From: Escherichia phage KEP4 | Length of the DNA: 64,000 nucleotides | Strand: one strand, 5' to 3' | Sequence record: PP047754 | Part shown: piece by piece, positions 1-64,000 of the stretch | Layout of the letters: each line of letters starts with the position of its first letter | Position numbering within the stretch: position 1 is the stretch's first letter | Notes under the pieces: generated by a model | Database searches by the model: none | Told to the model about the DNA's origin: nothing | Seen by the model: only the letters and a program-made list of their open reading frames with translations | Program-made: the position numbers and the translations under genes

Positions 1-101
1 TGCGCCGAAGTGGGCAACTGTTTACCGGACTGATCGGGTAGACCCAGGAGAGAGCAGGTAATCCCGATCAGGAGGATGAGGAGTAACATCATGTAAAACA
101 T
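1..101 (-). CDS. hypothetical protein, N-terminal fragment (hydrophobic N-terminus MFYMMLLLILLIG); gene runs off the window start
   Basis: minus-strand ATG at 101 with GAGGG 6 nt upstream; open frame to position 1; too short to judge. Confidence 0.3.
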   Translation of the reverse strand, partial: MFYMMLLLILLIGITCSLLGLPDQSGKQLPTSA

Positions 102-158
102 AGTGTTCCCTCCCTTCCATGCAACTAACTTTACTACAATTATTTATTGAATAAAGCG

Positions 159-728
159 TTATTTTAACACTTCTAACTTCACAACACGACGCAGAAGGTA
201 AACATATTCGCCAGCAGCTTCATGCGTCATATAATGGGTAGAAGGTGTGGAATGATTGTTCTGGGTTTCTTTTAATCCAACACGTTCTGCCCAACCATTA
301 ATAGAGTTCCCATAGAAACCGATAATCGCGCCAAAATAAATGCGCTGGCTTTCTGGCTCTAAAACATAGTTGACAGTGAAGCAAATATCAGAACGAATAG
401 ACTCCAGTTTCATACCAACACGACCTTCGGAGAATTCGTTACGAACATATAAATGACGGAAACGATCGCGCCGCGCTTGTGATGATTCTTCCAATTCTTG
501 TCGGAGTGAAGAAGTTACGTCAATATTAAATGAAAATGTTGGATTCTGTAAATCGGAACGGGCCAACTCTAACGCAGATTCAACAACGCGACGGAAATTG
601 ATACTTTTACCTGTCAGGCGTTTCACTTCATCTGTGATTGTTCCAAAAGGGATTTTCGTGGCGCGTTCCCCTTCGTATTTTGCCAATAAAGGAATAATGT
701 GTTTCATGATTGCTGTGTTAATGTGCAT
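159..728 (-). CDS. hypothetical protein (189 aa)
   Basis: 569-nt minus-strand ORF; GAGG SD 9 nt upstream of ATG at 728; no recognisable motif. Confidence 0.55.
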   Translation of the reverse strand: MHINTAIMKHIIPLLAKYEGERATKIPFGTITDEVKRLTGKSINFRRVVESALELARSDLQNPTFSFNIDVTSSLRQELEESSQARRDRFRHLYVRNEFSEGRVGMKLESIRSDICFTVNYVLEPESQRIYFGAIIGFYGNSINGWAERVGLKETQNNHSTPSTHYMTHEAAGEYVYLLRRVVKLEVLK

Positions 729-1044
729 TCCGGAGCCTCACCGAATTGATTAAATGTCTCCATTATTATATTGGAGATACGTTTATTGAATATAAACACA
801 GGAATGGCCAATAAAATAATGACAGTGATTATTAATAGGTAAAAACTACTTTTCTACAACATCAAGAAACTGTATCTTAACGCGGTGCCCTTCGAGTTGT
901 GAGTGTTAACGAACAACGAGAAGCAGCCTCCATGGCTGTGGAATGGGACTGCCTGTCAAGGCGGTGTTACGAGCGAGGGCGTCAGCCCCCTCGCGAGTAT
1001 ATTCGAATAAATTAAACGCGCGCGAGCGTTTTGATTCCCGTTGG

Positions 1045-1051
1045 CTAAATA
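1045..1051 (+). promoter_or_regulatory. late-promoter-like box CTAAATA
   Basis: CTAAATA about 40 nt upstream of the baseplate gene start; analogue of the T4 late promoter TATAAATA. Confidence 0.4.
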
Positions 1052-1091
1052 TCTTCAACACCATATTCAAACTCAGGTGATGGAGATTATC

Positions 1092-2873
1092 ATGGCCACG
1101 CAAACAGTTCCTTCACTCGACGTCAGAGCATTTGAATACATTATTAAACAGCGAATGAAAGCTGATCCCACCTTTAAAGATTATGACTTTGAAGGTTCTG
1201 GTCTTAGTGCGATTATTCGTTTGTTGGCATCTGACGCGAACGCCATAGCCTTTATGCAAAACATGCTTAATGGTGAAGGCCATTTGAAGACAGCAAATCA
1301 ACGTTCAAACGTCGGTTTATCTGCTGCATTTCTTTCCTACACGCCTGACAACTATCGGGCAGCATACATGTATGTCAACATCAAAGTTACGCCTTATGAC
1401 GCCAGCACAGCCCCCAATGAGATCATCATGGATCGGCGCGTAATGTTCGTTGGGGCAAAAGACGGCAGTTCCTACAACTTTACTGTTGAGAAACCAGTGT
1501 CGGCAACGTTGACTGCAGACGGTTATTACATGTTCAACAATGTAAAGTTGATACAGGGGAATTGGTTGTACAAGACATATGATGTTGAAGGAAGCGCGAT
1601 TTCAACATATACGATTCCTTCTGGGAATGTCGATATCAATCATATGGTCGTGCAAGTACAAGAATCAGAGTCTTCCGACGTTTCGACGACATATCAACGT
1701 TACAACAGTCCATTTGATCTGAGCCAATATGCCTACCTGTATTTCGTAGAATTGGGTATTGATGGTCTGTATGTGTTTGAATTCGGAGATGGTTATCTTT
1801 CGCGTCGAGTAGAAGATGGGAACGTCATATTCCTTCAATACTTAGAAACTTCTGGTGCTGATGGGAATGATATCACAAGCCTGTCATCAGCGTCATCCAT
1901 AGGCGGGTTTAACCAGGTCGATGTAGAATTGGTTTCCGAACGTAGCGCAGGTGGAGACGATCCGGAATCTATTGAGGACACTAAACGGTTGGCTCCTTTA
2001 GCTTATCAGGCTGATGGTGCTGCGGTTACAGAAACAGATTATGGTGTATTGACTGAAAGGTTATTCTCCAACGTCTCCCGAGCTAAATCATATGGTGGTG
2101 ACACGCTGTCTCCTCCTGATTCTGGCTATGTTTACATCGCTGTTATACCTTCTGTTGGTGAGACACTTTCGGACGCTGAGAAGGCCGATATCGTTGCTGC
2201 TCTGGACAAGTATAATGTGGGATCTATTACCCCCAAAGTGGTAGACTCCGAGATCACATATATCCAAGTCTCAACGACTATATTTTGGGATCCGACTTCT
2301 ACAGTCTACGTTGAAGAACAGATGAAAGTTGTTGTTGGAAACAGTATCGTTAAATGGGGTGAAAATAATCTCGGCGGATTTGACCAATTGTTTGACAAAG
2401 AAATATTGCAGGAAGCAATTACAAAAATGGAGCGTTCTATTAACTCGAATATTACTTCGGTTGGTTATAAACGCCATTTCAAACCCGATTATGGAGTCTT
2501 AGACAGTTTTACATTCAGTTATGGAAGAAGTATCAAACCTGGTTCTGTGAAAATAACGGGGTTCAAACCGCTTCCTGCCGAGGTGGATTTCACTTACTAC
2601 ATGCGCGACAATAATGGCGATTTGAACATGTATAAAGTGAATAACAATGACACGACAAAAGAGTTTTTAGTTCAAAAAACAGGGGTTGTAGATTATGCAA
2701 ATGGGGTTGTAGACCTTCAACAGATCACAGTCTCCAACTATAACCCTGAAGGGGTGACCATAGTCGTGTTACCGGATGGACTGAACCAGAACATACAGGC
2801 TACACAAAACCAAGTATTCAAGATTGGTGATGTGGTTGTTACGCCAGAGGTGCGCTATGTCCAAAGATCTTAA
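1092..2873 (+). CDS. baseplate wedge protein (T4 gp6-like), tentative
   Basis: 593-aa ORF; track start 1041 is TTG, ATG at 1092 has GGAG 6 nt upstream; position at head of the baseplate/tailspike block; product by synteny and size only. Confidence 0.5.
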   Translation: MATQTVPSLDVRAFEYIIKQRMKADPTFKDYDFEGSGLSAIIRLLASDANAIAFMQNMLNGEGHLKTANQRSNVGLSAAFLSYTPDNYRAAYMYVNIKVTPYDASTAPNEIIMDRRVMFVGAKDGSSYNFTVEKPVSATLTADGYYMFNNVKLIQGNWLYKTYDVEGSAISTYTIPSGNVDINHMVVQVQESESSDVSTTYQRYNSPFDLSQYAYLYFVELGIDGLYVFEFGDGYLSRRVEDGNVIFLQYLETSGADGNDITSLSSASSIGGFNQVDVELVSERSAGGDDPESIEDTKRLAPLAYQADGAAVTETDYGVLTERLFSNVSRAKSYGGDTLSPPDSGYVYIAVIPSVGETLSDAEKADIVAALDKYNVGSITPKVVDSEITYIQVSTTIFWDPTSTVYVEEQMKVVVGNSIVKWGENNLGGFDQLFDKEILQEAITKMERSINSNITSVGYKRHFKPDYGVLDSFTFSYGRSIKPGSVKITGFKPLPAEVDFTYYMRDNNGDLNMYKVNNNDTTKEFLVQKTGVVDYANGVVDLQQITVSNYNPEGVTIVVLPDGLNQNIQATQNQVFKIGDVVVTPEVRYVQRS

Positions 2874-3711
2874 TAATGGACACAACGGGGTTAAGTATGA
2901 AACTCCGTTGTTCTACCAGAATGATTTCCCTCTGTTCATAGAATTTATGGACACGTTTTTCAATTGGCTGTATAGACAGCAGGGGTTCACTCAAGAAGAG
3001 ATCTTGGCATATCTGGCAGATACGTCTAGTTGGATGAATCCCGAGAGTGAAGATTCTCCGGTTAAACAGCTGATTGATTTAAAGGCTGACAAGACTCCAG
3101 GCTCAGAGGCCAAGGATTATTTGTCTGATAAATTCTTGGTTCGTACCTTTGAGAACATGATGGCTCTGGATGCCGAAGAACTTTTAGATGCCGACGGAAG
3201 GCCGCTATTGTCAATAGAAGATAAGAACAAACAGATAGATGACTGGTATAATGATTTTGGTTTCCAACGAACTGTTGATAAATCATTTCAGGAATTTGGT
3301 CATTTTATCCCAGTTGGTTCGGATTCTTTGCTGACGGCAACGGGAGACAGGTTCTCAGTTTACATTGAAGGAACGAAACGGAGAACGCTAGATCATCCAC
3401 GTTGGTTGAAACTGTTAAAACATATCTATAAAATCCGCGGAACCAAGAAAGCAATTGAATTGTTCTTTTGGATATATTTTGGTTGTCCAGTCAGTGTCTA
3501 TTTCCCAAAAGAGGAAATAGGCGGTCTGGATGGCAATTTTGAATGTGACGGTATGACAGGGATGCGTGATGACTATTATTATGATGAGTACACTTACGTG
3601 ATAAGAGTCCCAGGCGACGTATCTGATTTCGAAGGCGTATTTGAACGTGTCTTCCGTCAGCATTTCCATCCTGCTGGGTTTACTGTATTCCTAGAAAGTT
3701 CAAGGAGCTAA
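2857..3711 (+). CDS. putative baseplate/tail structural protein (284 aa)
   Basis: ATG at 2857 with GAGG 7 nt upstream, overlaps upstream gene by 17 nt; no motif recognised. Confidence 0.5.
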   Translation: MSKDLNNGHNGVKYETPLFYQNDFPLFIEFMDTFFNWLYRQQGFTQEEILAYLADTSSWMNPESEDSPVKQLIDLKADKTPGSEAKDYLSDKFLVRTFENMMALDAEELLDADGRPLLSIEDKNKQIDDWYNDFGFQRTVDKSFQEFGHFIPVGSDSLLTATGDRFSVYIEGTKRRTLDHPRWLKLLKHIYKIRGTKKAIELFFWIYFGCPVSVYFPKEEIGGLDGNFECDGMTGMRDDYYYDEYTYVIRVPGDVSDFEGVFERVFRQHFHPAGFTVFLESSRS

Positions 3712-3713
3712 AA

Positions 3714-4904
3714 ATGGCCGATTTCCTGAGTCAATATACAGGTCAGCAGATAGATCAGATATTGGGTTCTGTTGACGACAAAGTAAGTAAAAATGACGTT
3801 ATTAACGATTTTGAAGTTAACGACCCATTGTTTCCACCATCTGCTCGCCTGACATATGAGTTGAAAAGATCTGTTGACACAATCAATGATACTCTGGCCA
3901 ACAAAGTTATTCGTACAGATAGTGGTGAACAAACAATCAATGGCAAAAAGACTTTCAATGCGTTGTTGGTGACCAATGGGGGCATACAAGTCCCCGCCGG
4001 AAAATCCGTTTCAATCACAGATGAACCAACGAACTCGACAGATGGTGTTAACCTGAGCATGTTGAGAAAGCATGGCGTCAGTGAAGACACTACCCCGCCT
4101 GGTTCTGGTTTGGCTGGGGAGTTGTTGACATCCGGATATTACAAATTCAATTTGGATTTCACCAGATTGTCTGCGTATACCGGACCAACGTTGCCGACTT
4201 CAGTTCCTGTACAGACAGATTCTGGAGCGCGTTATTGGACAATGACTGCATTTTTTGATGCGTTGTTTGCAGACAACCGATTTAATGGATATGTGACAAC
4301 GACAGCGTATGACGCAGATATGCTGAGTCTAGAGTCTCAAATTAATAACATCAACACGTCGTTGAACGGGAAAGTCAACACCTCGACTTACAACACTAAG
4401 ATGGCGTCGTTGGATTTGAGTATCTCCAATATCAACACGTCTCTGGGTAATAAAGTCGAGGTCAGCACATATAATACGAAGATGACTTCCTTGGACGGCA
4501 GTATCAGTTCTCTCACGACTGGTAAGGTCGATGTATCAACGTATAATGCCAAAATGACCACAATTGATAACAGTTTAGGGAACGCAGTTTATCGCACAAA
4601 AACAAACTTGTCGTCATACACGGTTTCGGCTTCGGGAACGACGGCTCTTCCAGATTTTGATTTGGTGAACCTTTGTCAAATACTGGTAACTGCGCAATGG
4701 GGGACAGGTAACGTTGTTGACACATATCGAGTAACCATAACTCGTGACGGAACGATCAAATCAGAGTTGTTGGTTCAGAAAAGTACGAGTGGTACAGTGA
4801 CGTTCACAGGGTCTGTGGTGGGCGGTAAATTGAGAATTTCCGTTGTTAATGCGAATACAACAACTGCTTGTTCTGTCGATTATTCTATTGCAGCTTCTTT
4901 CTAA
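3714..4904 (+). CDS. tail fibre-like protein with tandem 27-aa repeats
   Basis: 396 aa; N-terminal KVIRTDSGEQTINGKKTFN fibre-type motif; central repeats NINTSLNGKV-TSTYNTKM-SLD. Confidence 0.6.
   Translation: MADFLSQYTGQQIDQILGSVDDKVSKNDVINDFEVNDPLFPPSARLTYELKRSVDTINDTLANKVIRTDSGEQTINGKKTFNALLVTNGGIQVPAGKSVSITDEPTNSTDGVNLSMLRKHGVSEDTTPPGSGLAGELLTSGYYKFNLDFTRLSAYTGPTLPTSVPVQTDSGARYWTMTAFFDALFADNRFNGYVTTTAYDADMLSLESQINNINTSLNGKVNTSTYNTKMASLDLSISNINTSLGNKVEVSTYNTKMTSLDGSISSLTTGKVDVSTYNAKMTTIDNSLGNAVYRTKTNLSSYTVSASGTTALPDFDLVNLCQILVTAQWGTGNVVDTYRVTITRDGTIKSELLVQKSTSGTVTFTGSVVGGKLRISVVNANTTTACSVDYSIAASF
4347..4580 (+). repeat. two full and one partial 81-bp in-frame tandem repeats inside the fibre gene
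   Basis: units start at 4347 and 4428 (aacatcaacacgtc / aatatcaacacgtc); third unit degenerate. Confidence 0.6.
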
Positions 4905-4909
4905 AACTA

Positions 4910-4946
4910 AATACCCCTAGATGACATGAATACATTTAGGGGTATT
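4910..4946 (+). promoter_or_regulatory. hairpin fused to late-promoter box (CTAAATACCCC at 4907-4917); 10-bp stem aataccccta/taggggtatt
   Basis: perfect inverted repeat 4910-4919 / 4937-4946; right-arm GGGG lies 8 nt before ATG 4951. Confidence 0.6.
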
Positions 4947-4950
4947 ACAA

Positions 4951-7900
4951 ATGGCCAACAAACCAACACAGCCTCTTTTCCCTTTGGGTTTAGAAACTTC
5001 TGAGTCTTCGAACATAAAAGGCTTCAACAACTCCGGCACTATTGAGCATTCCCCTGGTGCCGTAATGACATTTCCTGAAGATACTGAAGTTACAGGTCTT
5101 CCATCTTCTGTGCGTTACAATCCTGATAGTGATGAATTTGAAGGTTATTACGAAAACGGTGGTTGGTTGTCTTTGGGTGGCGGCGGAATACGCTGGGAAA
5201 CGCTCCCTTACGCTCCCTCTAGCAATTTGTTAGAAGGTCGCGGCTATCTCATTAATAATACGACAGGGACTTCTACAGTGGTTCTCCCTTCCCCTACGCG
5301 CGTTGGTGATTCAGTTACAATTTGTGATGCCTATGGGAAATTCGCGACGTATCCATTGACTGTATCTCCAGCGGGAAATAACCTGTACGGCTCCACCGAA
5401 GATATGACGATATCCACCGATAACGTGTCGGCGACTTTCACTTGGTCTGGTGCCGAGCAGGGTTGGGTTGTTACATCTGGTGTTGGCCTCGGCCAAGGTC
5501 GTGTGTACAGTCGTGAGATTTTCACTCAAATTTTAGCATCTGAAACAAGTGCTGTCACTCTCAATACTCCACCAACAATCGTGGACGTGTATGCTGACGG
5601 AAAACGTCTTGCGGAATCCAAATATTCACTAGATGGGAATGTAATCACTTTCGACCCTTCTTTACCTGCCAGCACTGAATTGCAGGTAATAGAATATACT
5701 CCGATTCAGTTGGGCACTGGCGGCGGGGGTTCGGGCGCTTCTGCAATCACCTGGATTTACAATGGCGGATCCGCTATTGGTGGCGAAACCGAAATAACGC
5801 TAGATATCGTTGTAGATGATGTTCCGGCTATTGATATAAACGGGTCTCGTCAGTACAAAAATCTTGGATTCACGTTCGACCCATTGACGAGTAAAATCAC
5901 TCTGACGCAAGAACTGGAACCAGAAGATGAAGTTGTTGTGGTTATAAATGGGACACCAAACATTTATAACCAAATCGATCGTTCTTTACAGGAAGTTGCT
6001 CGCGCCTACAATTTTACAAATGCTCAAGTTATTTTGAGCAACGATTATACTTCTGTTCTGGATAATAAAGTCGTTATTTATGATACGACATCCCAACGTT
6101 CTTGGGGGATTCCATCTGGAATCCCAGCAGGTTCTACAGTGGTTTCCGTCAATGGGGATCAACTGAAGTACAAAAATGGATCAACTGAAACCACTGTTAC
6201 ATTGGTGAGTGTACCAGGTAGTGCAGAGAAATTGAAGAACGATCTGGCTTCAAACTCTGGTTCAGGTATGTTGAAAACTTCTAGAGGTGATACCGTAGAA
6301 GAAGAATTGACTTTCATTAATCAGAATATGGTCGTTCAAATTTCAGATTTCGCGAGTCTTAGAACTTTAGTGCCAGCCACAGCGGGTATCCGAGTCAAAT
6401 TGAAAGGTTATTATTCTGGTTCTGAAATCGGTGGCGGAGAATTCATTTCTGTCGCTGGAGATGCTGTTGATGATGCTGGGATGATTGCTCGAGTGTCAAG
6501 CAGCTTCTATTGGAAGAGAATTATCGACAAACACATTACTCCTGGCATGTATGGCATCAAAGGGAATCTTCCAGAAGATCCGGCAGTGAAACTGAACGCT
6601 ATGTTTACGGCTGCGGCTGCGGCTAACGCTTATGTCTTACTGAACGATGTCGACACTCTGGTCTGTAAAAGCCCTGTCGTGATTCCAGCACATTCATTAG
6701 TGTACGGCAACAAACGAACTATACTGAAACGTGATGCATCGTTGTCATATGCTAATGATTTCTTGACAATTATGAATGATTCATATGTCAAGGGGATCTA
6801 TGTTGATGGTAGCCGTTTAGATTCTCAGACTCCTCTAGAAGCAGTTTTGGTGCGTATCGCTGGGAATGTAACTATCCATAAGAGTGAGATCCGAAACAAT
6901 GCTGGCTATGGCGTTGTTGGTAACGCAGTCCCTGGTATTCGTATCACCAAGAACATTTTTTCCAACTTCGCCAAAGGTTGTGTAGCCATGTTTGGCGACG
7001 GAACAGCGACGAGTGATGATCTGCAAATTAATGATAACAGATTCTTTAACCTGGGCGCGGGAACCATTTATGTTGGCGGTTACTCAAACTTCCTTGTCGA
7101 CAAAAACGTCGGAAGAGGCACTTACGTGGGTTCTCCAGGAAACCGTCTGTATGTTGTGACCAATACTAACGGGACTATCACCCAAAGCGCTGGGCCAGAT
7201 TTTGGGCCATTGAAAACGGGTATGTTCTTTGTATTGCCTGGTGGTTCTGAACATATGATAACGGCGGTCAACAGCCTTACCAGTGTGACAGTAACCCCAC
7301 CACCGCCGTCGAACGCCACAGTTCGTGCAATCGCAGGGACAGGGGATCTTCTGGGCATCCAATCATGCTCCTACGGCACCATCAGCCGTAACAACCTGAC
7401 CGATTGCGTGACTTACGGAACTGGTGGAGGCACGATGGAGGGGAGCACTCTGGGTTGCAATTATGTCACTTGGGAAGACAACTTCATCCGCAACACAGGT
7501 AAGAACGGAATCAACGTCGGGCAATCAGGCGCTGGGGTTGCCACGTGTTCTATCCTGAGGAACACTCTGATACAGGTTGGTAACGGCGGTCAGGGTGTTG
7601 GCCCAGCGTATCTTCTGCCTTGGTTCGATACGCTAGGTATCGCTCTGTATCAGGGAAACCCAGGTTATATGGCGAATATGGACGTCAGTGATAACAACGT
7701 CTCTACATGGTCTGGCGATCTGAATGACGGCGCTGCTTGGTTTGGTATGAGCGGTTGTACGGAAGCCACTGTGACTTGTACAGGCAACAAATCTTCTGGT
7801 TATTCCGACGGCTATGTTCGTGGAGATATATTAGAAGTCACGTTGACAGGTTATGGTACAGGGGCGGCTGCGACTTCATTCGTTAGTGATGGTGAGTCTA

Positions 7901-8124
7901 TACAGATAACCGTTCAAACAGGTACTTCACCAACAGCTTCACCTTATTTTTCAGTGCGGAAGGCGATCCGCACCCGCCATCAACCGATGATAACGGCGCA
8001 GATCGTCACCACAACTGGGAACATGTCTCATTGTTGGGGTATGCAATCTAGTACAGCAGGAAACTGGATGGTGGGTCAGAATACAACTCCTTCGGGGCTT
8101 ACGACATATTACGCAAAAGGGTAA
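4951..8124 (+). CDS. tailspike protein, long form (1057 aa) with N-terminal attachment domains and a C-terminal beta-helix-like region
   Basis: shares an internal module with ORF 10771 (SLQEVARAYNF...VVIYDTTSQRSWGIPSGIP vs SIQEIARSANV...VVYDVAAQTSYGLPTIP); Gly/Asn-rich periodic C-terminus. Confidence 0.7.
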   Translation: MANKPTQPLFPLGLETSESSNIKGFNNSGTIEHSPGAVMTFPEDTEVTGLPSSVRYNPDSDEFEGYYENGGWLSLGGGGIRWETLPYAPSSNLLEGRGYLINNTTGTSTVVLPSPTRVGDSVTICDAYGKFATYPLTVSPAGNNLYGSTEDMTISTDNVSATFTWSGAEQGWVVTSGVGLGQGRVYSREIFTQILASETSAVTLNTPPTIVDVYADGKRLAESKYSLDGNVITFDPSLPASTELQVIEYTPIQLGTGGGGSGASAITWIYNGGSAIGGETEITLDIVVDDVPAIDINGSRQYKNLGFTFDPLTSKITLTQELEPEDEVVVVINGTPNIYNQIDRSLQEVARAYNFTNAQVILSNDYTSVLDNKVVIYDTTSQRSWGIPSGIPAGSTVVSVNGDQLKYKNGSTETTVTLVSVPGSAEKLKNDLASNSGSGMLKTSRGDTVEEELTFINQNMVVQISDFASLRTLVPATAGIRVKLKGYYSGSEIGGGEFISVAGDAVDDAGMIARVSSSFYWKRIIDKHITPGMYGIKGNLPEDPAVKLNAMFTAAAAANAYVLLNDVDTLVCKSPVVIPAHSLVYGNKRTILKRDASLSYANDFLTIMNDSYVKGIYVDGSRLDSQTPLEAVLVRIAGNVTIHKSEIRNNAGYGVVGNAVPGIRITKNIFSNFAKGCVAMFGDGTATSDDLQINDNRFFNLGAGTIYVGGYSNFLVDKNVGRGTYVGSPGNRLYVVTNTNGTITQSAGPDFGPLKTGMFFVLPGGSEHMITAVNSLTSVTVTPPPPSNATVRAIAGTGDLLGIQSCSYGTISRNNLTDCVTYGTGGGTMEGSTLGCNYVTWEDNFIRNTGKNGINVGQSGAGVATCSILRNTLIQVGNGGQGVGPAYLLPWFDTLGIALYQGNPGYMANMDVSDNNVSTWSGDLNDGAAWFGMSGCTEATVTCTGNKSSGYSDGYVRGDILEVTLTGYGTGAAATSFVSDGESIQITVQTGTSPTASPYFSVRKAIRTRHQPMITAQIVTTTGNMSHCWGMQSSTAGNWMVGQNTTPSGLTTYYAKG

Positions 8125-8137
8125 TATTGAATGCCTA

Positions 8138-8171
8138 AATACCCCATATTGGTCATCCTTTATGGGGTATT
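8138..8171 (+). promoter_or_regulatory. hairpin fused to late-promoter box (CTAAATA 8135-8141); 11-bp stem aataccccata/tatggggtatt
   Basis: perfect inverted repeat 8138-8148 / 8161-8171; GGGG 7 nt before ATG 8175; near-identical copy at 10726-10765. Confidence 0.65.
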
Positions 8172-8174
8172 ATC

Positions 8175-10715
8175 ATGATTTCTCAATTCAATCAACCACG
8201 CGGTTCCACTTCCATAGAAGTTAACAAACAATCTATCGCTCGAAATTTCGGTGTCAAAGAAGACGAAGTCGTTTATTTCACTGTCGGTATTGACCTCAGT
8301 GGATTTAAAGTAATTTATGATGAGTCTACCCAACGGGCTTATTCTCTCCCTTCCGGTATTGTTTCAGGGACAACTGCAATTAGTCTGGATGAAAGAGCTA
8401 TCCTCACTCATTCTTCTGGCTCTGTTGACCTTGGGGAATTAGCAGTAAGCCGCGAAGAATATGTGACTTTACCTGGTTCTTTTAATTTCGGCCATACCAT
8501 TAATGTGAAAAATGAACTTCTTGTTCACGATGATGAAAAATATCGATGGGATGGTTCTTTGCCAAAGGTAGTTGCCGCTGGTTCTACACCCGATAACTCA
8601 GGCGGTGTTGGCACAGGCGCGTGGATACCTGTTGGCATTAATTCTTTGTCTGGCGATGGTGGTTGGTCGCGTATCGGATCAGAATTTGGTAAATCTTTGA
8701 AAGAACATATTCAAAGTCTTCCCAGCTTGTCTGCTGTCAAATATATGACATTTGTTGAATACGCAGCCCTTTTGGCAGGAAACGACACGGTCAATCATGA
8801 CGTTAAAGTTCAGCAAGTTATGGATGAAGCGCATGAATTGAAATGCTCTGTTTATTTTCCAACAGGGCGTTATGTATTTGACACTGCAGTCAACGTTTGG
8901 ACATACGTTCGCGCTGTTTGGGGAGACGGTTCGGCCATTATCACCAGACGTTACGGAAGTCAGTTTAGTTCCCCTGGGGTGATAGATCCGGCGCATGATA
9001 CGCGTAAATTATTCCGAATGATGGGCGGAGCGTTGGGACCGCAGTCTATTCATGGTCTTATTATTGATGGTAATGCGCGTTCATTTACAGTCCCAAAACA
9101 TACTGATTCGGATCAAACTTATCCCAACCAAACTTATTATGGCGATGTTGAACCAGTCGATGTTGGCCCATATGTATTTGGACCGGAAGGAAATACTTCT
9201 GTTCCTGGCGCTTCTTACTATAACCATGATAAGAAAGAATCCGGTCTGACCGTTTTCGATATGGTGTTTAAAGATCAACCTGGTGGTGGTGTCGTAGGTA
9301 ATGGCCAAAACGTCCGTGTGTTTGGAAATCACTTTATGGGTTGGTATGACCATGCTGTGTATATCGCCGGAAGTAACTTTGCCTCGGAAGGAGACGGAAT
9401 TTTGTGTAGTGATATTGTTGTCACTGGTAACGTATTCCGAAATCGTATTAACAATCGAGGCAATGGAGCAGTCAAAGCACGATTTGGTGTTAATCGTTAC
9501 GCAGTTACAGGCAACTCCTTTGATATAGTTGACTATTGCATGGCATTTGAGATGGGTAATGGACCAGCGACTCAACCATTTGGCCAAATTGTTGTGGACG
9601 GCAACGTGTGCACTTCAGATGGTATGTTTATGCAAATCGGGAATGATATTGGGACTGAGTGGTTCTCGACCAATTGGCTCAAATCAATGACTATTACGAA
9701 TAACACAGCACGGTCGTTGGATCGCATTTTCTTGTTAGGGGTTAGCGGATCTTCCAGTTATATTATGGATGGGTTTTCTGTACAAGTGGCCAATAACCGA
9801 TTTTATGCGCCGTCATTTTTGTCCGTGTACACATTCATGACGAATACGGAATGGATGTTGAATAACAATATCGTGGAGATCACAGGAACTGCTATGATCA
9901 CAGGAGTTGATCAATCGAACATCAACAATTCACGGATATATCTTAAAGATAATGTTTTAGGAGTTCTCCGGACTGATGTTCAAGGTTATGCTGCAGTCAG
10001 TAATTTTCAACAAGTTGAAATTTCTAATAATACATTGCGTAATTTGTATTTCCAAATAGGAAGTTATACCACAGATCTGTTTATTAAAGGAAATACTGTT
10101 AACTACACATCTGCATTATCCAGTAAAAACTTGGCGCTCATGTATTCAAGTGCTGGGAATGGTTTGATAACAGCCGATATCAGTGATAATAAGTTTTTCG
10201 GTGGAGTTGGTCGTTGCCAACTTAAATTCAGTAGCAGCGCTTCTCTGGATTGTATTAACAACAAATTCTTTACAACTTCGGCACCGTTTTTGGAATTGCA
10301 TCCGGCTGGTTATACTCCACGTGTCGTTCGTATAAAGGACAATTTAATGCGTGGTGCAGGCGTATTGCTGGCTCCTCTTGCTTCTGGTGTTTCTTTGTCC
10401 GGTGCTGGGAATTATATGGTAATTTCGGGAAACACGTTGATGGCTAATAACCCATCTGCGCCTGAAAATATAACTTTGTATCAGGACACAGGTGCGCAGA
10501 GTTGGGTGGCCCATTATGAAACTATCAGATGTGTTCGAAATGATTTCAAATCTGCGCTGTTGGCGATTAATGCAACAGGGACAGCACAATCTGGTTTGAG
10601 TACTACCAATAAATTCTGGTTCGGGGATAACGCGACGATTAATACCACGGTTGTTTGTACTTATCCTGCTGGCAACAAAGCCAACACCGACATCACCCAG
10701 ACAGTTTCAGTTTAA
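8175..10715 (+). CDS. tailspike protein (846 aa), parallel beta-helix type
   Basis: N-terminal ~150 aa paralogous to ORF 13591; middle region has pectate-lyase-like repeats (GNGQNVRVFGNHF, VTGNVFRN, VTGNSFD). Confidence 0.7.
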   Translation: MISQFNQPRGSTSIEVNKQSIARNFGVKEDEVVYFTVGIDLSGFKVIYDESTQRAYSLPSGIVSGTTAISLDERAILTHSSGSVDLGELAVSREEYVTLPGSFNFGHTINVKNELLVHDDEKYRWDGSLPKVVAAGSTPDNSGGVGTGAWIPVGINSLSGDGGWSRIGSEFGKSLKEHIQSLPSLSAVKYMTFVEYAALLAGNDTVNHDVKVQQVMDEAHELKCSVYFPTGRYVFDTAVNVWTYVRAVWGDGSAIITRRYGSQFSSPGVIDPAHDTRKLFRMMGGALGPQSIHGLIIDGNARSFTVPKHTDSDQTYPNQTYYGDVEPVDVGPYVFGPEGNTSVPGASYYNHDKKESGLTVFDMVFKDQPGGGVVGNGQNVRVFGNHFMGWYDHAVYIAGSNFASEGDGILCSDIVVTGNVFRNRINNRGNGAVKARFGVNRYAVTGNSFDIVDYCMAFEMGNGPATQPFGQIVVDGNVCTSDGMFMQIGNDIGTEWFSTNWLKSMTITNNTARSLDRIFLLGVSGSSSYIMDGFSVQVANNRFYAPSFLSVYTFMTNTEWMLNNNIVEITGTAMITGVDQSNINNSRIYLKDNVLGVLRTDVQGYAAVSNFQQVEISNNTLRNLYFQIGSYTTDLFIKGNTVNYTSALSSKNLALMYSSAGNGLITADISDNKFFGGVGRCQLKFSSSASLDCINNKFFTTSAPFLELHPAGYTPRVVRIKDNLMRGAGVLLAPLASGVSLSGAGNYMVISGNTLMANNPSAPENITLYQDTGAQSWVAHYETIRCVRNDFKSALLAINATGTAQSGLSTTNKFWFGDNATINTTVVCTYPAGNKANTDITQTVSV

Positions 10716-10730
10716 ATTGAATTGAGCCTA

Positions 10731-10765
10731 AATACCCCATATTGGCAAATCCTTTATGGGGTATT
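10731..10765 (+). promoter_or_regulatory. hairpin fused to late-promoter box (CTAAATA 10728-10734); copy of the 8138 element
   Basis: inverted repeat 10731-10741 / 10755-10765; the in-frame ATG at 10756 lies inside the right arm. Confidence 0.65.
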
Positions 10766-10770
10766 TTCAA

Positions 10771-13536
10771 ATGACCAGAAATGTAGAAGAATTATTCGGC
10801 GGCGTAATCACAGCTCCCCACCAGATTCCTTTCACTTATAAATCAAGTGTCGGTGGAGAAACTTTCTTTTCTCTACCTTTCTATCCTGTCACTGGCGTAG
10901 TCACAATTAACGGCGGCATGCAAGTTCCGTTAGACAACTTCGAGATAGACGGGAATACGTTGAATCTCGGGCGCGCATTGTCCAAAGGCGATGTTGTGTA
11001 TTGCTTATTCGATAAAATTCTTTCACCAGAAGACACTGCCAAAGGCATCCGCATATACAAATTTCAAGCCGTGGGTGGAGAAACTGAATTCACGCCTGAC
11101 TTTACTTCTTATGGTGTACAGTCTCTTTATATCGGTGGCGAATACAAAACTCCTGATATAGAATATTCCTATAACAGCACGACAGGGAAAGTGTCTTTGC
11201 AAACTGCATTGACTGCAGGCGTTTGGGTAGTCGCTGAAATGTCTGTTAAACAACCGAATATCAGTCCGGCGTTTGATCGCAGTATTCAAGAAATTGCCCG
11301 TTCTGCTAATGTGAAAGACTCTGAAGTCATCGTTAGTACGGACACCATATCTTTATTGGATGGGAAGAAAGTTGTTTATGACGTAGCGGCGCAAACCAGT
11401 TATGGCTTACCAACCATTCCTGATGGTTCTGTCATTTCTTCTGTTAGTAATGGGCAACTTACTTATAATCCAGGTAATGTTGTAGTGGATTTGTTACCTT
11501 TAGAAGATTCATTTATTAATGTGATAAACACTCTGGGGCGCAATGATGGTGCCAAGTATATCGGAGAATGCCATTCTGTTGCTGATCTCAGGAATACTGA
11601 ACCCACTATGGATGGACAACGCATTATTCTTAAGCAACACACTGCGGGTACTCTTCTTGGTGGAGGGGTATTCCGTGCGTTAATTGATGGTACAGGAAAG
11701 ACTGATGATAACGGCACTGTGATCAAAACTGTTGGCGGCGCAGCCTGGTTACGTGTTAATGCTGATAGAGTTAACCCATTCATGTTTGGTGCTTTGGGCG
11801 GTTCTAATGATGATACTATTCCAGTACAATCTTGTGTGGACAGTGGTAAGGCCACACAATTAACTGGTGTACATTACGTTAGCAATATCCGGTTAAAATA
11901 TAATACGTCGTCTATTTATGGGTCTGGATTACATTACTCCAGGTTGCATCAGTTGCCTTCTGCTACTGGGAATTGTATTACCATAAAAGATACATGCTCC
12001 CTTATTGTATTAGACTCCTTTGGGGTATATGGCACAGGTGCACAACAAGGCACATCATTTACTGCGGGTACAACAGGTATCTATATAGAAACTCCTTCAG
12101 GTCTCTCAGCCGATTATCCGTTCCACACTACCGCAGACCCAAGACGCGACTTGTGTATTTCTAAGGTCCATATAGCAGGTTTTGATGAATATGGGTTAAA
12201 TATTGATAGTGGTAACTTTAGTGTTACTACAGATTCTCTTTTAGTCAACCACATCAATCAGGTGGGCGTCCGTTGTGCTACTACTGATTGGACTTGGACA
12301 AATATTCAGGTTAATACCTGCGGTAAACAATGTCTGGTTCTTGATGGTTGTGGTAATGGTCGTATTATTGGTGGTAAATTCATTTGGGCTAACTGGCAAC
12401 CTTATGGTACAGTAGGACAGTTCCCAGGCATTACTATTAATAATAGCCAGAATATGGTTATTAATGGTATTGAGGTACAAGATTGTGGCGGGAATGGCAT
12501 TGAGATTAGCGATTCATATTCAATTTCCATGAACGGATTGAACACCAATCGTAACGGCATCAACGCTAACAACACTTTCTACAACATCGTATTTAACAAA
12601 AGTGATGCAGTTATCAACGGATTCGTAGGACTCAATTATGCTGCGAATAGTGGTTCAGGTGCTAACTCTAGTGCAGGCAATTTTCAGTTCCTGTCTAATG
12701 ATTGCAGCGTCACCATTAATGGTGTGGTTGAGACTGGTTATATGGGCATTAACTTTATTGGTGATAACAATATTATCAACCCCACAAATTCCGAACTGAG
12801 CATTAACGGATTGGTTAATTATTCCAAGACTGGTTTGCAAACCATGAACGAGACCCCTACATTTGATGGTGTTAGCACTACACCTGTTTATGTAAGTGTC
12901 CCATCTTCTGTAGGGCAAGTAAATGGTCTGAGACTATCACAAGCCAACAAAGATAAATTACTGTACTCAAGAACAGCAGGTCCAGAAGGTATTACCATGG
13001 CTGCTGTTGTAGTACCTACCATATCTGGAGCTGAAGTATTTAACTTCATGGCCATTGGTTCAGGGTTTAGTGATACATCCAACAGTCTTCATCTTCAATT
13101 AGTTATAGACGCTTCTGGAAAACAAACAATTGCTTTGCTATTGGGGGGCGATGGTACAACCCAAATTTTATCTGGGGATTTACCTAACGACCTTAAACTA
13201 CAAAGTGGTGTGCCATATCATATAGCTATTGGTGCTAAACCTGGATATTTCTGGTGGAGTATTCTTAATATTCAGACGGGTAAGAGAATCAGACGGTCAT
13301 TCCGAGGCGCTTATTTAGCTGTACCATTTAATTCTATATTCGGATTAACTTCTTCATTAACATTCTTCTCGGATAGCAATGCTGGTGGGGATGCCTGTTC
13401 TGGTGTAGGTGCTAAAGTGTATGTTGGTATGTTCTCTTCTGAGAATGATTATGTAGCTTCACGGTACTACAACCTGATTAATCCTGTAGACCCTAATAAG
13501 TTAATTAGTTACCGTATATTGGATTCTTCTATTTAA
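10771..13536 (+). CDS. tailspike protein (921 aa) with N-terminal attachment domains and beta-helix
   Basis: start set to ATG 10771 (hairpin-spacer-ATG as at 4951 and 8175) rather than track ATG 10756; repeats GNGRIIGG, NGIEVQDCGGNGIEISD. Confidence 0.7.
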   Translation: MTRNVEELFGGVITAPHQIPFTYKSSVGGETFFSLPFYPVTGVVTINGGMQVPLDNFEIDGNTLNLGRALSKGDVVYCLFDKILSPEDTAKGIRIYKFQAVGGETEFTPDFTSYGVQSLYIGGEYKTPDIEYSYNSTTGKVSLQTALTAGVWVVAEMSVKQPNISPAFDRSIQEIARSANVKDSEVIVSTDTISLLDGKKVVYDVAAQTSYGLPTIPDGSVISSVSNGQLTYNPGNVVVDLLPLEDSFINVINTLGRNDGAKYIGECHSVADLRNTEPTMDGQRIILKQHTAGTLLGGGVFRALIDGTGKTDDNGTVIKTVGGAAWLRVNADRVNPFMFGALGGSNDDTIPVQSCVDSGKATQLTGVHYVSNIRLKYNTSSIYGSGLHYSRLHQLPSATGNCITIKDTCSLIVLDSFGVYGTGAQQGTSFTAGTTGIYIETPSGLSADYPFHTTADPRRDLCISKVHIAGFDEYGLNIDSGNFSVTTDSLLVNHINQVGVRCATTDWTWTNIQVNTCGKQCLVLDGCGNGRIIGGKFIWANWQPYGTVGQFPGITINNSQNMVINGIEVQDCGGNGIEISDSYSISMNGLNTNRNGINANNTFYNIVFNKSDAVINGFVGLNYAANSGSGANSSAGNFQFLSNDCSVTINGVVETGYMGINFIGDNNIINPTNSELSINGLVNYSKTGLQTMNETPTFDGVSTTPVYVSVPSSVGQVNGLRLSQANKDKLLYSRTAGPEGITMAAVVVPTISGAEVFNFMAIGSGFSDTSNSLHLQLVIDASGKQTIALLLGGDGTTQILSGDLPNDLKLQSGVPYHIAIGAKPGYFWWSILNIQTGKRIRRSFRGAYLAVPFNSIFGLTSSLTFFSDSNAGGDACSGVGAKVYVGMFSSENDYVASRYYNLINPVDPNKLISYRILDSSI

Positions 13537-13540
13537 AAAT

Positions 13541-13562
13541 ATACCCCTCTTCGGAGGGTATT
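13541..13562 (+). terminator. terminator-like hairpin (tacccctc-ttcg-gagggta) followed by TTT
   Basis: GC stem with ttcg tetraloop directly after stop 13536; shares the ATACCCC motif with the promoter hairpins. Confidence 0.5.
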
Positions 13563-13590
13563 TACTAGAGAAAAACAGGAGATTCTTATT

Positions 13591-15825
13591 ATGAATCCGC
13601 AATTTGCTCAACCAAAAGGTTCTACTTCAAAAGAATCGAATAAAGATAGCATCGCCCGTAAATTTGGGTGCAAAAAGTCGGAAGTCGTTTATGCGAAATC
13701 AGGACAGTCCTTGTCTGGTTATAAGGTTATTTATGACAAGGAAACACAGAGAGCGTATTCCTTGCCTGTAGATATTCCAGCAGGAACCACGGTTATTAGC
13801 CTTAGCGCCAGTGCTCTGCTTGTACACTCTGGGGGTTCTGTAGACCTGGGCGAACTAGCTTCCCAACGCAATGAATATAATGTATTACCTGGTTCTTTTA
13901 CTACTGGTGCAATAGTATCCACAAAGAATGATGTACTTACCCACAATGGTATCCAGTATCGTTGGAATGGTTCATTACCTAAAGTTGTACCTCAGAACTC
14001 TTTACCATCCAGTGATGATAATTGGATTGGCTTGGGTGCTTCTTATCTGAAGGAACAGCTTAACAGTACCAGTGGTGCATCCATGGTAGTACTGGCTAAT
14101 GGCAAAACCATTGAAGAAGAATTTGCCGAAGAAGCTGCATGGCAGAACCAAGAGAATATGGTGAGAACCGTTATTCCTAATGTTTATCACCATATCCGTG
14201 GCGTTCAGCGTCACTCTGGTAAAAACTTAGCATGGTCTGCTCCAGACGTTGCTATTGATAAACTTAACCCTACGGATACCGTCTTCTACCGTATGCCCCA
14301 GATTGTTAAAACTGGTGATGGTACTCTGATGATTTTCTGTAATGAGTTGCATGGTAACAATACAGATATTGGTGCTACTCCAGATCAGCAATGTAATATC
14401 GTTATGAAATACTCCATTGATAATGGGTGGTCTTGGTCGGCTAAGGTAGTGGTAGCTAACTTTGGGGCTACGTATCAGAACGGTGAGATTGCTGCTGTGT
14501 ATAACCCAGCAGATGGTCGGGTATACTGTTACTTTACTTCCTGCAAAGGCCAGTTGGGTTGGGGATACTCACAGCCAGGCAATGACCCTAATACATCATC
14601 CCAGATATATGTTACCTACTGTGATGCGGAAGCTCCTACTATATGGCGTACACCAGCTAACCTTACTGCTACCCTTAAGCCAGCAACGGCAGATTTTATC
14701 TGGACTTCACCAACTAAACCAGTTGTTTTACCGGATGGTAAGATGGCAATGATTGTGTCTACCGTCACTGGTTCACGGGTTGATTCTTTCCTTACCATCA
14801 TGAAGTATGACATTAAGTACAGCATGGACTACGTACTTAGTTCCGAAGAATCTGGTGGGGAAGTCGGACTGAACCTTTTGCCGGATGGTCGTATGGTGAT
14901 GAACTCTCGTGCTTACCACACCACAGACCTTAAAGGGCTTCAGAAATTCTATATCAGTGATCATCAGTTTAAGAACTGGCAGCACTTATCTGATTTAGTT
15001 ACATCGGATAGTAAGGGTGACCTGGTTCCTATTTTTGATGGGGTTAATGGTGTTCTTACTTGGGCGTTTACTTGTGCTAATGGTGTAGGTGATAATTCTA
15101 TTGGTCGTACTAACTACCGAGTATGGATTAGTCGTGACCTAGTTACTTGGGGGTTAGCTCCTACTGGGGATATCAACACAAGTGATTCTGTTGGGTACAT
15201 CGCATCAATGCCTGGTGGTGATGATGGTTATGTAATCTCTACATCTGAATCAGGTGGTTTTGGTGGTATTTGGTTTACTCAATGGAATGCTAAGTATATC
15301 CAGAACAGAAACTACAACCGCTATCACAAAGAGTTGCGAGAATTAGAGTCAGTAGATGAAACAGCAATGCTCGCATCCGGTGCTATTCCTAACTACTCTT
15401 TTTACGTAAACAAAGACTCCAACCTAATTAACTTCAACCGCAACGGTACTCCAGTTAAGATTCAGCAGTTGGGGGTTAGTCAGAATGCTGTTGATAAGTA
15501 CACTACAACTCAGACCCTAGCATCTATTCCTGTAGATGGTGTTGATATTGTATTAGTCACTGGTTCTGGTACTACTCTTACCCTTAGTGGGTTTAGCGGT
15601 GGATATATGGGCCAGCGTGTGACAGTTATCTCTGATTCATCTGGTGGTGGGGTGGTGCTTAAACGTGCTGATACAACATTGCCTACTGTAACGGACAGAT
15701 TCCACTTTAATGTGGCAGGAGCCTTTACTGCTTTGAGGGTAGACTATGCAACTAAGATGATGGCTACTTTAGTTAAGACTCCATCTGGTTGGTTCACGGA
15801 AAGTATTGCTAACGTAACAATCTAA
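13591..15825 (+). CDS. tailspike protein (744 aa) with sialidase/BNR-like beta-propeller catalytic domain
   Basis: AGGAG SD 9 nt upstream; N-terminal anchor domain paralogous to ORF 8175; FYRMPQIV (RIP-like) motif and Asp-box SIDNGWSW. Confidence 0.65.
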   Translation: MNPQFAQPKGSTSKESNKDSIARKFGCKKSEVVYAKSGQSLSGYKVIYDKETQRAYSLPVDIPAGTTVISLSASALLVHSGGSVDLGELASQRNEYNVLPGSFTTGAIVSTKNDVLTHNGIQYRWNGSLPKVVPQNSLPSSDDNWIGLGASYLKEQLNSTSGASMVVLANGKTIEEEFAEEAAWQNQENMVRTVIPNVYHHIRGVQRHSGKNLAWSAPDVAIDKLNPTDTVFYRMPQIVKTGDGTLMIFCNELHGNNTDIGATPDQQCNIVMKYSIDNGWSWSAKVVVANFGATYQNGEIAAVYNPADGRVYCYFTSCKGQLGWGYSQPGNDPNTSSQIYVTYCDAEAPTIWRTPANLTATLKPATADFIWTSPTKPVVLPDGKMAMIVSTVTGSRVDSFLTIMKYDIKYSMDYVLSSEESGGEVGLNLLPDGRMVMNSRAYHTTDLKGLQKFYISDHQFKNWQHLSDLVTSDSKGDLVPIFDGVNGVLTWAFTCANGVGDNSIGRTNYRVWISRDLVTWGLAPTGDINTSDSVGYIASMPGGDDGYVISTSESGGFGGIWFTQWNAKYIQNRNYNRYHKELRELESVDETAMLASGAIPNYSFYVNKDSNLINFNRNGTPVKIQQLGVSQNAVDKYTTTQTLASIPVDGVDIVLVTGSGTTLTLSGFSGGYMGQRVTVISDSSGGGVVLKRADTTLPTVTDRFHFNVAGAFTALRVDYATKMMATLVKTPSGWFTESIANVTI

Positions 15826-15831
15826 AATACA

Positions 15832-15857
15832 AGCCCCCAATAAGGGGGCTTTCTTTT
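15832..15857 (+). terminator. rho-independent terminator (agccccc-aataa-gggggct + TTCTTTT)
   Basis: 7-bp GC stem plus U-tract after the tailspike block. Confidence 0.75.
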
Positions 15858-15915
15858 GCTATGTCTCGTTAACCTGACAGGAACTGGAAGTTCAAAACTA
15901 TCTATTGGCTGTATA

Positions 15916-15922
15916 CTAAATA
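15916..15922 (+). promoter_or_regulatory. late-promoter-like box CTAAATA (also TATAAAAT at 15926-15933)
   Basis: about 35 nt upstream of ATG 15956. Confidence 0.4.
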
Positions 15923-15955
15923 TCTCTATAAAATGGCACTCGATGGAGCATCAAA

Positions 15956-18900
15956 ATGCAATCTACAAATTTAAACCGTCGCCCGTATTGGGATGACTGG
16001 AATCCTGGGAAACGTTTTTCACGGATTCTTTTTCGTCCGATGCCTATCAAGGTTCAGACTCGCGAACTGAATCAGATGCAGACTATTCTTCAGGATCAAA
16101 TTGAAAAACTGGGCAACCATTTGTTCAAAGATGGTTCTATGGTTATCCCTGGCGGTTTGACGATCACTAACGCCGCAGTCTCTTTGAAATTCACTTTGGC
16201 TGGTGGTACTGAATTCACTGATCTGGAAGGTATTTCTGAACTCTACGTTTTGGGGAAAGACAATAACGCCAAAGCGCGTGTGCTGTCTCTTGAACGTGAT
16301 CTGTCTGCTCCTGATACAATGCTGGCTATCCTTGAGATGACTGAAGCGGGTAATGCTGACGGATTCCATGTTAACGATAATCTGTATTTCCAGACTTACG
16401 ACGTGAATGATAATTTCATTCGTATTGGTTATGGGATCGCGGCTGCTGTGACTGGTTCTATCGTTGCTCGTATGACGAAAGGCGTTTACTTCATTCGTGG
16501 GATGTTCCTAGACGTTGATGACGCGACTCTTATCGTTGATAAAACTTCGAACACGTCTTCCCACCGCGTCGGATTTAAAGTCACTGAAACCATCGTGACT
16601 GAATCTGAAGACGAATCCCTTTATTCAAATGCTCAGGGAACGATTAACTCCAAAGCCCCAGGCGCTCATCGTCTTCGAATAGATCTGGTCTTATCTCGAT
16701 TTGATTATGATGCTGTGGTTGAAGACTTTGTTGAACTGGCCAAAGTTCGTGATGGTAAAATCCAGTCTATGGTGACTCAGTCCACCTATAATATTCTGGA
16801 AGACACGTTGGCCCAACGGACGTATGAAACCAACGGCGATTACAACGTTTCAACGCACCAGATCGACATCCGCGAACACCTGAAAGTCAATAACAATGGT
16901 GGTGTATTCAATGCTGCTGATGGCGGCGACGAAAGTAAATTCGTGTCTGTAATGAAACCAGGTATTTCCTATGTTCGCGGTCGCCGTATCGAAAACGTCG
17001 GGGAAGAGTTGGTGATCGTTGATAAGGCGCGGGATACCGATGTCCTGAACAACACCCCTGTTGCGGTGGCCACAGGCAATTATCTGGTCACTAAGAATTC
17101 TAAAGGTGTGCCAGTGATATCCCGCACCGTTCGATACAAATTACTGAATGCTTCAGGCGTTACCCAGGCTACAGCACTTTGTATATCAGCTGAACGTAAT
17201 TCAACAGAATTTCGTCTGTATATGCGCGACCTGGTCGTTACTGGCGATGCATCCACTATCACCAAAGTGTCTTACGAAGAAAGCGGTATCACCATGTTCT
17301 CTGCTGAACTGGAATCCAATCAGTTTAACCAGAGTTCTATGATAGATCTGATCTTCTCTCTTCCGGTATTCGGTGTCAAGACTTTAGCACCAACTGGCTC
17401 CGTGGATATCAACTACACTGTTCTCAGAACGTATAAAGTGACGTTGGACAACAGCGGCGCGGGTTCTATTTCTGCTCCATTGGGATATAGTTTTTCCCCA
17501 GAATTTTCGTTGTACTCTGCAGCGAAATCTGATGGTTCTGAAGCGCAGTTCGATATCTCTGGTTCTTTGTCTTTGACTGGTTCTCCGGTCGGTTCGGCGT
17601 TGCAGATTTCTCTGGGCAGTGGTAATGCTAACCAGTCAATCAATTTGCTGGCGCTGATGATTCGTACCACGGCCACAATCAAAACGAAGACCATCACTGA
17701 AACAACTGAAACAGTGACGTTCACCTCGCAGACTAGCCACCCTTTGGCGAATCACGATGGTTGGAAATTGGTGTCGGTCAAAAACGATACTGGCGCAGAC
17801 GTGACCTCCAGCTTCGTCCTAGATGGCGGACAGCGTGATGCAGGGTATTACAAGTCTAACTTGTTATCCAGCGCTGGAGCAATCTCAGGGACGTATACAG
17901 TGGTGTATCAATACTTCGCCCACAGTTCCGGTGATTTCTTCTCTGCTGATTCGTATACTTCGATGGATTATAAAGATATCCCGAATTATACATCTTCTAC
18001 ATCAGGCGCGGTGTACGGCCTGGCAGATAGTTTGGATTTCCGTCCGAAAATCACCAACGGAACTTCTGACACAGATATGGTTCGTCCAAACACTGCAGTT
18101 ATTCTGGACACAGAATATTATCTGCCGCGTATTGACGCGATTTATCTGGCAGATAACGGTGTGTTTGGTGTGGCTCGTGGCATCAGTTCGAACAATCTGG
18201 CTTCTCCAGCAATCCCAGCGAACGCCATGCGTTTGTATGAATTGTTGATCCCACCGTATACGCCGAATATTGATGATATCCAAATTCGCACTATTGACAA
18301 TCGTCGTTATACGATGCGCGATATCGGTAAACTGGAAACCCGTATTTCCAATGTTGAATACTATACCTCTCTGTCACAGTTGGAATCTTCAGCGATGACA
18401 CAGCAAGTGTTTGACCCCATCACGGGTAATCCTCGTTTCAAAAATGGTATTGCAGCTGATCCGTTCAAAGACTTCCGGTTGATTGATGACTTGTCTGAAG
18501 ATTGGATGGGTTCTATCGATACCGAAAACGGACGTCTGCGCCCGTTTGTACAACAAAACGTTGTTGACATGACTCCGGTTGGCTGGAACAAAGTGATGGA
18601 TGGGATGGTGGTTTGTAATTACACGCCTGAAATCTCAGTGAACCAAGAATATGCGACGACGACGATCAACGTTAACCCGTATGCAGTATTCAACTGGGAA
18701 GGTTTCTTGAAGATTAACCCGACCACGGACTACTGGTTCGAAAACTATTATGTTGCCCCGCGTATTATTAATGAAACGATCAACACCCGTGGTACTGTAC
18801 AAGAAGGTTCAGTGTACGGAACATGGCGGACTGTTTCTGTTTCTGATCGTGTTTGGGAGCCGCATGGTGCTGGTGGTGTGTGGTGGGGATATCGTTACCG

Positions 18901-20794
18901 CACGACTGTTTCTGCCCGTGATGTGACCACATACACATACACAGACAAAACAACCACGACCATGACTGGTGAACAGATTGTGGAGACGCAAGTTATCCCA
19001 TACATGCGCGAGATCGATATTTCTTTCGACGCATCTGGACTGCGACCTTTCACTCGTATGTATGCGTTCTTCTCTGGTCGTGACGTCAATCTGTATTGCA
19101 AACCGAATGGCGGTAATTTCGGTGACCCAATCACCACTGATGCCAATGGTGCTGTTAAAGGTGTATTCCGCGTTCCACAGAACGATACAATCAAGTTCAA
19201 CACAGGTGACAACGTGTTCCGCTTGACAGATAGCCCTGTTGATAGTAAATCTGCGGATGATACACTGACCAATGCAGAAATTGTTCATAAATCTTTCGGC
19301 AAGAAACAAGGTATTCAAAAGACCTTTGTCAACACTCGTGTCTTGGGTTACACTGCCAGCACTCGCACCGAAACTTCTACTTCTGAAGTTGTGGTCGACC
19401 AATGGCGTGATCCGATTGCCCAATCGTTTATGGTGGCGACTAAGATTGGCGGCGAGTATATCGAAGGCGTGGAAGTATTCTTCTCTACCAAATCTCGCGA
19501 TGTACCGATCACTTTGGAAATTCGCGAGATGGAGAATGGCTTACCTTCTCACACAGTCATTACTCGTAAGACTTTGAACCCATCTGAAGTGACGATCTCT
19601 ACAGACTCTTCCGGCGGTACGAAGTTCACCTTTGATTATCCGGTGTATCTGCAAGCATCGACTGAGTTTGCTATCGTTTTGTTGGCGAATACTCAGGATT
19701 ACAACGCGTATATCGCGGAAATGGGCAAGAAAAACCTTCTGTCCAACGAATATATCGCCAAACAACCGTATACAGGGGTGTTCTTCACTTCTTCAAACGG
19801 TTCAACTTGGTCTCCGAACCAAATGGCTGATATGAAATTCCGCATATATCGTTGCAACTTTGCGGCTGGTCAGAACGTTGTAACATTTGATCCGAAGCTC
19901 GGGCCAAAACAACGTCCTCTGGGTCTGAACACTCTCAACTGTGTGAGCGGGTCTTCTGTTGTGACGGTGTTTGCACCTGGTCATGGTTTGGTTGCTGGGA
20001 ACAATGTTACTCTGTCTGAATTGACAGGTGGTTGTGGGTTCACCCCAGAACAACTCAACAAAACATTTACCGTGACAGACGCAAGCTATACTTCATTCAA
20101 GATTGATGTTGGCGCAGCAGCAGACAGCAACGGTCAGATTGGTGGTGACAACGCATCTTTCTTGGGCAATTATCTGGTTGATATGTTCTATGCCAGTGTC
20201 ACCAATTCAGCTCTGGAAGGTTCAATTCTGAAATTGGAATATCGCTATCGCGATGCTACTTCCAATTCTATGTCTGATTGGGCTGAATTTGAAACTGACA
20301 CTGACGTGGCGTTGCCGACTGAAGGGATCTATCGTCAGGTCGGGGATTTCCAGATCCGAGCCACCATGACGCGCAGTGAAAACAACGTGTACACCGCTCC
20401 AATGATTGATGGTGATGACCTGAGCGTAATCTTCAACTCATACGGCGTGGATCCATTTGAAGATGTCTTCAAATATGTGACAAAAGACATCGGATTTGAT
20501 AACCCATGTTCGACTGTGAAGTTGTTCTTTGGTGCAATGCTCCCATCTCAGTCTTCTATGAAGGTGCAGGTGAAACTTCTTAGAGCAGGTCAGGAGATGG
20601 ATAGTGTGGCTTGGGAAGATGTTACTCCAACGTCGCCTCTGGTCAACGACGGTTCTACATTCTTTGAATATGAATACGACAAGACTGTGGCGAGCAATAA
20701 CCCGTTTGTTGGCCTGAAAGTCCGAGCGCTTGTACGGGGGAACCGCGTTGCTCCTCCATCATTCAAAGACTTCCGTCTTATTGCTCTGGCATAA
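15956..20794 (+). CDS. very large virion structural protein (1612 aa), function unassigned (possibly baseplate/wedge)
   Basis: 4.8-kb uninterrupted ORF with GGAG SD 7 nt upstream; lies between tailspikes and neck genes; no catalytic motif recognised. Confidence 0.6.
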   Translation: MQSTNLNRRPYWDDWNPGKRFSRILFRPMPIKVQTRELNQMQTILQDQIEKLGNHLFKDGSMVIPGGLTITNAAVSLKFTLAGGTEFTDLEGISELYVLGKDNNAKARVLSLERDLSAPDTMLAILEMTEAGNADGFHVNDNLYFQTYDVNDNFIRIGYGIAAAVTGSIVARMTKGVYFIRGMFLDVDDATLIVDKTSNTSSHRVGFKVTETIVTESEDESLYSNAQGTINSKAPGAHRLRIDLVLSRFDYDAVVEDFVELAKVRDGKIQSMVTQSTYNILEDTLAQRTYETNGDYNVSTHQIDIREHLKVNNNGGVFNAADGGDESKFVSVMKPGISYVRGRRIENVGEELVIVDKARDTDVLNNTPVAVATGNYLVTKNSKGVPVISRTVRYKLLNASGVTQATALCISAERNSTEFRLYMRDLVVTGDASTITKVSYEESGITMFSAELESNQFNQSSMIDLIFSLPVFGVKTLAPTGSVDINYTVLRTYKVTLDNSGAGSISAPLGYSFSPEFSLYSAAKSDGSEAQFDISGSLSLTGSPVGSALQISLGSGNANQSINLLALMIRTTATIKTKTITETTETVTFTSQTSHPLANHDGWKLVSVKNDTGADVTSSFVLDGGQRDAGYYKSNLLSSAGAISGTYTVVYQYFAHSSGDFFSADSYTSMDYKDIPNYTSSTSGAVYGLADSLDFRPKITNGTSDTDMVRPNTAVILDTEYYLPRIDAIYLADNGVFGVARGISSNNLASPAIPANAMRLYELLIPPYTPNIDDIQIRTIDNRRYTMRDIGKLETRISNVEYYTSLSQLESSAMTQQVFDPITGNPRFKNGIAADPFKDFRLIDDLSEDWMGSIDTENGRLRPFVQQNVVDMTPVGWNKVMDGMVVCNYTPEISVNQEYATTTINVNPYAVFNWEGFLKINPTTDYWFENYYVAPRIINETINTRGTVQEGSVYGTWRTVSVSDRVWEPHGAGGVWWGYRYRTTVSARDVTTYTYTDKTTTTMTGEQIVETQVIPYMREIDISFDASGLRPFTRMYAFFSGRDVNLYCKPNGGNFGDPITTDANGAVKGVFRVPQNDTIKFNTGDNVFRLTDSPVDSKSADDTLTNAEIVHKSFGKKQGIQKTFVNTRVLGYTASTRTETSTSEVVVDQWRDPIAQSFMVATKIGGEYIEGVEVFFSTKSRDVPITLEIREMENGLPSHTVITRKTLNPSEVTISTDSSGGTKFTFDYPVYLQASTEFAIVLLANTQDYNAYIAEMGKKNLLSNEYIAKQPYTGVFFTSSNGSTWSPNQMADMKFRIYRCNFAAGQNVVTFDPKLGPKQRPLGLNTLNCVSGSSVVTVFAPGHGLVAGNNVTLSELTGGCGFTPEQLNKTFTVTDASYTSFKIDVGAAADSNGQIGGDNASFLGNYLVDMFYASVTNSALEGSILKLEYRYRDATSNSMSDWAEFETDTDVALPTEGIYRQVGDFQIRATMTRSENNVYTAPMIDGDDLSVIFNSYGVDPFEDVFKYVTKDIGFDNPCSTVKLFFGAMLPSQSSMKVQVKLLRAGQEMDSVAWEDVTPTSPLVNDGSTFFEYEYDKTVASNNPFVGLKVRALVRGNRVAPPSFKDFRLIALA

Positions 20795-20846
20795 ATAGTG
20801 TTGAAAGGTGGGCGTAAAGCCCACCAAACCAATAGAGGATAAAGAT

Positions 20847-21095
20847 ATGCGTGGAATGAAAGTACAGGGGCACGCATCCATGTTGAGAAGCAGTTCTTGT
20901 CCAGGCGCGATCATTTGTACTGATCATGCTGCAGGTATGGCTGCATTGCAAGCCCGTCAACGCAACGAAACCCGTGAAGCCACCATTGTTGAACAATCAA
21001 ACCAGATATCGAATCTGGAGGCGACGATCAAAATGATGGCCGAAAAGTTGGGGATAGAAATCCCCGAAGGAGGTCAGAATGGCGACGCAAGCTGA
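20847..21095 (+). CDS. hypothetical small protein (82 aa)
   Basis: ATG 20847 with GAGGA SD; track start 20808 is an alternative. Confidence 0.45.
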   Translation: MRGMKVQGHASMLRSSSCPGAIICTDHAAGMAALQARQRNETREATIVEQSNQISNLEATIKMMAEKLGIEIPEGGQNGDAS

Positions 21096-21420
21096 AAGAT
21101 CTGGGCTTGATATCCGTGGTATCTTGACTGCTGTCGTGGCTTCTGCATTGGTCTCGGCGGCGTCGTTCCTTTGGTTTATGGGTGGGATGGAAACACGCGT
21201 GAATGTATTGGAGCGAGATTCTAATAAAATGGATCAGGTCCTTCAAAAGGTGAATGACATGAGTGAGCGCATGGCGATCATGAATACAGACCTCGCATAT
21301 GTCAAACAAAATATGGCTGAGTTAAAACTCAATAGCAGCAGCCTATCAGACGATGTCCGCACATTGCGGATTACTGTATCTGATTTGCAGCAACGAGGGA
21401 ATAACAATGGCCGTCAATAA
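21079..21420 (+). CDS. hypothetical membrane-anchored coiled-coil protein (113 aa)
   Basis: GAAGGAGG SD; N-terminal TM helix ILTAVVASALVSAASFLWFMGG then coiled-coil-like region. Confidence 0.5.
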   Translation: MATQAERSGLDIRGILTAVVASALVSAASFLWFMGGMETRVNVLERDSNKMDQVLQKVNDMSERMAIMNTDLAYVKQNMAELKLNSSSLSDDVRTLRITVSDLQQRGNNNGRQ

Positions 21421-22159
21421 AATTCGCGACAAGAAATCTTTTATGAACTATGTCTTGCGTAAATTGGGCGCTCCGGTCATCCAAATTAACCTTGACAGTT
21501 CACAAGTAGAAGATGCTGTTGATGATGCTCTACAGAAGTTTTGGGAATATCATCGCGACGGTAGCCAAGATGCGTTCTTCCTGTACCAAGTTAAGCAAGA
21601 AGATATCGACAAGGGTTATATTGAATTCCCAGAAGATATTGACGATGTGATTGAAGTTATCCCTGGACCTCCTATTGAGTCAATTGGAAACTGGGCAACT
21701 CCTCAATGGCAAATGGCCCAAGCCATGCTTGTACCAAAAGCGGCGCTTGTGTCTATTCGTCTCATTGATTACGTTTCCATGCAACAGCGCCTGTCTGATA
21801 TCACAAGCGTCTTGAATGTTCGTCGTAATTTTGTGTACAAGAAGTTCCAGCGACGCCTTTACCCGCAATTTGCTGCCACCATTGATGAAACTCTGGCTTT
21901 CCGTTGTTATCAGAATATCGACCCCGAATCGGAAGAAAACGCTGAAGCATGGAATGACATGTGGTTGAAAGCGTATGCGACTGCATTGGTTAAGCGCCGT
22001 TGGGCAGAGGTGCTTAAGAAGGCAAGAGGCATCCGTCTCCCAGGTGGTATCGAACTGGATGGTGATAGTATGTTCAGTGAGGCCGAGACCGAGATAGAGC
22101 GGTTGGAGGAAGAATTGCGTACTGGTCAGCAATACCCTATCGATTTTATGATGGGATAA
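21407..22159 (+). CDS. neck protein (T4 gp13-like)
   Basis: motifs LRKLGAPVIQINL, FWEYHRDG and C-terminal YATALVKRRWAEVLKKARGIRLPGGIELDG resemble T4 gp13; synteny. Confidence 0.75.
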   Translation: MAVNKIRDKKSFMNYVLRKLGAPVIQINLDSSQVEDAVDDALQKFWEYHRDGSQDAFFLYQVKQEDIDKGYIEFPEDIDDVIEVIPGPPIESIGNWATPQWQMAQAMLVPKAALVSIRLIDYVSMQQRLSDITSVLNVRRNFVYKKFQRRLYPQFAATIDETLAFRCYQNIDPESEENAEAWNDMWLKAYATALVKRRWAEVLKKARGIRLPGGIELDGDSMFSEAETEIERLEEELRTGQQYPIDFMMG

Positions 22160-22162
22160 GAG

Positions 22163-22189
22163 AAGGCGGGATAACCCGCCTTTCTTTTT
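22163..22189. terminator. bidirectional hairpin terminator (aaggcggg-ataa-cccgcctt, T-run on + side)
   Basis: follows gp13-like stop (22159) and overlaps the stop of the convergent minus gene (22188). Confidence 0.7.
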
Positions 22190-22400
22190 ATAACTTGATG
22201 TCGCGTTCGGAAGGATTTGAATTTGCTAGAATATAACCATCAACCACGTTCTTTTCATCCCACCATTCAATAAAATCATTCCCATCTTTGCCTTTAATAA
22301 GACCCACAATGTTATAAGAATTATTTGCGACTTTAGCGTCCACACAGATAATTCTCACACGCCTTCCGTCACGAGTTTCTTTAATATCTTCAACCTTCAT
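22188..22400 (-). CDS. hypothetical small protein (70 aa) on the opposite strand inside the neck module
   Basis: minus-strand ORF with GAGGA SD 9 nt upstream of ATG 22400. Confidence 0.5.
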   Translation of the reverse strand: MKVEDIKETRDGRRVRIICVDAKVANNSYNIVGLIKGKDGNDFIEWWDEKNVVDGYILANSNPSERDIKL

Positions 22401-22431
22401 TTATCAATTCCTCAAAAGAATTAATGATTGA

Positions 22432-22456
22432 CTAAATACCTTCAAAATTGAGGGTA
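22432..22456 (+). promoter_or_regulatory. late-promoter box CTAAATA plus hairpin (taccttc/gagggta) whose 3' arm GAGGG is the SD of the next gene
   Basis: same architecture as the tailspike-upstream elements; 7-bp stem with one G-U pair. Confidence 0.5.
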
Positions 22457-22461
22457 AAGTC

Positions 22462-23103
22462 ATGGCTACTTCAAAATATTTCAACTATACAGCACACCAA
22501 GGTACTCAGAAATTAATTGACGACTTGGTGGTCGAGATGATACAACTACGTGGGATTGACGTCAAGTATATTCCACGTTCCATCGTTGAAAAATACCCAA
22601 TTTTAAACGAGGCTGAACATAAATTCGACCAGGCGTTCGATATCGAAGTATACATGCAAGATTACCAAGGCTTTAACACCCAAATGTGGGAGAAGTTTGG
22701 CGGTATTCAATTACAAGATGAAGTGACGTTCACCATTGCTCGTCGCCGTTTTTCGGAAGTGATTGGTAATGGGCCAGGACTTGAGCAGATGCCTCAAGAA
22801 GGTGATTTGATATACCTCCCAATGGCGAACAAGATATTCAAAGTGAATAACCCGAATAACGACGAAGAATTTATGCAATTCGGTAAATGGTACACATATT
22901 CCTTACCGTGCACGTTGTTCCAATATGGTAATGAAGATTTTGATACTGGTGTATCTGAAATTGACGACATCGATAAACGTTTACAAGATCTAGACGGCGA
23001 TGGTGTCTATAAAGATGCCAGTCTACAGACAGATAACCAATTTGCGGACGAAATAGAGAAAGATCTTTCGCCCAATAAAATGAAGATAGACTTCGGGGAA
23101 TAA
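22462..23103 (+). CDS. neck protein (T4 gp14-like), tentative
   Basis: 213 aa; assigned by position between gp13-like and gp15-like genes. Confidence 0.55.
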   Translation: MATSKYFNYTAHQGTQKLIDDLVVEMIQLRGIDVKYIPRSIVEKYPILNEAEHKFDQAFDIEVYMQDYQGFNTQMWEKFGGIQLQDEVTFTIARRRFSEVIGNGPGLEQMPQEGDLIYLPMANKIFKVNNPNNDEEFMQFGKWYTYSLPCTLFQYGNEDFDTGVSEIDDIDKRLQDLDGDGVYKDASLQTDNQFADEIEKDLSPNKMKIDFGE

Positions 23104-23105
23104 TC

Positions 23106-23804
23106 ATGGCCAGACCATTTGAAAAATATTTCTACCATGAATCGTTGTTGAAATACATTCATGTCTTCAACGCTATCATGTCAGATTTAAAAGTCAAAAC
23201 CGAACGTGGCTTGATGGAAATCCCGCTGCATATGGCTATTGGCCGTCGCAATGACCTCAACAGGAACGTGCCAGCCAATATGCTGCCATTTGCGACTATG
23301 TCCTTCGGTCAATTCGAAATTAATAAACAAGTGACCAAGTCGTATCATAATCAGATATCGACTGCAACTGCGCGGTCCAAACAACGAATTCCGATCATTA
23401 TAGATTTTGAATATAACATCAGAACGAAGAAACTGGTCGAAATGCTACAGGTGTTGGAACAAATTTATTCTGTGTTCACTCCTTCTATTGATTGTCAGAT
23501 AAAAGACAACGATACGTTATCTCAAGATCAAAACGTGAAGATTATGTTGACATCCCATACCATTTCCGATAACTGGGAAGGGGATGCCGCTGAATCACCC
23601 CATATAGATTGCACCTTTAATTTTCAATTACATGGGCACATTTATGGCGAAGATTATTGGGTCGATGACGGCTCTGGCGGTGGTGATCCGAACGTTATCA
23701 AAGAGATAATTATTGAAATGTCTAATGATTTGAACACGCCATGGTCGGAACTGCCTGAGTGGTTCCGAGTTGACAAAGATGGCATACATCATCCGGAGGA
23801 TTGA
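23106..23804 (+). CDS. tail sheath stabiliser / tail terminator (T4 gp15-like)
   Basis: 232 aa; synteny and loose similarity to T4 gp15. Confidence 0.6.
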   Translation: MARPFEKYFYHESLLKYIHVFNAIMSDLKVKTERGLMEIPLHMAIGRRNDLNRNVPANMLPFATMSFGQFEINKQVTKSYHNQISTATARSKQRIPIIIDFEYNIRTKKLVEMLQVLEQIYSVFTPSIDCQIKDNDTLSQDQNVKIMLTSHTISDNWEGDAAESPHIDCTFNFQLHGHIYGEDYWVDDGSGGGDPNVIKEIIIEMSNDLNTPWSELPEWFRVDKDGIHHPED

Positions 23805-23806
23805 TC

Positions 23807-24487
23807 ATGAGCAATATGTCAGAAAGGTTACTTGCGACGCTAGACGCGGTGACTGCCAGAGATGAAGTTGGTAAGGAGGCGATGGAAGCCGTCTCTCCAC
23901 GTCCAGGTATTGACTTCGATGAAAAAACGGGCGAGTGGTTTGGTGAACGCCCAGAAGGTTATCAGCCGATTCCAGAACCTCCATCATTGGAAGATATCGC
24001 GTCCAAAGAATCCAAGGTTCCGGAGTTTGCGGATACTGATGCCACAACAGATTACAAGCGGATACGCGACACAACATATGCCATGCAAGAAGCCACGATG
24101 TTCATGATGGGGCAAGCTGCTAAATTAGCTGCATCTACCGAAGCCCCAAGAGCGTTTTCCGTGTTTCGTGAATTGGGCGAACTCATGCGCGGCCTGAACA
24201 AAGACCTGATGGAAAACCAAAAAACCATCAAAGCTGTGACAGGGGATAAAGAACCGCCGACTGATGACACAACCGTGGATGTTACCACTTCACCCGACGG
24301 GACCACAACAGTATCTGTTGGGAAGAAAGCGAGATCTTCGCGCGATTTATTGAAAACGATCGAAGATGCACGCCGCCGCGCTGAAGAACGCGCCCAGGCA
24401 AAAGCCACCCAACAAACCGAAGATGAAATTATCGACGGAGAAACGGTTGACGTGAAGGAAGAAGACGATGGCGTATCAGAAGCGTGA
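23807..24487 (+). CDS. terminase small subunit (T4 gp16-like)
   Basis: GGAGGA SD 6 nt before ATG 23807 (track start 23801 is TTG); segment MQEATMFMMGQAAKLAAS...FRELGELMRG resembles T4 gp16; directly upstream of TerL and overlapping it. Confidence 0.7.
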   Translation: MSNMSERLLATLDAVTARDEVGKEAMEAVSPRPGIDFDEKTGEWFGERPEGYQPIPEPPSLEDIASKESKVPEFADTDATTDYKRIRDTTYAMQEATMFMMGQAAKLAASTEAPRAFSVFRELGELMRGLNKDLMENQKTIKAVTGDKEPPTDDTTVDVTTSPDGTTTVSVGKKARSSRDLLKTIEDARRRAEERAQAKATQQTEDEIIDGETVDVKEEDDGVSEA

Positions 24488-26678
24488 TATAGAATATGCT
24501 CCGATAAAAACGGGGTTTAAAATCGACGACGTGAAATTGCGTATGGACCAGACGTTCATGCGCAAGCCTTCTGTGCGCGCTCCACGAGTCGAGTTGATGC
24601 TAACAGATGAACAAGAAGACGAATTTGTTGAATGTTCAATGGACGCGCATTACTTCGCTGCCAATTACTATAAGATAACGACAATCGATAAAGGCTTTAT
24701 CCTTTTCGATATGCATGATTATCAGAAACAATTATTTCACGATTTTCAAGATTATCGTTTCAATGCCGTTGTCCAGGCGCGTCAGTCCGGTAAATGCGTC
24801 CGTGGTGATACTCTTGTTTATGTCTATGATACAGTCAGTCAACAAGAGTTGCATCTCACCATAGAAGAGCTTCACAAGCGCTTCGAAGGACCGAACCATG
24901 CTGTGCCACTGAATACCATTGGCAACCACAATAAGTTTGTAGACAGCCGTTTCGGGAAACGATATTTTGTTGAGTCCGACACTGGCTGGGTTCCGGTTAT
25001 TGCCGCTCATAAAACGAAAGAATACGCTGAATACGTGGTCAGGACTGAAACCGGACGCACAATTCATGTCGCAGATGAGCACATGTTCTTCAATGAATAT
25101 GGGCGCGAAGTATTTGCTAAAGACATGGAGGCCGGAGATGCCATAATGACCCAGGAGGGAATAGAATTCATCTCTGAGATCTGGGAGACTGGTGAGTACC
25201 ACCACATGTATGACTTGCAAGTCAAGTCCAGCGATCAACGTTATTACACGAATGGGTTCCTCAGCCATAATACCACGGTCGTGGCTGCGTTTCTTCTTTG
25301 GTATGCGATGTTCCACTCAGACAAAGAAATCGCGGTACTGGCAAACAAAGAGAAACAAGCGATTGAAATTCTTGACCGTATCAGGAAGGCGTATCAGGAC
25401 CTCCCATTCTTCCTTCAGCAGGGTTGTGAGAAGTTTGGTTCTACACTGATAGAGTTTGAGAACGGCTCTAAGATATATGCTTATGCAACGTCTTCGGACT
25501 CTATTCGTGGTCGTTCTGTATCTCTCTTGTACGTGGACGAAGTCGCATTCATCGAAAATGACTTTGAATTTTGGGAATCAACATTCCCAGCGATCGCATC
25601 TGCTGATACTTCACGTTGTATTCTGACCAGTACTCCGAAAGGCCAGCGAGGGTTGTTCTATGATATCGTCACCAAAGCAGACCCGCGCCATCCGCAATAC
25701 AACGACTTCCATCTTACCGAAGTCCCTTGGTACAAGGTTCCGGCGTACACCAAAGACCCTGATTGGGAAACCAAACAACGCGCTCGTCTGGGGGATGCCC
25801 GTTTTGACCAGGAATTTGGAATCAAGTTCCGTGGTTCTGTAGGTTCATTGATACCAGCCAAATGCTTGGATAAAATGACATCCAAGTTATATCGAGAGCC
25901 TAATGAATTCACCAAAATTTACAAGGAATATGACCCGCAACGCATCTACTTCGGGATTGCAGATACGGGGAAAGGTGTTGAAGGAGATTATTCGGTTCTG
26001 ACAATTCTGGATATAACGGAATACCCGCATGTCATAGCGGCCAAGTACAGGAACAATACAATACCTCCGATGATGTATGCATACACGATAGCCGATATGT
26101 GTACTGAATACGGGGAATGCCCTGTCCTTGTAGAAACCAACAACGACGTTGGTGGACAGGTTATTACGATCTTGTATCAAGAAATTGAGTATCCAGAGAT
26201 CATATTCACGTCGACGGATAACAAAGGGACAGGGAAACGGATTGGTGGTCGTAAACCAGAGCCAGGCATTAACACCAACAGGAAAGTGCGATCTATTGGT
26301 TGTGCTAACCTGAAAGCGCTTATTGAGAAAGAAATGTTGGTGATTGAAGATCAAGACACGATAGATGAACTCAGCACATTCGTGTTCCGTGGTGCGCGTT
26401 ATGAAGCAGATGATGGATGTCACGACGACTGCGTTATGCCGTTGGTATTATATTCTTGGGCAGTTAAACAAGAATGGTTCAGTGATCTGACTTCTACCAG
26501 TATTTCTCAAGACATGAGAAATAGAATGTCTTCGACTGAGTCACAACAAGTATTCCCGTTTGGTGGTTTAGTCGTGGGAGACACTCCATCTGGAACTGAG
26601 CATCTCCCTGGGTTCGGTGGTGTTCAAGTCTTCGACGAACGTTCAGGGATGACCATGGATGAGTGGTTTAAGAATTGA
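24468..26678 (+). CDS. terminase large subunit (T4 gp17-like), intein-containing
   Basis: extein reads ARQSGK/TTVVAAFLLW (T4: SRQLGKTTVVAIFLAHF), downstream YVDEVAFI Walker B-like and nuclease region; 736 aa vs ~610 for T4. Confidence 0.9.
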   Translation: MAYQKRDIEYAPIKTGFKIDDVKLRMDQTFMRKPSVRAPRVELMLTDEQEDEFVECSMDAHYFAANYYKITTIDKGFILFDMHDYQKQLFHDFQDYRFNAVVQARQSGKCVRGDTLVYVYDTVSQQELHLTIEELHKRFEGPNHAVPLNTIGNHNKFVDSRFGKRYFVESDTGWVPVIAAHKTKEYAEYVVRTETGRTIHVADEHMFFNEYGREVFAKDMEAGDAIMTQEGIEFISEIWETGEYHHMYDLQVKSSDQRYYTNGFLSHNTTVVAAFLLWYAMFHSDKEIAVLANKEKQAIEILDRIRKAYQDLPFFLQQGCEKFGSTLIEFENGSKIYAYATSSDSIRGRSVSLLYVDEVAFIENDFEFWESTFPAIASADTSRCILTSTPKGQRGLFYDIVTKADPRHPQYNDFHLTEVPWYKVPAYTKDPDWETKQRARLGDARFDQEFGIKFRGSVGSLIPAKCLDKMTSKLYREPNEFTKIYKEYDPQRIYFGIADTGKGVEGDYSVLTILDITEYPHVIAAKYRNNTIPPMMYAYTIADMCTEYGECPVLVETNNDVGGQVITILYQEIEYPEIIFTSTDNKGTGKRIGGRKPEPGINTNRKVRSIGCANLKALIEKEMLVIEDQDTIDELSTFVFRGARYEADDGCHDDCVMPLVLYSWAVKQEWFSDLTSTSISQDMRNRMSSTESQQVFPFGGLVVGDTPSGTEHLPGFGGVQVFDERSGMTMDEWFKN
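24795..25271 (+). mobile_element. mini-intein (159 aa) inserted in the TerL Walker A P-loop between GK and T
   Basis: starts Cys (CVRGDTLV, block A), contains GRTIHVADEH (block B-like), ends FLSHN followed by Thr +1; no homing-endonuclease domain. Confidence 0.75.
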
Positions 26679-26681
26679 TCA

Positions 26682-26688
26682 CTAAATA
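26682..26688 (+). promoter_or_regulatory. late-promoter-like box CTAAATA upstream of the sheath gene
   Basis: immediately after TerL stop; about 40 nt before ATG 26731. Confidence 0.4.
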
Positions 26689-26730
26689 TCTTTCAAATTG
26701 AGCGAAACTCTACCGAGAAGGAATGATATT

Positions 26731-28626
26731 ATGGCAACTCAAAGCTTCAGCGTTGCGCCGTCCGTTCAGTGGACTGAGCGTGATGCCACGCTTCAGACGT
26801 CCCCGTCCGTTGTTGTTCAGGGCGCGACCGTCGGCAAATTTCAATGGGGTGAAGTTGAACTTCCAGTGCTGGTGACTGGTGGTGAGACAGGTTTGGTGAA
26901 GAAATTCTTCAAACCCAACGACAGCACCGCGACCGATTTTCTCGTAATCGCGGACTTTTTGTCTTACAGCTCTATGGCATGGGTGACCCGTGTTGTTGGT
27001 CCTCTGGCCAAGAACTCTGTTACCAAAGGTCAGACAGCGATTGCGATCAAAAACAAACTGGATTTTGAAACAGCAAGTCCTTCGGCGTCCATCACTTGGA
27101 CTGGTCGTTATCCAGGTTCCCTGGGTAATGATATTGCTATCAATGTTTGTGATGCTGCTGGGTTCTCAACTTGGGAATTCCGTAATAACTTTGCATACGC
27201 ACCTCAGTCTGGTGAATTCCATGTAGTTGTCGTAGACAAAGTTGGTCGCATTACCGACTCTGCTGGCGCGGTCGGTCAGGTTGACCGTATCTCCGTTTCT
27301 GGTACGGCTACTGCTGCTGGCACCATCAGTGTGGCAGGTGAAGATATCGCATATCTGGATACTGATACTCCAGCCGATTTGGCAACCAAAATCGGCACAG
27401 CGCTAACTTCCCTGACAAGTGTTTATTCTTCTGTTGTCGTGAAGTCCAACACTGTCATCGTGACACATAAAGCTATCGGTCCTCAGGCCGTTACAGCTAT
27501 CGTTCCTGATGATAAAGGACTGACTGCAACAGCCGTAATCACTACTGTTGGCGCTTCTGGTTCCATCATTGAAAAATACGAACTGATGCAGAACACCCAG
27601 GGTTCTAAAAAATCCGATGGCGCGAATGCGTACTTCAAAGACGTGATCAACGATACTTCAAATTGGGTGTATACCTTCGCGAGCGAACTGGTTGCAGGTG
27701 TCGTTGAATTAGAAGGCGGCGTAGACGATTATAACATCAACCGCGTGGCAGCTATCCAAGTCTTGAACAATGCTGAAGCATATGATGCGAAGCCAGTATT
27801 TGCGTACTGTGAAGAACTGATTGAGCAACAAGCATTGATCGACTTATCTACTGAGCGAAAAGATACTGTATCTTTCGTATCCCCGCTCCGTGATACGGTT
27901 GTTGGCAACCGTGGTCGTGAAATGGATGATGTCGTTGCTTGGCGTGAAAGTCTGGTGCGCGACTCCTCCTATTTCTTCATGGACGACAACTGGGCATACG
28001 TGTACGATAAATACAACGATAAGATGCGTTGGATTCCGGCTTGTGGCGGCACCGCAGGTGTTTGGGCGCGAAGCATTGAAATCGCGGGTATCTACAAATC
28101 TCCGGCGTTCCACAACCGTGGTAAATACAACAACTATAATCGAATGGCGTGGTCTGCGTCTTCTGATGAACGTGCTGTGTTGTACCGCAATCAGATCAAC
28201 AGCATCGTAACCTTCTCCAATGAAGGCATCGTCCTGTATGGTGACAAAACTGGCCTGACCCGCCCGTCGGCGTTTGACCGCATCAACGTTCGTGGTCTGT
28301 TCATCATGGCTGAGCAGAACATCGCCGCAATCGCCAAATACTATCTTGGTGAGAACAATGACGCGTTTACACGTGGTCTGTTCAGCAATGCGGTTCGTCC
28401 ATATATTCGCCAGCTGGCGAATATGGGCGCGATTTACGATGGTAAAGTCAAGTGTGATGAAGATAACAACACTGCTGATGTCATTGCGGCAAACCAAATG
28501 GTTGCTGGTATCTGGTTGAAACCGGAATACAGCATAAATTGGGTGTATCTTGACTTTGCTGCAGTTCGACCAGATATGGAGTTCAGCGAAATCGAATCCG
28601 GTGGCGGCATCGTTGCTGCTTCATAA
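26731..28626 (+). CDS. tail sheath protein (T4 gp18-like)
   Basis: GKFQWGEVELP near the N-terminus as in T4 gp18 (GKFQWGPAFQ); 631 aa; synteny; track start 26698 is TTG. Confidence 0.85.
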   Translation: MATQSFSVAPSVQWTERDATLQTSPSVVVQGATVGKFQWGEVELPVLVTGGETGLVKKFFKPNDSTATDFLVIADFLSYSSMAWVTRVVGPLAKNSVTKGQTAIAIKNKLDFETASPSASITWTGRYPGSLGNDIAINVCDAAGFSTWEFRNNFAYAPQSGEFHVVVVDKVGRITDSAGAVGQVDRISVSGTATAAGTISVAGEDIAYLDTDTPADLATKIGTALTSLTSVYSSVVVKSNTVIVTHKAIGPQAVTAIVPDDKGLTATAVITTVGASGSIIEKYELMQNTQGSKKSDGANAYFKDVINDTSNWVYTFASELVAGVVELEGGVDDYNINRVAAIQVLNNAEAYDAKPVFAYCEELIEQQALIDLSTERKDTVSFVSPLRDTVVGNRGREMDDVVAWRESLVRDSSYFFMDDNWAYVYDKYNDKMRWIPACGGTAGVWARSIEIAGIYKSPAFHNRGKYNNYNRMAWSASSDERAVLYRNQINSIVTFSNEGIVLYGDKTGLTRPSAFDRINVRGLFIMAEQNIAAIAKYYLGENNDAFTRGLFSNAVRPYIRQLANMGAIYDGKVKCDEDNNTADVIAANQMVAGIWLKPEYSINWVYLDFAAVRPDMEFSEIESGGGIVAAS

Positions 28627-28633
28627 AATGACC

Positions 28634-28660
28634 AACCCCGCTTCGGCGGGGTTTTCCTTT
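28634..28660 (+). terminator. rho-independent terminator (aaccccgc-ttcg-gcggggtt + TTCCTTT)
   Basis: 8-bp GC stem, ttcg tetraloop, U-tract after the sheath gene. Confidence 0.85.
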
Positions 28661-28683
28661 GTCTTATTGATTTGAGTTATTGA

Positions 28684-29142
28684 ATGATATACGCATACAA
28701 AATTGAAACGATAACTAATGGAAAGGTCTACATCGGTGTGACCAATCACCCACAACGAAGATATGATCAGCATTTTGCGAATGCTTTTCATCATGGAGTC
28801 CAAAGTGAATTGTATGATGCCATGCGTAAGTATGGAACATCTGGATTTACTTTCGTTGTAATTGCTCAGACCGATGAAGTCCATAAATGGGAATTAGAGA
28901 AGCAACTCATCGCTCAATATAATTCTTATGAGATGGGTTACAACATGAATAAAGGCGGTAATGATGGAAGTCATATGCTGGGTAAAACTGCAGCAAAATT
29001 GACATCTACAGGTGAACACATTGGTCTTGTTTCTCTCATAGATCCCCGTTGGGAATTGTGTGAAATCGAACCCGTTTTAAGCAATGTTGACCACGGATTT
29101 GATTTTTCTTCCATGAAGATTAAAAGATTGACGACTAATTAG
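28684..29142 (+). CDS. GIY-YIG nuclease (free-standing, homing-endonuclease-like; 152 aa)
   Basis: IYAYK...KVYIGVT...RRYDQH...E...YNMNKGG matches GIY / YIG / Arg / Glu / Asn catalytic pattern; inserted between sheath and tube genes. Confidence 0.7.
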   Translation: MIYAYKIETITNGKVYIGVTNHPQRRYDQHFANAFHHGVQSELYDAMRKYGTSGFTFVVIAQTDEVHKWELEKQLIAQYNSYEMGYNMNKGGNDGSHMLGKTAAKLTSTGEHIGLVSLIDPRWELCEIEPVLSNVDHGFDFSSMKIKRLTTN

Positions 29143-29172
29143 AATTGTGTACTCTTATTTGGAGATATAAAA

Positions 29173-29706
29173 ATGGCGACAGTCAATGAGTTTCGCGCAG
29201 CCATGTCACGAGGGGGCGGCGTACAACGCCAACACCGCTGGCGTGTGACTGTAAACTTTCCTTCTTTTGTTGCTGGTTCCGACACAATTCGTGACGTGTC
29301 CTTGCTGGCTGTAACCACCAACACCCCAACAGGTCAGCTGGGCGAAATTCTGGTGCCCTGGGGTGGTCGTGAACTTCCGTTCCCAGGGGATCGTCGTTTC
29401 GAAGCGCTTCCTGTGACGTTCATTAACGTGGTGAACAACGCTCCATACAATGCTTTTGAAGTGTGGCAGCAATTCATCAACGGTAGTGAAAACAACCGCG
29501 CCAGCGCGAATCCAGATGATTATTTCCGTGATATCATCATGGAACTTCTGGACGCGAATGACAACGTGACTAAGACATGGACTTTGCAGGGTGGCTGGCC
29601 TCAAAACCTCGGCCAATTGGAACTCGATATGTCGGCAATGGACTCTTACACACAGTTCACTGTCGACTTGCGTTATTTCCAAGCCGTTTCTGACAAGTCA
29701 TTGTAA
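29173..29706 (+). CDS. tail tube protein (T4 gp19-like)
   Basis: 177 aa; C-terminal WTLQGGWPQNLGQLELD resembles T4 gp19 GLWPTNVGELQLD; GGAG SD. Confidence 0.8.
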   Translation: MATVNEFRAAMSRGGGVQRQHRWRVTVNFPSFVAGSDTIRDVSLLAVTTNTPTGQLGEILVPWGGRELPFPGDRRFEALPVTFINVVNNAPYNAFEVWQQFINGSENNRASANPDDYFRDIIMELLDANDNVTKTWTLQGGWPQNLGQLELDMSAMDSYTQFTVDLRYFQAVSDKSL

Positions 29707-29719
29707 TGTCCTCGGTGCT

Positions 29720-29738
29720 GGGGGAATGTTATTCCCCC
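29720..29738 (+). terminator. hairpin gggggaat-gtt-attccccc after the tube gene (weak terminator or attenuator)
   Basis: 8-bp perfect inverted repeat; no clear U-tract. Confidence 0.4.
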
Positions 29739-29773
29739 TCACTAATTACAAGAAAATGTTGAGGACTTAGATC

Positions 29774-31456
29774 ATGGCTGGATACGGCAGAGGGTTCTTC
29801 GGTTTGTTTGGCGGCGGCGGTTTAGTCAATGCCAAAGTCGACACCGATAAGTTAGCCCAAAAACAAGATGAATTGTTGCTCACCAAGGCGACAGTTGTTG
29901 CTCTGGACGATGCTCAAGACGGTTCTATAATCCTTCAGGGCGGTGCAAACACCTACAACTATGTTGGCGTTGAGAGTGAACTTCTCAGCGTTAAAACAGT
30001 TGTGGAAGAATATCAGTCCATGGCTCAACAGCCTGAAATTCGCAAAGCGGTGGACATTATTGTCAATGATGTTGTCACCTGTGAGGAAGATGAAACTCCA
30101 GTGACAGTAAACCTTGACAAAGTTGAAGGGATATCTGATACTGTTAAAGAATCTATCACCGAATGCTTCAAAGAAGTTATGCACTTGATGGACTTTGACA
30201 ATACAGCATATCAGAAGATCCGGAAATGGTATGTTGACGGTCGACAAGCATATCATGTCATCGTTGATCCCACGAATAAAAAAGGCGGGATCAAGAAATT
30301 GGTTATGCTTGATTCTCGTTGCATTCGTCCTGTCTATATCGTTGAGAAGGCGATGCGTGAAGGCGGTATTGAAGCAATAGAATCTGTAACATTGAAGTAT
30401 TATTACAACCCGAATTATAATCGAAACCAATTCACTGGCCAATCTGGTACTTCCCAGAACTTCCAGCCTTCACAGCAAGAACTCGTATTCGATGACGAAA
30501 GCATTGTTTACATCGATAGTGGTGAAGAGCCATTGGCCAATGGTATTGTCCCAGGCCTTTTAAATCCTGCTATCCGTCCGTTGAACAACCTGGTTACGAC
30601 TGAAGATGCGACTGTAATTTATGCCATCACTCGCGCCCCTGAGAAACGCGCATTCTATCTTGACGTCGGTACTCTCGGTAAGAAATCTGCTGAAGAATAC
30701 ATGACCATGATGATGGGTAAATTCAAAAACCGCAACGCATATGACCGCACCACTGGTAAGATAACAGGTAATGCCCATCTTATGGGTATTGCAGAGGATT
30801 ATTGGTTGCCGCGCCGCGAAGGTCAGAATGCTACAGAGATTGCGACTGTTGGGGGTGGGAATCAATTGGGCGAAATGGATCACGTGAACTATTTCCGTGA
30901 AAAACTCTATGATGCTCTAATGATCCCTAAGAGCCGCCTCCAAGAGGAAGGATCTATTAACATTGGGGGTTCTAACCTTGCGGAGATTACACAGGAAGAG
31001 CTGCGCTTCAGCAAGTTCTGTGCTGGGTTACGACGCCGTTACTCCCATTTCTTCATGGAATTCTTGCGCCGCCAGTTAATTTTGAAAGGCGTTACGGATG
31101 AAAAGGATTGGAATGAGAAGATCAAACCGTTTATAAAGTTTGAATTCACATCCGATAGTTACATTCGTGAACAACAAGAAAACGCTATCTTGAATGATCG
31201 TCTGGCTTCATTGAACACTGTTGAGCCATTTGTTGGTTCCATTTTCTCCATAGACTACGTCATGAGAAATGTATTGCGTATGTCTGATGAAGAAGTTAAA
31301 GAACAACAAACGAAGATCGCGGAAGAGAAAAAGAAAGGTCTCTATCCGAAGGTTCAAGCAGATGAAACTGGCAATTATAGCGGTTCAGATGTTAGTCCGT
31401 TGAAGTTTAAACCTGAGACTATCCCATTCTCCGGTTCAACAGACGATAGTATTTAA
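29774..31456 (+). CDS. portal protein (T4 gp20-like)
   Basis: 560 aa; ITRAPEKRAFYLDVGTL and EDYWLPRREGQ resemble T4 gp20 (ITRAPDRRVWYVDTGNM, EDYWLQRRDGK). Confidence 0.85.
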   Translation: MAGYGRGFFGLFGGGGLVNAKVDTDKLAQKQDELLLTKATVVALDDAQDGSIILQGGANTYNYVGVESELLSVKTVVEEYQSMAQQPEIRKAVDIIVNDVVTCEEDETPVTVNLDKVEGISDTVKESITECFKEVMHLMDFDNTAYQKIRKWYVDGRQAYHVIVDPTNKKGGIKKLVMLDSRCIRPVYIVEKAMREGGIEAIESVTLKYYYNPNYNRNQFTGQSGTSQNFQPSQQELVFDDESIVYIDSGEEPLANGIVPGLLNPAIRPLNNLVTTEDATVIYAITRAPEKRAFYLDVGTLGKKSAEEYMTMMMGKFKNRNAYDRTTGKITGNAHLMGIAEDYWLPRREGQNATEIATVGGGNQLGEMDHVNYFREKLYDALMIPKSRLQEEGSINIGGSNLAEITQEELRFSKFCAGLRRRYSHFFMEFLRRQLILKGVTDEKDWNEKIKPFIKFEFTSDSYIREQQENAILNDRLASLNTVEPFVGSIFSIDYVMRNVLRMSDEEVKEQQTKIAEEKKKGLYPKVQADETGNYSGSDVSPLKFKPETIPFSGSTDDSI

Positions 31457-31463
31457 AGTTCAA

Positions 31464-31470
31464 CTAAATA
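31464..31470 (+). promoter_or_regulatory. late-promoter-like box CTAAATA
   Basis: 28 nt upstream of ATG 31498. Confidence 0.4.
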
Positions 31471-31497
31471 TAGAAAATTAATTCGGAGATCAAAATC

Positions 31498-31668
31498 ATG
31501 AGCGCAATTGATATCGTTCGTGCAGTAATTGACGGTGACACTGAAACTGCTGTTGCAGAATGCAACATGGAACTTGATGCACGTAGTCAAGAACTATTAA
31601 ACCAAGGCACCGCATATGTTCTGGATTCTATCGCAGCTGATATGAATTCAAACAACAACGGCCAGTAA
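31498..31668 (+). CDS. small prohead core protein (T4 gp67-like position), 56 aa
   Basis: not in ORF track (<60 aa); ATG with GGAG SD, acidic 56-aa product between portal and protease genes. Confidence 0.5.
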   Translation: MSAIDIVRAVIDGDTETAVAECNMELDARSQELLNQGTAYVLDSIAADMNSNNNGQ

Positions 31669-31676
31669 GGAGATGC

Positions 31677-31994
31677 ATGATGGAAATCACAGAGATCGCC
31701 ACGTTCGCTGATTTCCTGGCCTCTCGTATGGACGAGCAGCGAGTCATCGATAAAGTGAACGCTCGTGGTAAACGCCGCCGCCGCTTGAAATGTGCCCCTG
31801 GGTTCAAATTGTCGGCTGATGGTTCACGTTGTGAAGTTATGGACGCCAGCGAACGTCGTGTTCGCAAGATCGGCAACCGCAAAGCCCTCCGCTCTAAAAA
31901 GCGTATGGGAATGGGCTATCAACGTAAAATCGAGCGCCGCAAGAAAAAGGCTATGAAGTTCCGCAAAATGATGGGACTGAGTAAGAACAAGTAA
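31677..31994 (+). CDS. highly basic prohead core / internal head protein candidate (T4 gp68-like position)
   Basis: 105 aa with Arg/Lys-rich C-terminal half (GKRRRRLK, RKALRSKKR, ERRKKKAMKFRK); AGGAG SD. Confidence 0.55.
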   Translation: MMEITEIATFADFLASRMDEQRVIDKVNARGKRRRRLKCAPGFKLSADGSRCEVMDASERRVRKIGNRKALRSKKRMGMGYQRKIERRKKKAMKFRKMMGLSKNK

Positions 31995-32001
31995 GGAGTT
32001 T

Positions 32002-32670
32002 ATGATGAAACTGTTGCGTGAGATCACAGCGATAGGGAAGGATCTTCAAATCGGTGAGGCCACAACCTCAACTGGTGGGAAGGCCATGTTCATCGAAGGT
32101 CCGTTTGTGATGTGTAACCAAGTCAACCGTAACGGGCGTAACTATGATCTGCAGAAAGTGGGTATTCCTGCTGTCGAAGCATACGACAAAGAGTATATCC
32201 AAGATCGTCGCGCAATCGGTGAAGTCACACATCCTGACTATCCTTTCCCTAATCTGGTGGAAGCTGCGCTCAAAACCGAATCCCTTCGCTGGGAAGGCAC
32301 TAATGCCATCGGTCGGGCGCGAATTTTAAATACACCAAAAGGCCAAATCATACGTGCATTGGCCGAAGCAGACTTCAATCTGGCCGTGTCTACACGTGGC
32401 CTGGGTGAGACCAAGTCAGTAAACGGTTATGATGACGTTCAGCCTGGCTTTATGCTCACCGCTGTTGATGCAGTCGACCGTCCTTCTGGACAAGTTTGTT
32501 ATGTTAAGGCTGTGAGTGAATCTGTTGAATGGCAGCTTGATGAGGCTTCGGGTATTTGGATGCCTCGTGATGTTAAAGGGAAAGTTGTAGACCAGTTGGT
32601 GAAAACCAATATCCAGGTTGAAGACGATTTCCTGCGCCGCCTTGATGCAGCATTGAATCATCTGGGCTGA
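32002..32670 (+). CDS. prohead core protease (T4 gp21-like)
   Basis: 222 aa at the gp21 position; AAGGAG SD fits ATG 32005 better than 32002. Confidence 0.75.
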   Translation: MMKLLREITAIGKDLQIGEATTSTGGKAMFIEGPFVMCNQVNRNGRNYDLQKVGIPAVEAYDKEYIQDRRAIGEVTHPDYPFPNLVEAALKTESLRWEGTNAIGRARILNTPKGQIIRALAEADFNLAVSTRGLGETKSVNGYDDVQPGFMLTAVDAVDRPSGQVCYVKAVSESVEWQLDEASGIWMPRDVKGKVVDQLVKTNIQVEDDFLRRLDAALNHLG

Positions 32671-32681
32671 ATTTCAGCTCA

Positions 32682-32688
32682 CTAAATA
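32682..32688 (+). promoter_or_regulatory. late-promoter-like box CTAAATA
   Basis: 29 nt upstream of scaffold ATG 32717. Confidence 0.4.
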
Positions 32689-32716
32689 CTGAAAAATCGT
32701 TCAGAAGGAAACTATC

Positions 32717-33556
32717 ATGAAACCTGAATTGCAAAATCTGTTTGAAGGCGTTAACGGCATCAGCCCAGATTTCCTGGATAAAGTATCCAATTTGCTGGAA
32801 TCGAAAGTTGAAGCGGCTCGTCTGAAAGCTATCCAAGAAACCGAAGCAGCTGGCAACGTCGAGCGCCTGAATTTGGTAGAATCTCACCAGAAAGAAATCG
32901 CCGACCTGAAAGAAAATTTCATTCTGCAATTGGCTGGGAAAGTTGACTCATTCCTCAACGCGGTGGTTGAAGAATGGGCTAACAAAAATGCCCCAGCTAT
33001 TGACGCTCAGATCAAAACTGAAGCTGCTGAACGCTTCCTCACTGGTTTCTCCAACGTGCTGAAAGAAGCAGGTGTGAGTTTCGCTACTGACCCAGACGGT
33101 CAGATTGCTGCCCTCACCAGTCGCCTTGCTGAAGCAGAACAACGCGCCAGCATTGCCAATACTGAATTGGCTCAGCTCAAAGAAAGTGAAACCAAACGCC
33201 AGCGCAATGATGTCATTGATCGTATTTGTGAAGGTATGGTTGACACCAAGAAAGACACTGTTGTCAACCTGCTGGAAGGTATTGAATTCCAGACCGAGTC
33301 TGAATTTGAATCCCGTGTGCGCACCTTCCGTAACCTGGTAGAAGGCAAAGATGACTTCTCTGATAAAGTCGGCAAAGACAATGAAAAAGGCAAGCCGGAT
33401 GGCGACAATTCTGAAAAAGACATCAAAGAAGGTAAAAAACCGAAGAAAGAAGGTGAAGCCGACGATGATGACGATGACGATGATGACAAAGACGAAGTTG
33501 GCAAAGAAGTCAACGAAGCCGTCCGTCGCCAGATCAGTGCTTTGATGAACGGCTAA
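32717..33556 (+). CDS. prohead scaffolding core protein (T4 gp22-like)
   Basis: 279 aa, alpha-helical, acidic C-terminal run EADDDDDDDDKDE; synteny. Confidence 0.8.
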   Translation: MKPELQNLFEGVNGISPDFLDKVSNLLESKVEAARLKAIQETEAAGNVERLNLVESHQKEIADLKENFILQLAGKVDSFLNAVVEEWANKNAPAIDAQIKTEAAERFLTGFSNVLKEAGVSFATDPDGQIAALTSRLAEAEQRASIANTELAQLKESETKRQRNDVIDRICEGMVDTKKDTVVNLLEGIEFQTESEFESRVRTFRNLVEGKDDFSDKVGKDNEKGKPDGDNSEKDIKEGKKPKKEGEADDDDDDDDDKDEVGKEVNEAVRRQISALMNG

Positions 33557-33569
33557 TTTTAGCAGCCAC

Positions 33570-33597
33570 AGCCCTCGAAAGGGGGCTTGATTTTGAA
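33570..33597 (+). terminator. terminator-like hairpin (agccctc-gaaa-gggggct + TGATTTTG)
   Basis: 7-bp stem (one G-U pair), GNRA-type loop, U-rich tail between scaffold and capsid genes. Confidence 0.55.
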
Positions 33598-33647
33598 CTA
33601 CTAAGTAATTTCAACTTAACTGAATATCAATGTAAGGAACGAGCATC

Positions 33648-34970
33648 ATGACTAAGAAACTTGTAACCGAAGAAATGCGCAAACAGTGGCTGCCAGTTCT
33701 CCAAAAAGAATCTGAAGCTATTCAACCTCTGTCTGCCGAAAACGTAACCATCCGTCTGATGCAGAACCAGGCTGAATGGAACGCAAAAAACCTGGGCGAA
33801 TCTGACGCACCTGGTTCTGTGAACAGCACTGTCGGTAAATGGCAGCCAGTTCTGATCGACATGGCAAAACGTCTGGCGCCGATCAACATCGCGATGGACT
33901 TCTTCGGTGTTCAGCCGCTGTCTGGTCCTGACGGTCAGATCTTTGCACTGCGCGCTCGCCAGGGTGTTGGTGACAGTTCCAACACCGCACAGTCTCGTAA
34001 AGAACTGTTCATGCAGGAAGCCGATTCCGGCTATTCCGGTGATGGTACTGTACAGGCTGGCGACCCGTCAGGCTTTAGTCAGGCTGAAATCGAAGGTTCT
34101 GGCTCTGGCGTGACCACTATCGGTAAAGGTATGCCGTCAACCGACGCGGAACTGCTGGGTACTACCACCAATCCGTGGGCGCGTGTTGGTATCACCGTTC
34201 AGAAAGCGACCGTTACTGCCAAGTCTCGCGGCCTGTATGCTGATTACAGCCATGAACTGCGTCAGGATATGATGGCAATTCACGGCGAAGACGTGGATAA
34301 TATCCTGTCTGACGTGATGGTAACTGAAATTCAGGCGGAAATGAACCGTGAATTCATCCGTACCATGAACTTCAGTGCTGTTCGCTTCAAAAAATTCGGA
34401 ACCAACGGTGTTGTTGATATCGCGCAGGACATCTCTGGTCGTTGGGCGCTGGAAAAATGGAAGTTCCTGACTTTCATGCTGGAAGTTGAAGCGAACGGTA
34501 TCGGTGTTGACACCCGTCGTGGTAAAGGCAACCGTGTTCTGTGTTCTCCGAACGTGGCATCCGCTCTGGCGATGTCTGGCATGCTGGACTATGCTCCAGT
34601 TCTGCAGGAAAACACTAAACTGGCTGTTGACCCGACTGGCCAGACCTTCGCTGGTGTTCTGTCCAACGGTATGCGCGTCTATGTTGACCCGTATGCTGTA
34701 GCAGAATATATCACTCTGGCATACAAAGGCGCAACTGCGCTGGATGCTGGTATCTTCTTCGCGCCGTATGTGCCGCTGGAAATGTACCGCACCCAGGGTG
34801 AAACCACCTTCGCTCCGCGTATGGCGTTCAAAACCCGTTACGGCATCTGTGCTAACCCGTTCGTACAGATTCCGGCTAACCAAGACCCGCAGGTTTACGT
34901 GACTGCTGACGGTATCGCTCAAGACAGCAACCCGTATTTCCGCAAAGGTCTGATCAAATCTCTGTTCTAA
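33648..34970 (+). CDS. major capsid protein (T4 gp23-like)
   Basis: FFGVQPLSGPDGQIFALRA, AKSRGLYADYSHELRQD, ICANPF and NPYFRKGLIK match conserved T4 gp23 segments. Confidence 0.9.
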   Translation: MTKKLVTEEMRKQWLPVLQKESEAIQPLSAENVTIRLMQNQAEWNAKNLGESDAPGSVNSTVGKWQPVLIDMAKRLAPINIAMDFFGVQPLSGPDGQIFALRARQGVGDSSNTAQSRKELFMQEADSGYSGDGTVQAGDPSGFSQAEIEGSGSGVTTIGKGMPSTDAELLGTTTNPWARVGITVQKATVTAKSRGLYADYSHELRQDMMAIHGEDVDNILSDVMVTEIQAEMNREFIRTMNFSAVRFKKFGTNGVVDIAQDISGRWALEKWKFLTFMLEVEANGIGVDTRRGKGNRVLCSPNVASALAMSGMLDYAPVLQENTKLAVDPTGQTFAGVLSNGMRVYVDPYAVAEYITLAYKGATALDAGIFFAPYVPLEMYRTQGETTFAPRMAFKTRYGICANPFVQIPANQDPQVYVTADGIAQDSNPYFRKGLIKSLF

Positions 34971-34988
34971 TCGACAGGTTTTGATAAC

Positions 34989-35016
34989 AAACCCCGCTTC
35001 GGCGGGGTTTTTCTTT
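34989..35016 (+). terminator. rho-independent terminator (aaaccccgc-ttcg-gcggggttt + TTTTCTTT)
   Basis: 9-bp stem, ttcg loop, U-tract after the capsid gene. Confidence 0.9.
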
Positions 35017-35104
35017 ATAGGGATTCACTATAAGACCGCTAATAGTTTTCAATAAATGGGCAATGAACGATCATTACCCAACTTTCACAATAGGAATACA
35101 ACTC

Positions 35105-35299
35105 ATGGCAAAAGAAACTCTTAACAATGAAAACTCCAACTTTGCAGAATGGCATACCGAATTAGAGCGCGTTGCCCGTTCTCAACATGGTTCTGCCGCT
35201 GATGCAGATGCTTGGCGTGAAGATTATGAATCTGGAAAAACTCCACGTCAGGCTTGGGAAGACGAATGGGGGTGGGATGATGCCGACTCTAATCCGTAA
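35105..35299 (+). CDS. hypothetical acidic small protein (64 aa)
   Basis: ATG 35105 with AGGA SD; Trp/Asp/Glu-rich; track start 35063 is an alternative. Confidence 0.45.
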   Translation: MAKETLNNENSNFAEWHTELERVARSQHGSAADADAWREDYESGKTPRQAWEDEWGWDDADSNP

Positions 35300-35510
35300 G
35301 ATATATCTGGATAAGAACTATTTGGAATCTAAAATCGAAGTTTTCACGGCTCAAAAAATATTTGAAGACGGTGAAACGAGATATTATCTGAATCCAGACC
35401 TTTATCTCCCAGGAAGTAATTTGAATCGCGACATATCCCAAATAGATGGCACAATCATTCGTTGGGAAATAGCGACGCAAGAAGACAACTGTCACAACAT
35501 AACACTTTGA
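35277..35510 (+). CDS. hypothetical small protein (77 aa)
   Basis: ATG 35277 after GGGGGTGGG; overlaps upstream stop. Confidence 0.4.
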   Translation: MMPTLIRKIYLDKNYLESKIEVFTAQKIFEDGETRYYLNPDLYLPGSNLNRDISQIDGTIIRWEIATQEDNCHNITL

Positions 35511-35525
35511 AGAGAGAACTACATC

Positions 35526-35972
35526 ATGTCTAAACAAAATTATATCTTTATTAGTCCAGGACGTTCCCAGTTTTTTCGTAGCGACATCGATACACCTATC
35601 GAAGGTTTTCGCATTTTCAAATGCTATAAATTGGCCAGCGGTGACATTGATTATCAAAGTCACGACAATGACCGCCAAGACTTGGTTGATAACGGTTGGG
35701 AAGAAATAGATTCTCCTCAATATCTGACCGTCAACCTTTATTATATGAAGGAAAGCGGTAAATATTATTCGACTGGGGAGTTGAAAATCCGAGTTTCAGA
35801 AGCCCAATCCAATCCAGCAAAAAGTTGGTATGACACGCAAGAGTTAGTGCGTGATCTCCTGAAGAAAGGCGAACTGCCTGGCTTGGTTAAAGGTTCCCGT
35901 TTTGATACCTTCATGTCCTGTGAACAACACCCGTGCTATGTTCCGACTTTATTTAAAATCAGCAACATATGA
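35526..35972 (+). CDS. hypothetical protein (148 aa)
   Basis: ORF only; weak SD. Confidence 0.5.
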   Translation: MSKQNYIFISPGRSQFFRSDIDTPIEGFRIFKCYKLASGDIDYQSHDNDRQDLVDNGWEEIDSPQYLTVNLYYMKESGKYYSTGELKIRVSEAQSNPAKSWYDTQELVRDLLKKGELPGLVKGSRFDTFMSCEQHPCYVPTLFKISNI

Positions 35973-35983
35973 GAGATTAATAT

Positions 35984-36358
35984 ATGAGCAATTTACCACT
36001 GCTTCAAGTCGGCGATGTGTTCGTTCTCACAGAAGAAATGACCATTGAAACTCAGGTGCCTAAACATTTCTTGTATTCTAATTGCAAGGGAGATTGGCAA
36101 ACGGACTCTGGTTATATCACCCCTGAGGGATTCTTCGGTTACATGCAAGGGCATTATGTCGTTACCAAAACAGCTCTACAAGGAGGTAGCGCTGGTCACG
36201 ACCCATACCCAGACGGTCATCATGTTTGGGCACAGCATACCGAAAATGAACGCATCAGGATCTGTTTTTATCAGACAGGCAGCTTCAGAAACATGCACCG
36301 TAACGTTCCAGTAGTCGGAAAAGCCAAGGCGCAAACATGGACTTGGGAGAAATTATGA
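35984..36358 (+). CDS. hypothetical protein (124 aa)
   Basis: GAGAGA SD 7 nt upstream. Confidence 0.5.
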   Translation: MSNLPLLQVGDVFVLTEEMTIETQVPKHFLYSNCKGDWQTDSGYITPEGFFGYMQGHYVVTKTALQGGSAGHDPYPDGHHVWAQHTENERIRICFYQTGSFRNMHRNVPVVGKAKAQTWTWEKL

Positions 36359-36591
36359 GAATCAAAAAGATTGGAGCAAGCCCGTTGACGGGCACTATCT
36401 TCCAAGGTACATTGAATACCAAAACCAGTATGTGGGTAGGTGAGAAGACCGACGTGACTAACGACTGTGTAGCGGCTACGGCTGAACACATGCGCCACAT
36501 CAAGAAAGACTACTGCTTCCCTACTAAAGACGGCAAGTTTCTGGTGCTGAGCGCTGAGGTTCACGACACTCTTCCTGATCGCTTCAAATAA
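36355..36591 (+). CDS. hypothetical protein (78 aa)
   Basis: ATGA overlap with upstream stop (translational coupling). Confidence 0.45.
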   Translation: MRIKKIGASPLTGTIFQGTLNTKTSMWVGEKTDVTNDCVAATAEHMRHIKKDYCFPTKDGKFLVLSAEVHDTLPDRFK

Positions 36592-36610
36592 ATTTAAAAT
36601 TTATTCAATA

Positions 36611-36640
36611 AACGGGGTTTACTTCTTCAATAAACCCCGT
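36611..36640 (+). promoter_or_regulatory. hairpin aacggggttta-cttcttcaa-taaaccccgt
   Basis: 10-bp stem; contains the 15-mer ggggtttacttcttc also present at 55264-55278. Confidence 0.4.
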
Positions 36641-36694
36641 ATACTTCATTCCATAAGCAGCACAACACTGACTCTGAAATGAAGGAACTACATC

Positions 36695-37159
36695 ATGACA
36701 ACCGTAAAAATCTCCGTCTGGGCATTCAACAATTTCACCAAATTTGACGCGTTTGTTAAAAACGCTCTGGGCATCACCAACATAGAATCTTTCACTTCTT
36801 ATGACCGCGAAGATCAGGTCAAAATGCTTCGTCCTGAAATCGACCTTGATGCAATGCTGAACGCCATCAAGAATCACGATGACAATCTGGCTGAATTCGA
36901 AAACCTCCGCACCTCTATCTTCAAAAAGAATGGTGGCATCCGTAAGCTGAGCAACAAAACCATCAAATATGTCACCGAAGGGTTCTTTGTGGTGTTCGAC
37001 TTCATAGAAACCAAGCCGAACGAACTTCGTAAAGATTTAGACGGCAACGTTATCACCCTGAAAATGTTTGGCGAAGCCAAGGCCGATATGATGCGTGACG
37101 GCCTGTGTGATGAGACATTCACATACGACGAATATTGCGATCAGTGCCAAGATCTGTAA
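36695..37159 (+). CDS. hypothetical protein (154 aa)
   Basis: AAGGA SD 8 nt upstream. Confidence 0.5.
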   Translation: MTTVKISVWAFNNFTKFDAFVKNALGITNIESFTSYDREDQVKMLRPEIDLDAMLNAIKNHDDNLAEFENLRTSIFKKNGGIRKLSNKTIKYVTEGFFVVFDFIETKPNELRKDLDGNVITLKMFGEAKADMMRDGLCDETFTYDEYCDQCQDL

Positions 37160-37180
37160 TTTGTTCTAAACCATTTGAAC

Positions 37181-37201
37181 GGGTATGTTAAAATCATACC
37201 C
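37181..37201 (+). promoter_or_regulatory. hairpin gggtatg-ttaaaat-cataccc in the 5' leader of ORF 37228
   Basis: 7-bp perfect inverted repeat 27 nt upstream of the start. Confidence 0.4.
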
Positions 37202-37227
37202 AACCCCTACAAATAGAGGACTATAAC

Positions 37228-37545
37228 ATGGCTTGTAAAACACCAGAAATGAAATTAGTTGTTTCGTCAAAGGGGCGTCGCAGCCGCAGTCGAAATCTCA
37301 TCACCCGTTTAGATATTCTACGTCAAAAATATCAAGGTCACAGCGTGTTCACACGCATCCGTAACGCATTAAAGGAAGGGCGAATCGAGTTGGAGCTATA
37401 TCGTCCAAACGGTTCGACTCGTGCGTATCAGACCACCGACGGTTTGCTGGAACTGATCCGCCTCTCGGGAATGAGCATAGAACCTCGTTCATCAGGGACT
37501 CCCTTGTGCAGCCTGTATGTAATCGGCAATCTTGGGGCGCTGTGA
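37228..37545 (+). CDS. hypothetical basic protein (105 aa)
   Basis: AGAGGA SD; Arg-rich N-terminus (KGRRSRSRNLITR). Confidence 0.5.
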   Translation: MACKTPEMKLVVSSKGRRSRSRNLITRLDILRQKYQGHSVFTRIRNALKEGRIELELYRPNGSTRAYQTTDGLLELIRLSGMSIEPRSSGTPLCSLYVIGNLGAL

Positions 37546-37550
37546 GTTCT

Positions 37551-37973
37551 ATGAAGAAGTATATCGTTCTTATAACGGGTTCCCGTTCTATAACTGAGCG
37601 GGATAAAATCTTCGCCAAACTGGATGAACTGTTAGATCCCCACGAGATCGAAACTTTTATAGAAGGTGAAGCGGTTGGTGTGGACTTGATATCTCGTGAT
37701 TGGTGTGAAATCAATTATGTTCATGTTACACCAATGGAGATCCCTAAGAATTATCACACGATATATGGGAAAGGCGCAGGAAACCAACGTAACAAAGATA
37801 TGTTAGACAAAGCTACAACCCTGGCCAAACAAAAAGGTCTTGAGGTCTTTGGAATTGCATTATGGGATGGTTCGTCTACTGGGACGCAAGACATGATTAC
37901 CCGCATGAAAAAAGCAGGTGTCAATGTCAATATCACTCTCATGGGCAAACCCAAAACCAAACGATTGTTATAA
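37551..37973 (+). CDS. SLOG-type (DprA/LOG-like, DUF2493-like) Rossmann-fold protein, tentative
   Basis: KKYIVLITGSRS...EGEAVGVDLISRDWC pattern; 140 aa; track start 37506 is GTG. Confidence 0.4.
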   Translation: MKKYIVLITGSRSITERDKIFAKLDELLDPHEIETFIEGEAVGVDLISRDWCEINYVHVTPMEIPKNYHTIYGKGAGNQRNKDMLDKATTLAKQKGLEVFGIALWDGSSTGTQDMITRMKKAGVNVNITLMGKPKTKRLL

Positions 37974-38007
37974 ATATGTTTGCCTTCACACCCATATGGA
38001 GTTAGCT

Positions 38008-38178
38008 ATGCTGCAATTAATTTTGATTCTTTGTGTCGCTTTTACCATGTACTTTCTGGCGCGAATCAGTTATATCACACTAAATGATCTGAAAGATACA
38101 CCACGCGAACCTAAATTTATATTTCTAAAGAAATACACCAAAAAGTTCTGCGAGAATTTTATCTATCATCTTCCGTGA
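38008..38178 (+). CDS. small membrane protein (56 aa, one TM helix)
   Basis: GGAG SD 6 nt before ATG 38008; LQLILILCVAFTMYFLARISYI hydrophobic segment. Confidence 0.4.
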   Translation: MLQLILILCVAFTMYFLARISYITLNDLKDTPREPKFIFLKKYTKKFCENFIYHLP

Positions 38179-38179
38179 T

Positions 38180-38207
38180 TATAAATACCCCCAAAATTGG
38201 GGGTATT
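38180..38207 (+). promoter_or_regulatory. exact T4-type late promoter TATAAATA (38180-38187) fused to hairpin aataccccc-aaaatt-gggggtatt
   Basis: 9-bp perfect stem 38184-38192 / 38199-38207; GGGGG 6 nt before ATG 38210. Confidence 0.65.
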
Positions 38208-38209
38208 TT

Positions 38210-38938
38210 ATGAACGCACAAATCTACGATGTCCTTTCCTCTGGTAATGCATTTAGCAACCCGCTTCCGTCCCTCTCCGGTCCCTCACAGGATTTAATCA
38301 CCAGTGGTAGTACCAATATACCATTGATAACTGCCAACGCGACTCCGGAGATGCAGGCGGCTATGGTTGCTGGTGGACTAACACCAGAAAAACTCACAGC
38401 AGCCACCACCATGTATAGCGCCGCCAACACGGGGATAACGACACTGAACACATATGGAGACCAAAGTATCAATGACGCGTATTCTCGCATCGGTACTTCC
38501 GTGTCATACAAATCAGGTCTGAAGGGTATATCACGAGAGCCAAACAATTGTGATTTGATCAACAAGGCTTTTGGTGTTGTTCAGGATTTAGGACGCCAAT
38601 GGCTGAATGCTATGGAAGGTGCTCTACAGACCGTAACAAACAAGATATCGGAATTGTATGACATGATTATGGAAGGTGCCTCAGAAGGGATGGCAAAACT
38701 ACAGCAATTGGCTGCTGAAGTAACAGGACATATCAATGAGGCAATAACCGCCGTCAATGGAGTTATAAACGATATCACCGATGGGATAGCTGCAGAACTT
38801 GCTCATATTGAAAGTATGATCAAAGAATGTCTAAACTTCTCTTTTGCGAATGTTCTTGGAGAATGGGCTAAAGATCTCTGTGCTGGAGGCGTTATTGATA
38901 AAATAGGGACTCCAGAATTAAAAGAGTCCCTGAAATAA
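38210..38938 (+). CDS. hypothetical late protein (242 aa), likely virion-associated
   Basis: driven by late-promoter/hairpin element; Ala/Thr-rich N-terminus, alpha-helical C-terminus. Confidence 0.55.
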   Translation: MNAQIYDVLSSGNAFSNPLPSLSGPSQDLITSGSTNIPLITANATPEMQAAMVAGGLTPEKLTAATTMYSAANTGITTLNTYGDQSINDAYSRIGTSVSYKSGLKGISREPNNCDLINKAFGVVQDLGRQWLNAMEGALQTVTNKISELYDMIMEGASEGMAKLQQLAAEVTGHINEAITAVNGVINDITDGIAAELAHIESMIKECLNFSFANVLGEWAKDLCAGGVIDKIGTPELKESLK

Positions 38939-39592
38939 TCAATGTCTAGCGGGGAGAACTCCCACTGGTTCGATACCTTCCATCACCAGGGAGTTCACCC
39001 CAACATCACTCATTCGAATCCATACTTTACCGCCTGGTCTTATTTCATAGATGTTCATTTCATTACCCACAGCAGATCCATTAACGAAAACACCCTGAGT
39101 GGCAATTCGGATCGGAGATTTGGTGTTATTAACTATCTGAAATGATATTGCAACGTCTCTGGTGATTTCTACGTCCCTTGCTTGAGTATTCCTTCTGAGT
39201 TTGTCAAAGAAAGAAGGGTTGAAAGTCGCTATGATGCTATTATTCTGAGAGTAATAAATACTTGCGGATAGATATGGGATCTTTCCTTCGTCACCTTTCC
39301 TCAATAGGGGAATCGTGGTTTTCCAGTATGGTCTCAGTGACTGGTTGTTATCATCAAAACAACCAACAGCTTGAAGAGTCTGGAAGTTCTGAAAATCAGA
39401 TACTACTTGATTCAGAATATTTTTATTGCATTTATCAATGTCGGCTGAGATGTTAACAGGTATGGTTCTGATTTCAGGATCCCAGAGGTCGGTTACAGAA
39501 ATGACGGACGTGACAAAGATACGGCAACTTGTGAGTGCAAGCACCATTATCATCGTCATGATCCATTTTCTGAATCCGCGTATCAGGAACAC
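38939..39592 (-). CDS. putative lipoprotein on the opposite strand (217 aa from GTG 39592; 206 aa from ATG 39559)
   Basis: GTG 39592 with GGAG 9 nt upstream; n-region RGFRKW, h-region IMTMIMVLALTS, lipobox LTSC; abuts the stop of ORF 38210. Confidence 0.5.
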   Translation of the reverse strand: MFLIRGFRKWIMTMIMVLALTSCRIFVTSVISVTDLWDPEIRTIPVNISADIDKCNKNILNQVVSDFQNFQTLQAVGCFDDNNQSLRPYWKTTIPLLRKGDEGKIPYLSASIYYSQNNSIIATFNPSFFDKLRRNTQARDVEITRDVAISFQIVNNTKSPIRIATQGVFVNGSAVGNEMNIYEIRPGGKVWIRMSDVGVNSLVMEGIEPVGVLPARH

Positions 39593-39622
39593 TAAAACGT
39601 TCTCCACAGCAAAGGTGCTAAC

Positions 39623-40117
39623 ATGACAGGTGTACAATTCAAAAACGAAAATCCTAATTTCGCGGCTTCCGATAAATGGCGCTTAACTATCGGAGACCTA
39701 ATATTGCTTACTCGTTCAATACATGACTTCAGTATTCCTGGAGTGTATTCTGAAGGTATCGAGGGACCATCCCCTGGCGATGTGCTCAACTCCATACCTT
39801 CAGAACGTCTCACGTATGACCCCATCGTATTTACGTTCGTTATCGATGAGAGTTGGTACAACTGGGAACAGATTTACAATTGGATTGCGTCCAATGCTGG
39901 ATCTGATTTAGCTGTTAGCCGTGACATCACCATCGACCTTCTTGATAACATGAATCGACCTGTTGGTCTACAATTGTTGTTGGAAGAAGCCCGTCCCACA
40001 GCTTTGGACAACGTATTGGTGGATGTGGATGCTGCGGTTCCCCAACTGGTCACGACTGTCACGTTCAAATATTTGAAACTGACTCCGACTCGCGTCACCC
40101 GCGAAATTGATAAATAA
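39623..40117 (+). CDS. hypothetical protein (164 aa)
   Basis: ORF only. Confidence 0.5.
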   Translation: MTGVQFKNENPNFAASDKWRLTIGDLILLTRSIHDFSIPGVYSEGIEGPSPGDVLNSIPSERLTYDPIVFTFVIDESWYNWEQIYNWIASNAGSDLAVSRDITIDLLDNMNRPVGLQLLLEEARPTALDNVLVDVDAAVPQLVTTVTFKYLKLTPTRVTREIDK

Positions 40118-40158
40118 TAAGTTATAATACAGAGAGTTGAAACAGCAGGGAATAAATC

Positions 40159-40614
40159 ATGAGCGAAACAAAACTTGAAACGATGAAAACCGAAGATATA
40201 ATGGCAGAATTGGAGCCTCTTATTTCGGTAAATCCTGAAGACATGAACTTAGACCAAATGTCATTGAAAATTGGTCGTTCGTGGATGACTGTGCAACGCC
40301 ATTATATTCGTGAAGGAAGATATCTGGAGTATCTAACTGGCAAATTCCGCCAAATAGATCTCTATTTACGCCGATTTTATGCAGGGGAATTGCCGCCCAA
40401 CGTTTATGTTGAACGCCCATTAAAAGTTCGACCCCTGAAATCTGATATAGATGTTTGGGTAAAAGCAGATGATGATTATATCGAATTGTCTAGCATGCTT
40501 CAAGAGCAGAAAGCCAAAGTCAAGTTTATCGAAAGTTGCTTAGATCGTTTGAACAAACTCGGATATGAAGTGAAGAATGCTATTGATTGGCGAAAATATT
40601 TGGATGGGATGTAA
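40159..40614 (+). CDS. uvsY: recombination mediator UvsY-like protein, tentative
   Basis: 151 aa; C-terminal CLDRLNKLGYEVKNAIDWRKY resembles T4 UvsY ALDAIKSRGFAIKHIQDMRAF; sits upstream of uvsW. Confidence 0.4.
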   Translation: MSETKLETMKTEDIMAELEPLISVNPEDMNLDQMSLKIGRSWMTVQRHYIREGRYLEYLTGKFRQIDLYLRRFYAGELPPNVYVERPLKVRPLKSDIDVWVKADDDYIELSSMLQEQKAKVKFIESCLDRLNKLGYEVKNAIDWRKYLDGM

Positions 40615-41360
40615 TGGTTTCTCTACAGGCTTTGCGCAAACTTAATGACTTTGAAAATCGTCATCATACATTTCAGCAATATTCCTTGCCGTTTAAGGAA
40701 CTGACTTGCGTAACTACCGAAAATGGTCGTCACTATGTTTCCCCCACTGGAGTCAAACTAACTTCAGTGACGACCATGTTAGGGCGTACTGGTGACCACA
40801 CATGGTTAGAAGCCTGGCGGGACAAGTTGGGGCATGAAGCTGCTGATATAGAAACACATCGTTGCGCAGACCGTGGGGAAAAACTTCATTTGGCTTGTGA
40901 GTTGTATCTCAAAAACAGACCAATGAAGGAAGTTCTGGAAGCTGCAGGGGAATACGTGTTTATGTTCAAACAGGTTTTCCCCTACCTTAACAAAATGAGC
41001 AAGATATATGCACAAGAGATTCCATTATATAGCGAAGTCCTGGGTCTTGCTGGTCGTGTTGACCTCATCGGGGTTTACGAAGGAATTCCAAGCATAATCG
41101 ATTTCAAAACATCTAACACCCTAAAAACTCGAAGCATGATAGAAGATTATAGTATTCAATTGTGTCTATACTCAGTCATGTTTCAACAAATGTTTAATGT
41201 CAAGATAGAGCGTTTAATCAATATTATATCCAACGAAAATGCCCTTGTTCCCACCATAATCGAATTCGATCGCAAAGACGTTATTTCTAAAATGTTTGAC
41301 CGTGTCCGTCTGTATCACAAAATGGACAAAGAACAGAAAGGAATCTGGGCGGATCGCTAA
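40614..41360 (+). CDS. PD-(D/E)XK-family nuclease (Cas4/RecB-like fold), tentative
   Basis: GRVDLIGVYEGIPSIIDFKTS fits the D...(I/V)DxK motif; TAATG overlap with the upstream gene. Confidence 0.45.
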   Translation: MVSLQALRKLNDFENRHHTFQQYSLPFKELTCVTTENGRHYVSPTGVKLTSVTTMLGRTGDHTWLEAWRDKLGHEAADIETHRCADRGEKLHLACELYLKNRPMKEVLEAAGEYVFMFKQVFPYLNKMSKIYAQEIPLYSEVLGLAGRVDLIGVYEGIPSIIDFKTSNTLKTRSMIEDYSIQLCLYSVMFQQMFNVKIERLINIISNENALVPTIIEFDRKDVISKMFDRVRLYHKMDKEQKGIWADR

Positions 41361-41363
41361 ATA
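41357..41363 (+). promoter_or_regulatory. late-promoter-like box CTAAATA overlapping the upstream stop codon
   Basis: 27 nt upstream of uvsW ATG 41390; GGGGG 9 nt before the ATG. Confidence 0.35.
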
Positions 41364-41389
41364 CTCCATAATATTGGGGGAAATTAGTG

Positions 41390-42889
41390 ATGTCTGAGAT
41401 CCAAATAGTCAAAGTGAACGAAGTTAGAATGCGGATCCTCGCCGAGGATTATATCCGTGAAGAACTCAACGATTACTTCAAATTTGAAGATCCTAATTTC
41501 CAACCGAATCCGTTCAGTAAATGGGACGGCGTAGTGCGGCTGTTCACAAAGAGTTCTGGGCTTATCGACATCGGCCTGTTATTTGAGGTGTTCAAATTCT
41601 GTAAGATGAACGGTTACACCATCAAATTAGATCCGACCTTAAAATATATTCAAGATATTCCGGATGAAGAAATTCATGCGTTCATCGATACATTGAATGC
41701 GGTGTACCGAGACGAAAACAAACAATATCAAAAAGCGATTGTCCGTGATTATCAATTTGATTCTGTTGCCACAGCAATACGCCAAAGCAGATGTGTCCTC
41801 GAAGCTGCCACGAGTGCTGGCAAATCCTTTATTTTGTACATCATGGCGCGTTACTACAGGCAACGCAGAGATGCCCTCGAAAGTAATCTGAGGACGTTAA
41901 TTGTTGTACCATCCATTCATTTGGTGACTCAGTTGTATGACAACTTCGAAGAATATAGCCACGGGACAGAATGGAAGCCATTGATGAACGTCCAGACAAT
42001 ATACGAAGGGGCAACGAAAGAGATTTTCAAACCCATAGTTATTTCAACTTGGCAAGGTATCCAGAACCAACCCAAAGAGTGGTTCCATCAATTTGGAGAT
42101 ATCGTCGTTGACGAAGTACATACATCAAAATCAGATAAATTGTCTTACATCTTGAACAACTGTATTAACGCTGATCAACGTTTGGGAGTAACCGGAACCC
42201 TGGCGAATACAAAGGTCGCAGGGTTACAAGTCGTTGCTCACTTTGGCGCATATCATAAAATTATTACAGCGCGCGATTTAATCGATCTAGGATATGCGGC
42301 AGACATCAATGTTAATATGATTGAAGTCATACATCCTATGGCAGACTGTATTGAAATGCACGGTGCTGAGTATCAAAAGGAAATAGAATTCCTCATTGCT
42401 AACGAACGCCGAAATGAATTGATAGCTCGAATGGCTCTATCTTTGAAAGGGAACGTGGCAGTCATGTTCGAACGTATCGATGCACACATGATGTTGGTTT
42501 ATGAAATGCTATCGGCAGTCAAGAAAAACGTATTCGTCATCAACGGGGAAGTCAAGACAGAAGTTCGTAAACAGATTCAGGCTGCTATGGAAGAAGGGGA
42601 AGATATAACACTGTTGGCATCATATGGTACTATGCAACAGGGCGTATCTATCAAAAAACTCCATCATCTGATATTGGCCCATCCCAGCAAATCTTATATC
42701 CGTGTTATACAGACATTGGGGCGTTTGATGCGTCAGCATTCCTCTAAGGATGTTGCGCGAATCTGGGACCTGGTAGACAACCTGCGTTACAACGGTTCCT
42801 ACAACCATGCTCTCAGGCATTCTCATGAGAGATATAAATTTTATCTTATGGAGCGCCACCCTGTTAAAATGAAAAAAGTGGCGCTCTAA
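41390..42889 (+). CDS. uvsW: UvsW-type SF2 DNA helicase
   Basis: WDGVVRLF, ATSAGKS (Walker A), VDEVH (DExH), STWQGIQNQPKEWFHQFG, KKLHHLILAHP, IQTLGRLMRQHSSK, IWDLVDN parallel T4 UvsW motifs; track start 41387 is GTG. Confidence 0.9.
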   Translation: MSEIQIVKVNEVRMRILAEDYIREELNDYFKFEDPNFQPNPFSKWDGVVRLFTKSSGLIDIGLLFEVFKFCKMNGYTIKLDPTLKYIQDIPDEEIHAFIDTLNAVYRDENKQYQKAIVRDYQFDSVATAIRQSRCVLEAATSAGKSFILYIMARYYRQRRDALESNLRTLIVVPSIHLVTQLYDNFEEYSHGTEWKPLMNVQTIYEGATKEIFKPIVISTWQGIQNQPKEWFHQFGDIVVDEVHTSKSDKLSYILNNCINADQRLGVTGTLANTKVAGLQVVAHFGAYHKIITARDLIDLGYAADINVNMIEVIHPMADCIEMHGAEYQKEIEFLIANERRNELIARMALSLKGNVAVMFERIDAHMMLVYEMLSAVKKNVFVINGEVKTEVRKQIQAAMEEGEDITLLASYGTMQQGVSIKKLHHLILAHPSKSYIRVIQTLGRLMRQHSSKDVARIWDLVDNLRYNGSYNHALRHSHERYKFYLMERHPVKMKKVAL

Positions 42890-42894
42890 CCATT

Positions 42895-43260
42895 TCAAAT
42901 ATCTTGATTCACATAGGCGGGGGTTGCCTCGCCTTCTTTGTTGGAACCAAATAAACAGTCGATCGTGCCAATACATTGTTGTAGCACTTTCGGCTCAAGA
43001 ATCTGAGAAAACAATTCTTCATTAGATGCCAGCAGTGGAACAACTTTCACTTCCCGCGCCTGGCCTTGTTGAATAATGCCAACATACAGACCTTTGTTAT
43101 TTGGGAGTAATGGTATCACCAACATCGGTGACACAATAAACCCCGATGTACAGAAAAGGCTTTGTAAATAAACGCCTTTTAATGACGAACGTTGTTCTGA
43201 TATGGAAAGAATTGCTTCTTGGTCTTCCCCTACTGCGTATAAACCAACAAATTGCTTCAT
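42895..43260 (-). CDS. hypothetical protein (121 aa), convergent with uvsW
   Basis: minus-strand ORF with ATG at 43260; no motif recognised. Confidence 0.45.
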   Translation of the reverse strand: MKQFVGLYAVGEDQEAILSISEQRSSLKGVYLQSLFCTSGFIVSPMLVIPLLPNNKGLYVGIIQQGQAREVKVVPLLASNEELFSQILEPKVLQQCIGTIDCLFGSNKEGEATPAYVNQDI

Positions 43261-43599
43261 ATATTATTTCTCACGTGTTAGCAAACTTGGCTACATAATA
43301 ATGTCATGCTCTGTTTAGACCAAATAAAATATTTTACTTGTTGAATAAAAATCGCTTTCTTGTTGAACAATCCGTGCGTAATATACGAGTTGTGAGCTTT
43401 GCGAGCAACGAGTATTATCACGAGCGAAGCGAGTAGACTGATAAAGAAAGGTTTTATTAAAACAGAATATTATAAATGCCGTCAGGCATTTATTTATCGC
43501 GCGTAGGGCAATTTATCACTTGTTCTATAACTACAAACACGCGATACTAATTTGCGTCAAATATGACTTGAACCCCACTATATTTTGAGGATACAACTA

Positions 43600-44268
43600 A
43601 TGCAAGAGATCACTCTCTCCGAACGCACTTTACAACTGCTGGCTAACTTTGAAACCATCTGCCCCTCTATCGTTCTGGCACCTGGTAAAAAGTTGCGCAC
43701 TGTTAACGATTCCAGTACAGTTATCGCTATTGCCGACATTGACGAAGACTTCCCGTTCGAATTCCCGATTCTGGATCTGACCAAATTGCTGGCAATCCAG
43801 CGTCTGCCGAGTTTTAAAGGCGGTAAAATTGAAATGTCGGAAGACCACATTTTGCTGAAAGGTGAAAACTCCCAACTGCAATTCTGGCGTTCCGCTAAAG
43901 AACTGACTGTCGTTCCGGCAGACAGCATCGATCTCCCGTCTGTAGAATTTGAAGCAACAGTCACTCCTGAAAAAATGAAAGAGCTGACCCGCGCATGTTC
44001 TACTCTGGGCCACAAAACTGTACGCCTGGTTGCCAGCGGCGGTAAAACTCGTCTGGTGGGCACGACCACTACTATCGACAATTCCAACGATTACACTGTT
44101 GAGTTGGGTGAAACAACTCTGGGTGATTTTGCTATGCCTGTTGATGTGGTCAACCTGAAAATGATCGAAGGCAACTACGTGATCCGCGCCTGTGCCGAAA
44201 TGCAACTGGTTAACTTCCAATCCGCAGACGGCACCATCAACTATTACGTCGGCATGCAGCTGGATTAA
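43600..44268 (+). CDS. sliding clamp (T4 gp45-like)
   Basis: 222 aa; N-terminus TLQLLANFETICPSIVLAPG parallels T4 gp45 TTALLKNFATINSGIMLKSG; GAGGA SD; precedes clamp-loader genes. Confidence 0.8.
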   Translation: MQEITLSERTLQLLANFETICPSIVLAPGKKLRTVNDSSTVIAIADIDEDFPFEFPILDLTKLLAIQRLPSFKGGKIEMSEDHILLKGENSQLQFWRSAKELTVVPADSIDLPSVEFEATVTPEKMKELTRACSTLGHKTVRLVASGGKTRLVGTTTTIDNSNDYTVELGETTLGDFAMPVDVVNLKMIEGNYVIRACAEMQLVNFQSADGTINYYVGMQLD

Positions 44269-44298
44269 TCAATAACGATTCGGCGCTTTATTATCGGT

Positions 44299-44320
44299 GG
44301 CGGGGGTTTCCCCGCCCTTT
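44299..44320 (+). terminator. terminator-like hairpin (ggcgggg-gttt-ccccgcc + CTTT)
   Basis: 7-bp GC stem after the clamp gene. Confidence 0.6.
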
Positions 44321-44346
44321 GAAACGTTTTATCTAAAGAGGCTGCA

Positions 44347-45336
44347 ATGTCTAACATCACTATCGTCACAGATCAATACGCGTGGGAAAACAAATATCGT
44401 CCTGACAATCTGGATGAGATCGTCCTCCCTTCAGACGTCCGTGCAAAAATCCATGGCTATGTTACATCAGGTAATGGAAACATCCCCTCAATGCTGTTCT
44501 ATTCCCCTCAGCCTGGTACGGGCAAGACTACTTCTGCTCTGGCTGTGTGCAACGAAATCGGTTGTATCAAACCGTTGACGATCAATGCGTCACTGGATAA
44601 CAGCATTGATGTCATCCGTGACCGTGTTATTCAATACGCAACTGGCGTCAGTGTTTTCGGTGGCCGCAAAGTCGTTATCCTCGATGAAGTTGAGCGACTT
44701 TCCATGGCGGCGCAGGAATCCCTGAAAGGCATCGTAGAGAAAGTCTCAAAAAACTGCTCCTTCATCCTGACGACTAATGCGAAACAGCGCGTTAACGAAC
44801 CTCTGCGTTCCCGCTGTCGTGAAATTGATTTTATCTGGTCTGAAAAGGAAGCAGATGAAGTTAAACTTCAATTCATGCGTCGTTGCGCAACTATCCTGAC
44901 AGAGGAAGGCATTCCGTATGAAGCTGGTGTAATTGCTTCCATTGTGAAATCATATTTCCCAGATAATCGCAAAATTATGGGAACTCTTCAGGATAATGCC
45001 ACCACGTTTGGTAAAATCGATGAACGCGCTCTGGCACAGGTTAAAGCAGGGGAATTCCAAGCGTTGGTGGATTTCCTAAAAACCAATGATTGGGCTGGGA
45101 TGAAGCAGTGGGTGACCGACAACCAAAACTACATCACTGAAGATTTTTATTCCCGTTTCTTCCATTTCTGCGTTCCCCAGAACAAGGAAAAGACTCCTTT
45201 GATTCAAAACGAGTCAATCCCTGATCTGGTATGTGTCTGTGGTCAGTCTCAGATTGAACATCGTTCCGTCGGCGACGTCTGGTTACACGGCGTTTACTTC
45301 TTGACTAACGTCATGCTCAACATCAAATGGAAGTAA
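44347..45336 (+). CDS. clamp loader large subunit (T4 gp44-like AAA+ ATPase)
   Basis: Walker A PQPGTGKTT, Walker B ILDEVE, sensor SRC motif (RSRCREI). Confidence 0.85.
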   Translation: MSNITIVTDQYAWENKYRPDNLDEIVLPSDVRAKIHGYVTSGNGNIPSMLFYSPQPGTGKTTSALAVCNEIGCIKPLTINASLDNSIDVIRDRVIQYATGVSVFGGRKVVILDEVERLSMAAQESLKGIVEKVSKNCSFILTTNAKQRVNEPLRSRCREIDFIWSEKEADEVKLQFMRRCATILTEEGIPYEAGVIASIVKSYFPDNRKIMGTLQDNATTFGKIDERALAQVKAGEFQALVDFLKTNDWAGMKQWVTDNQNYITEDFYSRFFHFCVPQNKEKTPLIQNESIPDLVCVCGQSQIEHRSVGDVWLHGVYFLTNVMLNIKWK

Positions 45337-45340
45337 TATT

Positions 45341-45763
45341 ATGGCCGCTCCGTCACTGTTCGATTACCTCGGTGCGTTGAATAGCACCAAAGAGAATCTG
45401 TTGATGACCGAAGACCCCGAAATCAGAAAGGCTTTTGATCCTTTCATGACTCGGCGCGGCCTTGCTCAGAGTAAAGACACGCTTGTGGTTGCTGAACAAA
45501 TGAACCGCTTCCATGCCATTACTCCTTGGATGCAATGGAACCTGGCGTTTCATAGCATTCCGGCAAAACGTCGCTATGGCAAGTGGTCTAAGAAGGGAGC
45601 TATGGATCCTGATGTGAAATTGATTTCTGAGTATTATTACATCAGTCCTGAAAAGGCTTCAGAATATGTTCGATTCCTGCCGAAAGAAGTCCTGGCTGAA
45701 ATCAAGGCGAAGGTCGAACGTTCCAACAGCAACGAAAAAGCCAAACCGCGCAAGGCTAAGTAA
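45341..45763 (+). CDS. clamp loader small subunit (T4 gp62-like)
   Basis: 140 aa; AKRRYGKWSK matches T4 gp62 GKRYGKWAK; synteny. Confidence 0.7.
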   Translation: MAAPSLFDYLGALNSTKENLLMTEDPEIRKAFDPFMTRRGLAQSKDTLVVAEQMNRFHAITPWMQWNLAFHSIPAKRRYGKWSKKGAMDPDVKLISEYYYISPEKASEYVRFLPKEVLAEIKAKVERSNSNEKAKPRKAK

Positions 45764-45792
45764 TTCAAATAATTGTTAAAGGGGTATGAGTC

Positions 45793-46257
45793 ATGGCGCG
45801 TAATACGCTGGACATCTTAAAACTTTCAGCTGTCAACGATGAGGCCAGCATTGTTGACTGTATGGTTGAAGTTCAATTGAACCAAGACAAACCAGGGATT
45901 TTCCTGGGTATCAAGGAAACGCTGAGTCGGATAGGGGTTAACACTCGTCAAGAGCCTAACACCTTGTATCAAACGTGCCATATCCTGCATAAATTTGGCA
46001 GATATCACATCGTGCATTTCAAGCATTTGTTCATGCTAGATGGGCACTACAACGGCTTTACGCGTGAAGATGTCCTGCGTATGAATCGGATTATACGGCT
46101 TCTGGAGCAATGGAATATGGTTAAGATCTTGCATCCGGAACAAATAACCGAAGTGGCTGACATGTCTCGGATCAAAGTTGTAAAACATGACCAAGTTTCT
46201 GAGTGGAAATTGGTTCCAAAATACACTATTCGCCCAAGTCGGGCAAAAAGCGAATAA
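45793..46257 (+). CDS. regA: translational repressor RegA
   Basis: LYQTCHILHKFGRYHIVHFKHLFMLDG and EWKLVPKYTI match T4 RegA (LYQSCHILQKKGLYYIVHFKEM...EWKLVPKYTIG); about 25-30 aa longer at the N-terminus if ATG 45793 is used. Confidence 0.85.
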   Translation: MARNTLDILKLSAVNDEASIVDCMVEVQLNQDKPGIFLGIKETLSRIGVNTRQEPNTLYQTCHILHKFGRYHIVHFKHLFMLDGHYNGFTREDVLRMNRIIRLLEQWNMVKILHPEQITEVADMSRIKVVKHDQVSEWKLVPKYTIRPSRAKSE

Positions 46258-46273
46258 CTGGAGTCGCTATATT

Positions 46274-47137
46274 ATGACAACTACATTTAATAAAAACGTG
46301 AGATTGAATTTGGCTTTTGGTAATGCGGCTGGAGATATTACAGCCCCTGACTTCGGTAAAATTCGCAATCAGGCCAAACTGGTTCTGGAAGAGACCCGCG
46401 AATTACTGGAAGCGGCTTATTTCGATCATGACATCAAACTTGAGCTGGTGGCAACTCCAAAAGAAGACACCGATGATGTTGATATGGATAAAATCCTGAA
46501 AGCCATCATGGACGCTCAGGGTGATATCACAACTGTTAATGACGGCGTGGCCCATATCGCTGGTTTTAATGGTGATGAATGTTTACAACGTGTGTTTGCC
46601 TCTAACATGAGCAAATTTATTCGCTCAGAAGATGAAGTCGGTCCGGCACTGGAATATTATTATTCACGCGGTTTCCCAGATGGCCAGTTACGCGTTGAAG
46701 GTGAATTCCCTCAGGCATGCATCAAAGTGAATGAGACTGTGATGTGGAATGGAAAAGAATATCCGAAAGGAAAATTCCTGAAAAACATGGCTGTGTTCAA
46801 AGAGCCTGATTTCTCTGATATGCTGACGAATACCCCTTCCCGTCAGATCAATGACATCGTTGCCAGCATGGCAATTGAAGAAGGTCAGGTATTTGTTGAT
46901 GATCTGAACGGCGTGGCGTTGGTATCTCCAAAAACGTTGGAAGTAATTCTTTCTATGGCAGTTGAAAAATCTTCTCGACCCGTAGATGTTAACGGCCAAA
47001 TTGAAAGTTATGTGCCAGCGTATATCATTAACGATACCAATATGCCTAAGCTGTGTGGGGTGTGGGGTGCTAATGTTCGTGTATACGCGTGCGCACCTGT
47101 TCAAAACACTGTGACACACCTCTCTCGCTTCGATTAA
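46274..47137 (+). CDS. hypothetical protein (288 aa); N-terminal EExxELLEA segment is MazG/all-alpha NTP-pyrophosphatase-like (weak)
   Basis: ATG 46274 (track start 46187 overlaps regA); LVLEETRELLEAAYFDHD. Confidence 0.5.
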   Translation: MTTTFNKNVRLNLAFGNAAGDITAPDFGKIRNQAKLVLEETRELLEAAYFDHDIKLELVATPKEDTDDVDMDKILKAIMDAQGDITTVNDGVAHIAGFNGDECLQRVFASNMSKFIRSEDEVGPALEYYYSRGFPDGQLRVEGEFPQACIKVNETVMWNGKEYPKGKFLKNMAVFKEPDFSDMLTNTPSRQINDIVASMAIEEGQVFVDDLNGVALVSPKTLEVILSMAVEKSSRPVDVNGQIESYVPAYIINDTNMPKLCGVWGANVRVYACAPVQNTVTHLSRFD

Positions 47138-47160
47138 TATAATCCGTTATTCACTAAACA

Positions 47161-47188
47161 ACAGAGGCTATAATGGCCTCTGTTTTTG
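47161..47188 (+). terminator. rho-independent terminator (acagaggc-tataat-ggcctctgt + TTTTTG)
   Basis: 8-9-bp stem, U-tract. Confidence 0.8.
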
Positions 47189-47206
47189 TATTCTAGAGAG
47201 GATACC

Positions 47207-48433
47207 ATGAAAGATAAACCGTGTGACATTCCTTATTGCGGTGTTCGGGAAGCTAAAATTAAATCTGCACATCCCATGTTAAGCCCATTCCATAAACAAC
47301 TCGCATACGAATGGATGAGCGAGCGCTATAAGATCCACGTGAGAAAGGACGTCCAGCGTCTTCCTGCTCCTTGGACGGATAATCCCATACTACGGCAGGT
47401 CAAGTTCTGTAACGTCCGGAGAGAGCACGACAGGCAGTCTCTTAACCTGATCAATAATATCGTCAAGAACGACGCTCTGAGCATGGCCGACAAAATGTTC
47501 AACTGTGTTCTGTTCCGCATGTTCAATCTCTGGGATCCGATCAAGGTGGCGCTCGAGGGCGCTATGACGATTTCAGACTTTGCTAAAATCAACCTGGACG
47601 AGACCCGCGCCCGTCTTCAGAAGTTTGAATCTGAAGGTGGTAAGATCTTCACCAACGCATTCAACACAGGCGGTCTAAAACAATGTCTGGCGTTCCCCGA
47701 ACTTGTTGTCAACCACAAGGAGCAGCGCTTCGGTGGCATGATGGTTAAGGTACACCGTGTTGGCCAGGGTGTCGTGGATGAATTGGATTACAAGGTCGCC
47801 AAGAAGCTGGTTGAAGAGAATCCTGGGGAGTACACCATTGAGGGTTGGGAGCCGTACATGCCAATGCGTGTCATCCGCTCTTTGAAGGCATTCGTCAACA
47901 AGTACCCCGATTACTTCAATGATCTTTTACGTCTTGACTCTCCGCTGAAAGTTTACCAGCGCATGTATGATGACATTGAAGGGCTTGGGCCATTCCTGGC
48001 ATATCAGATCTGGGTGGACTTCACATACATCCCTGAGTATCCATTCAGTGAGAATCATTTCACTATTGCTGGTCCAGGTTGCCGTGCGGGTATTGACCTG
48101 ATGTTCCTGGATAAGGACGGCATGACTCATGAAGAATGCATATTCTGGGTTCGTGATCATCAGTATCAATTGTTTGCTCAGTATGGTTATGTCCAAGAGC
48201 AGTTCTGGTCAGCCGAAGCGCCGGAAGATCAGTGCATGAACGTCATGCAGCTGGAGAACATGTTCTGTGAATTGAGCAAGTACACCCGCTGTGTTGAGGC
48301 TATCGAGAGAGGGGAAAAGCCACGCGGCAAGGTCGGTTATGATGGAGGCGGGAGATACAAAAATCGATGCGATGAAATTGTCCTCAATCGCGGATCGGTC
48401 AATTTATTAGATCGTTTGAAGAAACCTGAATAA
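47207..48433 (+). CDS. hypothetical protein (408 aa); speculative DNA/nucleotide-modification enzyme
   Basis: GAGAGG SD; Cys/His-rich N-terminus (CDIPYCG, KFCNVRREHD); no Walker motif; function not assignable by eye. Confidence 0.55.
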   Translation: MKDKPCDIPYCGVREAKIKSAHPMLSPFHKQLAYEWMSERYKIHVRKDVQRLPAPWTDNPILRQVKFCNVRREHDRQSLNLINNIVKNDALSMADKMFNCVLFRMFNLWDPIKVALEGAMTISDFAKINLDETRARLQKFESEGGKIFTNAFNTGGLKQCLAFPELVVNHKEQRFGGMMVKVHRVGQGVVDELDYKVAKKLVEENPGEYTIEGWEPYMPMRVIRSLKAFVNKYPDYFNDLLRLDSPLKVYQRMYDDIEGLGPFLAYQIWVDFTYIPEYPFSENHFTIAGPGCRAGIDLMFLDKDGMTHEECIFWVRDHQYQLFAQYGYVQEQFWSAEAPEDQCMNVMQLENMFCELSKYTRCVEAIERGEKPRGKVGYDGGGRYKNRCDEIVLNRGSVNLLDRLKKPE

Positions 48434-48546
48434 AGAATCGCGTTACTTCGTTCTTCAATAACTTTTTCAACGTATATATTGACCTCACTTTAACGACGCG
48501 CCCCGATAAGGGCGCTCACTTTGAACTGAAACAGGAAGACTATACC

Positions 48547-50562
48547 ATGGCAGAATTCAAACCCTTCGCAACGGCAGTTAATAACAACGTGCTGGCGATG
48601 TCCGCAACTGGTCTGTTCATGACCAATATCGATAAAGATGCTCTTTGGGATCTGTATCTGGCATCTTTCCCTGCTGGTACCAACCCGCTCTACCGTGAGC
48701 GTACTGAGCACGACTGCACCTGCTGTAAACAATTCATCCGTAACATCGGCGGTGTGGTCACCATCGACTCCGACCTGAACGTAATTTCTATCTGGGACAA
48801 CATTGATCTGGGTAATGAATATGACGTGGTGGCTGCGGCTCTTTCCGCGTATGTCAAACAACACGCAATCGTCGATGTTTATTTTAACGATTCTGCCAAA
48901 GTCGGCCTGTCTCACAATCACGAAATGAAAGACGGCAATGTCCGCACCTACAACCACTTCCACACCGACCTGCTGGGTAGCTATGTTCTGCGTCCGGACG
49001 CAATCGCTTCGAAAAAAGGTGAAATCCGCCAGGCTATTGAATTGTTTGAACGCGGTCTGCGTGAAATTACTCTGGAATCAGCTGAAATCGTTCTGGAACT
49101 GATTGACCAGAATTCTCTGTATCGCGGCGCAGAACACAAAGCAGCAGTGAAGGGATTTGTTGAAACCAAAAAGGCATATGAACAAATCCCCGAATCAGCC
49201 CGTTCTCTGTGGGCATGGCATACTGGATACCGTTCAAACAATCATGTTCCACACGGCATCCGTAACACAGTTATCGGCACTCTGCTGACAGATATCAGCG
49301 AAGGCGTGGAACTGGAAAAGGCTGTTAAATCGTTTGAATCCAAAGTTGCTCCGGCGAACTACAAACGTCCGACAGCGCTGGTTTCAAAATCCATGATCGA
49401 AAACGCTCAGAAAGAAGTTATTGCTCTGGGTTTGGAAGACTCACTGGCGCGTCGTTATGCGGTTTATGATGATCTGACAATCAACAACGTTCTGTTCGCA
49501 GATCTGGCTGCTCAGAAAGCGATGGATCCGTTTGCTCAGCTGGCTGCCGAAGTGAAAACTCCGACCAAGTCCCTGGAAAAAGTTGAAGAGATCAGCGTTG
49601 ATGATTTCCTGAGCAATGTTCTGCCAAAAGCGCATTCAATGGAAGTGCTTGTAGAGAATTCTCATACTAGCAACCTGATGTCCCTGGTTGCTCCGGCGAA
49701 CCCAGATGCGCCTAACCTGTTCAAGTGGAACAACGGTTTCTCCTGGTCTTACAACGGTGAAGTGACCGATTCCATTAAAGAACGTGTAAAGGCTGCTGGC
49801 GGTAAAGTTGACGGGTATCTGCGCGTTTCCTTGGCGTGGCACAATAACGACGACCTCGATCTGCATATGTTCAACAACATGGAGCACGTTTACTTCCGCG
49901 ATCGCCGCTCTATGACAGGTGCCCATCTGGATATCGATATGAACGGTATGGATGGTATTGATCCAAACCGCGCTCCGGTGGAAAATATCATCTTTACAGA
50001 TGAAAGCAAGCTGCGCGATGGTGAATACCGTTTCGAAATCCACAACTACAATCAACGTGAAAAAATCGACGAAGGGTTTGAAGTCGAAGTAGAATACAAA
50101 GGCGCAACGCATCGTTTCAGCCATCCTGGCCTGAAAGATCAGGGACGTATCACCGCAGTCATCTTGACTGTTAAAGACAAACAAGTTGTTGGCATTAAGT
50201 CCGAACTGGCTAATGTTGATAAGTCTAAAGAAGTTTGGGGTATCAAGACAGCGACCTTCCAGAAAGTACAGCTGGTCCTGAACTCACCAAACCATTGGGA
50301 TGGCGAGCAGACAGGCAACAAGCACGTGTTCTTCATCCTGGAAGGTTGTGCTAATCCTGAAGGTACTCGTGGTTTCTACAACGAATATCTGAAGCCAGAA
50401 CTGGATAAACATCGTAAGGTTTTTGAAATGTTGGGTAGTAAAATGAAAGTCCAGCCGAATGAAAACCAACTGTCCGGTCTGGGATTCTCGACGACGCAAC
50501 GCAACCATGTGTTCGTCAAAGTGTCCGGCGCGTTTAACCGTACTGTAAAAGTCATTTTCTAA
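48547..50562 (+). CDS. hypothetical large protein (671 aa)
   Basis: AGGAAG SD 8 nt upstream; TEHDCTCCKQF motif; no recognisable catalytic signature. Confidence 0.6.
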   Translation: MAEFKPFATAVNNNVLAMSATGLFMTNIDKDALWDLYLASFPAGTNPLYRERTEHDCTCCKQFIRNIGGVVTIDSDLNVISIWDNIDLGNEYDVVAAALSAYVKQHAIVDVYFNDSAKVGLSHNHEMKDGNVRTYNHFHTDLLGSYVLRPDAIASKKGEIRQAIELFERGLREITLESAEIVLELIDQNSLYRGAEHKAAVKGFVETKKAYEQIPESARSLWAWHTGYRSNNHVPHGIRNTVIGTLLTDISEGVELEKAVKSFESKVAPANYKRPTALVSKSMIENAQKEVIALGLEDSLARRYAVYDDLTINNVLFADLAAQKAMDPFAQLAAEVKTPTKSLEKVEEISVDDFLSNVLPKAHSMEVLVENSHTSNLMSLVAPANPDAPNLFKWNNGFSWSYNGEVTDSIKERVKAAGGKVDGYLRVSLAWHNNDDLDLHMFNNMEHVYFRDRRSMTGAHLDIDMNGMDGIDPNRAPVENIIFTDESKLRDGEYRFEIHNYNQREKIDEGFEVEVEYKGATHRFSHPGLKDQGRITAVILTVKDKQVVGIKSELANVDKSKEVWGIKTATFQKVQLVLNSPNHWDGEQTGNKHVFFILEGCANPEGTRGFYNEYLKPELDKHRKVFEMLGSKMKVQPNENQLSGLGFSTTQRNHVFVKVSGAFNRTVKVIF

Positions 50563-50600
50563 TTGATTTTGACCACAAATTCGTAATAAGGAACAATGAA

Positions 50601-50972
50601 ATGTTTGATCAAGCAACCCGTTTAAAACTGCGTTTCAACTCTAACAAAGGTCTGCTATCTGTTGAGCAGGTTTGGGATCTGAATCTGAACGCACTGAACG
50701 AGCTGGCGAAAGATCTGAGCCGTCAGGTGAAAGAAGCAGCCAGCGATGAAGAAGACTTCATCGGTGTGAAAAGCGCGGTCGATTCTCAGTTACAACTGCG
50801 GTTCGATATCGTGAAAGCGATCATCGGTGTTAAACTGAAAGAACGCGATGAAAGCGCGACCGCAGCAGAGCGTAAAGCGAACAACCAGGCGATCATGGAA
50901 CTGATCCAGCGTAAGAAACAACAGGAACTGGAAGGTCTGTCTGTTGAAGAACTGGAAAAACTCCTGAAATAA
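50601..50972 (+). CDS. hypothetical helical protein (123 aa)
   Basis: AAGGA SD; predicted coiled-coil C-terminus. Confidence 0.5.
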   Translation: MFDQATRLKLRFNSNKGLLSVEQVWDLNLNALNELAKDLSRQVKEAASDEEDFIGVKSAVDSQLQLRFDIVKAIIGVKLKERDESATAAERKANNQAIMELIQRKKQQELEGLSVEELEKLLK

Positions 50973-50992
50973 TCTGACGGCTCCGGCCTGAG

Positions 50993-51020
50993 AAACCCCG
51001 CCGTGTGCGGGGTTTCTTTT
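50993..51020 (+). terminator. rho-independent terminator (aaaccccgc-cgtgt-gcggggttt + CTTTT)
   Basis: 9-bp stem plus U-tract closing the 47207-50972 unit. Confidence 0.85.
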
Positions 51021-51031
51021 GGACAAAAATC

Positions 51032-51442
51032 ATGAAATCTATTACGTGTGATTACTGCGGTCAACCTGCCCAATACGTCGGGTGTGATGTTGTATACCCC
51101 CACCGCCCCGACCTCCGCAATCTGAAGTTCTGGGTATGCTCGCCATGCGACGCTCGTGTGGGTTGCCATACCCATGGGGATGGTAGACAACCTCTGGGAA
51201 GGATGGCGAATGCCGCTCTCCGTGCTGCTAAGCAGGAAGCTCATAGATCGTTTGACCCTATCTGGAAAGGTGGGCAGAGGAGCAGGAGTGATGCTTACAG
51301 CTGGCTGGCTCATAATCTGGGGATCAAGAAGCGCGATTGCCATATCGGCTTGTTCGATATCGATATGTGCCGTAAAGTAGTCGCTGTGTGTAATCAACTA
51401 AAGGCACAAGATAATGTCAAAGGAAATACAAGAAGCATTTGA
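51032..51442 (+). CDS. zinc-ribbon protein (136 aa)
   Basis: CDYCG...C(x)VGC and CSPCDARVGCH Cys clusters; ATG 51032 (track start 51005 is GTG inside the terminator). Confidence 0.5.
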   Translation: MKSITCDYCGQPAQYVGCDVVYPHRPDLRNLKFWVCSPCDARVGCHTHGDGRQPLGRMANAALRAAKQEAHRSFDPIWKGGQRSRSDAYSWLAHNLGIKKRDCHIGLFDIDMCRKVVAVCNQLKAQDNVKGNTRSI

Positions 51443-51665
51443 AAATTTATCTCAGGTAATGACCGACTGTAACCGCCGGAATTATTGTGATGAAGCGTAT
51501 ACCAAATTGAAAACTACTGTTGAAACCGAGCTGGCAGGTCTTTCCGTTTTCAAAGATATTCAGACCGAAGCGCTATATCTGTCGGATGAAGATTTAAGGC
51601 GTTGCCCCCGCAAGATTTACCAATTACTGGATCGTTTGGTGAAAGTGGGGGTGAATAATGGGTAA
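51414..51665 (+). CDS. hypothetical protein (83 aa)
   Basis: AAGG SD 9 nt upstream. Confidence 0.45.
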   Translation: MSKEIQEAFENLSQVMTDCNRRNYCDEAYTKLKTTVETELAGLSVFKDIQTEALYLSDEDLRRCPRKIYQLLDRLVKVGVNNG

Positions 51666-52383
51666 TCGTGAAGGGATTAAACTCACACCAGAACTTCTGA
51701 AGTCACATATTGCTGAAGTGATTTATGAAGACCGTGAAGTTGGTGGTCACCGCGTCATTACATGCCATTTCAAGATGGACAATGGGTTCGTTGTGTGGGG
51801 TAAGAATAGTTCCACATCGGTAGACCCTGCCAACTTCGATGAAGAAATGGGCAAGCAGCTGGCCTATGAAAAGACCTTTTCTCAACTGTGGGAACTGGAA
51901 GCATATCGCGCGATGGTAGAAAAGCAGATCATCGATGTGTCTGCCGAAGATGCTAAGATCAACATTGATGAATATGTGTCAGAAAGGGAAGCGATACATG
52001 AGATGGGTGGTTCTGAATTTCTTAAGGGTAAAGGACAATCCATCGTGTTTCGTCATCCCAAAGATCCAAGTCGGGGATTTCGCGTTGAATTTGTTCGCAC
52101 CGATAATGAACGTTATAACGAACGACGCAATGGTGAGGCACGATCTTTGGTGGAAGCGTATCTTCGCTCGTTCATGACTTCTGAAGAACTAAATTCTGAA
52201 CTTGTCTTGCGTTTGGCGAAAACGTGTAATGCTGCTTCAGGGGATTATCCGTGGTGTGACCTGTCAGAAGACAAACGCCAAGCAGCCTGTGATCGTGTTA
52301 AGAAATTCTTGTTAGATCCGAAAGCCCAACCTGGTGATTCCGTAGGGGCACTGTATAGAGCCATTGTGGTGTCCTACTTGTAA
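51658..52383 (+). CDS. phage protein with N-terminal N4 gp49 / Sf6 gp66-like domain, tentative
   Basis: HRVITCHFKMDNGFVVWGKNSSTSVDPANFDEEMGKQLAYEKTFSQLWELEAY fits the family pattern as I recall it. Confidence 0.45.
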   Translation: MGNREGIKLTPELLKSHIAEVIYEDREVGGHRVITCHFKMDNGFVVWGKNSSTSVDPANFDEEMGKQLAYEKTFSQLWELEAYRAMVEKQIIDVSAEDAKINIDEYVSEREAIHEMGGSEFLKGKGQSIVFRHPKDPSRGFRVEFVRTDNERYNERRNGEARSLVEAYLRSFMTSEELNSELVLRLAKTCNAASGDYPWCDLSEDKRQAACDRVKKFLLDPKAQPGDSVGALYRAIVVSYL

Positions 52384-52650
52384 TTCTTCAAAAGTCTTTC
52401 AAAATCAATAACGTCCGGCAAAATGCTGGGCGTTTCAATTAATAAGCCAAGGTATAATGGCCCAACTGAAAACGCGGGGGAATTTCTTTGTCCAAGCCAT
52501 TCATTCGTTCCGGAGTTGATTCTCTAGACTCCCAATTTAAGCCGAGCGAAGTTTTAATCCAACAAATTGAAACCAATCGTGAATTCATAGAACACATGTT
52601 GGCAAAGCCGGAAGGTGAAGCCGCTCAAACCACCAAAGAAGGTAATAACG

Positions 52651-54867
52651 ATGATTGAATCATTAACATTTAAAAATGCGGTAGCAACCGTCGCGCCGTC
52701 TAACCATGTAATCGTTGTGGATATCTCCGGTTCCATGTACCGTTCACTTCCTGAAGTTCGCAAGCATCTGAAGGAAAATCTCCCGTCTCTGGTTAAACCA
52801 GAAGATACCGTCAGCATTCTTTACTTTTCATCCCGTGGTGATTTCGGTACGGTATTCGCTGGCCGTCAGATCAATAGCGCGACCGATCTCAGTGAAATCA
52901 ATAAACTGATTGACCGCTTCCTGCAACCGTCCGGTTGTACGGGATTTGTAGAACCTCTGAAGTTGGCTGCTGAAACCGCGTTGAGCCTGAACAAACCTGG
53001 TTATGTCAATAACCTGGCGTTCATGACCGACGGCTATGACAACTGCTGGCGCTCTAATGAAATTCTGGCAGCAGCTGAAGTACTGCCCAAGGCGTTCGAT
53101 AATATTACATTCATCGAATATGGCTGGTATTGTAACCGCGAACTTCTGGCTCTGATGTCCGAGCGTTCTGGCGCGACTCACGTGTTTGCCGAAGGTCAGA
53201 CTGAATATCAGACCGAACTGGAAAACGTACTGAAATCATCTACGCCGAAAGTGGTTGTTGATGTTCCCCTGGTTTACACTCATGCCATCTACGTTGAAAA
53301 CGGCGTGGCAACTGTGCTAGCCGTACAACCCGATGAAGAACACCCGATTGGCCACGTCAGCATCCCTGAAAGCGTTTCTCAGCTGTGGGTTGTAAACCCT
53401 AACATGATCGACCAGCTGGATAATCTGGCAGACACCCAGGCGGCATACGTGCTGGCATTCTATGGCGTGTACACCATGGACGCCGATCTGGTCTGGGCCG
53501 CGCTGAAGAAGACGGGTGACGTCCGCTTCATCAAACAATACAGCAACTGTTTCACCAAGCAGGACTATTCCAACATCAAAGTCGATCTGACCCAGGCTAT
53601 CGTGGATGAAACTCTACGCGGCGTAGATGGCATCGATTACAATATGGTTCCAGCTGAAGATGCAACGACCATTGTTGATGTCTTGACCTACCTGGCCGAA
53701 GCCGATGTCTCTGTTGTCACTAAGCATCCATTGTTCTCTTACAACAGCATCGGTCGCGGCACTGTGCAGAAAGTTGATGACACTGAAGACAAGCTGGCTG
53801 AACAAATCGCCGAAGCCAAAACCAAAGCAGAGCGTAAAGCGCTGGCTCTCAAACTGGCTGAGCACGAAGATTGGACACCGGAATTTACTCCGGTTGATGA
53901 CAAAGGGATTGTCCCAATTAGCAATCTGGTCTACAATTCAGAGCGCCCTAACATCAGCATTCAGACCGTTCAGCATGGGACGGTTGTTGTGCCGGAGTTC
54001 GTACAGAAGAAATATGAACTCCCTGAAGAACTGGGAACCTGGCGTTATCGTAATTACACCATCGTCAAAGATGGAATCATCAACCTGAAGACGATGCCGA
54101 TTACTGCCGAATCTCCGATTGTCCGAGCTAAGGTTGTCCAAGATTTGATCGCCATGGGCGTTAATGTATTTGGTGGACCGGAAATCTTCATCGTTAATTT
54201 AGAAAGCGTTCCGATGGTCAACCGCGCCATGACCAAGAACATCAGTGCTGCCGAATTCTTCGCTGACAACGTTCGTCGCGAAGCGCTGAAGGCAAAACAG
54301 AAAGTTCTGAAATTCTATCGTGATGAACTGGTTGGCAAAGGCAATGCAACTGGTCTGGCTTCTAAATATGGTAAAGAAGCCGCCGATTTCTTGTCGGCAA
54401 ATGGCATTCGCGACTACGGGTTCTCGCCGAAAACTACTTCTGTGGAATCAACCGATGTCTACATGAGCCGTGAGCTGAATGTGAAAATCAAAGGTGCTTC
54501 GTCGCTGCCGAGCATTGCGTCAGTTATCAAAAAGCAAGCAGATGGTAAAAAACTGAATGTCGCTGATCAGTTGATTGCCAATGCTTTGGCCGAATACGAC
54601 GCTTTTGTTAAATCGCCAATGATCACCAGCGTACCTGAAGAGACTCAGAAAAAGCTGATTGAAAGCTGGATCGGGGACGCAGCAAAAGCGGCCATTAACG
54701 AAGTCCGCGCCCTGAACAAAACTCTGTCTAAAGTAGTTTACGGCATCGTCGCTGGTCATGGTTGGTTCACTGATTTGGATCTGGAAGAGTCTACGATGGA
54801 TGTAGAAGTTGATGGGGTGAAATACACCGTCACTGCCGAACTGGCCGAAAAAGAAATCAAAATCTAA
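52651..54867 (+). CDS. von Willebrand factor A (vWA) domain protein, 738 aa
   Basis: N-terminal MIDAS-type motif VVDISGSM with downstream TDGYDN; track start 52615 is GTG; 267-bp untranslated region upstream. Confidence 0.65.
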   Translation: MIESLTFKNAVATVAPSNHVIVVDISGSMYRSLPEVRKHLKENLPSLVKPEDTVSILYFSSRGDFGTVFAGRQINSATDLSEINKLIDRFLQPSGCTGFVEPLKLAAETALSLNKPGYVNNLAFMTDGYDNCWRSNEILAAAEVLPKAFDNITFIEYGWYCNRELLALMSERSGATHVFAEGQTEYQTELENVLKSSTPKVVVDVPLVYTHAIYVENGVATVLAVQPDEEHPIGHVSIPESVSQLWVVNPNMIDQLDNLADTQAAYVLAFYGVYTMDADLVWAALKKTGDVRFIKQYSNCFTKQDYSNIKVDLTQAIVDETLRGVDGIDYNMVPAEDATTIVDVLTYLAEADVSVVTKHPLFSYNSIGRGTVQKVDDTEDKLAEQIAEAKTKAERKALALKLAEHEDWTPEFTPVDDKGIVPISNLVYNSERPNISIQTVQHGTVVVPEFVQKKYELPEELGTWRYRNYTIVKDGIINLKTMPITAESPIVRAKVVQDLIAMGVNVFGGPEIFIVNLESVPMVNRAMTKNISAAEFFADNVRREALKAKQKVLKFYRDELVGKGNATGLASKYGKEAADFLSANGIRDYGFSPKTTSVESTDVYMSRELNVKIKGASSLPSIASVIKKQADGKKLNVADQLIANALAEYDAFVKSPMITSVPEETQKKLIESWIGDAAKAAINEVRALNKTLSKVVYGIVAGHGWFTDLDLEESTMDVEVDGVKYTVTAELAEKEIKI

Positions 54868-54875
54868 ATCTAATT

Positions 54876-54899
54876 GGCGGGGAAACCCGCCTTTACTTT
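54876..54899 (+). terminator. terminator-like hairpin (ggcggg-gaaa-cccgcc + TTTACTTT)
   Basis: 6-bp GC stem after the vWA gene. Confidence 0.55.
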
Positions 54900-54911
54900 C
54901 AGGAAATGAAT

Positions 54912-55223
54912 ATGAGCAACAAACCGACTTATGTTGATGTCATGCGCGATTTGGCCCAATACGCATGTGACAACCTGAACATGGAAACTTGGCGCGACGG
55001 CGATCATAAAGAAAAGTTCGATAATATCGACGACAACATCGATGCGTTGGCTCCTCTTCGGGCCAAGAGCGATCTCGGCGGTGATGATCTTGACATGATT
55101 GAACTCATCATGGAAGTTGAAGAACAATATGATGTTGAAATCAGTGATGACTGGGTAGGCAAACATGGTGATGATCCCACGCTCGGCGAATTAGCTGAAT
55201 TGGTAGTTGCCCTCAGCAAGTAA
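54912..55223 (+). CDS. acyl carrier protein-like protein with Asp at the phosphopantetheine-attachment position
   Basis: SDLGGDDLDMIELIMEVEEQYDVEI aligns with ACP helix II ([24 protein letters not shown]) but has D where the conserved Ser lies (codon 55086-55088 gat). Confidence 0.6.
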   Translation: MSNKPTYVDVMRDLAQYACDNLNMETWRDGDHKEKFDNIDDNIDALAPLRAKSDLGGDDLDMIELIMEVEEQYDVEISDDWVGKHGDDPTLGELAELVVALSK

Positions 55224-55231
55224 ACCAAAAG

Positions 55232-55259
55232 AATCCCCAATATTTATTGGGGATTTTTA
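55232..55259 (+). terminator. rho-independent terminator (aatcccca-atatttat-tggggatt + TTTAC)
   Basis: 8-bp stem plus U-tract. Confidence 0.7.
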
Positions 55260-55343
55260 CTTTTAGGGGTTTACTTCTTCTAAAGAATATCCTATTATTC
55301 AATAACTGGCTAACGTGGGGTTGGCTAGAAAAGGAGATACAAA

Positions 55344-55583
55344 ATGAAACTACCAGGTCATATTGAAGTTTATATGCGGTTATACAAAGAAGGTAACGCC
55401 GCTGCTAAAGAACTACACGAACTGATTTTGTCATACGGCGTTAAGTCTGTTACAGAAGTAAAGAACAACAAAATAGACGGCGAATATGTGTCAATCAATG
55501 GGCGTGGTCTGAAAACCAACCCAACATATTTTGTGGGTGTCCATTTAGACACAGGGAAAGAAGTCGTGGAGATCGTGGCATAA
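55344..55583 (+). CDS. hypothetical protein (79 aa)
   Basis: AAGGAG SD 7 nt upstream. Confidence 0.5.
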   Translation: MKLPGHIEVYMRLYKEGNAAAKELHELILSYGVKSVTEVKNNKIDGEYVSINGRGLKTNPTYFVGVHLDTGKEVVEIVA

Positions 55584-55822
55584 TGTCTAATAAGAAAGTT
55601 GAAACGACGGTAGAAATTGATCGTAATTGGGGATTACTCCGCGCTAAAGGTTTTCGTCGTGTTTATATGACCAAGGAAGTTTATGTTCAGCGTCGCGACG
55701 TTATTATCAGCAAGAAAGGTAAAGAGTGGGTTGCTGAAGAAGTTGACATTGAAACAGGTGTCGTGGGCAAAGTAAAAGCGAAGGCGGCTATTTTGTTTTC
55801 TCTTCTGAAGCATATCAATTAA
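55583..55822 (+). CDS. hypothetical basic protein (79 aa)
   Basis: TAATG overlap with upstream gene. Confidence 0.5.
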   Translation: MSNKKVETTVEIDRNWGLLRAKGFRRVYMTKEVYVQRRDVIISKKGKEWVAEEVDIETGVVGKVKAKAAILFSLLKHIN

Positions 55823-55835
55823 TTCTATAAACTCC

Positions 55836-55863
55836 GGCGGGGTATGATTACCCCGCCTATTTG
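55836..55863 (+). terminator. terminator-like hairpin (ggcggggta-tgat-taccccgcc + TATTTG)
   Basis: 9-bp stem. Confidence 0.6.
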
Positions 55864-55906
55864 AAATTGCAGGAACTTATATCATGATCTCTGTCGAGGG
55901 TATAAT

Positions 55907-56194
55907 ATGACAAAGGAACAAGAACTCGCTTTGTTCTCTATGGTTCGCAGTAATGTTAAATTGAGTTTTAGACAAGTGGACTCCATTATTGATCTTATGA
56001 AAATTAAGAATTCCATAGATAACGATCATTTGCGCACCGCTCTTTTGGGATTGTTGGAATTCGTTTTGCGCGGATCTGATCTTGGACCAGTGAATGATAT
56101 TGACGACCTGACCAAATTGTTAAACACTGGCGGTGATGGTTTCGATACCGCTCGTATTCTGATTAACTGTGGTCCTAACAAAGAAGAGGTATGA
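55907..56194 (+). CDS. hypothetical protein (95 aa)
   Basis: GAGGG SD 6 nt upstream. Confidence 0.5.
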   Translation: MTKEQELALFSMVRSNVKLSFRQVDSIIDLMKIKNSIDNDHLRTALLGLLEFVLRGSDLGPVNDIDDLTKLLNTGGDGFDTARILINCGPNKEEV

Positions 56195-56195
56195 T

Positions 56196-56354
56196 GTGGA
56201 CAAAGATTTGGTTTGGGAAATCGTGAAAGGTATCCTGGTAATAATTGCTGTGGTCTTTATCCTAGGAGGAAACTTCTTCTATTGGTTATTGCGGTATGAA
56301 GAGAAGCGTCGAGAGCGGAAAGAACAGAAGAGAAAAGATCGATGGATGAACTAA
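56196..56354 (+). CDS. small single-TM membrane protein (52 aa), tentative
   Basis: GTG start with GAGG SD; ILVIIAVVFILGGNFFYWLL then KRRERKEQKRK tail. Confidence 0.3.
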   Translation: MDKDLVWEIVKGILVIIAVVFILGGNFFYWLLRYEEKRRERKEQKRKDRWMN

Positions 56355-56386
56355 CTAAGGGATAACCCTATATCCCGAGGTGTGTC

Positions 56387-56836
56387 ATGTTTCTTACATC
56401 CTTTATTGACTGGATGAATATCATAAATGGCCTGAGGATTCCTGTTGGGAATCTTGGGCTTTCTCGTTCTTCTATGCCGCAAATCGATACCGACAAACAA
56501 GAAGATTTTCACAAATATCTTGAAGACAACGGCGTGTCCATAGATGCTGCGCAAGTGCCCATCAAAATGCTTCGTCTTACCCAGAACGAAATCAATAAAA
56601 TGAAGGTCTGGAAGATCATGAAGCAAATCAGAAATAAGAAACCTATGGGTAGAGTTTGGGTGTCTTCTGACAATTACGTTGTTGACGGTTCTCACCGATT
56701 TGTCGCTGCGTTGAACATGGATGGTAAACAGCGCATGAAGGTCTACAAAGTTGATTTGCCTGCGATGGAATTCGTAAAACTCGCCAAACAATTTCATGGT
56801 GTGCGGTACAGAACGGTCAGCGATACCCGTTTCTGA
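56387..56836 (+). CDS. ParB-like nuclease domain protein, tentative
   Basis: VVDGSHRFVAA matches the ParB/sulfiredoxin-type DGxHR motif; GAGG SD. Confidence 0.45.
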   Translation: MFLTSFIDWMNIINGLRIPVGNLGLSRSSMPQIDTDKQEDFHKYLEDNGVSIDAAQVPIKMLRLTQNEINKMKVWKIMKQIRNKKPMGRVWVSSDNYVVDGSHRFVAALNMDGKQRMKVYKVDLPAMEFVKLAKQFHGVRYRTVSDTRF

Positions 56837-56915
56837 ATACGATAGTTTATTGAAACCCTTTACTCAACATGGTGAGTCGACTATCATTTTATCCAATGAA
56901 ATAAGGAGAATCACC

Positions 56916-57605
56916 ATGAAACGTTTAATCCTCGGGGTTGTGCTGGCAGGTCTGGCATTACCCGCCGCCGCCAAGCTGAACTCCACAGGTGACAAACTGT
57001 GGTCTGATCTTTCCTACTGTGCTGGGTTCTCCCAGGCGGTCGCTATCGACAAGTCCGGTTCCATAGAGAATTTCGCTGAACTTTGGAACACGGGTAACGT
57101 CTCCACTGCTGTTGTTAATGCTGGGATTGAGTTCAACCGTTACAAACAGGGAGCCTACAACTTGAAAGGCTACCTGAATGACGATGAATTTAACCGAGGA
57201 GGCATGGAGGCTGGCGATCTCATCATGACTGGCCGTATGGGCACACAAGGCCGTATGACTGTAAGGCAATGCCGTTCTCTCCCCTCTCCGGCATTACAGA
57301 AGGGTGTGCAAATCGGGCGTCGACATTTGGATCTGATCAATGATGGCAACCAATGCATCAAGGTGTTTGAATATAGTGCCGACCAAGAATCAGATCGACG
57401 TTTGAAAAAGGAATGGCGGACACGTGCCCTTGGATTGAGAGCATGGCTCGTAGAAAACGATTATTACTACGAGGATCGTGTTCAGAACGGATTGAAAGAT
57501 CTTTCTACTAATTTGTCTGTCAATCTAGACGACCCAAGGCTTTCGCGTGAACTCAAGCAAACACGGATTGACTGCGACAATATGATGAAGGAGAACGAAA
57601 GATGA
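56916..57605 (+). CDS. exported protein with signal peptide (229 aa)
   Basis: AAGGAG SD; MKRLILGVVLAGLALPAAAK signal peptide; track start 56796 overlaps the upstream gene. Confidence 0.55.
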   Translation: MKRLILGVVLAGLALPAAAKLNSTGDKLWSDLSYCAGFSQAVAIDKSGSIENFAELWNTGNVSTAVVNAGIEFNRYKQGAYNLKGYLNDDEFNRGGMEAGDLIMTGRMGTQGRMTVRQCRSLPSPALQKGVQIGRRHLDLINDGNQCIKVFEYSADQESDRRLKKEWRTRALGLRAWLVENDYYYEDRVQNGLKDLSTNLSVNLDDPRLSRELKQTRIDCDNMMKENER

Positions 57606-57922
57606 GAAACATAATATTCTTGTTATTCTTTTCTATGTTGGCATCATTCCAAGTTGTGGCAACTCCGGCTAGCAAATTGAATATCTGTGCGGCCTGGTTG
57701 TCTACTTATCAACAATTTCACCCTGATGATAAAGATACATCCATCCTTTTATCAGATTATGAAGGTGAGTTGAAACGCCTTGATCTCTACAGCGTGGATC
57801 AAATAGAGAATGCTTTGGATTTGCCAATGATGGAGTCCGCTGCCGACAATAGCAAACAGACGATCAAAGATCTGACTATGTGTCGGGAAATAGCGACTAA
57901 TTTCGTTGGAAATCAAAGATAA
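57602..57922 (+). CDS. small exported protein with signal peptide (106 aa)
   Basis: AGGAG SD; MRNIIFLLFFSMLASFQVVA signal-like N-terminus; ATGA overlap with upstream gene. Confidence 0.5.
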   Translation: MRNIIFLLFFSMLASFQVVATPASKLNICAAWLSTYQQFHPDDKDTSILLSDYEGELKRLDLYSVDQIENALDLPMMESAADNSKQTIKDLTMCREIATNFVGNQR

Positions 57923-57972
57923 TTTTCAGGTTAAAATTTAACTTCCATTGAACTGAAAGGAAATACTTCGTG

Positions 57973-58935
57973 ATGATTATTACTAAAAAGATCGCCGAAT
58001 CGATCGTTGAAAAGAATAAGATGTTCGCGCCCAACAAAGCAAAGGTCATTCTGATTCACGAAGACGGGCGCGTCATCTTCGCTGAGAAGTTTGAGCAGGG
58101 TTGTGCTTTCTGGTTCGCAGATACTATGCGCGAAAGCAAGCTGCAGGGCATCATCTATAAATTGACTCTGGTTGCCAAGCGCAATGATCAGGGTGATTGG
58201 GTTACGGTCTGCGATTTCAGCTCTAAAGTTGAAACTAAACCCAAAACCCGCCAAGAAAGGATTTTAGAGGCTCAGGAAAAACTTCGAGTCGCTCGCACAT
58301 CATCCGCGGAGAAGCCGGAAATCAAACCAGCCGTTATGCCTGTCACCAAACTGCCTCCAGTGAGTGAAAAATCTGTTGAGCAGTACGCCGAGAAGCGCAA
58401 GGGTGACGGCATGTCTGTTTCTAAGATGTGTAAGATTGTTGAGCCTTTTAAGGGCGATTCTCCACATGAGCCGAATCCAGTATCTGAATCCCAGCGTTTG
58501 GTGAAACTGGAAGACGGCCATGTTGTGGAGAAGTCTGTTTTGACAGTAGAACCGTTCTTTCCAGATACAGCAAAAGTCAAATCGCTGGCTGAAAAAGTTC
58601 ACGGTTCAGAATTCATCTCCCTGCGCGAACTCGAACCACCTACCCGCCGCCGGATCGCAAATGAGTTATTTGTGTCTTTCAGACCTGACGGGAAGATCAT
58701 CCTGTGTAAAGCCCTGCGGGATTCTCTACCTTGGACAACCTTGAACATGGTAGTGACACGCGACTTCAATAGATTCGGTATCATGCAAGGCAAGGATTAC
58801 AACGTTAACCAGAGCGGCACTTACGTCAATCGTGCCATGTGTTCCAAGTTGGTCTTCCCTGAAGATACCGGAACCATACGTGTTCGTTTAGAATGGGATG
58901 AAACCCTGAACATGTATGTTGGTGATATAAAATAA
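57973..58935 (+). CDS. hypothetical protein (321 aa)
   Basis: ORF only; GTG 57970 is an alternative start. Confidence 0.55.
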   Translation: MIITKKIAESIVEKNKMFAPNKAKVILIHEDGRVIFAEKFEQGCAFWFADTMRESKLQGIIYKLTLVAKRNDQGDWVTVCDFSSKVETKPKTRQERILEAQEKLRVARTSSAEKPEIKPAVMPVTKLPPVSEKSVEQYAEKRKGDGMSVSKMCKIVEPFKGDSPHEPNPVSESQRLVKLEDGHVVEKSVLTVEPFFPDTAKVKSLAEKVHGSEFISLRELEPPTRRRIANELFVSFRPDGKIILCKALRDSLPWTTLNMVVTRDFNRFGIMQGKDYNVNQSGTYVNRAMCSKLVFPEDTGTIRVRLEWDETLNMYVGDIK

Positions 58936-58947
58936 TTCAATAACATT

Positions 58948-58978
58948 AAGGCGGTTATTATTAAACCGCCTTTTATTT
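58948..58978 (+). terminator. rho-independent terminator (aaggcggtt-attatt-aaccgcctt + TTATTTG)
   Basis: 9-bp stem plus U-rich tail. Confidence 0.75.
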
Positions 58979-58992
58979 GAGAGATCTATATT

Positions 58993-59661
58993 ATGAATAA
59001 GAAGAGTCGTATCATCATCGGCGCGGATCAGGGAAATCTGTATTTTGATACAACTGGTGCTATCGCCCACGCCATCCTTCCAACAGGTATTTCTGTTTAT
59101 TGCGTCGAACATCCAGATCCAGCGATCAAACGACTTTGTTACATCCATCGTGAAAAGGGATTGATCGTATTACCAGAAGGCGCAATTATGCGCGCTCGTT
59201 TTTGGCCGATTGATTTTAATTCCATGAGCAATAGGGAGATCGACGCCCGTTTCTTCGCATATAATATGAACCGGACTCTAAAAAATGAAACTCAGAGAGT
59301 TGTTCATTTCGACAATGAAACTCATGGAGTGACGTTAGAATTCAGAATTCGTGGTGAAGCTATTCAGGTGAAGAAATCAAGCTGGAAAACTGAAGGGACG
59401 TTCACATATGATTATGCGTTAATCGACAAATTGTGCAATCAGTTTCGCATTAGTCTGACTGCCAACGACGATTTAGGTCAGTATGTTGTATGGACAGCCC
59501 GTTCACCACATATGAACGGTATCATGATGGAGAGTGAAACTCGTAATCGCGCTGTGCTCCAACTGCTGCTGTTAGACGCGTATTCTCGCAACCCGTTGGA
59601 ATATCTGTCTCGGGAACAGATTGATAACGCGCTTTCTCATTGTAACCGTCTGGAGGTGTAA
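58993..59661 (+). CDS. hypothetical protein (222 aa)
   Basis: ORF only. Confidence 0.5.
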   Translation: MNKKSRIIIGADQGNLYFDTTGAIAHAILPTGISVYCVEHPDPAIKRLCYIHREKGLIVLPEGAIMRARFWPIDFNSMSNREIDARFFAYNMNRTLKNETQRVVHFDNETHGVTLEFRIRGEAIQVKKSSWKTEGTFTYDYALIDKLCNQFRISLTANDDLGQYVVWTARSPHMNGIMMESETRNRAVLQLLLLDAYSRNPLEYLSREQIDNALSHCNRLEV

Positions 59662-59662
59662 T

Positions 59663-59950
59663 ATGTCCGGCGTATGGTGTGATGTATTATTAGTGAGATT
59701 TTCAAATGGGATGGATAACCAGATTATTTCATTCTTTTATCCTGTTCCCTTTTCTTCTATGGGTCTGACTGTCAAGCGCGTTCTTGACATAGAAGAAAAC
59801 CTCAACGCTATGCCGTATATGGCGCGACCACACGTGCTGGGTTGTGAACTGTTAAACGAAATGATGATTGATGAGAATCTTGTTGAAACAATTATCACGC
59901 GTGAACAGATGAAAACCATACTGGCTCAGGGAGAACCCCATGTCGAATAA
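59663..59950 (+). CDS. hypothetical protein (95 aa)
   Basis: GGAGG SD 6 nt before ATG 59663. Confidence 0.5.
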   Translation: MSGVWCDVLLVRFSNGMDNQIISFFYPVPFSSMGLTVKRVLDIEENLNAMPYMARPHVLGCELLNEMMIDENLVETIITREQMKTILAQGEPHVE

Positions 59951-60260
59951 ACCGTTTGAACTTAAATTTCGCGTTTGGCATATTCCCCAGGTTCCTGGGA
60001 TCGCTTTTCATGTTGAGGTTCCAACATTTGAAGAAGCGCAGCGCCTGAAGAATGCTCTGGGTGATTATGATTTGTTCCAGTTCAACAACAATATCAAGCC
60101 GGATTATTGCAATGCTTCGGGCATTCAGATTTATCAACATGATCTGACCGATGATGATCTTAATGATATGGGTCTGGATGATCGTTGGGTTGATATGGAA
60201 GATGTTGACGAACTCAACGATTATTTCGAGCATCTGCGCAGTACAGGGTGGGAAATATGA
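59940..60260 (+). CDS. hypothetical acidic protein (106 aa)
   Basis: GGGAGA SD; Asp-rich C-terminal half. Confidence 0.5.
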   Translation: MSNKPFELKFRVWHIPQVPGIAFHVEVPTFEEAQRLKNALGDYDLFQFNNNIKPDYCNASGIQIYQHDLTDDDLNDMGLDDRWVDMEDVDELNDYFEHLRSTGWEI

Positions 60261-60565
60261 TTTCAAAATATATTGTAAAGCCTGGGGATACTCTGTCCAG
60301 GATCGCTCTAAAATTATATGGTGATGCCCAACAGTATATCAAATTAGCCAGATTCAACAATATCCAAAACCCAGGCCATATCACGGTTGGTCAGATTATT
60401 TGTTTACCCACACCTGTCGAAGACAAAGAACACATTATGATTCCGGTTCAACCGACTCAGAAGTGTTTGGATGCGATAGCTGGTTTATTTCGGCCAGGTT
60501 TTTGTGATGGAACTATTGAACGTCACATTTATCAAGCGATTGTGGAAAACGCAGGTGTAAAATGA
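60257..60565 (+). CDS. LysM-domain (peptidoglycan-binding) protein
   Basis: YIVKPGDTLSRIALKLYGDAQQYIKLARFNNIQNPGHITVGQIICLP is a canonical LysM motif; ATGA overlap with upstream gene. Confidence 0.65.
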   Translation: MISKYIVKPGDTLSRIALKLYGDAQQYIKLARFNNIQNPGHITVGQIICLPTPVEDKEHIMIPVQPTQKCLDAIAGLFRPGFCDGTIERHIYQAIVENAGVK

Positions 60566-60771
60566 TCGGATTAATTCGTTACCTGTTCATATTCGTAATT
60601 TCAACATTCATTTTATTTTTCTTTTTCAAATACTTGAAAGAGACTAAAATCTACCGAAGTAAACGTTGGCGCAAACGGGTGAGGGTAACTTTCCTGCTGC
60701 TGATTTCTTCGGTTACAATAACCGCACTCACATTGGGTGCATATATCTACATTTTTGAAGGGGTACATTGA
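60562..60771 (+). CDS. small membrane protein with two TM helices (69 aa); holin-like topology
   Basis: two hydrophobic segments separated by KETKIYRSKRWRKRVR; ATGA overlap. Confidence 0.45.
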   Translation: MIGLIRYLFIFVISTFILFFFFKYLKETKIYRSKRWRKRVRVTFLLLISSVTITALTLGAYIYIFEGVH

Positions 60772-61562
60772 TGTTCAAGAAATTGGTGTTCGGTGCAATT
60801 ATGGTTCTGGCTGCAAGTCTACTTTCTGGTTGTGGCGGCGTTATCGATGAAGGTAATGTCGGCGTTCGCACCCAATGGGGTGAAGTAGACATGAACCCTG
60901 TAACAGCGGGGATCTACACCAGCTTTGTTTCAAGCGTGGATGTTTACACGACCAAAGAAGCCGTTGTGAGTCTGACTAAAATGACGCCAAAGGCCAAAGA
61001 CAACCTGACTCTGGAAGACTTGGATGTGGATGTTTATTACACACCCAATGTCGCAAAGGTTCCGTGGTTCCATACCAAATTTGCTGGCCAGAGCGCCGAA
61101 CTCGATGATGGCACGATAGCGGTGGGTTTCAATCTAGTTAAAACTGCTGCAGCATCTTCTTCGATGGACGCCGTTTCTTCTCTTGATTCTATGACAATTC
61201 ACACCCAACGTGCTGAATTAGAGAAGATGATTAAAGACCGCACTCAGCAACAATTAGAGACTGCTGCGCCTGGCATGTTCACAATCACACGCGTGTTGGT
61301 CAAAAAGGCGCTGACGGATCCTTCTATTGAGCAGTCTATCCGTGATAATGTTATGGCGGACAAACGATTGGATACGGCAAGAAAGAACGTTGAAATTCGC
61401 GAGCAAGAAGCCCAAGCGAACCAGAAACTGACCACTTCGCTGACGCCTGAATATCTTCAACATGAATATAACATGGTATTACAATCATGTGCCAATAGTG
61501 GAAAATGTACTCTGATCGTTGACGGATCCGGCTCAGGTAAAATGCTGAACGTCGGCAAATAA
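60771..61562 (+). CDS. lipoprotein with SPFH/band-7-like domain, tentative
   Basis: signal plus lipobox MVLAASLLSGC; GNVGVRTQWGEV resembles the SPFH domain start; GAAGGGG SD. Confidence 0.5.
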   Translation: MFKKLVFGAIMVLAASLLSGCGGVIDEGNVGVRTQWGEVDMNPVTAGIYTSFVSSVDVYTTKEAVVSLTKMTPKAKDNLTLEDLDVDVYYTPNVAKVPWFHTKFAGQSAELDDGTIAVGFNLVKTAAASSSMDAVSSLDSMTIHTQRAELEKMIKDRTQQQLETAAPGMFTITRVLVKKALTDPSIEQSIRDNVMADKRLDTARKNVEIREQEAQANQKLTTSLTPEYLQHEYNMVLQSCANSGKCTLIVDGSGSGKMLNVGK

Positions 61563-61645
61563 ACGCTTTATTCAATAATATTTGTTAGGTAAGCTGTAGT
61601 CCTCTTGTAGTGAAACATTGTAAACAACTAACTGGAGTAATCCGA

Positions 61646-61924
61646 ATGAACCGTACTGATTTTATCGCTCACATCGCCCAGACTCAGGGTATGACCAAAG
61701 GCGAAGCAGAGAAGATCGTGGCATCCTTTATCAACGGCGTAAAAACTGCAGTCGCAGCTGGCCAATCTGTCCAATTCGTCGGCTTTGGCGCGTTTGAAGT
61801 TAAACATCAGGAAGCGCGCACTGGCCGCAACCCGCTGAACGGGCAAGCGATTCAGATCGAAGCGAAAAATGTTGTTAAATTCAAAGTCGGTGAAGGTCTG
61901 AAAGCTGCTGCCAACGGCCAGTAA
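61646..61924 (+). CDS. HU/IHF-family histone-like DNA-binding protein
   Basis: MNRTDFIAHIAQTQGMTKGEAEKIV...FGAFEVKHQEARTGRNPLNGQAIQIEAKNVVKFKVG is a canonical HU fold signature; GGAG SD. Confidence 0.8.
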   Translation: MNRTDFIAHIAQTQGMTKGEAEKIVASFINGVKTAVAAGQSVQFVGFGAFEVKHQEARTGRNPLNGQAIQIEAKNVVKFKVGEGLKAAANGQ

Positions 61925-61973
61925 TCACATCCAGAGCGGTCGTGCCTAGCACAGCGTGTTAGGCTAAAAGAGA

Positions 61974-62002
61974 AAGCCGAGGTTAATGCCTCGGCTTTTT
62001 CG
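61974..62002 (+). terminator. rho-independent terminator (aagccgagg-ttaatg-cctcggctt + TTTTCG)
   Basis: 9-bp stem plus U-tract after the HU gene. Confidence 0.85.
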
Positions 62003-62049
62003 TTGTTGGAATTCGGGTAAACTATAACAGAACCCAAAGGAGGAACAAC

Positions 62050-63771
62050 GTGACAGCATTTAATCAATACCGAAAGGCGATTGACGCCATAGGCCGTAAG
62101 GTTCCTATAGAAGAAATACAAAGCCTTGCCAAAAACGAATTTCCATATGACAAGGCGAACCAAGGCCAGATGGAATGTATCGTCGAAGCCGTTGATGCCT
62201 TGGTCAACAAAAAGGTCAAACACGTGATCATTGAAGCCCCAACTGGCGTGGGGAAATCTTTGATTGGGACAACAATTCATAAAGTGATTCGCCATTTGGT
62301 TTTACAGGCCGATCCTTATGGGCAATTCCGCACGTCTATCAGTACGCCTACCAAAGGTCTACAAGATCAGTATGCTGCTGAAAAGGCGGTAGCGATAGAC
62401 ATCCTGAAAGGCAAGAAGAACTATCGTTGCCACGTACACCCAGATGTGTATTACAACGCTGTGCAATGCCGTATAGCATGCCGCGACGGGCATTGTAGCA
62501 AACGCCGTTGTCCTTATGTACAGGCGCGTAATTTGTGGACGGATATTTCATCATTGCGTTGTACTAATGCTGCCATGATGATCGAAATGTGTACAACCAT
62601 CTGCATGAAGCCCGAAAACCGTTCCGATATGCTGATCCTTGACGAGTGCCATAAAATGCCCTCTACGCTCCTAGAGCACACGATCATGGAATACAATACA
62701 AAGGCCGTGGAGGGGCTGCGTTCTATCCCTGAGGGCAAGGAGATCGTCTCTACCATTGGTGATATCGTAGAACGTACCAAGGACTATGTCCTGGGCAAGT
62801 TATATTCTTTGTCTGGTGAACTACATTCAATGTTTGAAGACCTCCATCTCAAAGTAGAAAATTTGTTGGAAGTTCTTGAAGAATTGGTCGAAGATGATCG
62901 CTTGAGTGAAAGCCAAGTGATGAAACTCGCCGACATTATAGATGTCTTGCATAACTTGAGTGATTATTGTGGTATTATGTCACAAACCCAAGCAAGTACA
63001 TTTATTGTGCAAGATAAGGGGGAAGATTTTATCCGGTTTAAACCTGTTATGCCTTCTGATGTAAGCGAATTCGGGTTATTCCGAAAAGCCGATTATCACG
63101 TTCATATGTCAGCAACGATCTGTGGTATAGATTCGTATGCTCGTTCATTGGGTATTCGACAGGGGGATTATCATTCCATTCAGATCGGCAATCCTATCCC
63201 AATTGAAAACAGAAAAGTCAACTATATGCCCATAGTGAAGATGACTAACAATATGGGCGACTATGAAATGAAAAGGTTGACGGAATATATTGATGAAATA
63301 ATCGCGTTCCACCCAGGTCAGTCCGGCATTATCCATACAGTGAGTTATGATCGCGCCTTGGCAATACAAAAATTCAGCAAATATCAGAATTTTATCCATG
63401 TTCCGCGTACCCGAAAGGCGTTGATGGATATTATGGAAAATGCTTTTAGAACAAAGTCCCCATGCGTCATTGCCAGTCCGGCTATGGAAGAAGGTTATGA
63501 TTTCAAAGGGGATTACAGCCGTTTCCAAATACTGATCAAAGTCCCTTATGATTATCTGGGCGATCCACTGATAGCACATATCAATTCAGTGGATCCGTCG
63601 GCATATTTCCGCAATGCAGTACTGCGCATTGTTCAAATGTGTGGACGTTCGGTCAGGGGTGTTGATGACTGGGCTGCGACATACATCATTGATTCATCCT
63701 TTGAATCTCTTATGATGCGCAACCCAGAATTCTTCCCAACCTGGTTCACCGATGCAGTGTTTGAGGTTTAA
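62050..63771 (+). CDS. DinG/Rad3(XPD)-family Fe-S helicase
   Basis: GTG start with AAAGGAGG SD; Walker A APTGVGKS, DEAH-type LDECH, Cys cluster (CHVHPD...CRIACRDGHCSKRRC), motif VI QMCGRSVRG. Confidence 0.75.
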   Translation: MTAFNQYRKAIDAIGRKVPIEEIQSLAKNEFPYDKANQGQMECIVEAVDALVNKKVKHVIIEAPTGVGKSLIGTTIHKVIRHLVLQADPYGQFRTSISTPTKGLQDQYAAEKAVAIDILKGKKNYRCHVHPDVYYNAVQCRIACRDGHCSKRRCPYVQARNLWTDISSLRCTNAAMMIEMCTTICMKPENRSDMLILDECHKMPSTLLEHTIMEYNTKAVEGLRSIPEGKEIVSTIGDIVERTKDYVLGKLYSLSGELHSMFEDLHLKVENLLEVLEELVEDDRLSESQVMKLADIIDVLHNLSDYCGIMSQTQASTFIVQDKGEDFIRFKPVMPSDVSEFGLFRKADYHVHMSATICGIDSYARSLGIRQGDYHSIQIGNPIPIENRKVNYMPIVKMTNNMGDYEMKRLTEYIDEIIAFHPGQSGIIHTVSYDRALAIQKFSKYQNFIHVPRTRKALMDIMENAFRTKSPCVIASPAMEEGYDFKGDYSRFQILIKVPYDYLGDPLIAHINSVDPSAYFRNAVLRIVQMCGRSVRGVDDWAATYIIDSSFESLMMRNPEFFPTWFTDAVFEV

Positions 63772-63998
63772 TAACCCGCAATAAACGATAAATGGCACTT
63801 GATATTTGGTTCAAGTGTCGTTATCGTGATAATCATATTGTCCACATCTTGGCTGAAAGATATATTTGCGATCGGTTTGGTTTGAACATGATTATACAGG
63901 CTATAAATCAGATCTTCACCACGATAACCGATTTTGCCATCAGTGTCCTGCCAATGACCGAGGGTAGACTCTCGAGCGTGTACTCGGAATTCGACCAT
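63768..63998 (-). CDS. hypothetical protein (76 aa or longer), convergent with the helicase; may extend beyond the window
   Basis: minus-strand ORF with ATG at 63998, 2 nt from the window end. Confidence 0.35.
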   Translation of the reverse strand: MVEFRVHARESTLGHWQDTDGKIGYRGEDLIYSLYNHVQTKPIANISFSQDVDNMIITITTLEPNIKCHLSFIAGY

Positions 63999-64000
63999 AT

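Follow-up and report, generated by a model that had tools for sequence, protein, structure and literature searches.

A four-module, probably coiled-coil stalk in a conserved Kuttervirus baseplate fibre protein with a tip structurally resembling T4 gp9

Results

Locus, orthologues and gene order

The window examined here is a 64,000-nucleotide stretch of Escherichia phage KEP4 DNA (PP047754), in which a gene for a 396-residue protein is encoded between baseplate wedge genes and tailspike TSP4 (Table 1). The limits of this frame, as proposed in the first-pass annotation, were borne out. Its product matches the phrog_3838 profile over its full length (E 1.4e-218; residues 1-396 against profile positions 1-416), and orthologues 97-99.7% identical to it occur in 160+ Kuttervirus genomes. 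By sequence, the protein is the Kuttervirus orthologue of CBA120 orf215, Vi01_174 (Vi01_174c) and Det7 205 (gp205), from which it differs neither in length nor in its position between wedge and TSP4, and the phage that carries it is a Salmonella Kuttervirus phage. Database names for the phrog_3838 orthologues include 'hypothetical', 'structural protein' and 'tail fiber protein', and one is annotated as a 'baseplate wedge tail fiber protein connector'. Judged from such records, this is a family of uncharacterised virion proteins, the annotation 'structural protein' being taken to denote presence in the virion. A literature search for orf215, for a cryo-EM structure of the Kuttervirus baseplate and for a partner of the TSP4 anchor domain returned none.

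Gene order is likewise conserved: the gp6-like gene, the PF23786 wedge gene, the 396-residue gene and TSP4 follow one another in the window, CBA120, PP35, AG3 and CAU_YEP3, and identically in KWBSE43-6, IME250, May, phiMAM1 and Bue1. The PF23786 match begins at residue 12 of the longest upstream frame, and the corresponding CBA120 orf216 is annotated with 284 residues. Downstream, TSP4 consists of an N-terminal anchor domain and gp10-like XD1-3 domains (PMC8825819), and the inter-genus conservation of its N-terminus is similar to that of both conserved ends of the 396-residue protein. The intergenic hairpin preceding TSP4 (dG -19.1 kcal/mol, z -5.9) is kept, with its CTAAATACCCC motif, in six Ackermannviridae genera; the motif recurs at 8135 and 10728, and has been named as a regulatory motif of the family (PMC7283392). 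Scans for promoter and terminator consensus sequences around the 396-residue gene gave background levels only. Minus-strand frames within 3714-4904 (57-111 aa) were without support and were disregarded, and GSP004 ORF208, a 'tail fiber protein' considered as a counterpart, was rejected as a P22-like tailspike.

Table 1. Positions in the window of the baseplate fibre gene, its protein segments and its neighbours
Feature	Position	Strand	Basis or remarks
gp6-like baseplate wedge subunit	1092..2873	+	Pfam Gp6-like_1st and Gp6_C-I; phrog_219; CBA120 orf217
Baseplate wedge subunit, gp7-position protein, PF23786	2857..3711	+	Upstream neighbour; Pfam E 5.5e-154
Baseplate fibre protein gene, 396 aa	3714..4904	+	ATG start; ORF list, phrog_3838, CBA120 annotation
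Conserved helical N-terminal part, aa 1-64, presumed baseplate-proximal anchor	3714..3905	+	AF2, conservation
Conserved fibre 'neck-like' module, aa 65-125	3906..4088	+	Weak BppL_N match; tandem copies in P0124
Small alpha/beta middle domain, aa 126-192	4089..4289	+	AF2; most variable part
Repeat unit 0, aa 193-219, 27 aa, degenerate, YVTTTAYDADMLSLESQINNINTSLNG	4290..4370	+	Hydrophobic pattern matches other units
Repeat unit 1, aa 220-246, 27 aa, KVNTSTYNTKMASLDLSISNINTSLGN	4371..4451	+	AF2 helix 223-247 after break V221-N222
Repeat unit 2, aa 247-270, 24 aa, KVEVSTYNTKMTSLDGSISSLTTG	4452..4523	+	AF2 helix 250-270 after break V248-E249
Repeat unit 3, aa 271-292, terminal, 22 aa, KVDVSTYNAKMTTIDNSLGNAV	4524..4589	+	AF2 helix 274-292 after break K271-D273
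Conserved C-terminal 8-stranded beta-sandwich, aa 293-396	4590..4901	+	AF2, Foldseek
Intergenic 14-bp hairpin (4910-4946), 5' arm = CTAAATACCCC motif (4907-4917)	4907..4946	+	Precedes TSP4
Tailspike TSP4, 1057 aa	4951..8124	+	Downstream neighbour; phrog_19374 full-length; syntenic with CBA120 orf213

Domain layout

The AF2 model is elongated, with a helical stalk and a terminal beta-sandwich, which upholds the first-pass description of the product as fibre-like; that description also draws support from phrog_3838, from the 'tail fiber' and 'structural' names of its relatives, and from the position between wedge and tailspike. Both ends of the protein are kept across genera with different hosts, at 74% mean identity to other genera for residues 1-64 and 71% for the beta-sandwich, whereas the middle domain falls to a mean of 40%. 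The N-terminal part is modelled with helices at 10-20, 27-33 and 42-64, and residues 1-133 are the sole part in common with proteins of 505-673 residues that bear other, unrelated C-termini, in keeping with the polarity proposed for the fibre. The neck-like module, which is 69% identical between genera and of low pLDDT in the AF2 monomer, follows the pattern NKVIRTD..EQTINGKKTF...VP.GK..I.DEP...TDGVNLSMLRKHG and is present in eight tandem copies in P0124. In the middle domain, strands are predicted at 133-137, 143-147, 163-168 and 171-176, and helices at 177-192. The C-terminal domain modelled alone reached a pLDDT of 92.3 and a pTM of 0.84.

Searches of Pfam and NCBIfam with the whole protein gave nothing over threshold, and a PDB sequence search gave spurious matches only (E > 0.2). 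Sub-threshold matches to BppL_N, Peptidase_M16_M, NPV_P10, DUF7154 and an enediyne chromoprotein model were dismissed; that to BppL_N, the N-terminal domain of the lactococcal lower baseplate protein, covered residues 65-82 at 18.9 bits, below the gathering cutoff of 25.8.

The repeat array

Two and a half repeats of 27 residues (81 bp) had been proposed at 4347-4580. The repeat exists, and self-alignment, named in that annotation as the analysis that could refute it, confirms its periodicity at the protein level: the best 54-residue window at lag 27 contains 31 identities, against a maximum across all lags of 17 (mean 12.3) in 500 shuffles. The units NINTSLNGKVNTSTYNTKMASLDLSIS (aa 212-238, nt 4347-4427) and NINTSLGNKVEVSTYNTKMTSLDGSIS (aa 239-265, nt 4428-4508) agree at 78% of residues (21/27) and 63% of nucleotides. 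The proposed extent and spacing did not hold. The third copy is offset by 24 residues (72 nt) rather than 27 (81 nt), and a fourth, degenerate unit lies upstream at residues 193-219, with hydrophobic residues at V2, Y7, M11, L14, I18, I21 and L25, so that the array, framed from the K-V-x helix break, comprises four units over residues 193-292 (nt 4290-4589). The motif is present in all genera compared, with invariant Y, K and M positions.

At the DNA level we reserved the term tandem repeat for head-to-tail copies visible to Tandem Repeats Finder (TRF), with at least about 70% identity. TRF, which the first-pass annotation had named as a check, detected no array in 3714-4904, even at a score of 30, nor did it find one in CBA120, KWBSE43-6 or IME250. 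Identity between units is 48-63%, the longest exact in-register run at lag 81 is 11 nt, and adjacent units use different codons for more than half of their matching amino acids.

Each unit opens with K-V-(D/N/E), which breaks the helix, and continues as a heptad-patterned helix. In the AF2 model the helix of unit 0 spans residues 196-220, those of units 1 to 3 are as listed in Table 1, and the breaks fall exactly at the K-V-x triplets; the pLDDT of the stalk in the monomer is about 60-80. Among 76 distinct homologue units, hydrophobic residues recur at positions 2, 7, 11, 14, 18, 21, 25, 28, 32 and so on, in 4-3-4-3 spacing, and positions 7 to 32 of this series are hydrophobic in at least 80% of units; hydrophobic a/d positions at 3-4 spacing through several heptads were what we took as the mark of a coiled coil. 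Homologue units are 20, 24, 27, 31, 34 or 41 residues long, and any two lengths differ only by 3, 4 or 7 residues or by a sum of such steps; lengths of 20, 27, 34 and 41 correspond to 7n+6, and those of 24 and 31 to 7n+3. The K-V-(D/N/E) triplet follows L-x-x (a-b-c) and precedes x-S-T-Y-N-T-K-M (e to k, then a), as in beta-layer elements that bear D/E at b3 and, at b1, either K or an aliphatic residue. The resulting abc-bbb-efghijk pattern, in which K occupies the first beta position and the third is acidic or polar, agrees with the 'KAD'-type beta-layers known from adhesin stalks and phage fibres (PMC4786415).

Taken with the model, these patterns indicate that the array is most likely a three-stranded coiled-coil stalk within a conserved baseplate fibre, and most likely a segmented alpha/beta coiled coil in which the K-V-D triplets are predicted beta-layers. 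The beta-layer reading draws on the sequence pattern and on the breaks in the monomer model; we infer the trimeric state from the fibre setting, together with the presence of gp9-like and neck-like modules. In alpha/beta coiled coils, two or six residues are inserted into the heptad register at the breaks (PMC4786415), and the 24- and 31-residue units do not fit the canonical six-residue insertion.

Variation in copy number

Across 120 homologue clusters, the stalk comprises three to six units and about 87-149 residues. Escherichia phage A221 carries one additional 27-residue unit as a perfect 81-bp tandem duplication (100%), the 417- and 441-residue forms in Taipeivirus differ by one 24-residue unit, and in phage May a 72-bp DNA repeat can still be detected by TRF (2.7 copies, 77%). 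This comparison of sequences supports the earlier suggestion of a fibre length that might be tuned by copy number, in that lengths do vary between relatives. Its companion claim, that the repeats are prone to expansion and contraction, is not supported for KEP4 in view of the diverged DNA of the units, the negative TRF result and the fixed length of close relatives. Among the 70 full-length sequence clusters at least 89% identical to the window protein, 68 are exactly 396 residues long with 27-27-24 spacing, a length shared by nearly every Kuttervirus cluster, and two further clusters are a 397-residue form and a 355-residue partial sequence; one metagenomic contig has a 16-residue in-frame deletion within the array. 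As read from these sequences, gains and losses of units are rare evolutionary events, not ongoing slippage, and the repeats in the window are four old, diverged modules of stable number.

Structural likeness to T4 gp9

In Foldseek searches of the PDB, the top match was T4 gp9 (1qex_A), both for the full-length model (E 1.9e-5) and for the C-terminal domain alone (E 2.1e-5, probability 1.00, query-normalised TM 0.62, 116 columns). The second match for that domain was the baseplate chain 9f4a_LA from a T4-like Jiaodavirus, and a BFVD search also returned matches annotated as gp9 or baseplate wedge proteins. As modelled, the beta-sandwich is thus structurally closest to T4 gp9, and the part of gp9 that it matches is most likely the fibre-docking C-terminal domain.

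Sequence comparison gave no corresponding signal. The full protein did not match PF07880 (T4_gp9_10_N) at E up to 1, whereas the T4 gp9 control scored 1.2e-73, and neither that model nor PF23618 (T4_gp9_10_C) gave a match at E up to 10. Profile-profile comparison against gp9 (a 32-sequence alignment; full-length and by domain, with reversed-sequence controls) gave non-significant hhalign probabilities of 0.5-16%. Its best local matches did not agree, a single sequence pointing to the C-terminal domain and profiles to the middle domain. Because the comparison was non-significant and the local matches disagreed, we claim no sequence homology to gp9. Pseudomonas phage Cygsa01 has, in the syntenic position, a protein whose N-terminus is common to it and the 396-residue family and whose last 82 residues match a C-domain profile of T4 gp9 (hhalign probability 74-81%, E about 1e-5 to 3e-5); proteins of this type showed no significant link to the C-terminal domain of the window protein. 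A bridge through the distant family members P0122, P0123, P0125, P0127 and P0128, which reached that domain at probabilities of 45-91%, had no link to gp9 and was rejected.

Discussion

The account that best accommodates these results, and to which we would give about an even chance as a whole, is that of a trimeric coiled-coil stalk with a gp9-like tip, whose modules are changed by rare recombination. The stalk would consist of the four tandem modules (27, 27, 24 and 22 residues), and would join the wedge-anchoring, conserved N-terminal part of a trimeric, baseplate-attached fibre to the conserved C-terminal beta-sandwich. Its helix core would be formed by the heptad and hendecad positions Y7, M11, L14, I18, I/L21 and L25, and its beta-layers by the K-V-D triplets, in the register 'abc-bbb-efghijk-(abcdefg)n'. 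Modules would be gained or lost through rare in-frame unequal recombination, so that related phages would come to bear three to six of them, with each module altering stalk length by an estimated 3-4 nm or so.

As to function, we tentatively favour the view, plausible if somewhat short of probable, that in Ackermannviridae the 396-residue protein takes the place of T4 gp9. In T4, gp9 is bound to gp7 through its N-terminus, and its C-terminal domain receives the long fibre in a coaxial arrangement (PMC3004832). The T4 order 6-7-8-9-10 may be set beside the order here of a gp6-like protein, the PF23786 wedge protein, the 396-residue protein and a TSP4 with gp10-like domains. The N-terminus would then sit on the wedge protein in the gp7 position, and the C-terminal domain would act as the socket for the TSP4 anchor domain, in which case the stalk would set the distance of the four-tailspike bouquet from the baseplate. 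Against this, published accounts take direct binding of the TSP4 anchor domain to the baseplate for granted, and hold Ackermannviridae to lack gp9 to gp11; a conserved distal knob could, moreover, equally bind a conserved host structure. The fullest form of the proposal, in which the protein is a long-missed gp9 equivalent, a socket that swivels on an alpha/beta coiled-coil stalk of variable length and holds TSP4, and with it the whole bouquet, is rather unlikely.

The host-binding alternative is quite possible, if on balance improbable. It holds that the protein is an independent short fibre, possibly the 'prong', whose beta-sandwich binds a conserved secondary receptor and whose repeats set its reach; in a role analogous to that of T4 gp12, it would engage a surface receptor such as LPS core or an outer-membrane protein once O-antigen or capsule had been removed by the tailspikes. 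The sequence of conserved N-terminal anchor, coiled-coil shaft and distal beta-sandwich is a typical receptor-binding layout, several records call the protein a tail fiber, and the low-probability Foldseek matches include lectin-like and carbohydrate-binding sandwiches. Stalk length varies, too, between genera whose hosts differ in surface layers, and a review gives the composition of the prong as unknown and no short tail fibre as known in Ackermannviridae. The distal domain, however, is one of the best-conserved parts of the protein, keeping its 71% identity among phages that infect Salmonella, Dickeya, Klebsiella, Serratia or Yersinia, an unusual degree of conservation in a tip that binds receptors; its best fold matches are gp9 proteins rather than receptor-binding heads, and neither a chaperone gene nor a match to a known family of receptor-binding domains accompanies it.

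Two further alternatives concern the array itself. Many phage fibre shafts are beta-structured, the array is rich in S, T and N, and its confidence in the AF2 monomer is only moderate, all of which would suit a triple beta-helix or beta-spiral, or a low-complexity segment with no defined structure; the strict hydrophobic spacing over 76 distinct units, the quantisation of unit lengths in heptad steps and the helices predicted throughout nevertheless make either very unlikely, and the invariant Y, K and M further speak against unstructured filler. Still less credible is an actively unstable DNA repeat, of the slippage or contingency type, that yields length variants within populations. The perfect duplication in A221 and the in-frame deletion in the metagenomic contig are what such instability might produce, but TRF is negative in both the window and CBA120, the units are only 48-63% identical in DNA (at most 11 nt exactly and in register), and the close-relative clusters keep their length and spacing almost without exception.

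Among characterised proteins, T4 gp9 (the baseplate wedge tail fibre connector; 1QEX/1S2E) resembles the present protein in its helical N-terminal part, presumed trimeric state and C-terminal sandwich fold, in a gene placed between those in the gp7 position and those that are gp10-like, and in the polarity proposed here, N-terminus to wedge and C-terminus to fibre. Its middle (XD1-like) domain is absent from our protein, with which it has no detectable sequence homology; conversely, the neck-like module, the variable alpha/beta domain and the repeat stalk of about 100 residues are not features of gp9, which has 288 residues against the 396 here. T4 fibritin (wac) and other segmented fibres similarly combine trimeric helical segments, short breaks and a small C-terminal globular domain. 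Fibritin, unlike the present stalk, occupies the neck and is built of irregular segments in place of tandem repeats, and the foldon at its C-terminus bears no relation to the beta-sandwich described here. Alpha/beta coiled coils with beta-layers occur in the hyaluronidase tail fibre of prophage SF370.1 and in the stalks of trimeric autotransporter adhesins (Hartmann et al., 2016; PMC4786415). The predicted stalk has in common with them heptad and hendecad helices regularly interrupted by K-x-(D/E/N) in the abc-bbb-efghijk register; it differs in its motif (K-V-D-x-S-T-Y, as against MATKDD or KADKAD), in the 24- and 31-residue units, which place the break after a full heptad, and in that its beta conformation and trimeric state are predictions. 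A KVDxSTYNxKMxxLD-type motif of 20-24 residues, covered by no model in a Pfam search, is also found in tandem, at times in more than 10 copies, in unrelated metagenomic tail proteins (the fibre and host-specificity proteins P0130, P0141, P0143 and P0145), which share only the repeat and not the N- or C-terminal domains.

In itself the array is an ordinary fibre stalk, of moderate interest in that the protein may serve the tailspike complex as a gp9-like adaptor; should the protein prove a mere spacer fibre, the finding would amount to routine annotation. Ackermannviridae phages are widely used in the biocontrol of Salmonella and E. coli O157 and in tailspike engineering, and both the attachment of the branched TSP1-4 complex to the baseplate and the composition of the 'prong' are unsettled in the literature (PMC11721090, PMC8825819). 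With its place between wedge and TSP4, its gp9-like tip and its module-variable stalk, the 396-residue protein is an obvious candidate partner. The family also provides coiled-coil modules of naturally graded length (20, 24, 27, 31, 34 and 41 residues) with which the accommodation of helix breaks by trimeric fibres could be studied. If the protein is indeed the gp9 equivalent, this would name the baseplate partner of TSP4 and could account for the 'prong', 'star' and 'umbrella' forms seen by EM, and the three to six modules would serve as a ruler for the distance at which depolymerases are held in phages facing O-antigen or a thick capsule.

Results

The 396-aa reading frame and the repeat peptides that the first-pass annotation quoted from it proved exact, and the protein is periodic, its autocorrelation peaking at lag 27 with 31 identities per 54-residue window, far above shuffled sequences (n = 500; best value across all lags, mean 12.3, maximum 17). 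The claimed 81-bp spacing holds between aa 212-238 and 239-265, which are identical at 21 of 27 residues and at only 63% of nucleotides, but the third copy departs from it, with an offset of 24 aa (72 nt) in place of 27 aa (81 nt). Likewise, repeats were correctly recognized, but instead of two complete copies and a partial one, framing from the conserved K-V-(D/N/E) triplet (K-V-x) that opens each unit gives four, together spanning nt 4290-4589. Neighboring units so framed share 48-60% of their DNA, differing codons outnumber identical ones at same-residue positions of adjacent units, in-register exact matches at lag 81 reach 11 nt at most, and Tandem Repeats Finder gives no array in this gene even at score 30. 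The protein is thus genuinely periodic and its repeat is old, kept at the protein level while DNA homology between units is mostly lost.

Features of the 396-aa protein gene, its product and neighboring genes
Feature	Coordinates	Strand	Remarks
gp6-like wedge subunit	1092-2873	+	CBA120 orf217
Wedge subunit	2857-3711	+	Pfam PF23786, E 5.5e-154; CBA120 orf216
396-aa ORF with repeats	3714-4904	+	CBA120 orf215
Four tailspike genes	4951-8124, 8175-10715, 10756-13536, 13591-15825	+	CBA120 orf213-210 (TSP4 to TSP1)
1612-aa ORF	15956-20794	+	After the four tailspike genes
N-terminal helices	aa 10-20, 27-33, 42-64		AF2 model
Poorly predicted segment	aa 65-125		AF2 model
Small alpha/beta domain	aa 126-192		AF2 model
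Repeat unit 0	aa 193-219	+	Degenerate; K-V-x framing
Repeat unit 1	aa 220-246	+	K-V-x framing
Repeat unit 2	aa 247-270	+	K-V-x framing
Repeat unit 3	aa 271-292	+	K-V-x framing
Four repeat helices	aa 196-220, 223-247, 250-270, 274-292		AF2 model
C-terminal eight-stranded beta-sandwich	aa 300-396		AF2 model, pLDDT 85-90

By tblastn, the gene occurs in 283 phage genomes (Kuttervirus, Limestonevirus, Agtrevirus, Taipeivirus, Miltonvirus, Nezavisimistyvirus and others), with homologues of 369 to 441 aa. Length differences map to the repeat array in a ten-genus alignment, and the copy-number comparison suggested by the first-pass annotation yields 3-6 units and a stalk of ~87-149 aa (core counts, homologues). 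How the number changes is documented by three cases. The protein of Escherichia phage A221 (423 aa, 84% identical) carries exactly one extra 27-aa unit, and its DNA shows a tandem duplication of 81 bp without mismatch (2.2 copies, 100% matches). The added unit joins the 5' half of unit 2 to the 3' half of unit 1, a composition that would be expected from unequal recombination. Taipeivirus proteins of 417 and 441 aa differ by one 24-aa unit; a 72-bp repeat is still visible in phage May (2.7 copies, 77%), and no such repeat shows in KWBSE43-6, which has the 417-aa form. In Logan contig ERR10140756_35055 (locus L012, 3001-4143; protein P0071, 89% identical), an in-frame deletion takes 16 aa out of the array; one K-V-x break is lost with them, and what remains there is a 35-aa unit of five heptads. 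The tailspike encoded downstream in this contig likewise differs in type (945 aa, PF27114). Among full-length clusters at least 89% identical to the window protein, 68 of 70 have 396 aa and identical 27-27-24 spacing, A221 and the deletion contig being the exceptions; of two further close clusters, one is 397 aa long and the other a partial of 355 aa. The contention that the repeats are prone to expansion and contraction therefore holds on evolutionary time scales, but is wrong for present instability in this genome.

The AF2 model, built on 47 homologues (overall pLDDT 69), interrupts the array helices exactly at V221-N222, V248-E249 and K271-D273, and the C-terminal domain modelled by itself reaches pLDDT 92.3 and pTM 0.84. 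Given the textbook helix rise of ~1.5 A per residue, the 100-aa array is estimated at ~14 nm, each unit adding ~3-4 nm. Across 76 distinct units drawn from 120 homologue clusters, near-invariant hydrophobics occupy unit positions 2, 7, 11, 14, 18, 21, 25, 28, 32 and so on, with strict 4-3-4-3 spacing from position 7 onward. Natural unit lengths are 20, 24, 27, 31, 34 and 41 aa only, apart from the 35-aa unit of the deletion contig. Units of 20, 27, 34 and 41 aa (7n+6) fit the register bbb (K-V-D) - efghijk (x-S-T-Y-N-T-K) - (abcdefg)n - abc, which is tabulated for beta-layers of trimeric alpha/beta coiled coils, phage fibers included; there, the variant whose layers start with K is described as characteristic of adhesin stalks and the phage proteins related to them (PMC4786415). 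Units of 24 and 31 aa (7n+3) break after a complete heptad, so the beta-layer fit is incomplete in that part. We infer that the segment forms a segmented three-stranded coiled-coil stalk, presumably trimeric, with beta-layers probably at the K-V-D triplets. As the same motif, covered by no Pfam model, occurs in tandem in the unrelated metagenomic tail proteins P0130, P0141, P0143 and P0145, it is a widespread fiber building block. Overall, we regard the segment as a commonplace structural repeat for a phage fiber.

Identity to other-genus orthologues is 74% (aa 1-64), 69% (65-125), 40% (126-195), 53% (repeats) and 71% (293-396); the two ends are conserved, and the middle is free to vary. Searched exhaustively with HMMER, 1.84 billion cluster representatives yielded just 28 relatives (E <= 1e-3), several of which (505-673 aa) have only residues 1-133 in common with the 396-aa protein, as would be expected if the N-terminus were the baseplate-attached end. 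Separately, aa 55-114 (nt 3876-4055) are homologous to a ~55-aa module present in eight tandem copies in metagenomic protein P0124 (602 aa; pattern ..TI.G.KTF....L.GGA.VPTG..LTLTDAP...TDAANKKYVDD..), and this neck-like segment is thus itself a reusable fiber module; Pfam BppL_N matches it below threshold only.

Over bases 3000-6000, identity is 99.3% with Salmonella phage ISTP3 and ~94% with many further genomes of Kuttervirus (Ackermannviridae). Orthologues of the 396-aa protein are annotated as structural proteins in several records, and gp135 is equated with it on gene order only. For the upstream wedge gene (ORF 2824-3711, likely start 2857), many RefSeq records carry the name 'head closure Hc2', passed on via phrog_3465. 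The gene matches PF23786 ('Phage baseplate wedge subunit') and lies behind the gp6-like gene; the name looks like a propagated mis-annotation. The 1612-aa ORF, whose sole matches are PHROGs of unknown function (phrog_358, phrog_877, phrog_5986), may encode the VriC-like virion protein that a recent review puts forward as a candidate prong component.

The 46-nt spacer before TSP4 holds a 14-bp-stem hairpin (motif and hairpin at 4907-4946; dG -19.1 kcal/mol, z -5.9), whose 5' arm, CTAAATACCCC, has been named a family-specific regulatory motif (PMC7283392). Its stem sequence is kept in six Ackermannviridae genera, with a variable loop, and is not present in Pseudomonas phage Cygsa01. Exact copies of the motif precede the next two tailspike genes (8135-8145 and 10728-10738), and one-mismatch copies lie at 38181 and 41357.

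Discussion

Our leading hypothesis, held tentatively and as rather less than probable, is that the 396-aa protein works like T4 gp9. The full model has one significant Foldseek match in the PDB, T4 gp9 (1qex_A, E 1.9e-5), which persists for the C-terminal domain alone (E 2.1e-5, query-normalised TM 0.62, 116 columns), followed by baseplate chain LA of 9f4a, from the T4-like Klebsiella phage Lilla1 (Jiaodavirus); among the BFVD matches, 'Gp9plus10' and 'baseplate wedge subunit' both occur as annotations. The order of the gp6-like, wedge, 396-aa and TSP4 genes parallels 6-7-8-9-10 in T4. There, gp9 attaches to gp7 through its N-terminus and carries the long tail fiber, docked coaxially, on its C-terminal domain (PMC3004832). 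TSP4 has gp10-like XD1-3 domains, and an N-terminal anchor domain whose partner is not identified (PMC8825819). One GenBank record (H67) already names the orthologue 'baseplate wedge tail fiber protein connector'. The syntenic 673-aa protein of Cygsa01 (locus L009, 2501-4522) shares the N-terminal 130 residues, has a long unrelated middle part, and ends in 82 residues that hhalign aligns with the C-domain profile of T4 gp9 (probability 74-81%, E ~1e-5 to 3e-5). It may represent an evolutionary step between T4 gp9 and the protein of Ackermannviridae. The N-terminus encoded by the gene that follows it is TSP4-like (26% identity). Against homology, no Pfam gp9 domain was detected in the 396-aa protein, and profile-profile comparisons of its family with gp9 were not significant, the matched domain being inconsistent between them. 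We therefore do not place it in the gp9 family. A recent review describes Ackermannviridae as being without gp9-gp11, and the composition of their prongs as unknown (PMC11721090).

A free short fiber, with a conserved knob for binding a likewise conserved secondary receptor, is the main alternative, though somewhat unlikely: high conservation of the tip is compatible with a conserved LPS-core ligand, but its persistence across phages of very different hosts is fitted somewhat better by a phage-internal partner.

The original observation is thus confirmed, and refined to four units of a protein-level repeat in coiled-coil register, and the interpretation put on it is supported in part. Its interest lies in a testable proposal, that this protein, already in databases and uncharacterised, may be the gp9-like adaptor, or else the prong, of Ackermannviridae, built with a modular stalk.

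Follow-up and report, generated by a model that had tools for sequence, protein, structure and literature searches.

In the Vi01-like phage KEP4 (Kuttervirus, Ackermannviridae), three tailspike genes are each preceded by a composite element in which a late-promoter box runs into the 5′ arm of a hairpin, and the 3′ arm of that hairpin contains the Shine-Dalgarno (SD) sequence of the gene. We analysed a stretch of 64,000 nucleotides of this phage (record PP047754), hereafter the window. By analogy with phage T4, we consider it probable that each element is a late-gene start signal that combines a late promoter with an SD-hiding hairpin, and that the gene is translated only from its own late transcript. 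The anatomy of the elements, their conservation, the site-specific complementarity of their arms and a predicted folding switch are shown below. An earlier note on this DNA had presented the element as a feature of tailspike genes; it occurs instead genome-wide, at a subset of late promoters.

The proposed mechanism has two branches. A gp55-type box, (C)TAAATA, would lie at about −12 to −6 relative to the late start; the 3′ half of this box and the C-rich bases after it would form the 5′ arm, and the gene's SD the 3′ arm. On RNA from upstream genes, both arms would be present, and the hairpin would fold, hide the SD and leave the tailspike poorly translated. RNA from the gene's own box would start ~6 nt after TAAATA, lack the left arm, have an unusually unstructured leader and be translated. 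The hairpin would form only on upstream-derived RNA, and the output of the gene would therefore be set by its own late promoter rather than by the upstream context.

Anatomy of the tailspike elements

A motif search of the whole window returned exact copies of CTAAATACCCC at 4907, 8135 and 10728; allowing up to one mismatch gave five matches against 0.49 expected, and five or more were reached in 0 of 100 shuffles. The SD-side sequence GGGGTATT has 10 matches in the window against 1.28 expected. The three tailspike elements lie on the plus strand. At tailspike 1, the box CTAAATA (4907–4913, extended as CTAAATACCCC to 4917) leads into a hairpin that we call type A (4910–4946), with arms at 4910–4923 and 4933–4946, the SD GGGG at 4939–4942 and the ATG at 4951. 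At tailspike 2, the box (8135–8141) leads into a type-B hairpin (8138–8171), with arms at 8138–8148 and 8161–8171, GGGG at 8164–8167 and the ATG at 8175. At tailspike 3, the box (10728–10734) overlaps a second type-B hairpin (10730–10766), with arms at 10730–10741 and 10755–10766 and GGGG at 10758–10761, followed by TATTTTC and the ATG at 10771. The ORF listing places the start of this third gene at 10756, an ATG within the right arm; the N-termini of its orthologs (MTRNVE / MSRN) favour 10771.

Motif search, repeat finder and folding all recovered the composite element that the earlier note had seen before these three ATGs. Its perfect stems of 10–11 bp hold for the type-B copies, whose arms are 100% complementary over 11 nt (8138) and 12 nt (10730), but not for the type-A copy at 4910, whose 14-nt arms are 93% complementary with one G·T pair. 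The two type-B copies, described there as near-identical 40-mers, are identical in 37 of 42 aligned columns, and all their differences fall in the centre of the loop. Folded from box to ATG, the elements at 4907, 8135 and 10728 reach −19.1, −19.6 and −18.8 kcal/mol (z = −7.3, −5.1 and −5.8 against dinucleotide shuffles), with loops of 9, 12 and 13 nt. From the GGGG to the start codon, the distance is 8 nt at 4951, 7 nt at 8175 and 9 nt at 10771, with no other purine-rich stretch in between; the earlier claim that there is no SD outside the right arm is thereby borne out. This GGGG is presumably the SD in use, and its pairing would presumably affect translation. At gathering thresholds, Rfam has no family in the window.

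Promoter box and late transcription

The sequence CTAAATAcCcc is the published late-promoter motif of the Ackermannviridae (‘Viunalikevirus’; cited in PMC7283392). This motif and the left half of the element coincide exactly, as do their positions at the genes, and sites orthologous to the window boxes, that of tailspike 1 among them, were annotated as late promoters by the authors of the LIMEstone1 genome; all published late-promoter assignments that we found for the motif were made in silico. Box matches in the window precede genes for late or structural proteins (tailspikes, baseplate wedge, neck, sheath, scaffold and a virion protein). The cognate machinery is known from relatives rather than from the window's own genome: the LIMEstone1 annotation includes a late sigma factor, gp33 and the gp45 clamp, and according to the CBA120 paper, gp55, gp33 and gp45 homologs are present in CBA120, ViI and AG3.

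The position of the transcription start is taken by analogy from T4 and Aeh1. In T4, roughly one helical turn separates the late box from the start that follows it, and a late promoter of the T4-like phage Aeh1 uses the same CTAAATA, with its first base at −12. On this basis, a late transcript would begin directly behind the CCCC and lack the left arm. The published family motif, the LIMEstone1 annotation and the Aeh1 promoter together support the earlier proposal that the left arm and a late-promoter box overlap. A literature search for transcription start sites or transcriptomes of Ackermannviridae gave nothing usable, and a further search, on the box in phage late genes, contributed the Aeh1 paper alone.

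Predicted folding switch

The hairpins survive in read-through contexts of 110–131 nt (126 nt for that at 8138–8171), with z = −2.4 to −3.4, and the leaders predicted for late RNA are less stably folded than shuffled sequences (z = +0.7 to +1.7). For the three tailspikes, the predicted probability that the SD is unpaired rises from 0.02–0.09 in read-through RNA to 0.45–0.51 in late RNA. Folding with and without the left arm thus agrees with both predictions made earlier, namely that read-through RNA hides the SD and that RNA cut at the predicted start loses the hairpin and exposes it. Over all box genes, the predicted probability goes from 0.30 to 0.53 on truncation, and in genes without a box that were cut equally, from 0.47 to 0.56; the gains differ (p = 4e-8, the p-values here and below pooling orthologous sites, which are not independent).

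Site-specific pairing and covariation

That the pairing is a by-product seems quite unlikely to us. On this account, the C-rich flank would serve promoter strength, the G-rich SD would serve translation, and the block would be kept as a recombination edge for the exchange of tailspike modules. Pyrimidine-rich flanks are inherently complementary to purine-rich SDs, but within each genome, cognate pairs exceed non-cognate ones: promoter flanks pair better with their own SD than with the SDs of other genes in seven of seven genomes, and the own-SD duplex energies sum to −466 kcal/mol, whereas permutations average −285 ± 20 and 0 of 5000 reach the observed value. The 28 late promoters annotated by the LIMEstone1 authors give −5.66 for the own SD against −3.47 (0 of 20,000 permutations). 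A position-wise table of pairs in the elements is descriptive only, as the elements were preselected for pairing.

The genomic setting of the tailspike copies is what the by-product account has in its favour. Homology with four other genera starts exactly at 8135, and the point at which relatives are homologous again is the first base of the box or lies at most 6 nt from it (8135, 10728, 10722); the receptor-binding C-termini encoded 5′ of this edge are unrelated among relatives. The type-B sequence, with loop edges that are also nearly invariant, stands before two unrelated N-terminal domains. It is nearly the same across genera, the copy at 10730–10766 being almost unchanged at 16 IMG/VR loci, and has no covariation of its own; conservation for promoter function, or recombination, could account for this. 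Covariation therefore had to come from other sites. The type-A hairpin at 4910–4946 is kept in LIMEstone1 and phiEa2809 with compensatory change (G·U to G-C; AUG/CAU to UGUU/AACA). The hairpin before the ORF129-like virion protein gene is kept with compensatory stem changes at 26 loci in all genera sampled (CAA/TTG, CAT/ATG, CA/TG, TGATG/CGTCA), and at the endolysin site of 16 genomes, the left arm changes and the G·U wobble shifts around an invariant SD. The stems extend into AATA/TATT and into variable, covarying loop-proximal bases. Moreover, T4 late promoters favour AT-rich DNA just downstream of the box, so the CCCC is not an obvious promoter requirement, and the same design is found at endolysin, ORF129 and I-LimII, genes that are not exchanged.

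The G·U pairs imply that the pairing takes place in RNA of the coding strand. They argue against a role at the DNA level, the least probable account that we considered, in which a cruciform or non-template hairpin would modulate opening of the late promoter, or the palindrome would bind a dimeric protein. The palindrome does overlap the promoter melting region, and T4-type late transcription is coupled to replicating DNA. However, the wobbles and their shifts suit one strand only, arm sequences and loop lengths vary widely between sites in a manner unlike a protein operator, and the constant partner is the SD.

Termination and upstream context

A second function, partial termination of upstream transcription, is plausible at only some copies. 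The earlier note had suggested that the hairpins possibly terminate, which is plausible for the copy at 10728, as it is for a further copy at 38181, but was overstated for the others. A run of four Ts after the stem (TATTTT) occurs only at 10728 and 38181, where the candidate termination sequence is GGGGUAUUUU and the same hairpin would probably also end part of the transcription arriving from upstream; no T-run follows the stem at 4907 (TATTACAA) or 8135 (TATTATCA).

In a stronger form, which we regard as unlikely, the hairpins would be mainly terminators or insulators of the preceding gene, the promoter merely overlapping their A-tract and the SD falling in the stem through compact spacing. 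The layout does resemble a Rho-independent terminator: behind a stop codon come an A-tract, a GC-rich stem and a T-tract, and the tails at 10728 and 38181 resemble reference terminators. The T-tract is always present at the ORF129-site and endolysin hairpins, where the LIMEstone1 authors annotated terminators. The bare pattern is also common: at least 120 mostly unrelated IMG/VR contigs match TAAATACCCC-N(2-30)-GGGGTATT, many of them on both strands, and these matches were not used as evidence because the bare palindrome is generic and terminator-like. Finally, strong hairpins follow only co-oriented genes. In LIMEstone1, they occur at 7 of 19 sites with a co-oriented upstream neighbour against 0 of 9 otherwise, a marginal difference (Fisher p = 0.043) that a rank test does not find significant (p = 0.20); this pattern counts in favour of the proposed start signal as well. 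In the window, the genes upstream of the tailspikes are co-oriented, and the terminator scan found no terminator-like site between 1092 and 4907.

Several observations weigh against this account. At 4907 and 8135, the T-tract is missing or poor, as it is in the majority of orthologous tailspike sites (TATTAAAC, TAATTCAA, AATGGCTC). The tailspike hairpins were not called by the terminator scan of the window, which listed 13545–13558 and 15831–15851; their stems qualify, but their loops of 9–13 nt exceed the 3–8 nt of the loop criterion, which the 38181 hairpin would satisfy. What is invariant is the SD in the 3′ arm, 7–9 nt from the ATG, whereas the T-run varies. Where the genome needs terminators (13541 and 15831), it uses dedicated ones, and SDs and box lie apart from them. 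In phage Maynard, a dedicated terminator sits ~60 nt upstream of one copy of the element; for the proposed start signal, too, this is a difficulty, as little read-through would be left to gate there.

The hairpin at 13541–13561 (ATACCCCTC-TTCG-GAGGGTAT), terminator-like on both strands, had been described as related to the tailspike elements. It is an ordinary intrinsic terminator after tailspike 3, and its counterpart in Maynard is annotated as such. Tailspike 4 (ATG 13591) has a free SD, AGGAG at 13577–13581, apart from this hairpin, and the ACAGGAGATTC leader is conserved before tailspikes of the same type elsewhere. Membership as a degenerate box-hairpin was rejected: there is no clear box, the repeat finder returned no arm at seed 6, and terminator and ACAGGAGATTC leader form a junction type of their own that is conserved. 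A palindrome at about 55231–55257 that contains TAAATA was likewise set aside as an ordinary bidirectional terminator.

Translational coupling, in which a ribosome finishing the upstream gene would melt the hairpin and tie the tailspike to upstream translation, is very improbable. The elements at 4907 and 38181 do have an upstream stop codon only 4–5 nt from their left arm, but opening of the 14-bp stem at 4907 would be limited to its first few pairs, and at 8135 and 10728 the stops lie 13–14 nt from the arm, beyond the reach of a terminating ribosome given its footprint.

Further members of the class

Outside the range of the earlier note, the window contains five additional copies, all on the plus strand. 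The strongest, with the box ATAAATA, spans 38181–38208 (arms 38183–38193 and 38198–38208, SD GGGGG at 38199–38203, then a T-tract), folds at −16.6 kcal/mol with a loop of 4–6 nt and serves the ORF129-like gene at ATG 38210. Two weaker members follow. The first (1045–1087, box CTAAATA, −11.6 kcal/mol) pairs its flank at 1051–1057 with UGGAGAU at 1081–1087, the SD of a gp6-like baseplate wedge gene (ATG 1092); its stem is identical in LIMEstone1 and is of moderate strength despite a divergent upstream neighbour. The second (22432–22456, −9.2 kcal/mol) pairs ACCUUCAA with UUGAGGGU, with one G·U, around the SD GAGGG of an Hc2 / gp14-like neck protein gene (ATG 22462). Agtrevirus and Taipeivirus have this stem too, and Vibrio SD25 has one of different sequence at the site; LIMEstone1 and phiEa2809 have none.

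The two remaining members are weak. At 26682–26722 (−6.0 kcal/mol), the box is followed by UCUUUC (26689–26694), which pairs with GAAGGA (26717–26722) before the tail sheath gene (ATG 26731), an arrangement conserved in four genera. At 41357–41379 (box CTAAATA, −7.3 kcal/mol), CUCCA pairs with UGGGG before a UvsW-like helicase gene (ATG 41390), and phiEa2809 keeps a stem of different sequence there (ACUUCUGU / ACAGGGGU). In LIMEstone1, the same design precedes the endolysin gene (−18.0 kcal/mol) and I-LimII, an HNH endonuclease gene inside the DNA polymerase gene (−9.9 kcal/mol). About half of the late promoters lack SD pairing, and the share with the design is between about a quarter and a half.

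Comparison with known systems

The closest precedent is T4, where genes e (lysozyme), soc and 49 have a late promoter in the 5′ strand of a helix that sequesters the SD or AUG; the long transcripts fold and are poorly translated, and the late transcripts lack the 5′ strand (PMC3014915). The SD lies in the 3′ strand here as in T4, and the endolysin genes of LIMEstone1 and Kuttervirus share the layout. Three differences stand out. First, the T4 box TATAAATA is followed by AT-rich DNA, whereas (C)TAAATA is followed here by CCCC. Second, the tailspike copies lie within a late cluster, where long transcripts would also be late; the early-versus-late gating that explains T4 gene e is therefore not directly applicable to tailspikes that follow other late genes. 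Third, the T4 device is known from a handful of genes, in contrast to the quarter to half of late promoters identified here from sequence.

A related arrangement is known for the homing endonuclease genes I-TevI, I-TevII, I-TevIII and segB and for mobE of Aeh1, whose late promoters are placed such that late RNA cannot form an RBS-sequestering hairpin (PMC2988022). The CTAAATA of Aeh1 and the arrangement at I-LimII link these systems to the present one, but the window copies serve structural genes rather than selfish endonucleases, and no autorepressor operator is evident at them. Rho-independent terminators differ in that the tailspike loops are long and the 3′ arm doubles here as the SD of the next gene. 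The published CTAAATAcCcc has been described as a linear motif only, and we found no mention in the literature of pairing between its 3′ part and the downstream SD. The mechanism is thus known from T4, and its occurrence in Ackermannviridae is apparently undescribed.

Implications

The lower-case ‘cCcc’ of the published motif may reflect the anti-SD arm rather than promoter recognition, and our results suggest that the consensus mixes promoter and RNA-structure constraints. In the more than 200 relatives that have been sequenced, the element offers annotators a rule by which to locate late promoters, true starts (10771 rather than 10756) and RBSs, and for those who swap tailspike modules by engineering, it would mark the ~45-nt junction as a functional unit. 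More speculatively, and with considerable doubt, the T4 device may have been generalised in Ackermannviridae to the insulation of cassettes: the ‘cCcc’ would act as an anti-Shine-Dalgarno arm instead of determining promoter function, horizontally exchangeable tailspikes would each be licensed for translation only from their own promoter, and the element would also be the 5′ homology edge for module exchange. If so, swapping an upstream receptor-binding module would never perturb expression of the next spike. If the proposed late-gene start signal is correct, the control of mRNA translatability by promoter choice known from T4 would extend to a different phage family and to many of its late genes, among them the cluster of tailspikes on which the host range of biocontrol and therapy phages depends.

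Composite elements at the tailspike junctions

Positions 3700-14000 of the window share ~95% identity with the Kuttervirus phages ECML-4, Vi01, and AR2819 by sequence comparison, and the matching genes are annotated in those phages as tailspikes or tail fibres. By Pfam, the 4951 protein contains a beta-helix and those at 8175 and 13591 a Tail_spike_N domain. On the strength of these matches, the window is a Vi01-like Ackermannviridae genome with the usual four-tailspike cluster. The same composite element recurs before the genes at 4951, 8175, and 10771, as the earlier note had described: exact CTAAATACCCC lies at 4907, 8135, and 10728, and the window contains five matches to it with at most one mismatch (0.49 expected); GGGGTATT occurs ten times (1.28 expected). 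The inverted arms measure 14 nt with one G.T before tailspike 1 (type A, 4910-4923/4933-4946), 11 nt before tailspike 2 (8138-8148/8161-8171), and 12 nt before tailspike 3 (10730-10741/10755-10766). The latter two, both type B, are perfect; the near-identity claimed for the 8131-8171 and 10726-10765 copies is borne out by 37 of 42 aligned columns. Folded from box to ATG, the 4907, 8135, and 10728 elements reach -19.1, -19.6, and -18.8 kcal/mol (z = -7.3, -5.1, and -5.8). The right-arm GGGG sits 7-9 nt from the ATG at all three tailspikes and is also marked as the RBS by Maynard's annotators; between it and the ATG of the 4951, 8175, and 10771 genes there is no further purine-rich stretch, in agreement with its proposed role as the sole Shine-Dalgarno (SD). 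These results confirm the anatomy, which chance does not explain.

Ortholog N-termini place the start of tailspike 3 at 10771 and led us to reject 10756, the longest-ORF ATG inside the right arm (TTATGGGG). In Klebsiella phage UPM 2146 (L125 1739), the annotated start is this in-hairpin ATG and is probably misplaced. The type-B loops (8149-8160 and 10742-10754) have edges, TTGG...ATCCTT, that are conserved across genera beyond the apparent need of a loop.

Predicted transcript start and folding switch

The overlap of the left arm with a late-promoter box agrees with prior knowledge. CTAAATAcCcc has been cited as a regulatory motif in the Ackermannviridae group (PMC7283392), and the authors of LIMEstone1 predicted 33 late promoters, annotated at sites orthologous to those of the window. 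The CBA120 paper left the family's late promoter unidentified and reported homologs of gp55, gp33, and gp45. The late TATA box of T4 is located roughly one helical turn upstream of the start, with AT-rich DNA after it (PMC2988020); the T4-like phage Aeh1 has CTAAATA as its late promoter, with the first base at -12 (PMC1524935). With the Aeh1 spacing, +1 in the window would fall ~6 nt downstream of TAAATA and immediately after CCCC, and late RNA starting there would retain no more than 2-3 nt of the left arm.

RNA folding with and without the left arm, a check proposed earlier, gave the predicted switch. In read-through contexts of 110-131 nt, the MFE and the centroid structure both keep the hairpins (z = -2.4 to -3.4), whereas RNAs from the predicted +1 are less stably folded than shuffled controls (z = +0.7 to +1.7). 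The unpaired probability of the SD at the three tailspikes rises from 0.02-0.09 in read-through RNA to 0.45-0.51 in the predicted late RNA. Over 65 box genes of six genomes the increase is from 0.30 to 0.53, versus 0.47 to 0.56 for 155 equally truncated genes with no box (p = 4e-8, orthologs not being independent). In the modelled type-B late RNA, AUCCU is able to pair weakly with GGGGU, which suggests that a second, weaker anti-SD may persist.

Distribution, cognate pairing, and conservation

A motif search across the genome and its relatives extended the element beyond the tailspikes. Many plus-strand late genes of the window have upstream (N)TAAATA boxes. A strong fifth element, ATAAATACCCCCAAAATTGGGGGTATTTTATG (38181-38212), precedes the gene of a 242-aa virion protein, and its copy at 38181-38208 folds at -16.6 kcal/mol; this gene comes after a series of small genes that are probably early. 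Weaker stems between post-box bases and the SD occur at 1045 (gp6-like wedge), 22432 (neck), 26682 (sheath), and 41357 (UvsW-like helicase), several stems beyond the tailspikes contain G.U pairs, and such pairing is absent at the boxes at 15916, 31464, 37970, and 40110. The element is not confined to tailspike genes.

From LIMEstone1, phiEa2809, MK-13, UPM2146, IME250, and Vibrio SD25 we took ~42 kb surrounding the sheath gene for comparison. In each genome, pairing of the promoter flank is stronger with its own SD than with SDs taken from other box genes (window means -7.64 vs -4.27 kcal/mol), the preference being weakest in Vibrio SD25 (p = 0.03). Summed over all genomes, the duplex energy reaches -466 kcal/mol, whereas permutations average -285 +/- 20, and none of 5000 was as low. 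With the rest of the LIMEstone1 genome added, its 28 author-annotated late promoters, a set independent of this analysis, gave -5.66 for the own SD vs -3.47, a value reached by 0/20000 permutations; the distribution is bimodal, with about ten sites strong and the others unpaired.

The hairpin before the virion-protein gene (the ORF129 site) is present in 26 of 26 loci examined, with loop-proximal stem variants CAA/TTG, CAT/ATG, CA/TG, and TGATG/CGTCA. In the phiEa2809 type-A hairpin, G.U becomes G-C and AUG/CAU becomes UGUU/AACA, and a stem of another sequence is retained at the neck site in Vibrio SD25 and at the helicase site in phiEa2809. The type-B element is nearly invariant across genera and therefore adds no covariation. 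Immediately upstream, the sequences are unrelated, homology to relatives resuming at the box's first base or within 6 nt. Near-identical type-B elements precede two unrelated N-terminal domains, at 8175 (MISQFNQPRGSTS...) and 10771 (MTRNVEELFGG...), and none precedes 13591 (MNPQFAQPKGSTS...), a paralog of the N-terminal domain of the 8175 protein; it follows that the element moved independently of the genes.

Counterparts of classic T4 genes

The LIMEstone1 endolysin has a late box and hairpin (L165 9246-9283 = record 54246-54283, minus strand) with arms AAAUACCUUCGCA/UGCGGAGGUAUUU, -18.0 kcal/mol, and GGAGG inside the right arm; it corresponds directly to T4 gene e. The 16 Ackermannviridae genomes recovered from IMG/VR (L167-L182) all share this late box and GGAGG-hiding hairpin at -16 to -18 kcal/mol (-12.9 in one). 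The SD is invariant across the 16 and left-arm changes are absorbed by a shifted G.U pair, which argues for coding-strand RNA and against a DNA palindrome. The HNH endonuclease I-LimII, inside the split LIMEstone1 DNA polymerase gene, has a box/SD hairpin (L166 12525-12563; AUACUCUUU/GAAGGAGUAU, -9.9 kcal/mol) that parallels T4 I-TevI and Aeh1 mobE.

Termination

Possible termination by the hairpins, also raised earlier, fares unevenly. A 4-T run follows 4 of 15 strong hairpins, in the window those at 10728 and 38181 and not those at 4907 and 8135; a terminator scan of the window did not call the tailspike hairpins, and in Maynard a fused element has a dedicated terminator ~60 nt before it. 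A secondary role in termination is thus plausible at some copies, without being constant across them. A T-tract always follows the 38181-type element, which thus seems to combine terminator, late promoter, and SD mask in ~30 nt. The LIMEstone1 'terminator' near ORF129 (L122 33959-33986) falls inside the CDS start; its 28 nt equal the length of the hairpin ~30 nt upstream, which points to a probable coordinate offset in the record. Among LIMEstone1 sites, strong hairpins are seen only with a co-oriented upstream neighbour (7/19 vs 0/9; p = 0.043 by one-sided Fisher test, not significant by rank test), a bias that weakly fits action on read-through RNA.

The 13541-13562 hairpin, taken earlier for a related element, is a different structure: at 13541-13561 it is GC-rich, its loop is TTCG, it reads as a terminator on either strand in the scan, and it is annotated as one in Maynard. 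An open ACAGGAGATTC leader follows and is kept in MK-13, LIMEstone1, Maynard, and IME250 ahead of tailspikes of the same type; the window has no CTAAATA box before tailspike 4 (13591). This second junction design, a GC-rich terminator and then ACAGGAGATTC(N5-6)ATG, occurs at 13541-13593 and in retrieved relatives (L124 2199 and 7321; L122 5824; L001 14963; L127 4723). After tailspike 4, a canonical bidirectional terminator (15831-15851) is followed 65 nt downstream by separate elements, box CTAAATATCTC and a GGAG SD (15916-15958), serving a 1612-aa VrlC-like gene; 15831-15958 is an 'unfused' layout and an internal contrast to the fused elements. An ordinary bidirectional terminator with a T-run, AATCCCCAATA-TTT-ATTGGGGATT (55231-55261), lies after the gene ending at 55223; the TAAATA on the minus strand of its loop is a chance occurrence, and we rejected it as a box element.

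Mechanism and significance

Taken together, our analyses make the mechanism first proposed, in which read-through RNA would fold the hairpin and hide the SD while late RNA from the element's own box would lack the left arm, the best-supported explanation and a reasonably probable one. Its weak points are the lack of an obvious temporal rationale inside a late operon and the sequence invariance of the type-B copy. Established T4 precedents are genes e, soc, 49, and I-TevI (PMC3014915), with I-TevII, I-TevIII, segB, and Aeh1 mobE as further cases (PMC2988022); our literature searches found no paper tying the Ackermannviridae motif to a hairpin or SD, and no transcript mapping for the family. The element adds one more instance to a well-known T4-type device and does not define a new kind of system. 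Its novelty lies in family-wide use within Ackermannviridae, in its presence at tailspike cassette junctions, and in what it implies for the published promoter consensus, whose 'cCcc' would be an anti-SD arm.

What the first reader, a model, noticed from the sequence alone, without database searches (positions are those of the whole stretch)
4951..15825. Four tandem tailspike paralogs built from shuffled modules
Four large ORFs (1057, 846, 921, 744 aa) lie head to tail. The 4951 and 10771 proteins share a middle module; the 8175 and 13591 proteins share an N-terminal anchor domain; the C-terminal enzymatic domains all differ. This mosaic pattern is typical of a branched multi-spike adsorption apparatus (as in CBA120/Vi1-type phages, by established knowledge) and marks a recombination hot spot that determines host range.
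Basis: partly seen in the sequence, partly recalled or inferred. Interest (0 to 1): 0.5.

Follow-up and report, generated by a model that had tools for sequence, protein, structure and literature searches.

The report
Kuttervirus four-tailspike host-recognition gene cluster

Summary
Window 4951-15825 holds four intact head-to-tail ORFs of 1057, 846, 921 and 744 aa. They lie between baseplate-wedge genes and a VriC-like gene, as in every Kuttervirus (Ackermannviridae). They correspond to TSP4, TSP3, TSP2 and TSP1.

- **Identity to published proteins:** each is at least 97.5% identical to a published phage protein (Vi01, ECML-4, AR2819 or CBA120).
- **Shared modules:**
  - T1 275-543 matches T3 100-348 (30.5% identity, E 8e-29). 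This stretch is XD3, the D1 head, the neck and D3'.
  - T2 1-160 matches T4 1-162 (57% identity, E 8e-48). This is the D1-D2 head.
- **C-terminal parts:** they are unrelated in sequence. Three are beta-helices. T3 matches the CBA120 O157-specific TSP2 and keeps its catalytic residues. T4 is a sialidase-like (GH33) beta-propeller whose receptor is unknown.
- **Module exchange:** receptor-binding modules are 97-100% identical in DNA between phages whose backbones are only 83-93% identical. ECML-4 keeps a 3' remnant of this window's TSP3.
- **Intergenic elements:** conserved promoter-like hairpin elements precede three of the genes.

Novelty: already known. Interest is low.

The parts
1041..3711 (+). 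Upstream flank: gp6-like baseplate wedge gene (mechanical ORF 1041-2873; likely true start near 1080) and a second wedge-subunit gene (2824-3711).
   Evidence: Pfam Gp6-like_1st and Gp6_C-I, and Baseplate_wedge at E 5e-154. The same genes are annotated in ECML-4, Vi01 and CBA120.
3714..4904 (+). 396-aa conserved structural protein directly upstream of tsp4 ('putative tail fibre' in Vi01). Function unknown.
   Evidence: phrog_3838 at E 1e-218. Weak BppL_N hit below the Pfam cut-off. Annotations.
4907..4947 (+). Promoter-like CTAAATACCCC followed by a hairpin. The 3' arm TAGGGGTATT carries the only Shine-Dalgarno-like G-run before the T1 ATG.
   Evidence: Exact motif occurs 3 times against 0.49 expected. 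Hairpin -19.1 kcal/mol, z -6.5. Conserved in 5 relatives.
4951..5970 (+). T1 (tsp4) residues 1-340: baseplate anchor AD (1-79), XD1 (80-178), XD2 (~179-250) and XD3 (~251-335). This is the hub of the branched complex.
   Evidence: PDB 7REJ/7RFO covers 1-339 at E 1e-212. 87-100% identity per 40-aa block to CBA120 TSP4 up to residue ~320, 67% for 321-360, then declining. Domain limits come from PMC8825819.
5971..6585 (+). T1 residues 341-545: divergent D1 head (GSTVVSV at 394 in place of GTTAVSL), no D2, then neck and D3'. It is the TSP2-like half of the 'middle module' shared with T3.
   Evidence: BLAST T1 275-543 to T3 100-348 at E 8e-29. z 24 for D1 and 15 for neck plus D3'. 38-residue gap against CBA120 TSP4 where D2 lies, and no PF18668 hit. 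Motif.
6586..8124 (+). T1 residues 546-1057: beta-helix receptor-binding and depolymerase module, subtype TSP4-12 (Maynard, Vi01 and ECML-4 type). Receptor unknown.
   Evidence: Pfam Beta_helix at 631-719. At least 99% identical in 21 phage records. Subtype via AR2819 gp53 in PMC10892097 and 98.3% identity.
8135..8171 (+). Promoter-like CTAAATACCCC plus hairpin before T2.
   Evidence: (-19.6 kcal/mol, z -5.2).
8175..8654 (+). T2 (tsp3) residues 1-160: D1-D2 head, the docking module (GTTAISL at 65).
   Evidence: PF18668 at E 1.5e-30. PDB 5W6F/6NW9 covers 1-164 at E 1e-91. 57% identical to T4 1-162. Motif.
8655..10715 (+). T2 residues 161-846: right-handed beta-helix receptor-binding module of the rare Vi01 type. 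Receptor unknown.
   Evidence: Among 50,697 phage records, found complete only in Vi01, plus a 3' remnant in ECML-4. AF2 model pLDDT 75, and >90 over most of 540-800. Foldseek hits to CBA120 TSP3 and TSP1, HK620 tailspike and PL6 lyases. Homologues sit on T7-type and P22-type spikes.
10728..10766 (+). Promoter-like CTAAATACCCC plus hairpin before T3. It contains the spurious upstream ATG at 10756.
   Evidence: (-18.8 kcal/mol, z -3.9).
10771..11274 (+). T3 (tsp2) residues 1-168: XD2 (1-88) and XD3 (89-168). In CBA120, XD2 binds TSP4 and XD3 offers the TSP3 docking site.
   Evidence: Full-length match to 6W4Q. XD3 against T1 XD3 gives z 10. Roles come from PMC8825819.
11275..11754 (+). T3 residues 169-328: D1 head (169-244), neck, and D3' (270-328).
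   Evidence: Domain limits from PMC7506556. Similarity to T1.
11755..13536 (+). T3 residues 329-921: beta-helix D3 plus D4, subtype TSP2-1, an E. coli O157 O-antigen glycosidase.
   Evidence: 97.5% identical to CBA120 TSP2, with 23 substitutions and no gaps. Asp506, Glu568, Asp571, Tyr623 and Arg594 are conserved. Function shown for CBA120 in PMC7506556 and PMC8432352.
13541..13561 (+). Short variant hairpin (ATACCCCTC TTCG GAGGGTAT) in the T3-T4 spacer, followed by a separate AGGAG ribosome-binding site.
   Evidence: The fold is not better than shuffles for the whole spacer.
13591..14070 (+). T4 (tsp1) residues 1-160: D1-D2 head (GTTVISL at 65), predicted to dock on TSP4 XD3.
   Evidence: PF18668 at E 2e-8. 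PDB 4OJ5, 5W6F and 9D84 heads at E 1e-46 to 1e-53. Motif. Docking role from PMC8825819.
14218..15285 (+). T4 residues ~210-565: six-bladed beta-propeller of GH33 sialidase type, subtype TSP1-20. Candidate catalytic residues are R234, D259, E424, R440, R506 or R510, and Y536.
   Evidence: phmmer hits to sialidases at E 1e-9. Model pLDDT 70-90 in this region. Foldseek top hits are about 50 GH33 sialidases, best E 2e-17. All candidate residues are invariant in alignment A1. R234, D259, E424 and R440 align to identical residues of P. gingivalis sialidase, D259 with its D219.
15337..15825 (+). T4 residues 583-744: all-beta C-terminal domain of unknown role.
   Evidence: Secondary structure and pLDDT 60-89 in the model. 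Conserved in homologues.
15831..15851 (+). Intrinsic-terminator-like hairpin plus T-run that closes the tsp cluster.
   Evidence: 8 pairs, 6 GC. (-15.5 kcal/mol, z -3.1).
15956..20794 (+). Downstream flank: VriC/VrlC-like 1612-aa virion protein, the marker gene used to locate tsp clusters.
   Evidence: Pfam DUF4815 at E 4e-61. Annotations. Its use as a landmark is in PMC8432352.

Best explanation
Window 4951-15825 is the tsp4-tsp3-tsp2-tsp1 cluster of a Kuttervirus (Ackermannviridae) myophage. Its four trimeric tailspikes assemble into one branched receptor-binding complex per baseplate position.

**Assembly, inferred by homology to CBA120.**
- T1 (TSP4) attaches to the baseplate through its N-terminal anchor domain.
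- T1's XD2 domain holds T3 (TSP2) through T3's own XD2.
- T1's XD3 domain holds the D1 head of T4 (TSP1).
- The head of T2 (TSP3) docks on T3's XD3 in the TSP2:TSP4 complex.

**Receptor recognition.** Each C-terminal module binds and cleaves a different surface polysaccharide, so one virion can adsorb to several serotypes.
- T3 targets the E. coli O157 O-antigen.
- T1 (TSP4-12 type) and T2 (Vi01 type) are beta-helix depolymerases with unidentified receptors.
- T4 (TSP1-20) is a sialidase-fold propeller. It probably hydrolyses a sialic-acid-like (nonulosonic or ulosonic acid) linkage in an unidentified glycan.

**Evolution of host range.** Host range changes by homologous recombination at the conserved docking modules and at conserved about 40-nt intergenic elements. 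This swaps receptor-binding modules or whole genes between phages.
For: **Shown here.**
- Gene order and flanks match ECML-4, AR2819, Guerrero, Vi01 and CBA120.
- T1 1-339 matches 7REJ. T3 is 97.5% identical to CBA120 TSP2 with catalytic residues intact. The T2 and T4 heads match PF18668 and the CBA120 TSP3 and TSP1 heads.
- Module similarities are far above shuffles.
- T2 is a beta-helix. T4 is a GH33-like propeller with conserved catalytic candidates.
- Mosaic breakpoints fall at domain borders.
- Receptor-binding modules are 97-100% identical in DNA against 83-93% for the backbone.
- ECML-4 gp191 is a 3' remnant of this TSP3 type.
- T2-type and T4-type modules occur on T7-type (PF03906) and P22-type (PF09008) spikes and in bacterial chromosomal contigs.
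- Conserved junction elements are present.

**From the literature.**
- Assembly topology (PMC8825819).
- O157 specificity and catalytic residues (PMC7506556; PMC8432352).
- Experimental tsp exchange (PMC11414711).
- The TSP1-20 homologue is abundant in the Sajous1 virion by mass spectrometry (PMC10892097).
Against: - No assembly or activity was measured for this phage.
- T1's head differs from CBA120 TSP4: D1 is divergent and D2 is absent. The detailed geometry may therefore differ.
- Sequence similarity between T1 XD2 and T3 XD2 is not detectable (z 1.8). That contact rests on near-identity to the CBA120 proteins.
- Receptors of T1, T2 and T4 are unknown.
- For T4, only four of the catalytic candidates are aligned to a solved sialidase. 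The model has a moderate overall pLDDT of 66.
Confidence: 0.93

Rival explanations
1. The four genes are ordinary tandem paralogues. They arose by duplication in place followed by divergence, with no exchange of modules with other phages.
For: The N-terminal modules are true paralogues: D1 occurs in all four, XD3 in T1 and T3, and D1-D2 in T2 and T4. An ancient duplication therefore did happen.
Against: - The C-terminal parts share no similarity, and one has a different fold.
- The same modules occur at 97-100% DNA identity in phages whose backbone is 83-93% identical.
- They also occur on unrelated T7-type and P22-type spikes.
- ECML-4 retains a remnant of a replaced module.
Confidence: 0.03
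2. The sialidase-like domain of T4 is a catalytically dead binding module, or it acts on something other than a nonulosonic acid. T4 would then be an adhesin rather than a depolymerase.
For: - Only about 18-20% identity to solved sialidases.
- Only one canonical Asp-box.
- The third arginine and the tyrosine are assigned by invariance and spacing only.
- No host has been linked to subtype TSP1-20 in the papers read.
Against: - R234 (in an R-x-P motif), D259, E424 and R440 align with identical residues of P. gingivalis sialidase, including its catalytic Asp219.
- All candidates are invariant in homologues down to 39% identity.
Confidence: 0.3
3. One or more of the four ORFs is a decaying or unexpressed remnant, so the phage carries fewer than four working spikes.
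For: Remnants do exist in this gene cluster in relatives (ECML-4 gp191). Some Ackermannviridae lack TSP3 (PMC8432352).
Against: - All four ORFs are full length and at least 97.5% identical to full-length orthologues.
- Each has a promoter-like motif or ribosome-binding site.
- Spacers are 50-55 nt with no leftover fragments.
Confidence: 0.04

Closest known systems
Escherichia phage CBA120 TSP1-4 branched tailspike complex (orf210-213; PDB 4OJ5, 6W4Q/5W6P, 5W6F/6NW9, 5W6H, 7REJ)
   Same: - Same gene order and flanks.
- The TSP4 N-terminal hub is 87-100% identical per 40-aa block up to residue ~320 and 67% for 321-360.
- TSP2 is 97.5% identical, including catalytic residues.
- The TSP3 head is about 91% identical.
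- The TSP1 head is homologous.
   Different: - The receptor-binding parts of TSP4, TSP3 and TSP1 are unrelated to those of CBA120.
- T1 has a TSP2-like head with D1 only, where CBA120 TSP4 has D1-D2.
- T4 is a propeller, not a beta-helix.
Salmonella phage Vi01 (ViI) tail spike cluster Vi01_173c-170c
   Same: T1 and T2 are 98.3% identical to Vi01_173c and Vi01_172c. DNA is collinear over window 1-11499. Among the phage records searched, Vi01 is the only one with the complete T2 module.
   Different: From T3 residue ~243 onward, Vi01 carries its Vi-capsule-specific spike and a 596-aa TSP1, in place of the O157 module and the sialidase-like TSP1.
Escherichia phage ECML-4 and Salmonella phage AR2819 tsp clusters
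   Same: T1, T3 and T4 are 98.2-99.3% identical. These are the best overall genome matches, about 94% over 25 kb.
   Different: Their TSP3 carries another receptor-binding module (627 or 698 aa). ECML-4 keeps only a 91-codon 3' remnant of the window-type TSP3.
Bacterial GH33 exo-sialidases (for example P. gingivalis PG_0352, PDB 8FEB) and phage K1F endosialidase
   Same: Six-bladed propeller fold, with R, D, E and R active-site residues aligned for T4. K1F shows that propeller-type sialidases can serve as tailspikes (established knowledge; PMC12632334 is listed).
   Different: Only about 18-20% identity to GH33 enzymes. No hit to GH58 endosialidase chains in the sequence search. Here the domain is mounted on a Kuttervirus D1-D2 head, and the substrate is unknown.
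Phage T4 gp10 and phage G7C gp66/gp63.1 branching adaptors
   Same: The XD2 and XD3 jelly-roll docking domains used to hang one trimer on another (PMC8825819).
   Different: The relationship is structural and distant. It was not tested independently here beyond identity to 7REJ.

Membership tests
Ackermannviridae (Kuttervirus) TSP1-4 branched tailspike cluster | Up to four adjacent tsp genes between a baseplate-wedge gene and vriC | tested here: met
   ORFs and Pfam results for the flanks. Identical layout in five annotated relatives. The criterion is stated in PMC8432352.
Ackermannviridae (Kuttervirus) TSP1-4 branched tailspike cluster | TSP4 with N-terminal AD-XD1-XD2-XD3 hub | tested here: met
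   T1 1-339 against 7REJ at E 1e-212. 87-100% identity per 40-aa block to CBA120 TSP4 up to residue ~320 and 67% for 321-360.
Ackermannviridae (Kuttervirus) TSP1-4 branched tailspike cluster | TSP2 with N-terminal XD2-XD3 followed by a D1-only head | tested here: met
   T3 1-921 against 6W4Q, 97.5% identical and ungapped.
Ackermannviridae (Kuttervirus) TSP1-4 branched tailspike cluster | TSP1 and TSP3 start directly with a D1-D2 head (Pfam PF18668) | tested here: met
   PF18668 in T2 (E 1.5e-30) and T4 (E 2e-8). PDB head matches.
Ackermannviridae (Kuttervirus) TSP1-4 branched tailspike cluster | Physical assembly of the four trimers into one branched complex on the baseplate | not testable with these tools
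   Inferred from CBA120 ultracentrifugation, EM and crystallography (PMC8825819).
Ackermannviridae (Kuttervirus) TSP1-4 branched tailspike cluster | Conserved GTTAVSL-type motif at the end of D1 in TSP1, TSP3 and TSP4 (proposed recombination site) | tested here: met
   T2 has GTTAISL at 65, T4 has GTTVISL at 65, and T1 has a degenerate GSTVVSV at 394. T3 has none, as reported for TSP2 (PMC8432352).
TSP2-1 subtype (O157 O-antigen glycosidase) | At least 75% identity to CBA120 TSP2, with catalytic Asp506, Glu568 and Asp571 | tested here: met
   97.5% identity. D506, E568, D571, Y623 and R594 are all present. The 75% cut-off is from PMC8432352.
TSP2-1 subtype (O157 O-antigen glycosidase) | Cleavage of O157 LPS, or infection of O157 strains | not testable with these tools
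   Shown for CBA120 and several relatives only.
Right-handed parallel beta-helix tailspike depolymerases (T1, T2, T3 C-terminal parts) | Beta-helix fold of the receptor-binding domain | tested here: met
   T1: Pfam Beta_helix. T2: AF2 model plus Foldseek hits to CBA120 TSP3 and TSP1, and HK620. T3: crystal structures 5W6P and 6W4Q of a 97.5% identical protein.
GH33 sialidases (T4 C-terminal part) | Six-bladed beta-propeller fold | tested here: met
   Model region 210-565 at pLDDT 70-90. Foldseek E 2e-17 to 8FEB and about 50 other GH33 structures.
GH33 sialidases (T4 C-terminal part) | Catalytic set: Arg triad, Asp acid/base, Glu-Tyr nucleophile pair | tested here: inconclusive
   R234 (Y-R-M-P), D259, E424 and R440 align to identical residues of PG_0352, D259 with D219. 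The third Arg (R506 or R510) and Tyr (Y536) are assigned only by invariance and spacing.
GH33 sialidases (T4 C-terminal part) | Asp-box repeats (S-x-D-x-G-x-T-W) | tested here: inconclusive
   One canonical box, SIDNGWSW at 275, and one degenerate, SRDLVTW at 514. Pfam BNR models did not reach threshold.
GH33 sialidases (T4 C-terminal part) | Hydrolysis of a sialic-acid glycoside | not testable with these tools
   No assay is possible, and no receptor for TSP1-20 appears in the papers read.

The most novel reading that the evidence does not exclude
**T4 as a new substrate class.** T4 (subtype TSP1-20) may be a catalytically active GH33-type sialidase mounted on the Kuttervirus branched complex. 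It would give these phages access to hosts whose O-antigen or capsule contains sialic acid or a related nonulosonic or ulosonic acid. That substrate class and fold have not been described for Ackermannviridae tailspikes in the papers found here.

**Junction elements as gene-exchange and expression cassettes.** The conserved CTAAATACCCC-hairpin junction elements may be combined late promoters and translational gates. In read-through transcripts the ribosome-binding site would be sequestered, while transcripts started at the gene's own promoter would leave it free. The same elements could double as portable homology arms for whole-gene cassette exchange.
Probability: 0.35. Interest if true: 0.35.

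Novelty: already known. Interest (0 to 1): 0.14.

Why it matters
The cluster sets which serotypes the phage can adsorb to. Here that almost certainly includes E. coli O157, through T3. It is also the part that engineers swap to retarget Ackermannviridae phages for detection and biocontrol.

For this window, the value is a clean annotation:
- Subtype set: TSP4-12, Vi01-type TSP3, TSP2-1 and TSP1-20.
- Domain borders usable as chimera junctions.
- Two open receptor questions: the rare Vi01-type TSP3 module and the sialidase-like TSP1-20.

It adds no new principle.

Tried and rejected
1. I first guessed from coverage figures that T2 belonged to the common TSP3-1 subtype (Salmonella O:4/O:9). tblastn showed the complete T2 module only in Vi01, and AR2819 and Guerrero TSP3-1 share only the head. 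The guess was rejected.
2. Looking up the contig that encodes T2 by exact sequence found nothing on record. The cluster look-up only showed an unnamed 156,357-bp NCBI contig carrying the exact T1 and T2, so the source phage's name remains unknown.
3. The sigma-70 promoter scan found fewer sites than in shuffles (33 against 38.2). It gives no evidence for host-type promoters in the cluster.
4. A literature search for the CTAAATA motif as a late promoter returned only unrelated papers. The 2011 CBA120 paper says the late promoter of this family was unidentified. I recall a 'CTAAATAcCcc' consensus from the 2012 Viunalikevirus genus proposal, but I could not verify it.
5. Sequence similarity between T1 XD2 and T3 XD2, and between XD2 and XD3 within each protein, is at or near noise (z -0.5 to 3.4). 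These relationships rest on published structures and HMM work, not on my tests.
6. Pfam found no sialidase or BNR domain in T4 at E <= 0.01. The assignment needed the PDB sequence search and the fold search.
7. The weak T1c-T2c similarity (z 4.4) is treated as beta-helix repeat noise, not as homology.

Full report
**What is there.** The region holds four + strand ORFs separated by 50-55 nt:
- T1, 4951-8124, 1057 aa
- T2, 8175-10715, 846 aa
- T3, 10771-13536, 921 aa, with an in-frame ATG at 10756 that would give 926 aa
- T4, 13591-15825, 744 aa

Upstream lie a gp6-like baseplate wedge gene, a second wedge gene and a conserved 396-aa structural gene. Downstream lies a 1612-aa VriC-like gene with DUF4815.

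Megablast places the window in Kuttervirus (Ackermannviridae). ECML-4 and AR2819 match about 94% over 25 kb, and 218 records, mostly Salmonella and Escherichia phages, match parts of the cluster. Annotated relatives have the same layout.

**Check of the stated similarities.**
- T1 275-543 aligns with T3 100-348 at 30.5% identity, E 8e-29.
- T2 1-160 aligns with T4 1-162 at 57% identity, E 8e-48.
- Using published CBA120 domain limits (PMC8825819; PMC7506556), the T1/T3 'middle module' resolves into XD3 (z 10 against shuffles), the D1 head (z 24) and neck plus D3' (z 15).
- The T2/T4 module is the D1-D2 head. Pfam PF18668 covers the D2 part.
- The C-terminal parts show no meaningful pairwise similarity (z <= 4.4).

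**Identity of each protein.**
- **T1.** It is 98.2-98.3% identical to Vi01_173c, ECML-4 gp193 and AR2819 gp53. The last is typed TSP4-12 (PMC10892097).
  - Its first 339 residues match the CBA120 TSP4-N crystal structure (7REJ, E 1e-212). Identity per 40-aa block is 87-100% up to residue ~320, 67% for 321-360, and then collapses inside D1.
  - T1 has no PF18668 hit, and it shows a 38-residue gap where CBA120 TSP4 has D2. Its head is therefore TSP2-like, with D1 only.
  - Its C-terminal part hits Pfam Beta_helix and is at least 99% identical in 21 phage records.
- **T2.** It is 98.3% identical to Vi01_172c.
  - Its head is about 91% identical to CBA120 TSP3. Its receptor-binding part (residues 165-846) is complete in only one other phage among 50,697 records, Vi01.
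  - An AlphaFold model (pLDDT 75, and >90 over most of 540-800) is a right-handed beta-helix. Foldseek matches CBA120 TSP3 and TSP1, HK620 tailspike and PL6 lyases.
  - In the large protein collection the module also sits behind T7-type (PF03906) and P22-type (PF09008) N-termini, and is encoded on E. coli, Salmonella and E. fergusonii chromosomal contigs at 52-85% identity.
- **T3.** It is 97.5% identical to CBA120 TSP2, with 23 substitutions and no gaps. Asp506, Glu568, Asp571, Tyr623 and Arg594 are conserved. It belongs to subtype TSP2-1, the O157 O-antigen glycosidase (PMC7506556; PMC8432352).
- **T4.** It is 99.3% identical to ECML-4 gp189, subtype TSP1-20.
  - After the D1-D2 head it is not a beta-helix. 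Sequence search hits GH33 sialidases at E 1e-9.
  - The model (propeller region pLDDT 70-90) matches about 50 GH33 sialidase structures, best E 2e-17.
  - R234 (in Y-R-M-P), D259, E424 and R440 align with identical residues of P. gingivalis sialidase. D259 pairs with its catalytic Asp219.
  - These four, together with R506, R510 and Y536, are invariant in homologues down to 39% identity.
  - A homologue is among the most abundant virion proteins of phage Sajous1 (PMC10892097). No receptor is reported in the papers I could read.

**How it most likely works.** This is inferred by homology to CBA120 (PMC8825819).
- T1 anchors to the baseplate through its AD domain.
- T1 XD2 binds T3 through T3's XD2.
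- T1 XD3 binds the D1 head of T4.
- The T2 head docks on T3 XD3 in the TSP2:TSP4 complex.
- Each C-terminal module then binds and cleaves its own polysaccharide, giving a multi-serotype host range.

The sequence relationships are shown here. Assembly and activities are inferred.

**Recombination.**
- Against Vi01, the window is collinear from 1 to 11499 (T1, T2 and T3 residues 1-243). It then diverges until after T4, apart from a 200-nt patch at the T3-T4 junction.
- Against ECML-4, similarity breaks at 8590 (T2 residue ~139) and resumes at 10373.
- Against Guerrero, it breaks at 6002 (T1 residue ~351).
- At the protein level, the breaks fall at the XD3/D1 border or within D1 (T1), at the end of D2 (T2), at the end of D1 (T3) and within D1 (T4).
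- A 500-nt identity profile shows shared receptor-binding modules at 97-100% identity, embedded in docking modules and backbone at 83-93%. The modules are therefore younger than the genomes that carry them.
- ECML-4 gp191 (91 aa) is 98.9% identical to the last 91 residues of T2. It sits just behind ECML-4's own shorter TSP3, so it is a remnant of module replacement.

This agrees with the comparative and engineering literature (PMC8432352; PMC11414711; PMC11721090).

**Junction elements, noticed in passing.**
- An exact CTAAATACCCC lies upstream of T1, T2 and T3. That is 3 exact copies in 64 kb against 0.49 expected.
- Its ATACCCC(A)TA part pairs with a TA(T)GGGGTAT arm that ends 5-7 nt before the ATG. 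The resulting hairpins fold at -18.8 to -19.6 kcal/mol (z -3.9 to -6.5).
- The distal stem differs between junctions while pairing is kept.
- The same elements sit at the same junctions in five relatives.
- [CT]TAAATA[CT] is biased 13:3 to the coding strand, and most copies lie shortly upstream of ORF starts. Several have similar hairpins that cover a Shine-Dalgarno-like run.
- I read these as T4-type late-promoter-like motifs fused to a hairpin, acting as a terminator and/or a mask for the ribosome-binding site. This is inference only.
- The T1-T2 and T2-T3 elements are nearly identical, so they could also serve as homology arms for whole-gene exchange.

**Verdict.** The system is the textbook Kuttervirus TSP1-4 cluster, and every protein has a published orthologue at 97.5% identity or more.

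The particular combination of TSP4-12, Vi01-type TSP3, TSP2-1 and TSP1-20 is absent from the phage collection searched. The best single-record coverage is 83%. The combination does exist elsewhere:
- An unnamed 156,357-bp NCBI contig carries the exact T1 and T2.
- Other assemblies appear to pair T2-type and T4-type proteins, judged by matching contig lengths.

Interest is low. The only mildly open points are the receptors of T1, T2 and the sialidase-fold T4, and the role of the junction hairpins.

Noticed in passing
window 4907-4947, 8135-8171, 10728-10766 (variant at 13541-13561); also 38181-38206, 22432-22462, 41357-41387: A conserved CTAAATACCCC motif resembling the T4 late promoter is fused to a hairpin. 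The 3' arm of the hairpin carries the Shine-Dalgarno-like G-run just before the start codon. The motif has 3 exact copies against 0.49 expected, and the hairpins fold at about -19 kcal/mol. The distal stem varies with pairing kept. The elements are conserved at the same junctions in CBA120, Vi01, ECML-4, AR2819 and Guerrero. Possible roles are promoter plus terminator, a gate on the ribosome-binding site, or a homology arm for cassette exchange.
   Followed up: partly
L001 (ECML-4) 11365-11707, corresponding to window 10373-10715: ECML-4 carries a 91-codon ORF (gp191) that is 98.9% identical to the C-terminal end of this window's T2. It lies just downstream of ECML-4's own, different TSP3. It is a remnant showing that the ECML-4 lineage once had the window/Vi01-type TSP3 and replaced its receptor-binding part.
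   Followed up: yes
window 6001-8000, 8501-10500, 11501-15800 versus flanks 1-5500 and 17001-17500: Receptor-binding modules are 97-100% identical in DNA to the relatives that share them. The baseplate genes, docking modules and parts of vriC are only 83-93% identical. The modules therefore spread more recently than the backbones diverged. There is also a sharp dip to 85% at 17001-17500 inside vriC against ECML-4, AR2819, Guerrero and Vi01, but 100% against CBA120, which suggests mosaicism inside vriC as well.
   Followed up: partly
window 10756 versus 10771: The mechanical ORF list starts T3 at ATG 10756 (926 aa, as annotated in phage Guerrero). That ATG lies inside the conserved hairpin. ATG 10771 gives the 921-aa protein of the CBA120 crystal structure and has the G-run 8-11 nt upstream.
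   Followed up: yes
window 1041-1095: The gp6-like wedge ORF is listed from TTG 1041, but a CTAAATA motif overlaps that position. ECML-4's annotated start maps to ATG 1080, so the real start is probably 1080 or 1092.
   Followed up: partly
window 13591-15825 (T4) and homologues P0005, P0007: The sialidase-like module also occurs behind a T7-type tail-fibre N-terminus (PF03906, P0005). It also occurs in an Enterobacter hormaechei chromosomal contig (P0007, carrying PF13088, a BNR-repeat sialidase-type domain). The module therefore moves between phage types.
   Followed up: no
window 3714-4904: A conserved 396-aa protein lies directly upstream of tsp4. It is annotated 'putative tail fibre' in Vi01. 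It has only a sub-threshold BppL_N hit and an unknown-function PHROG. Its role next to the TSP complex is unclear.
   Followed up: no
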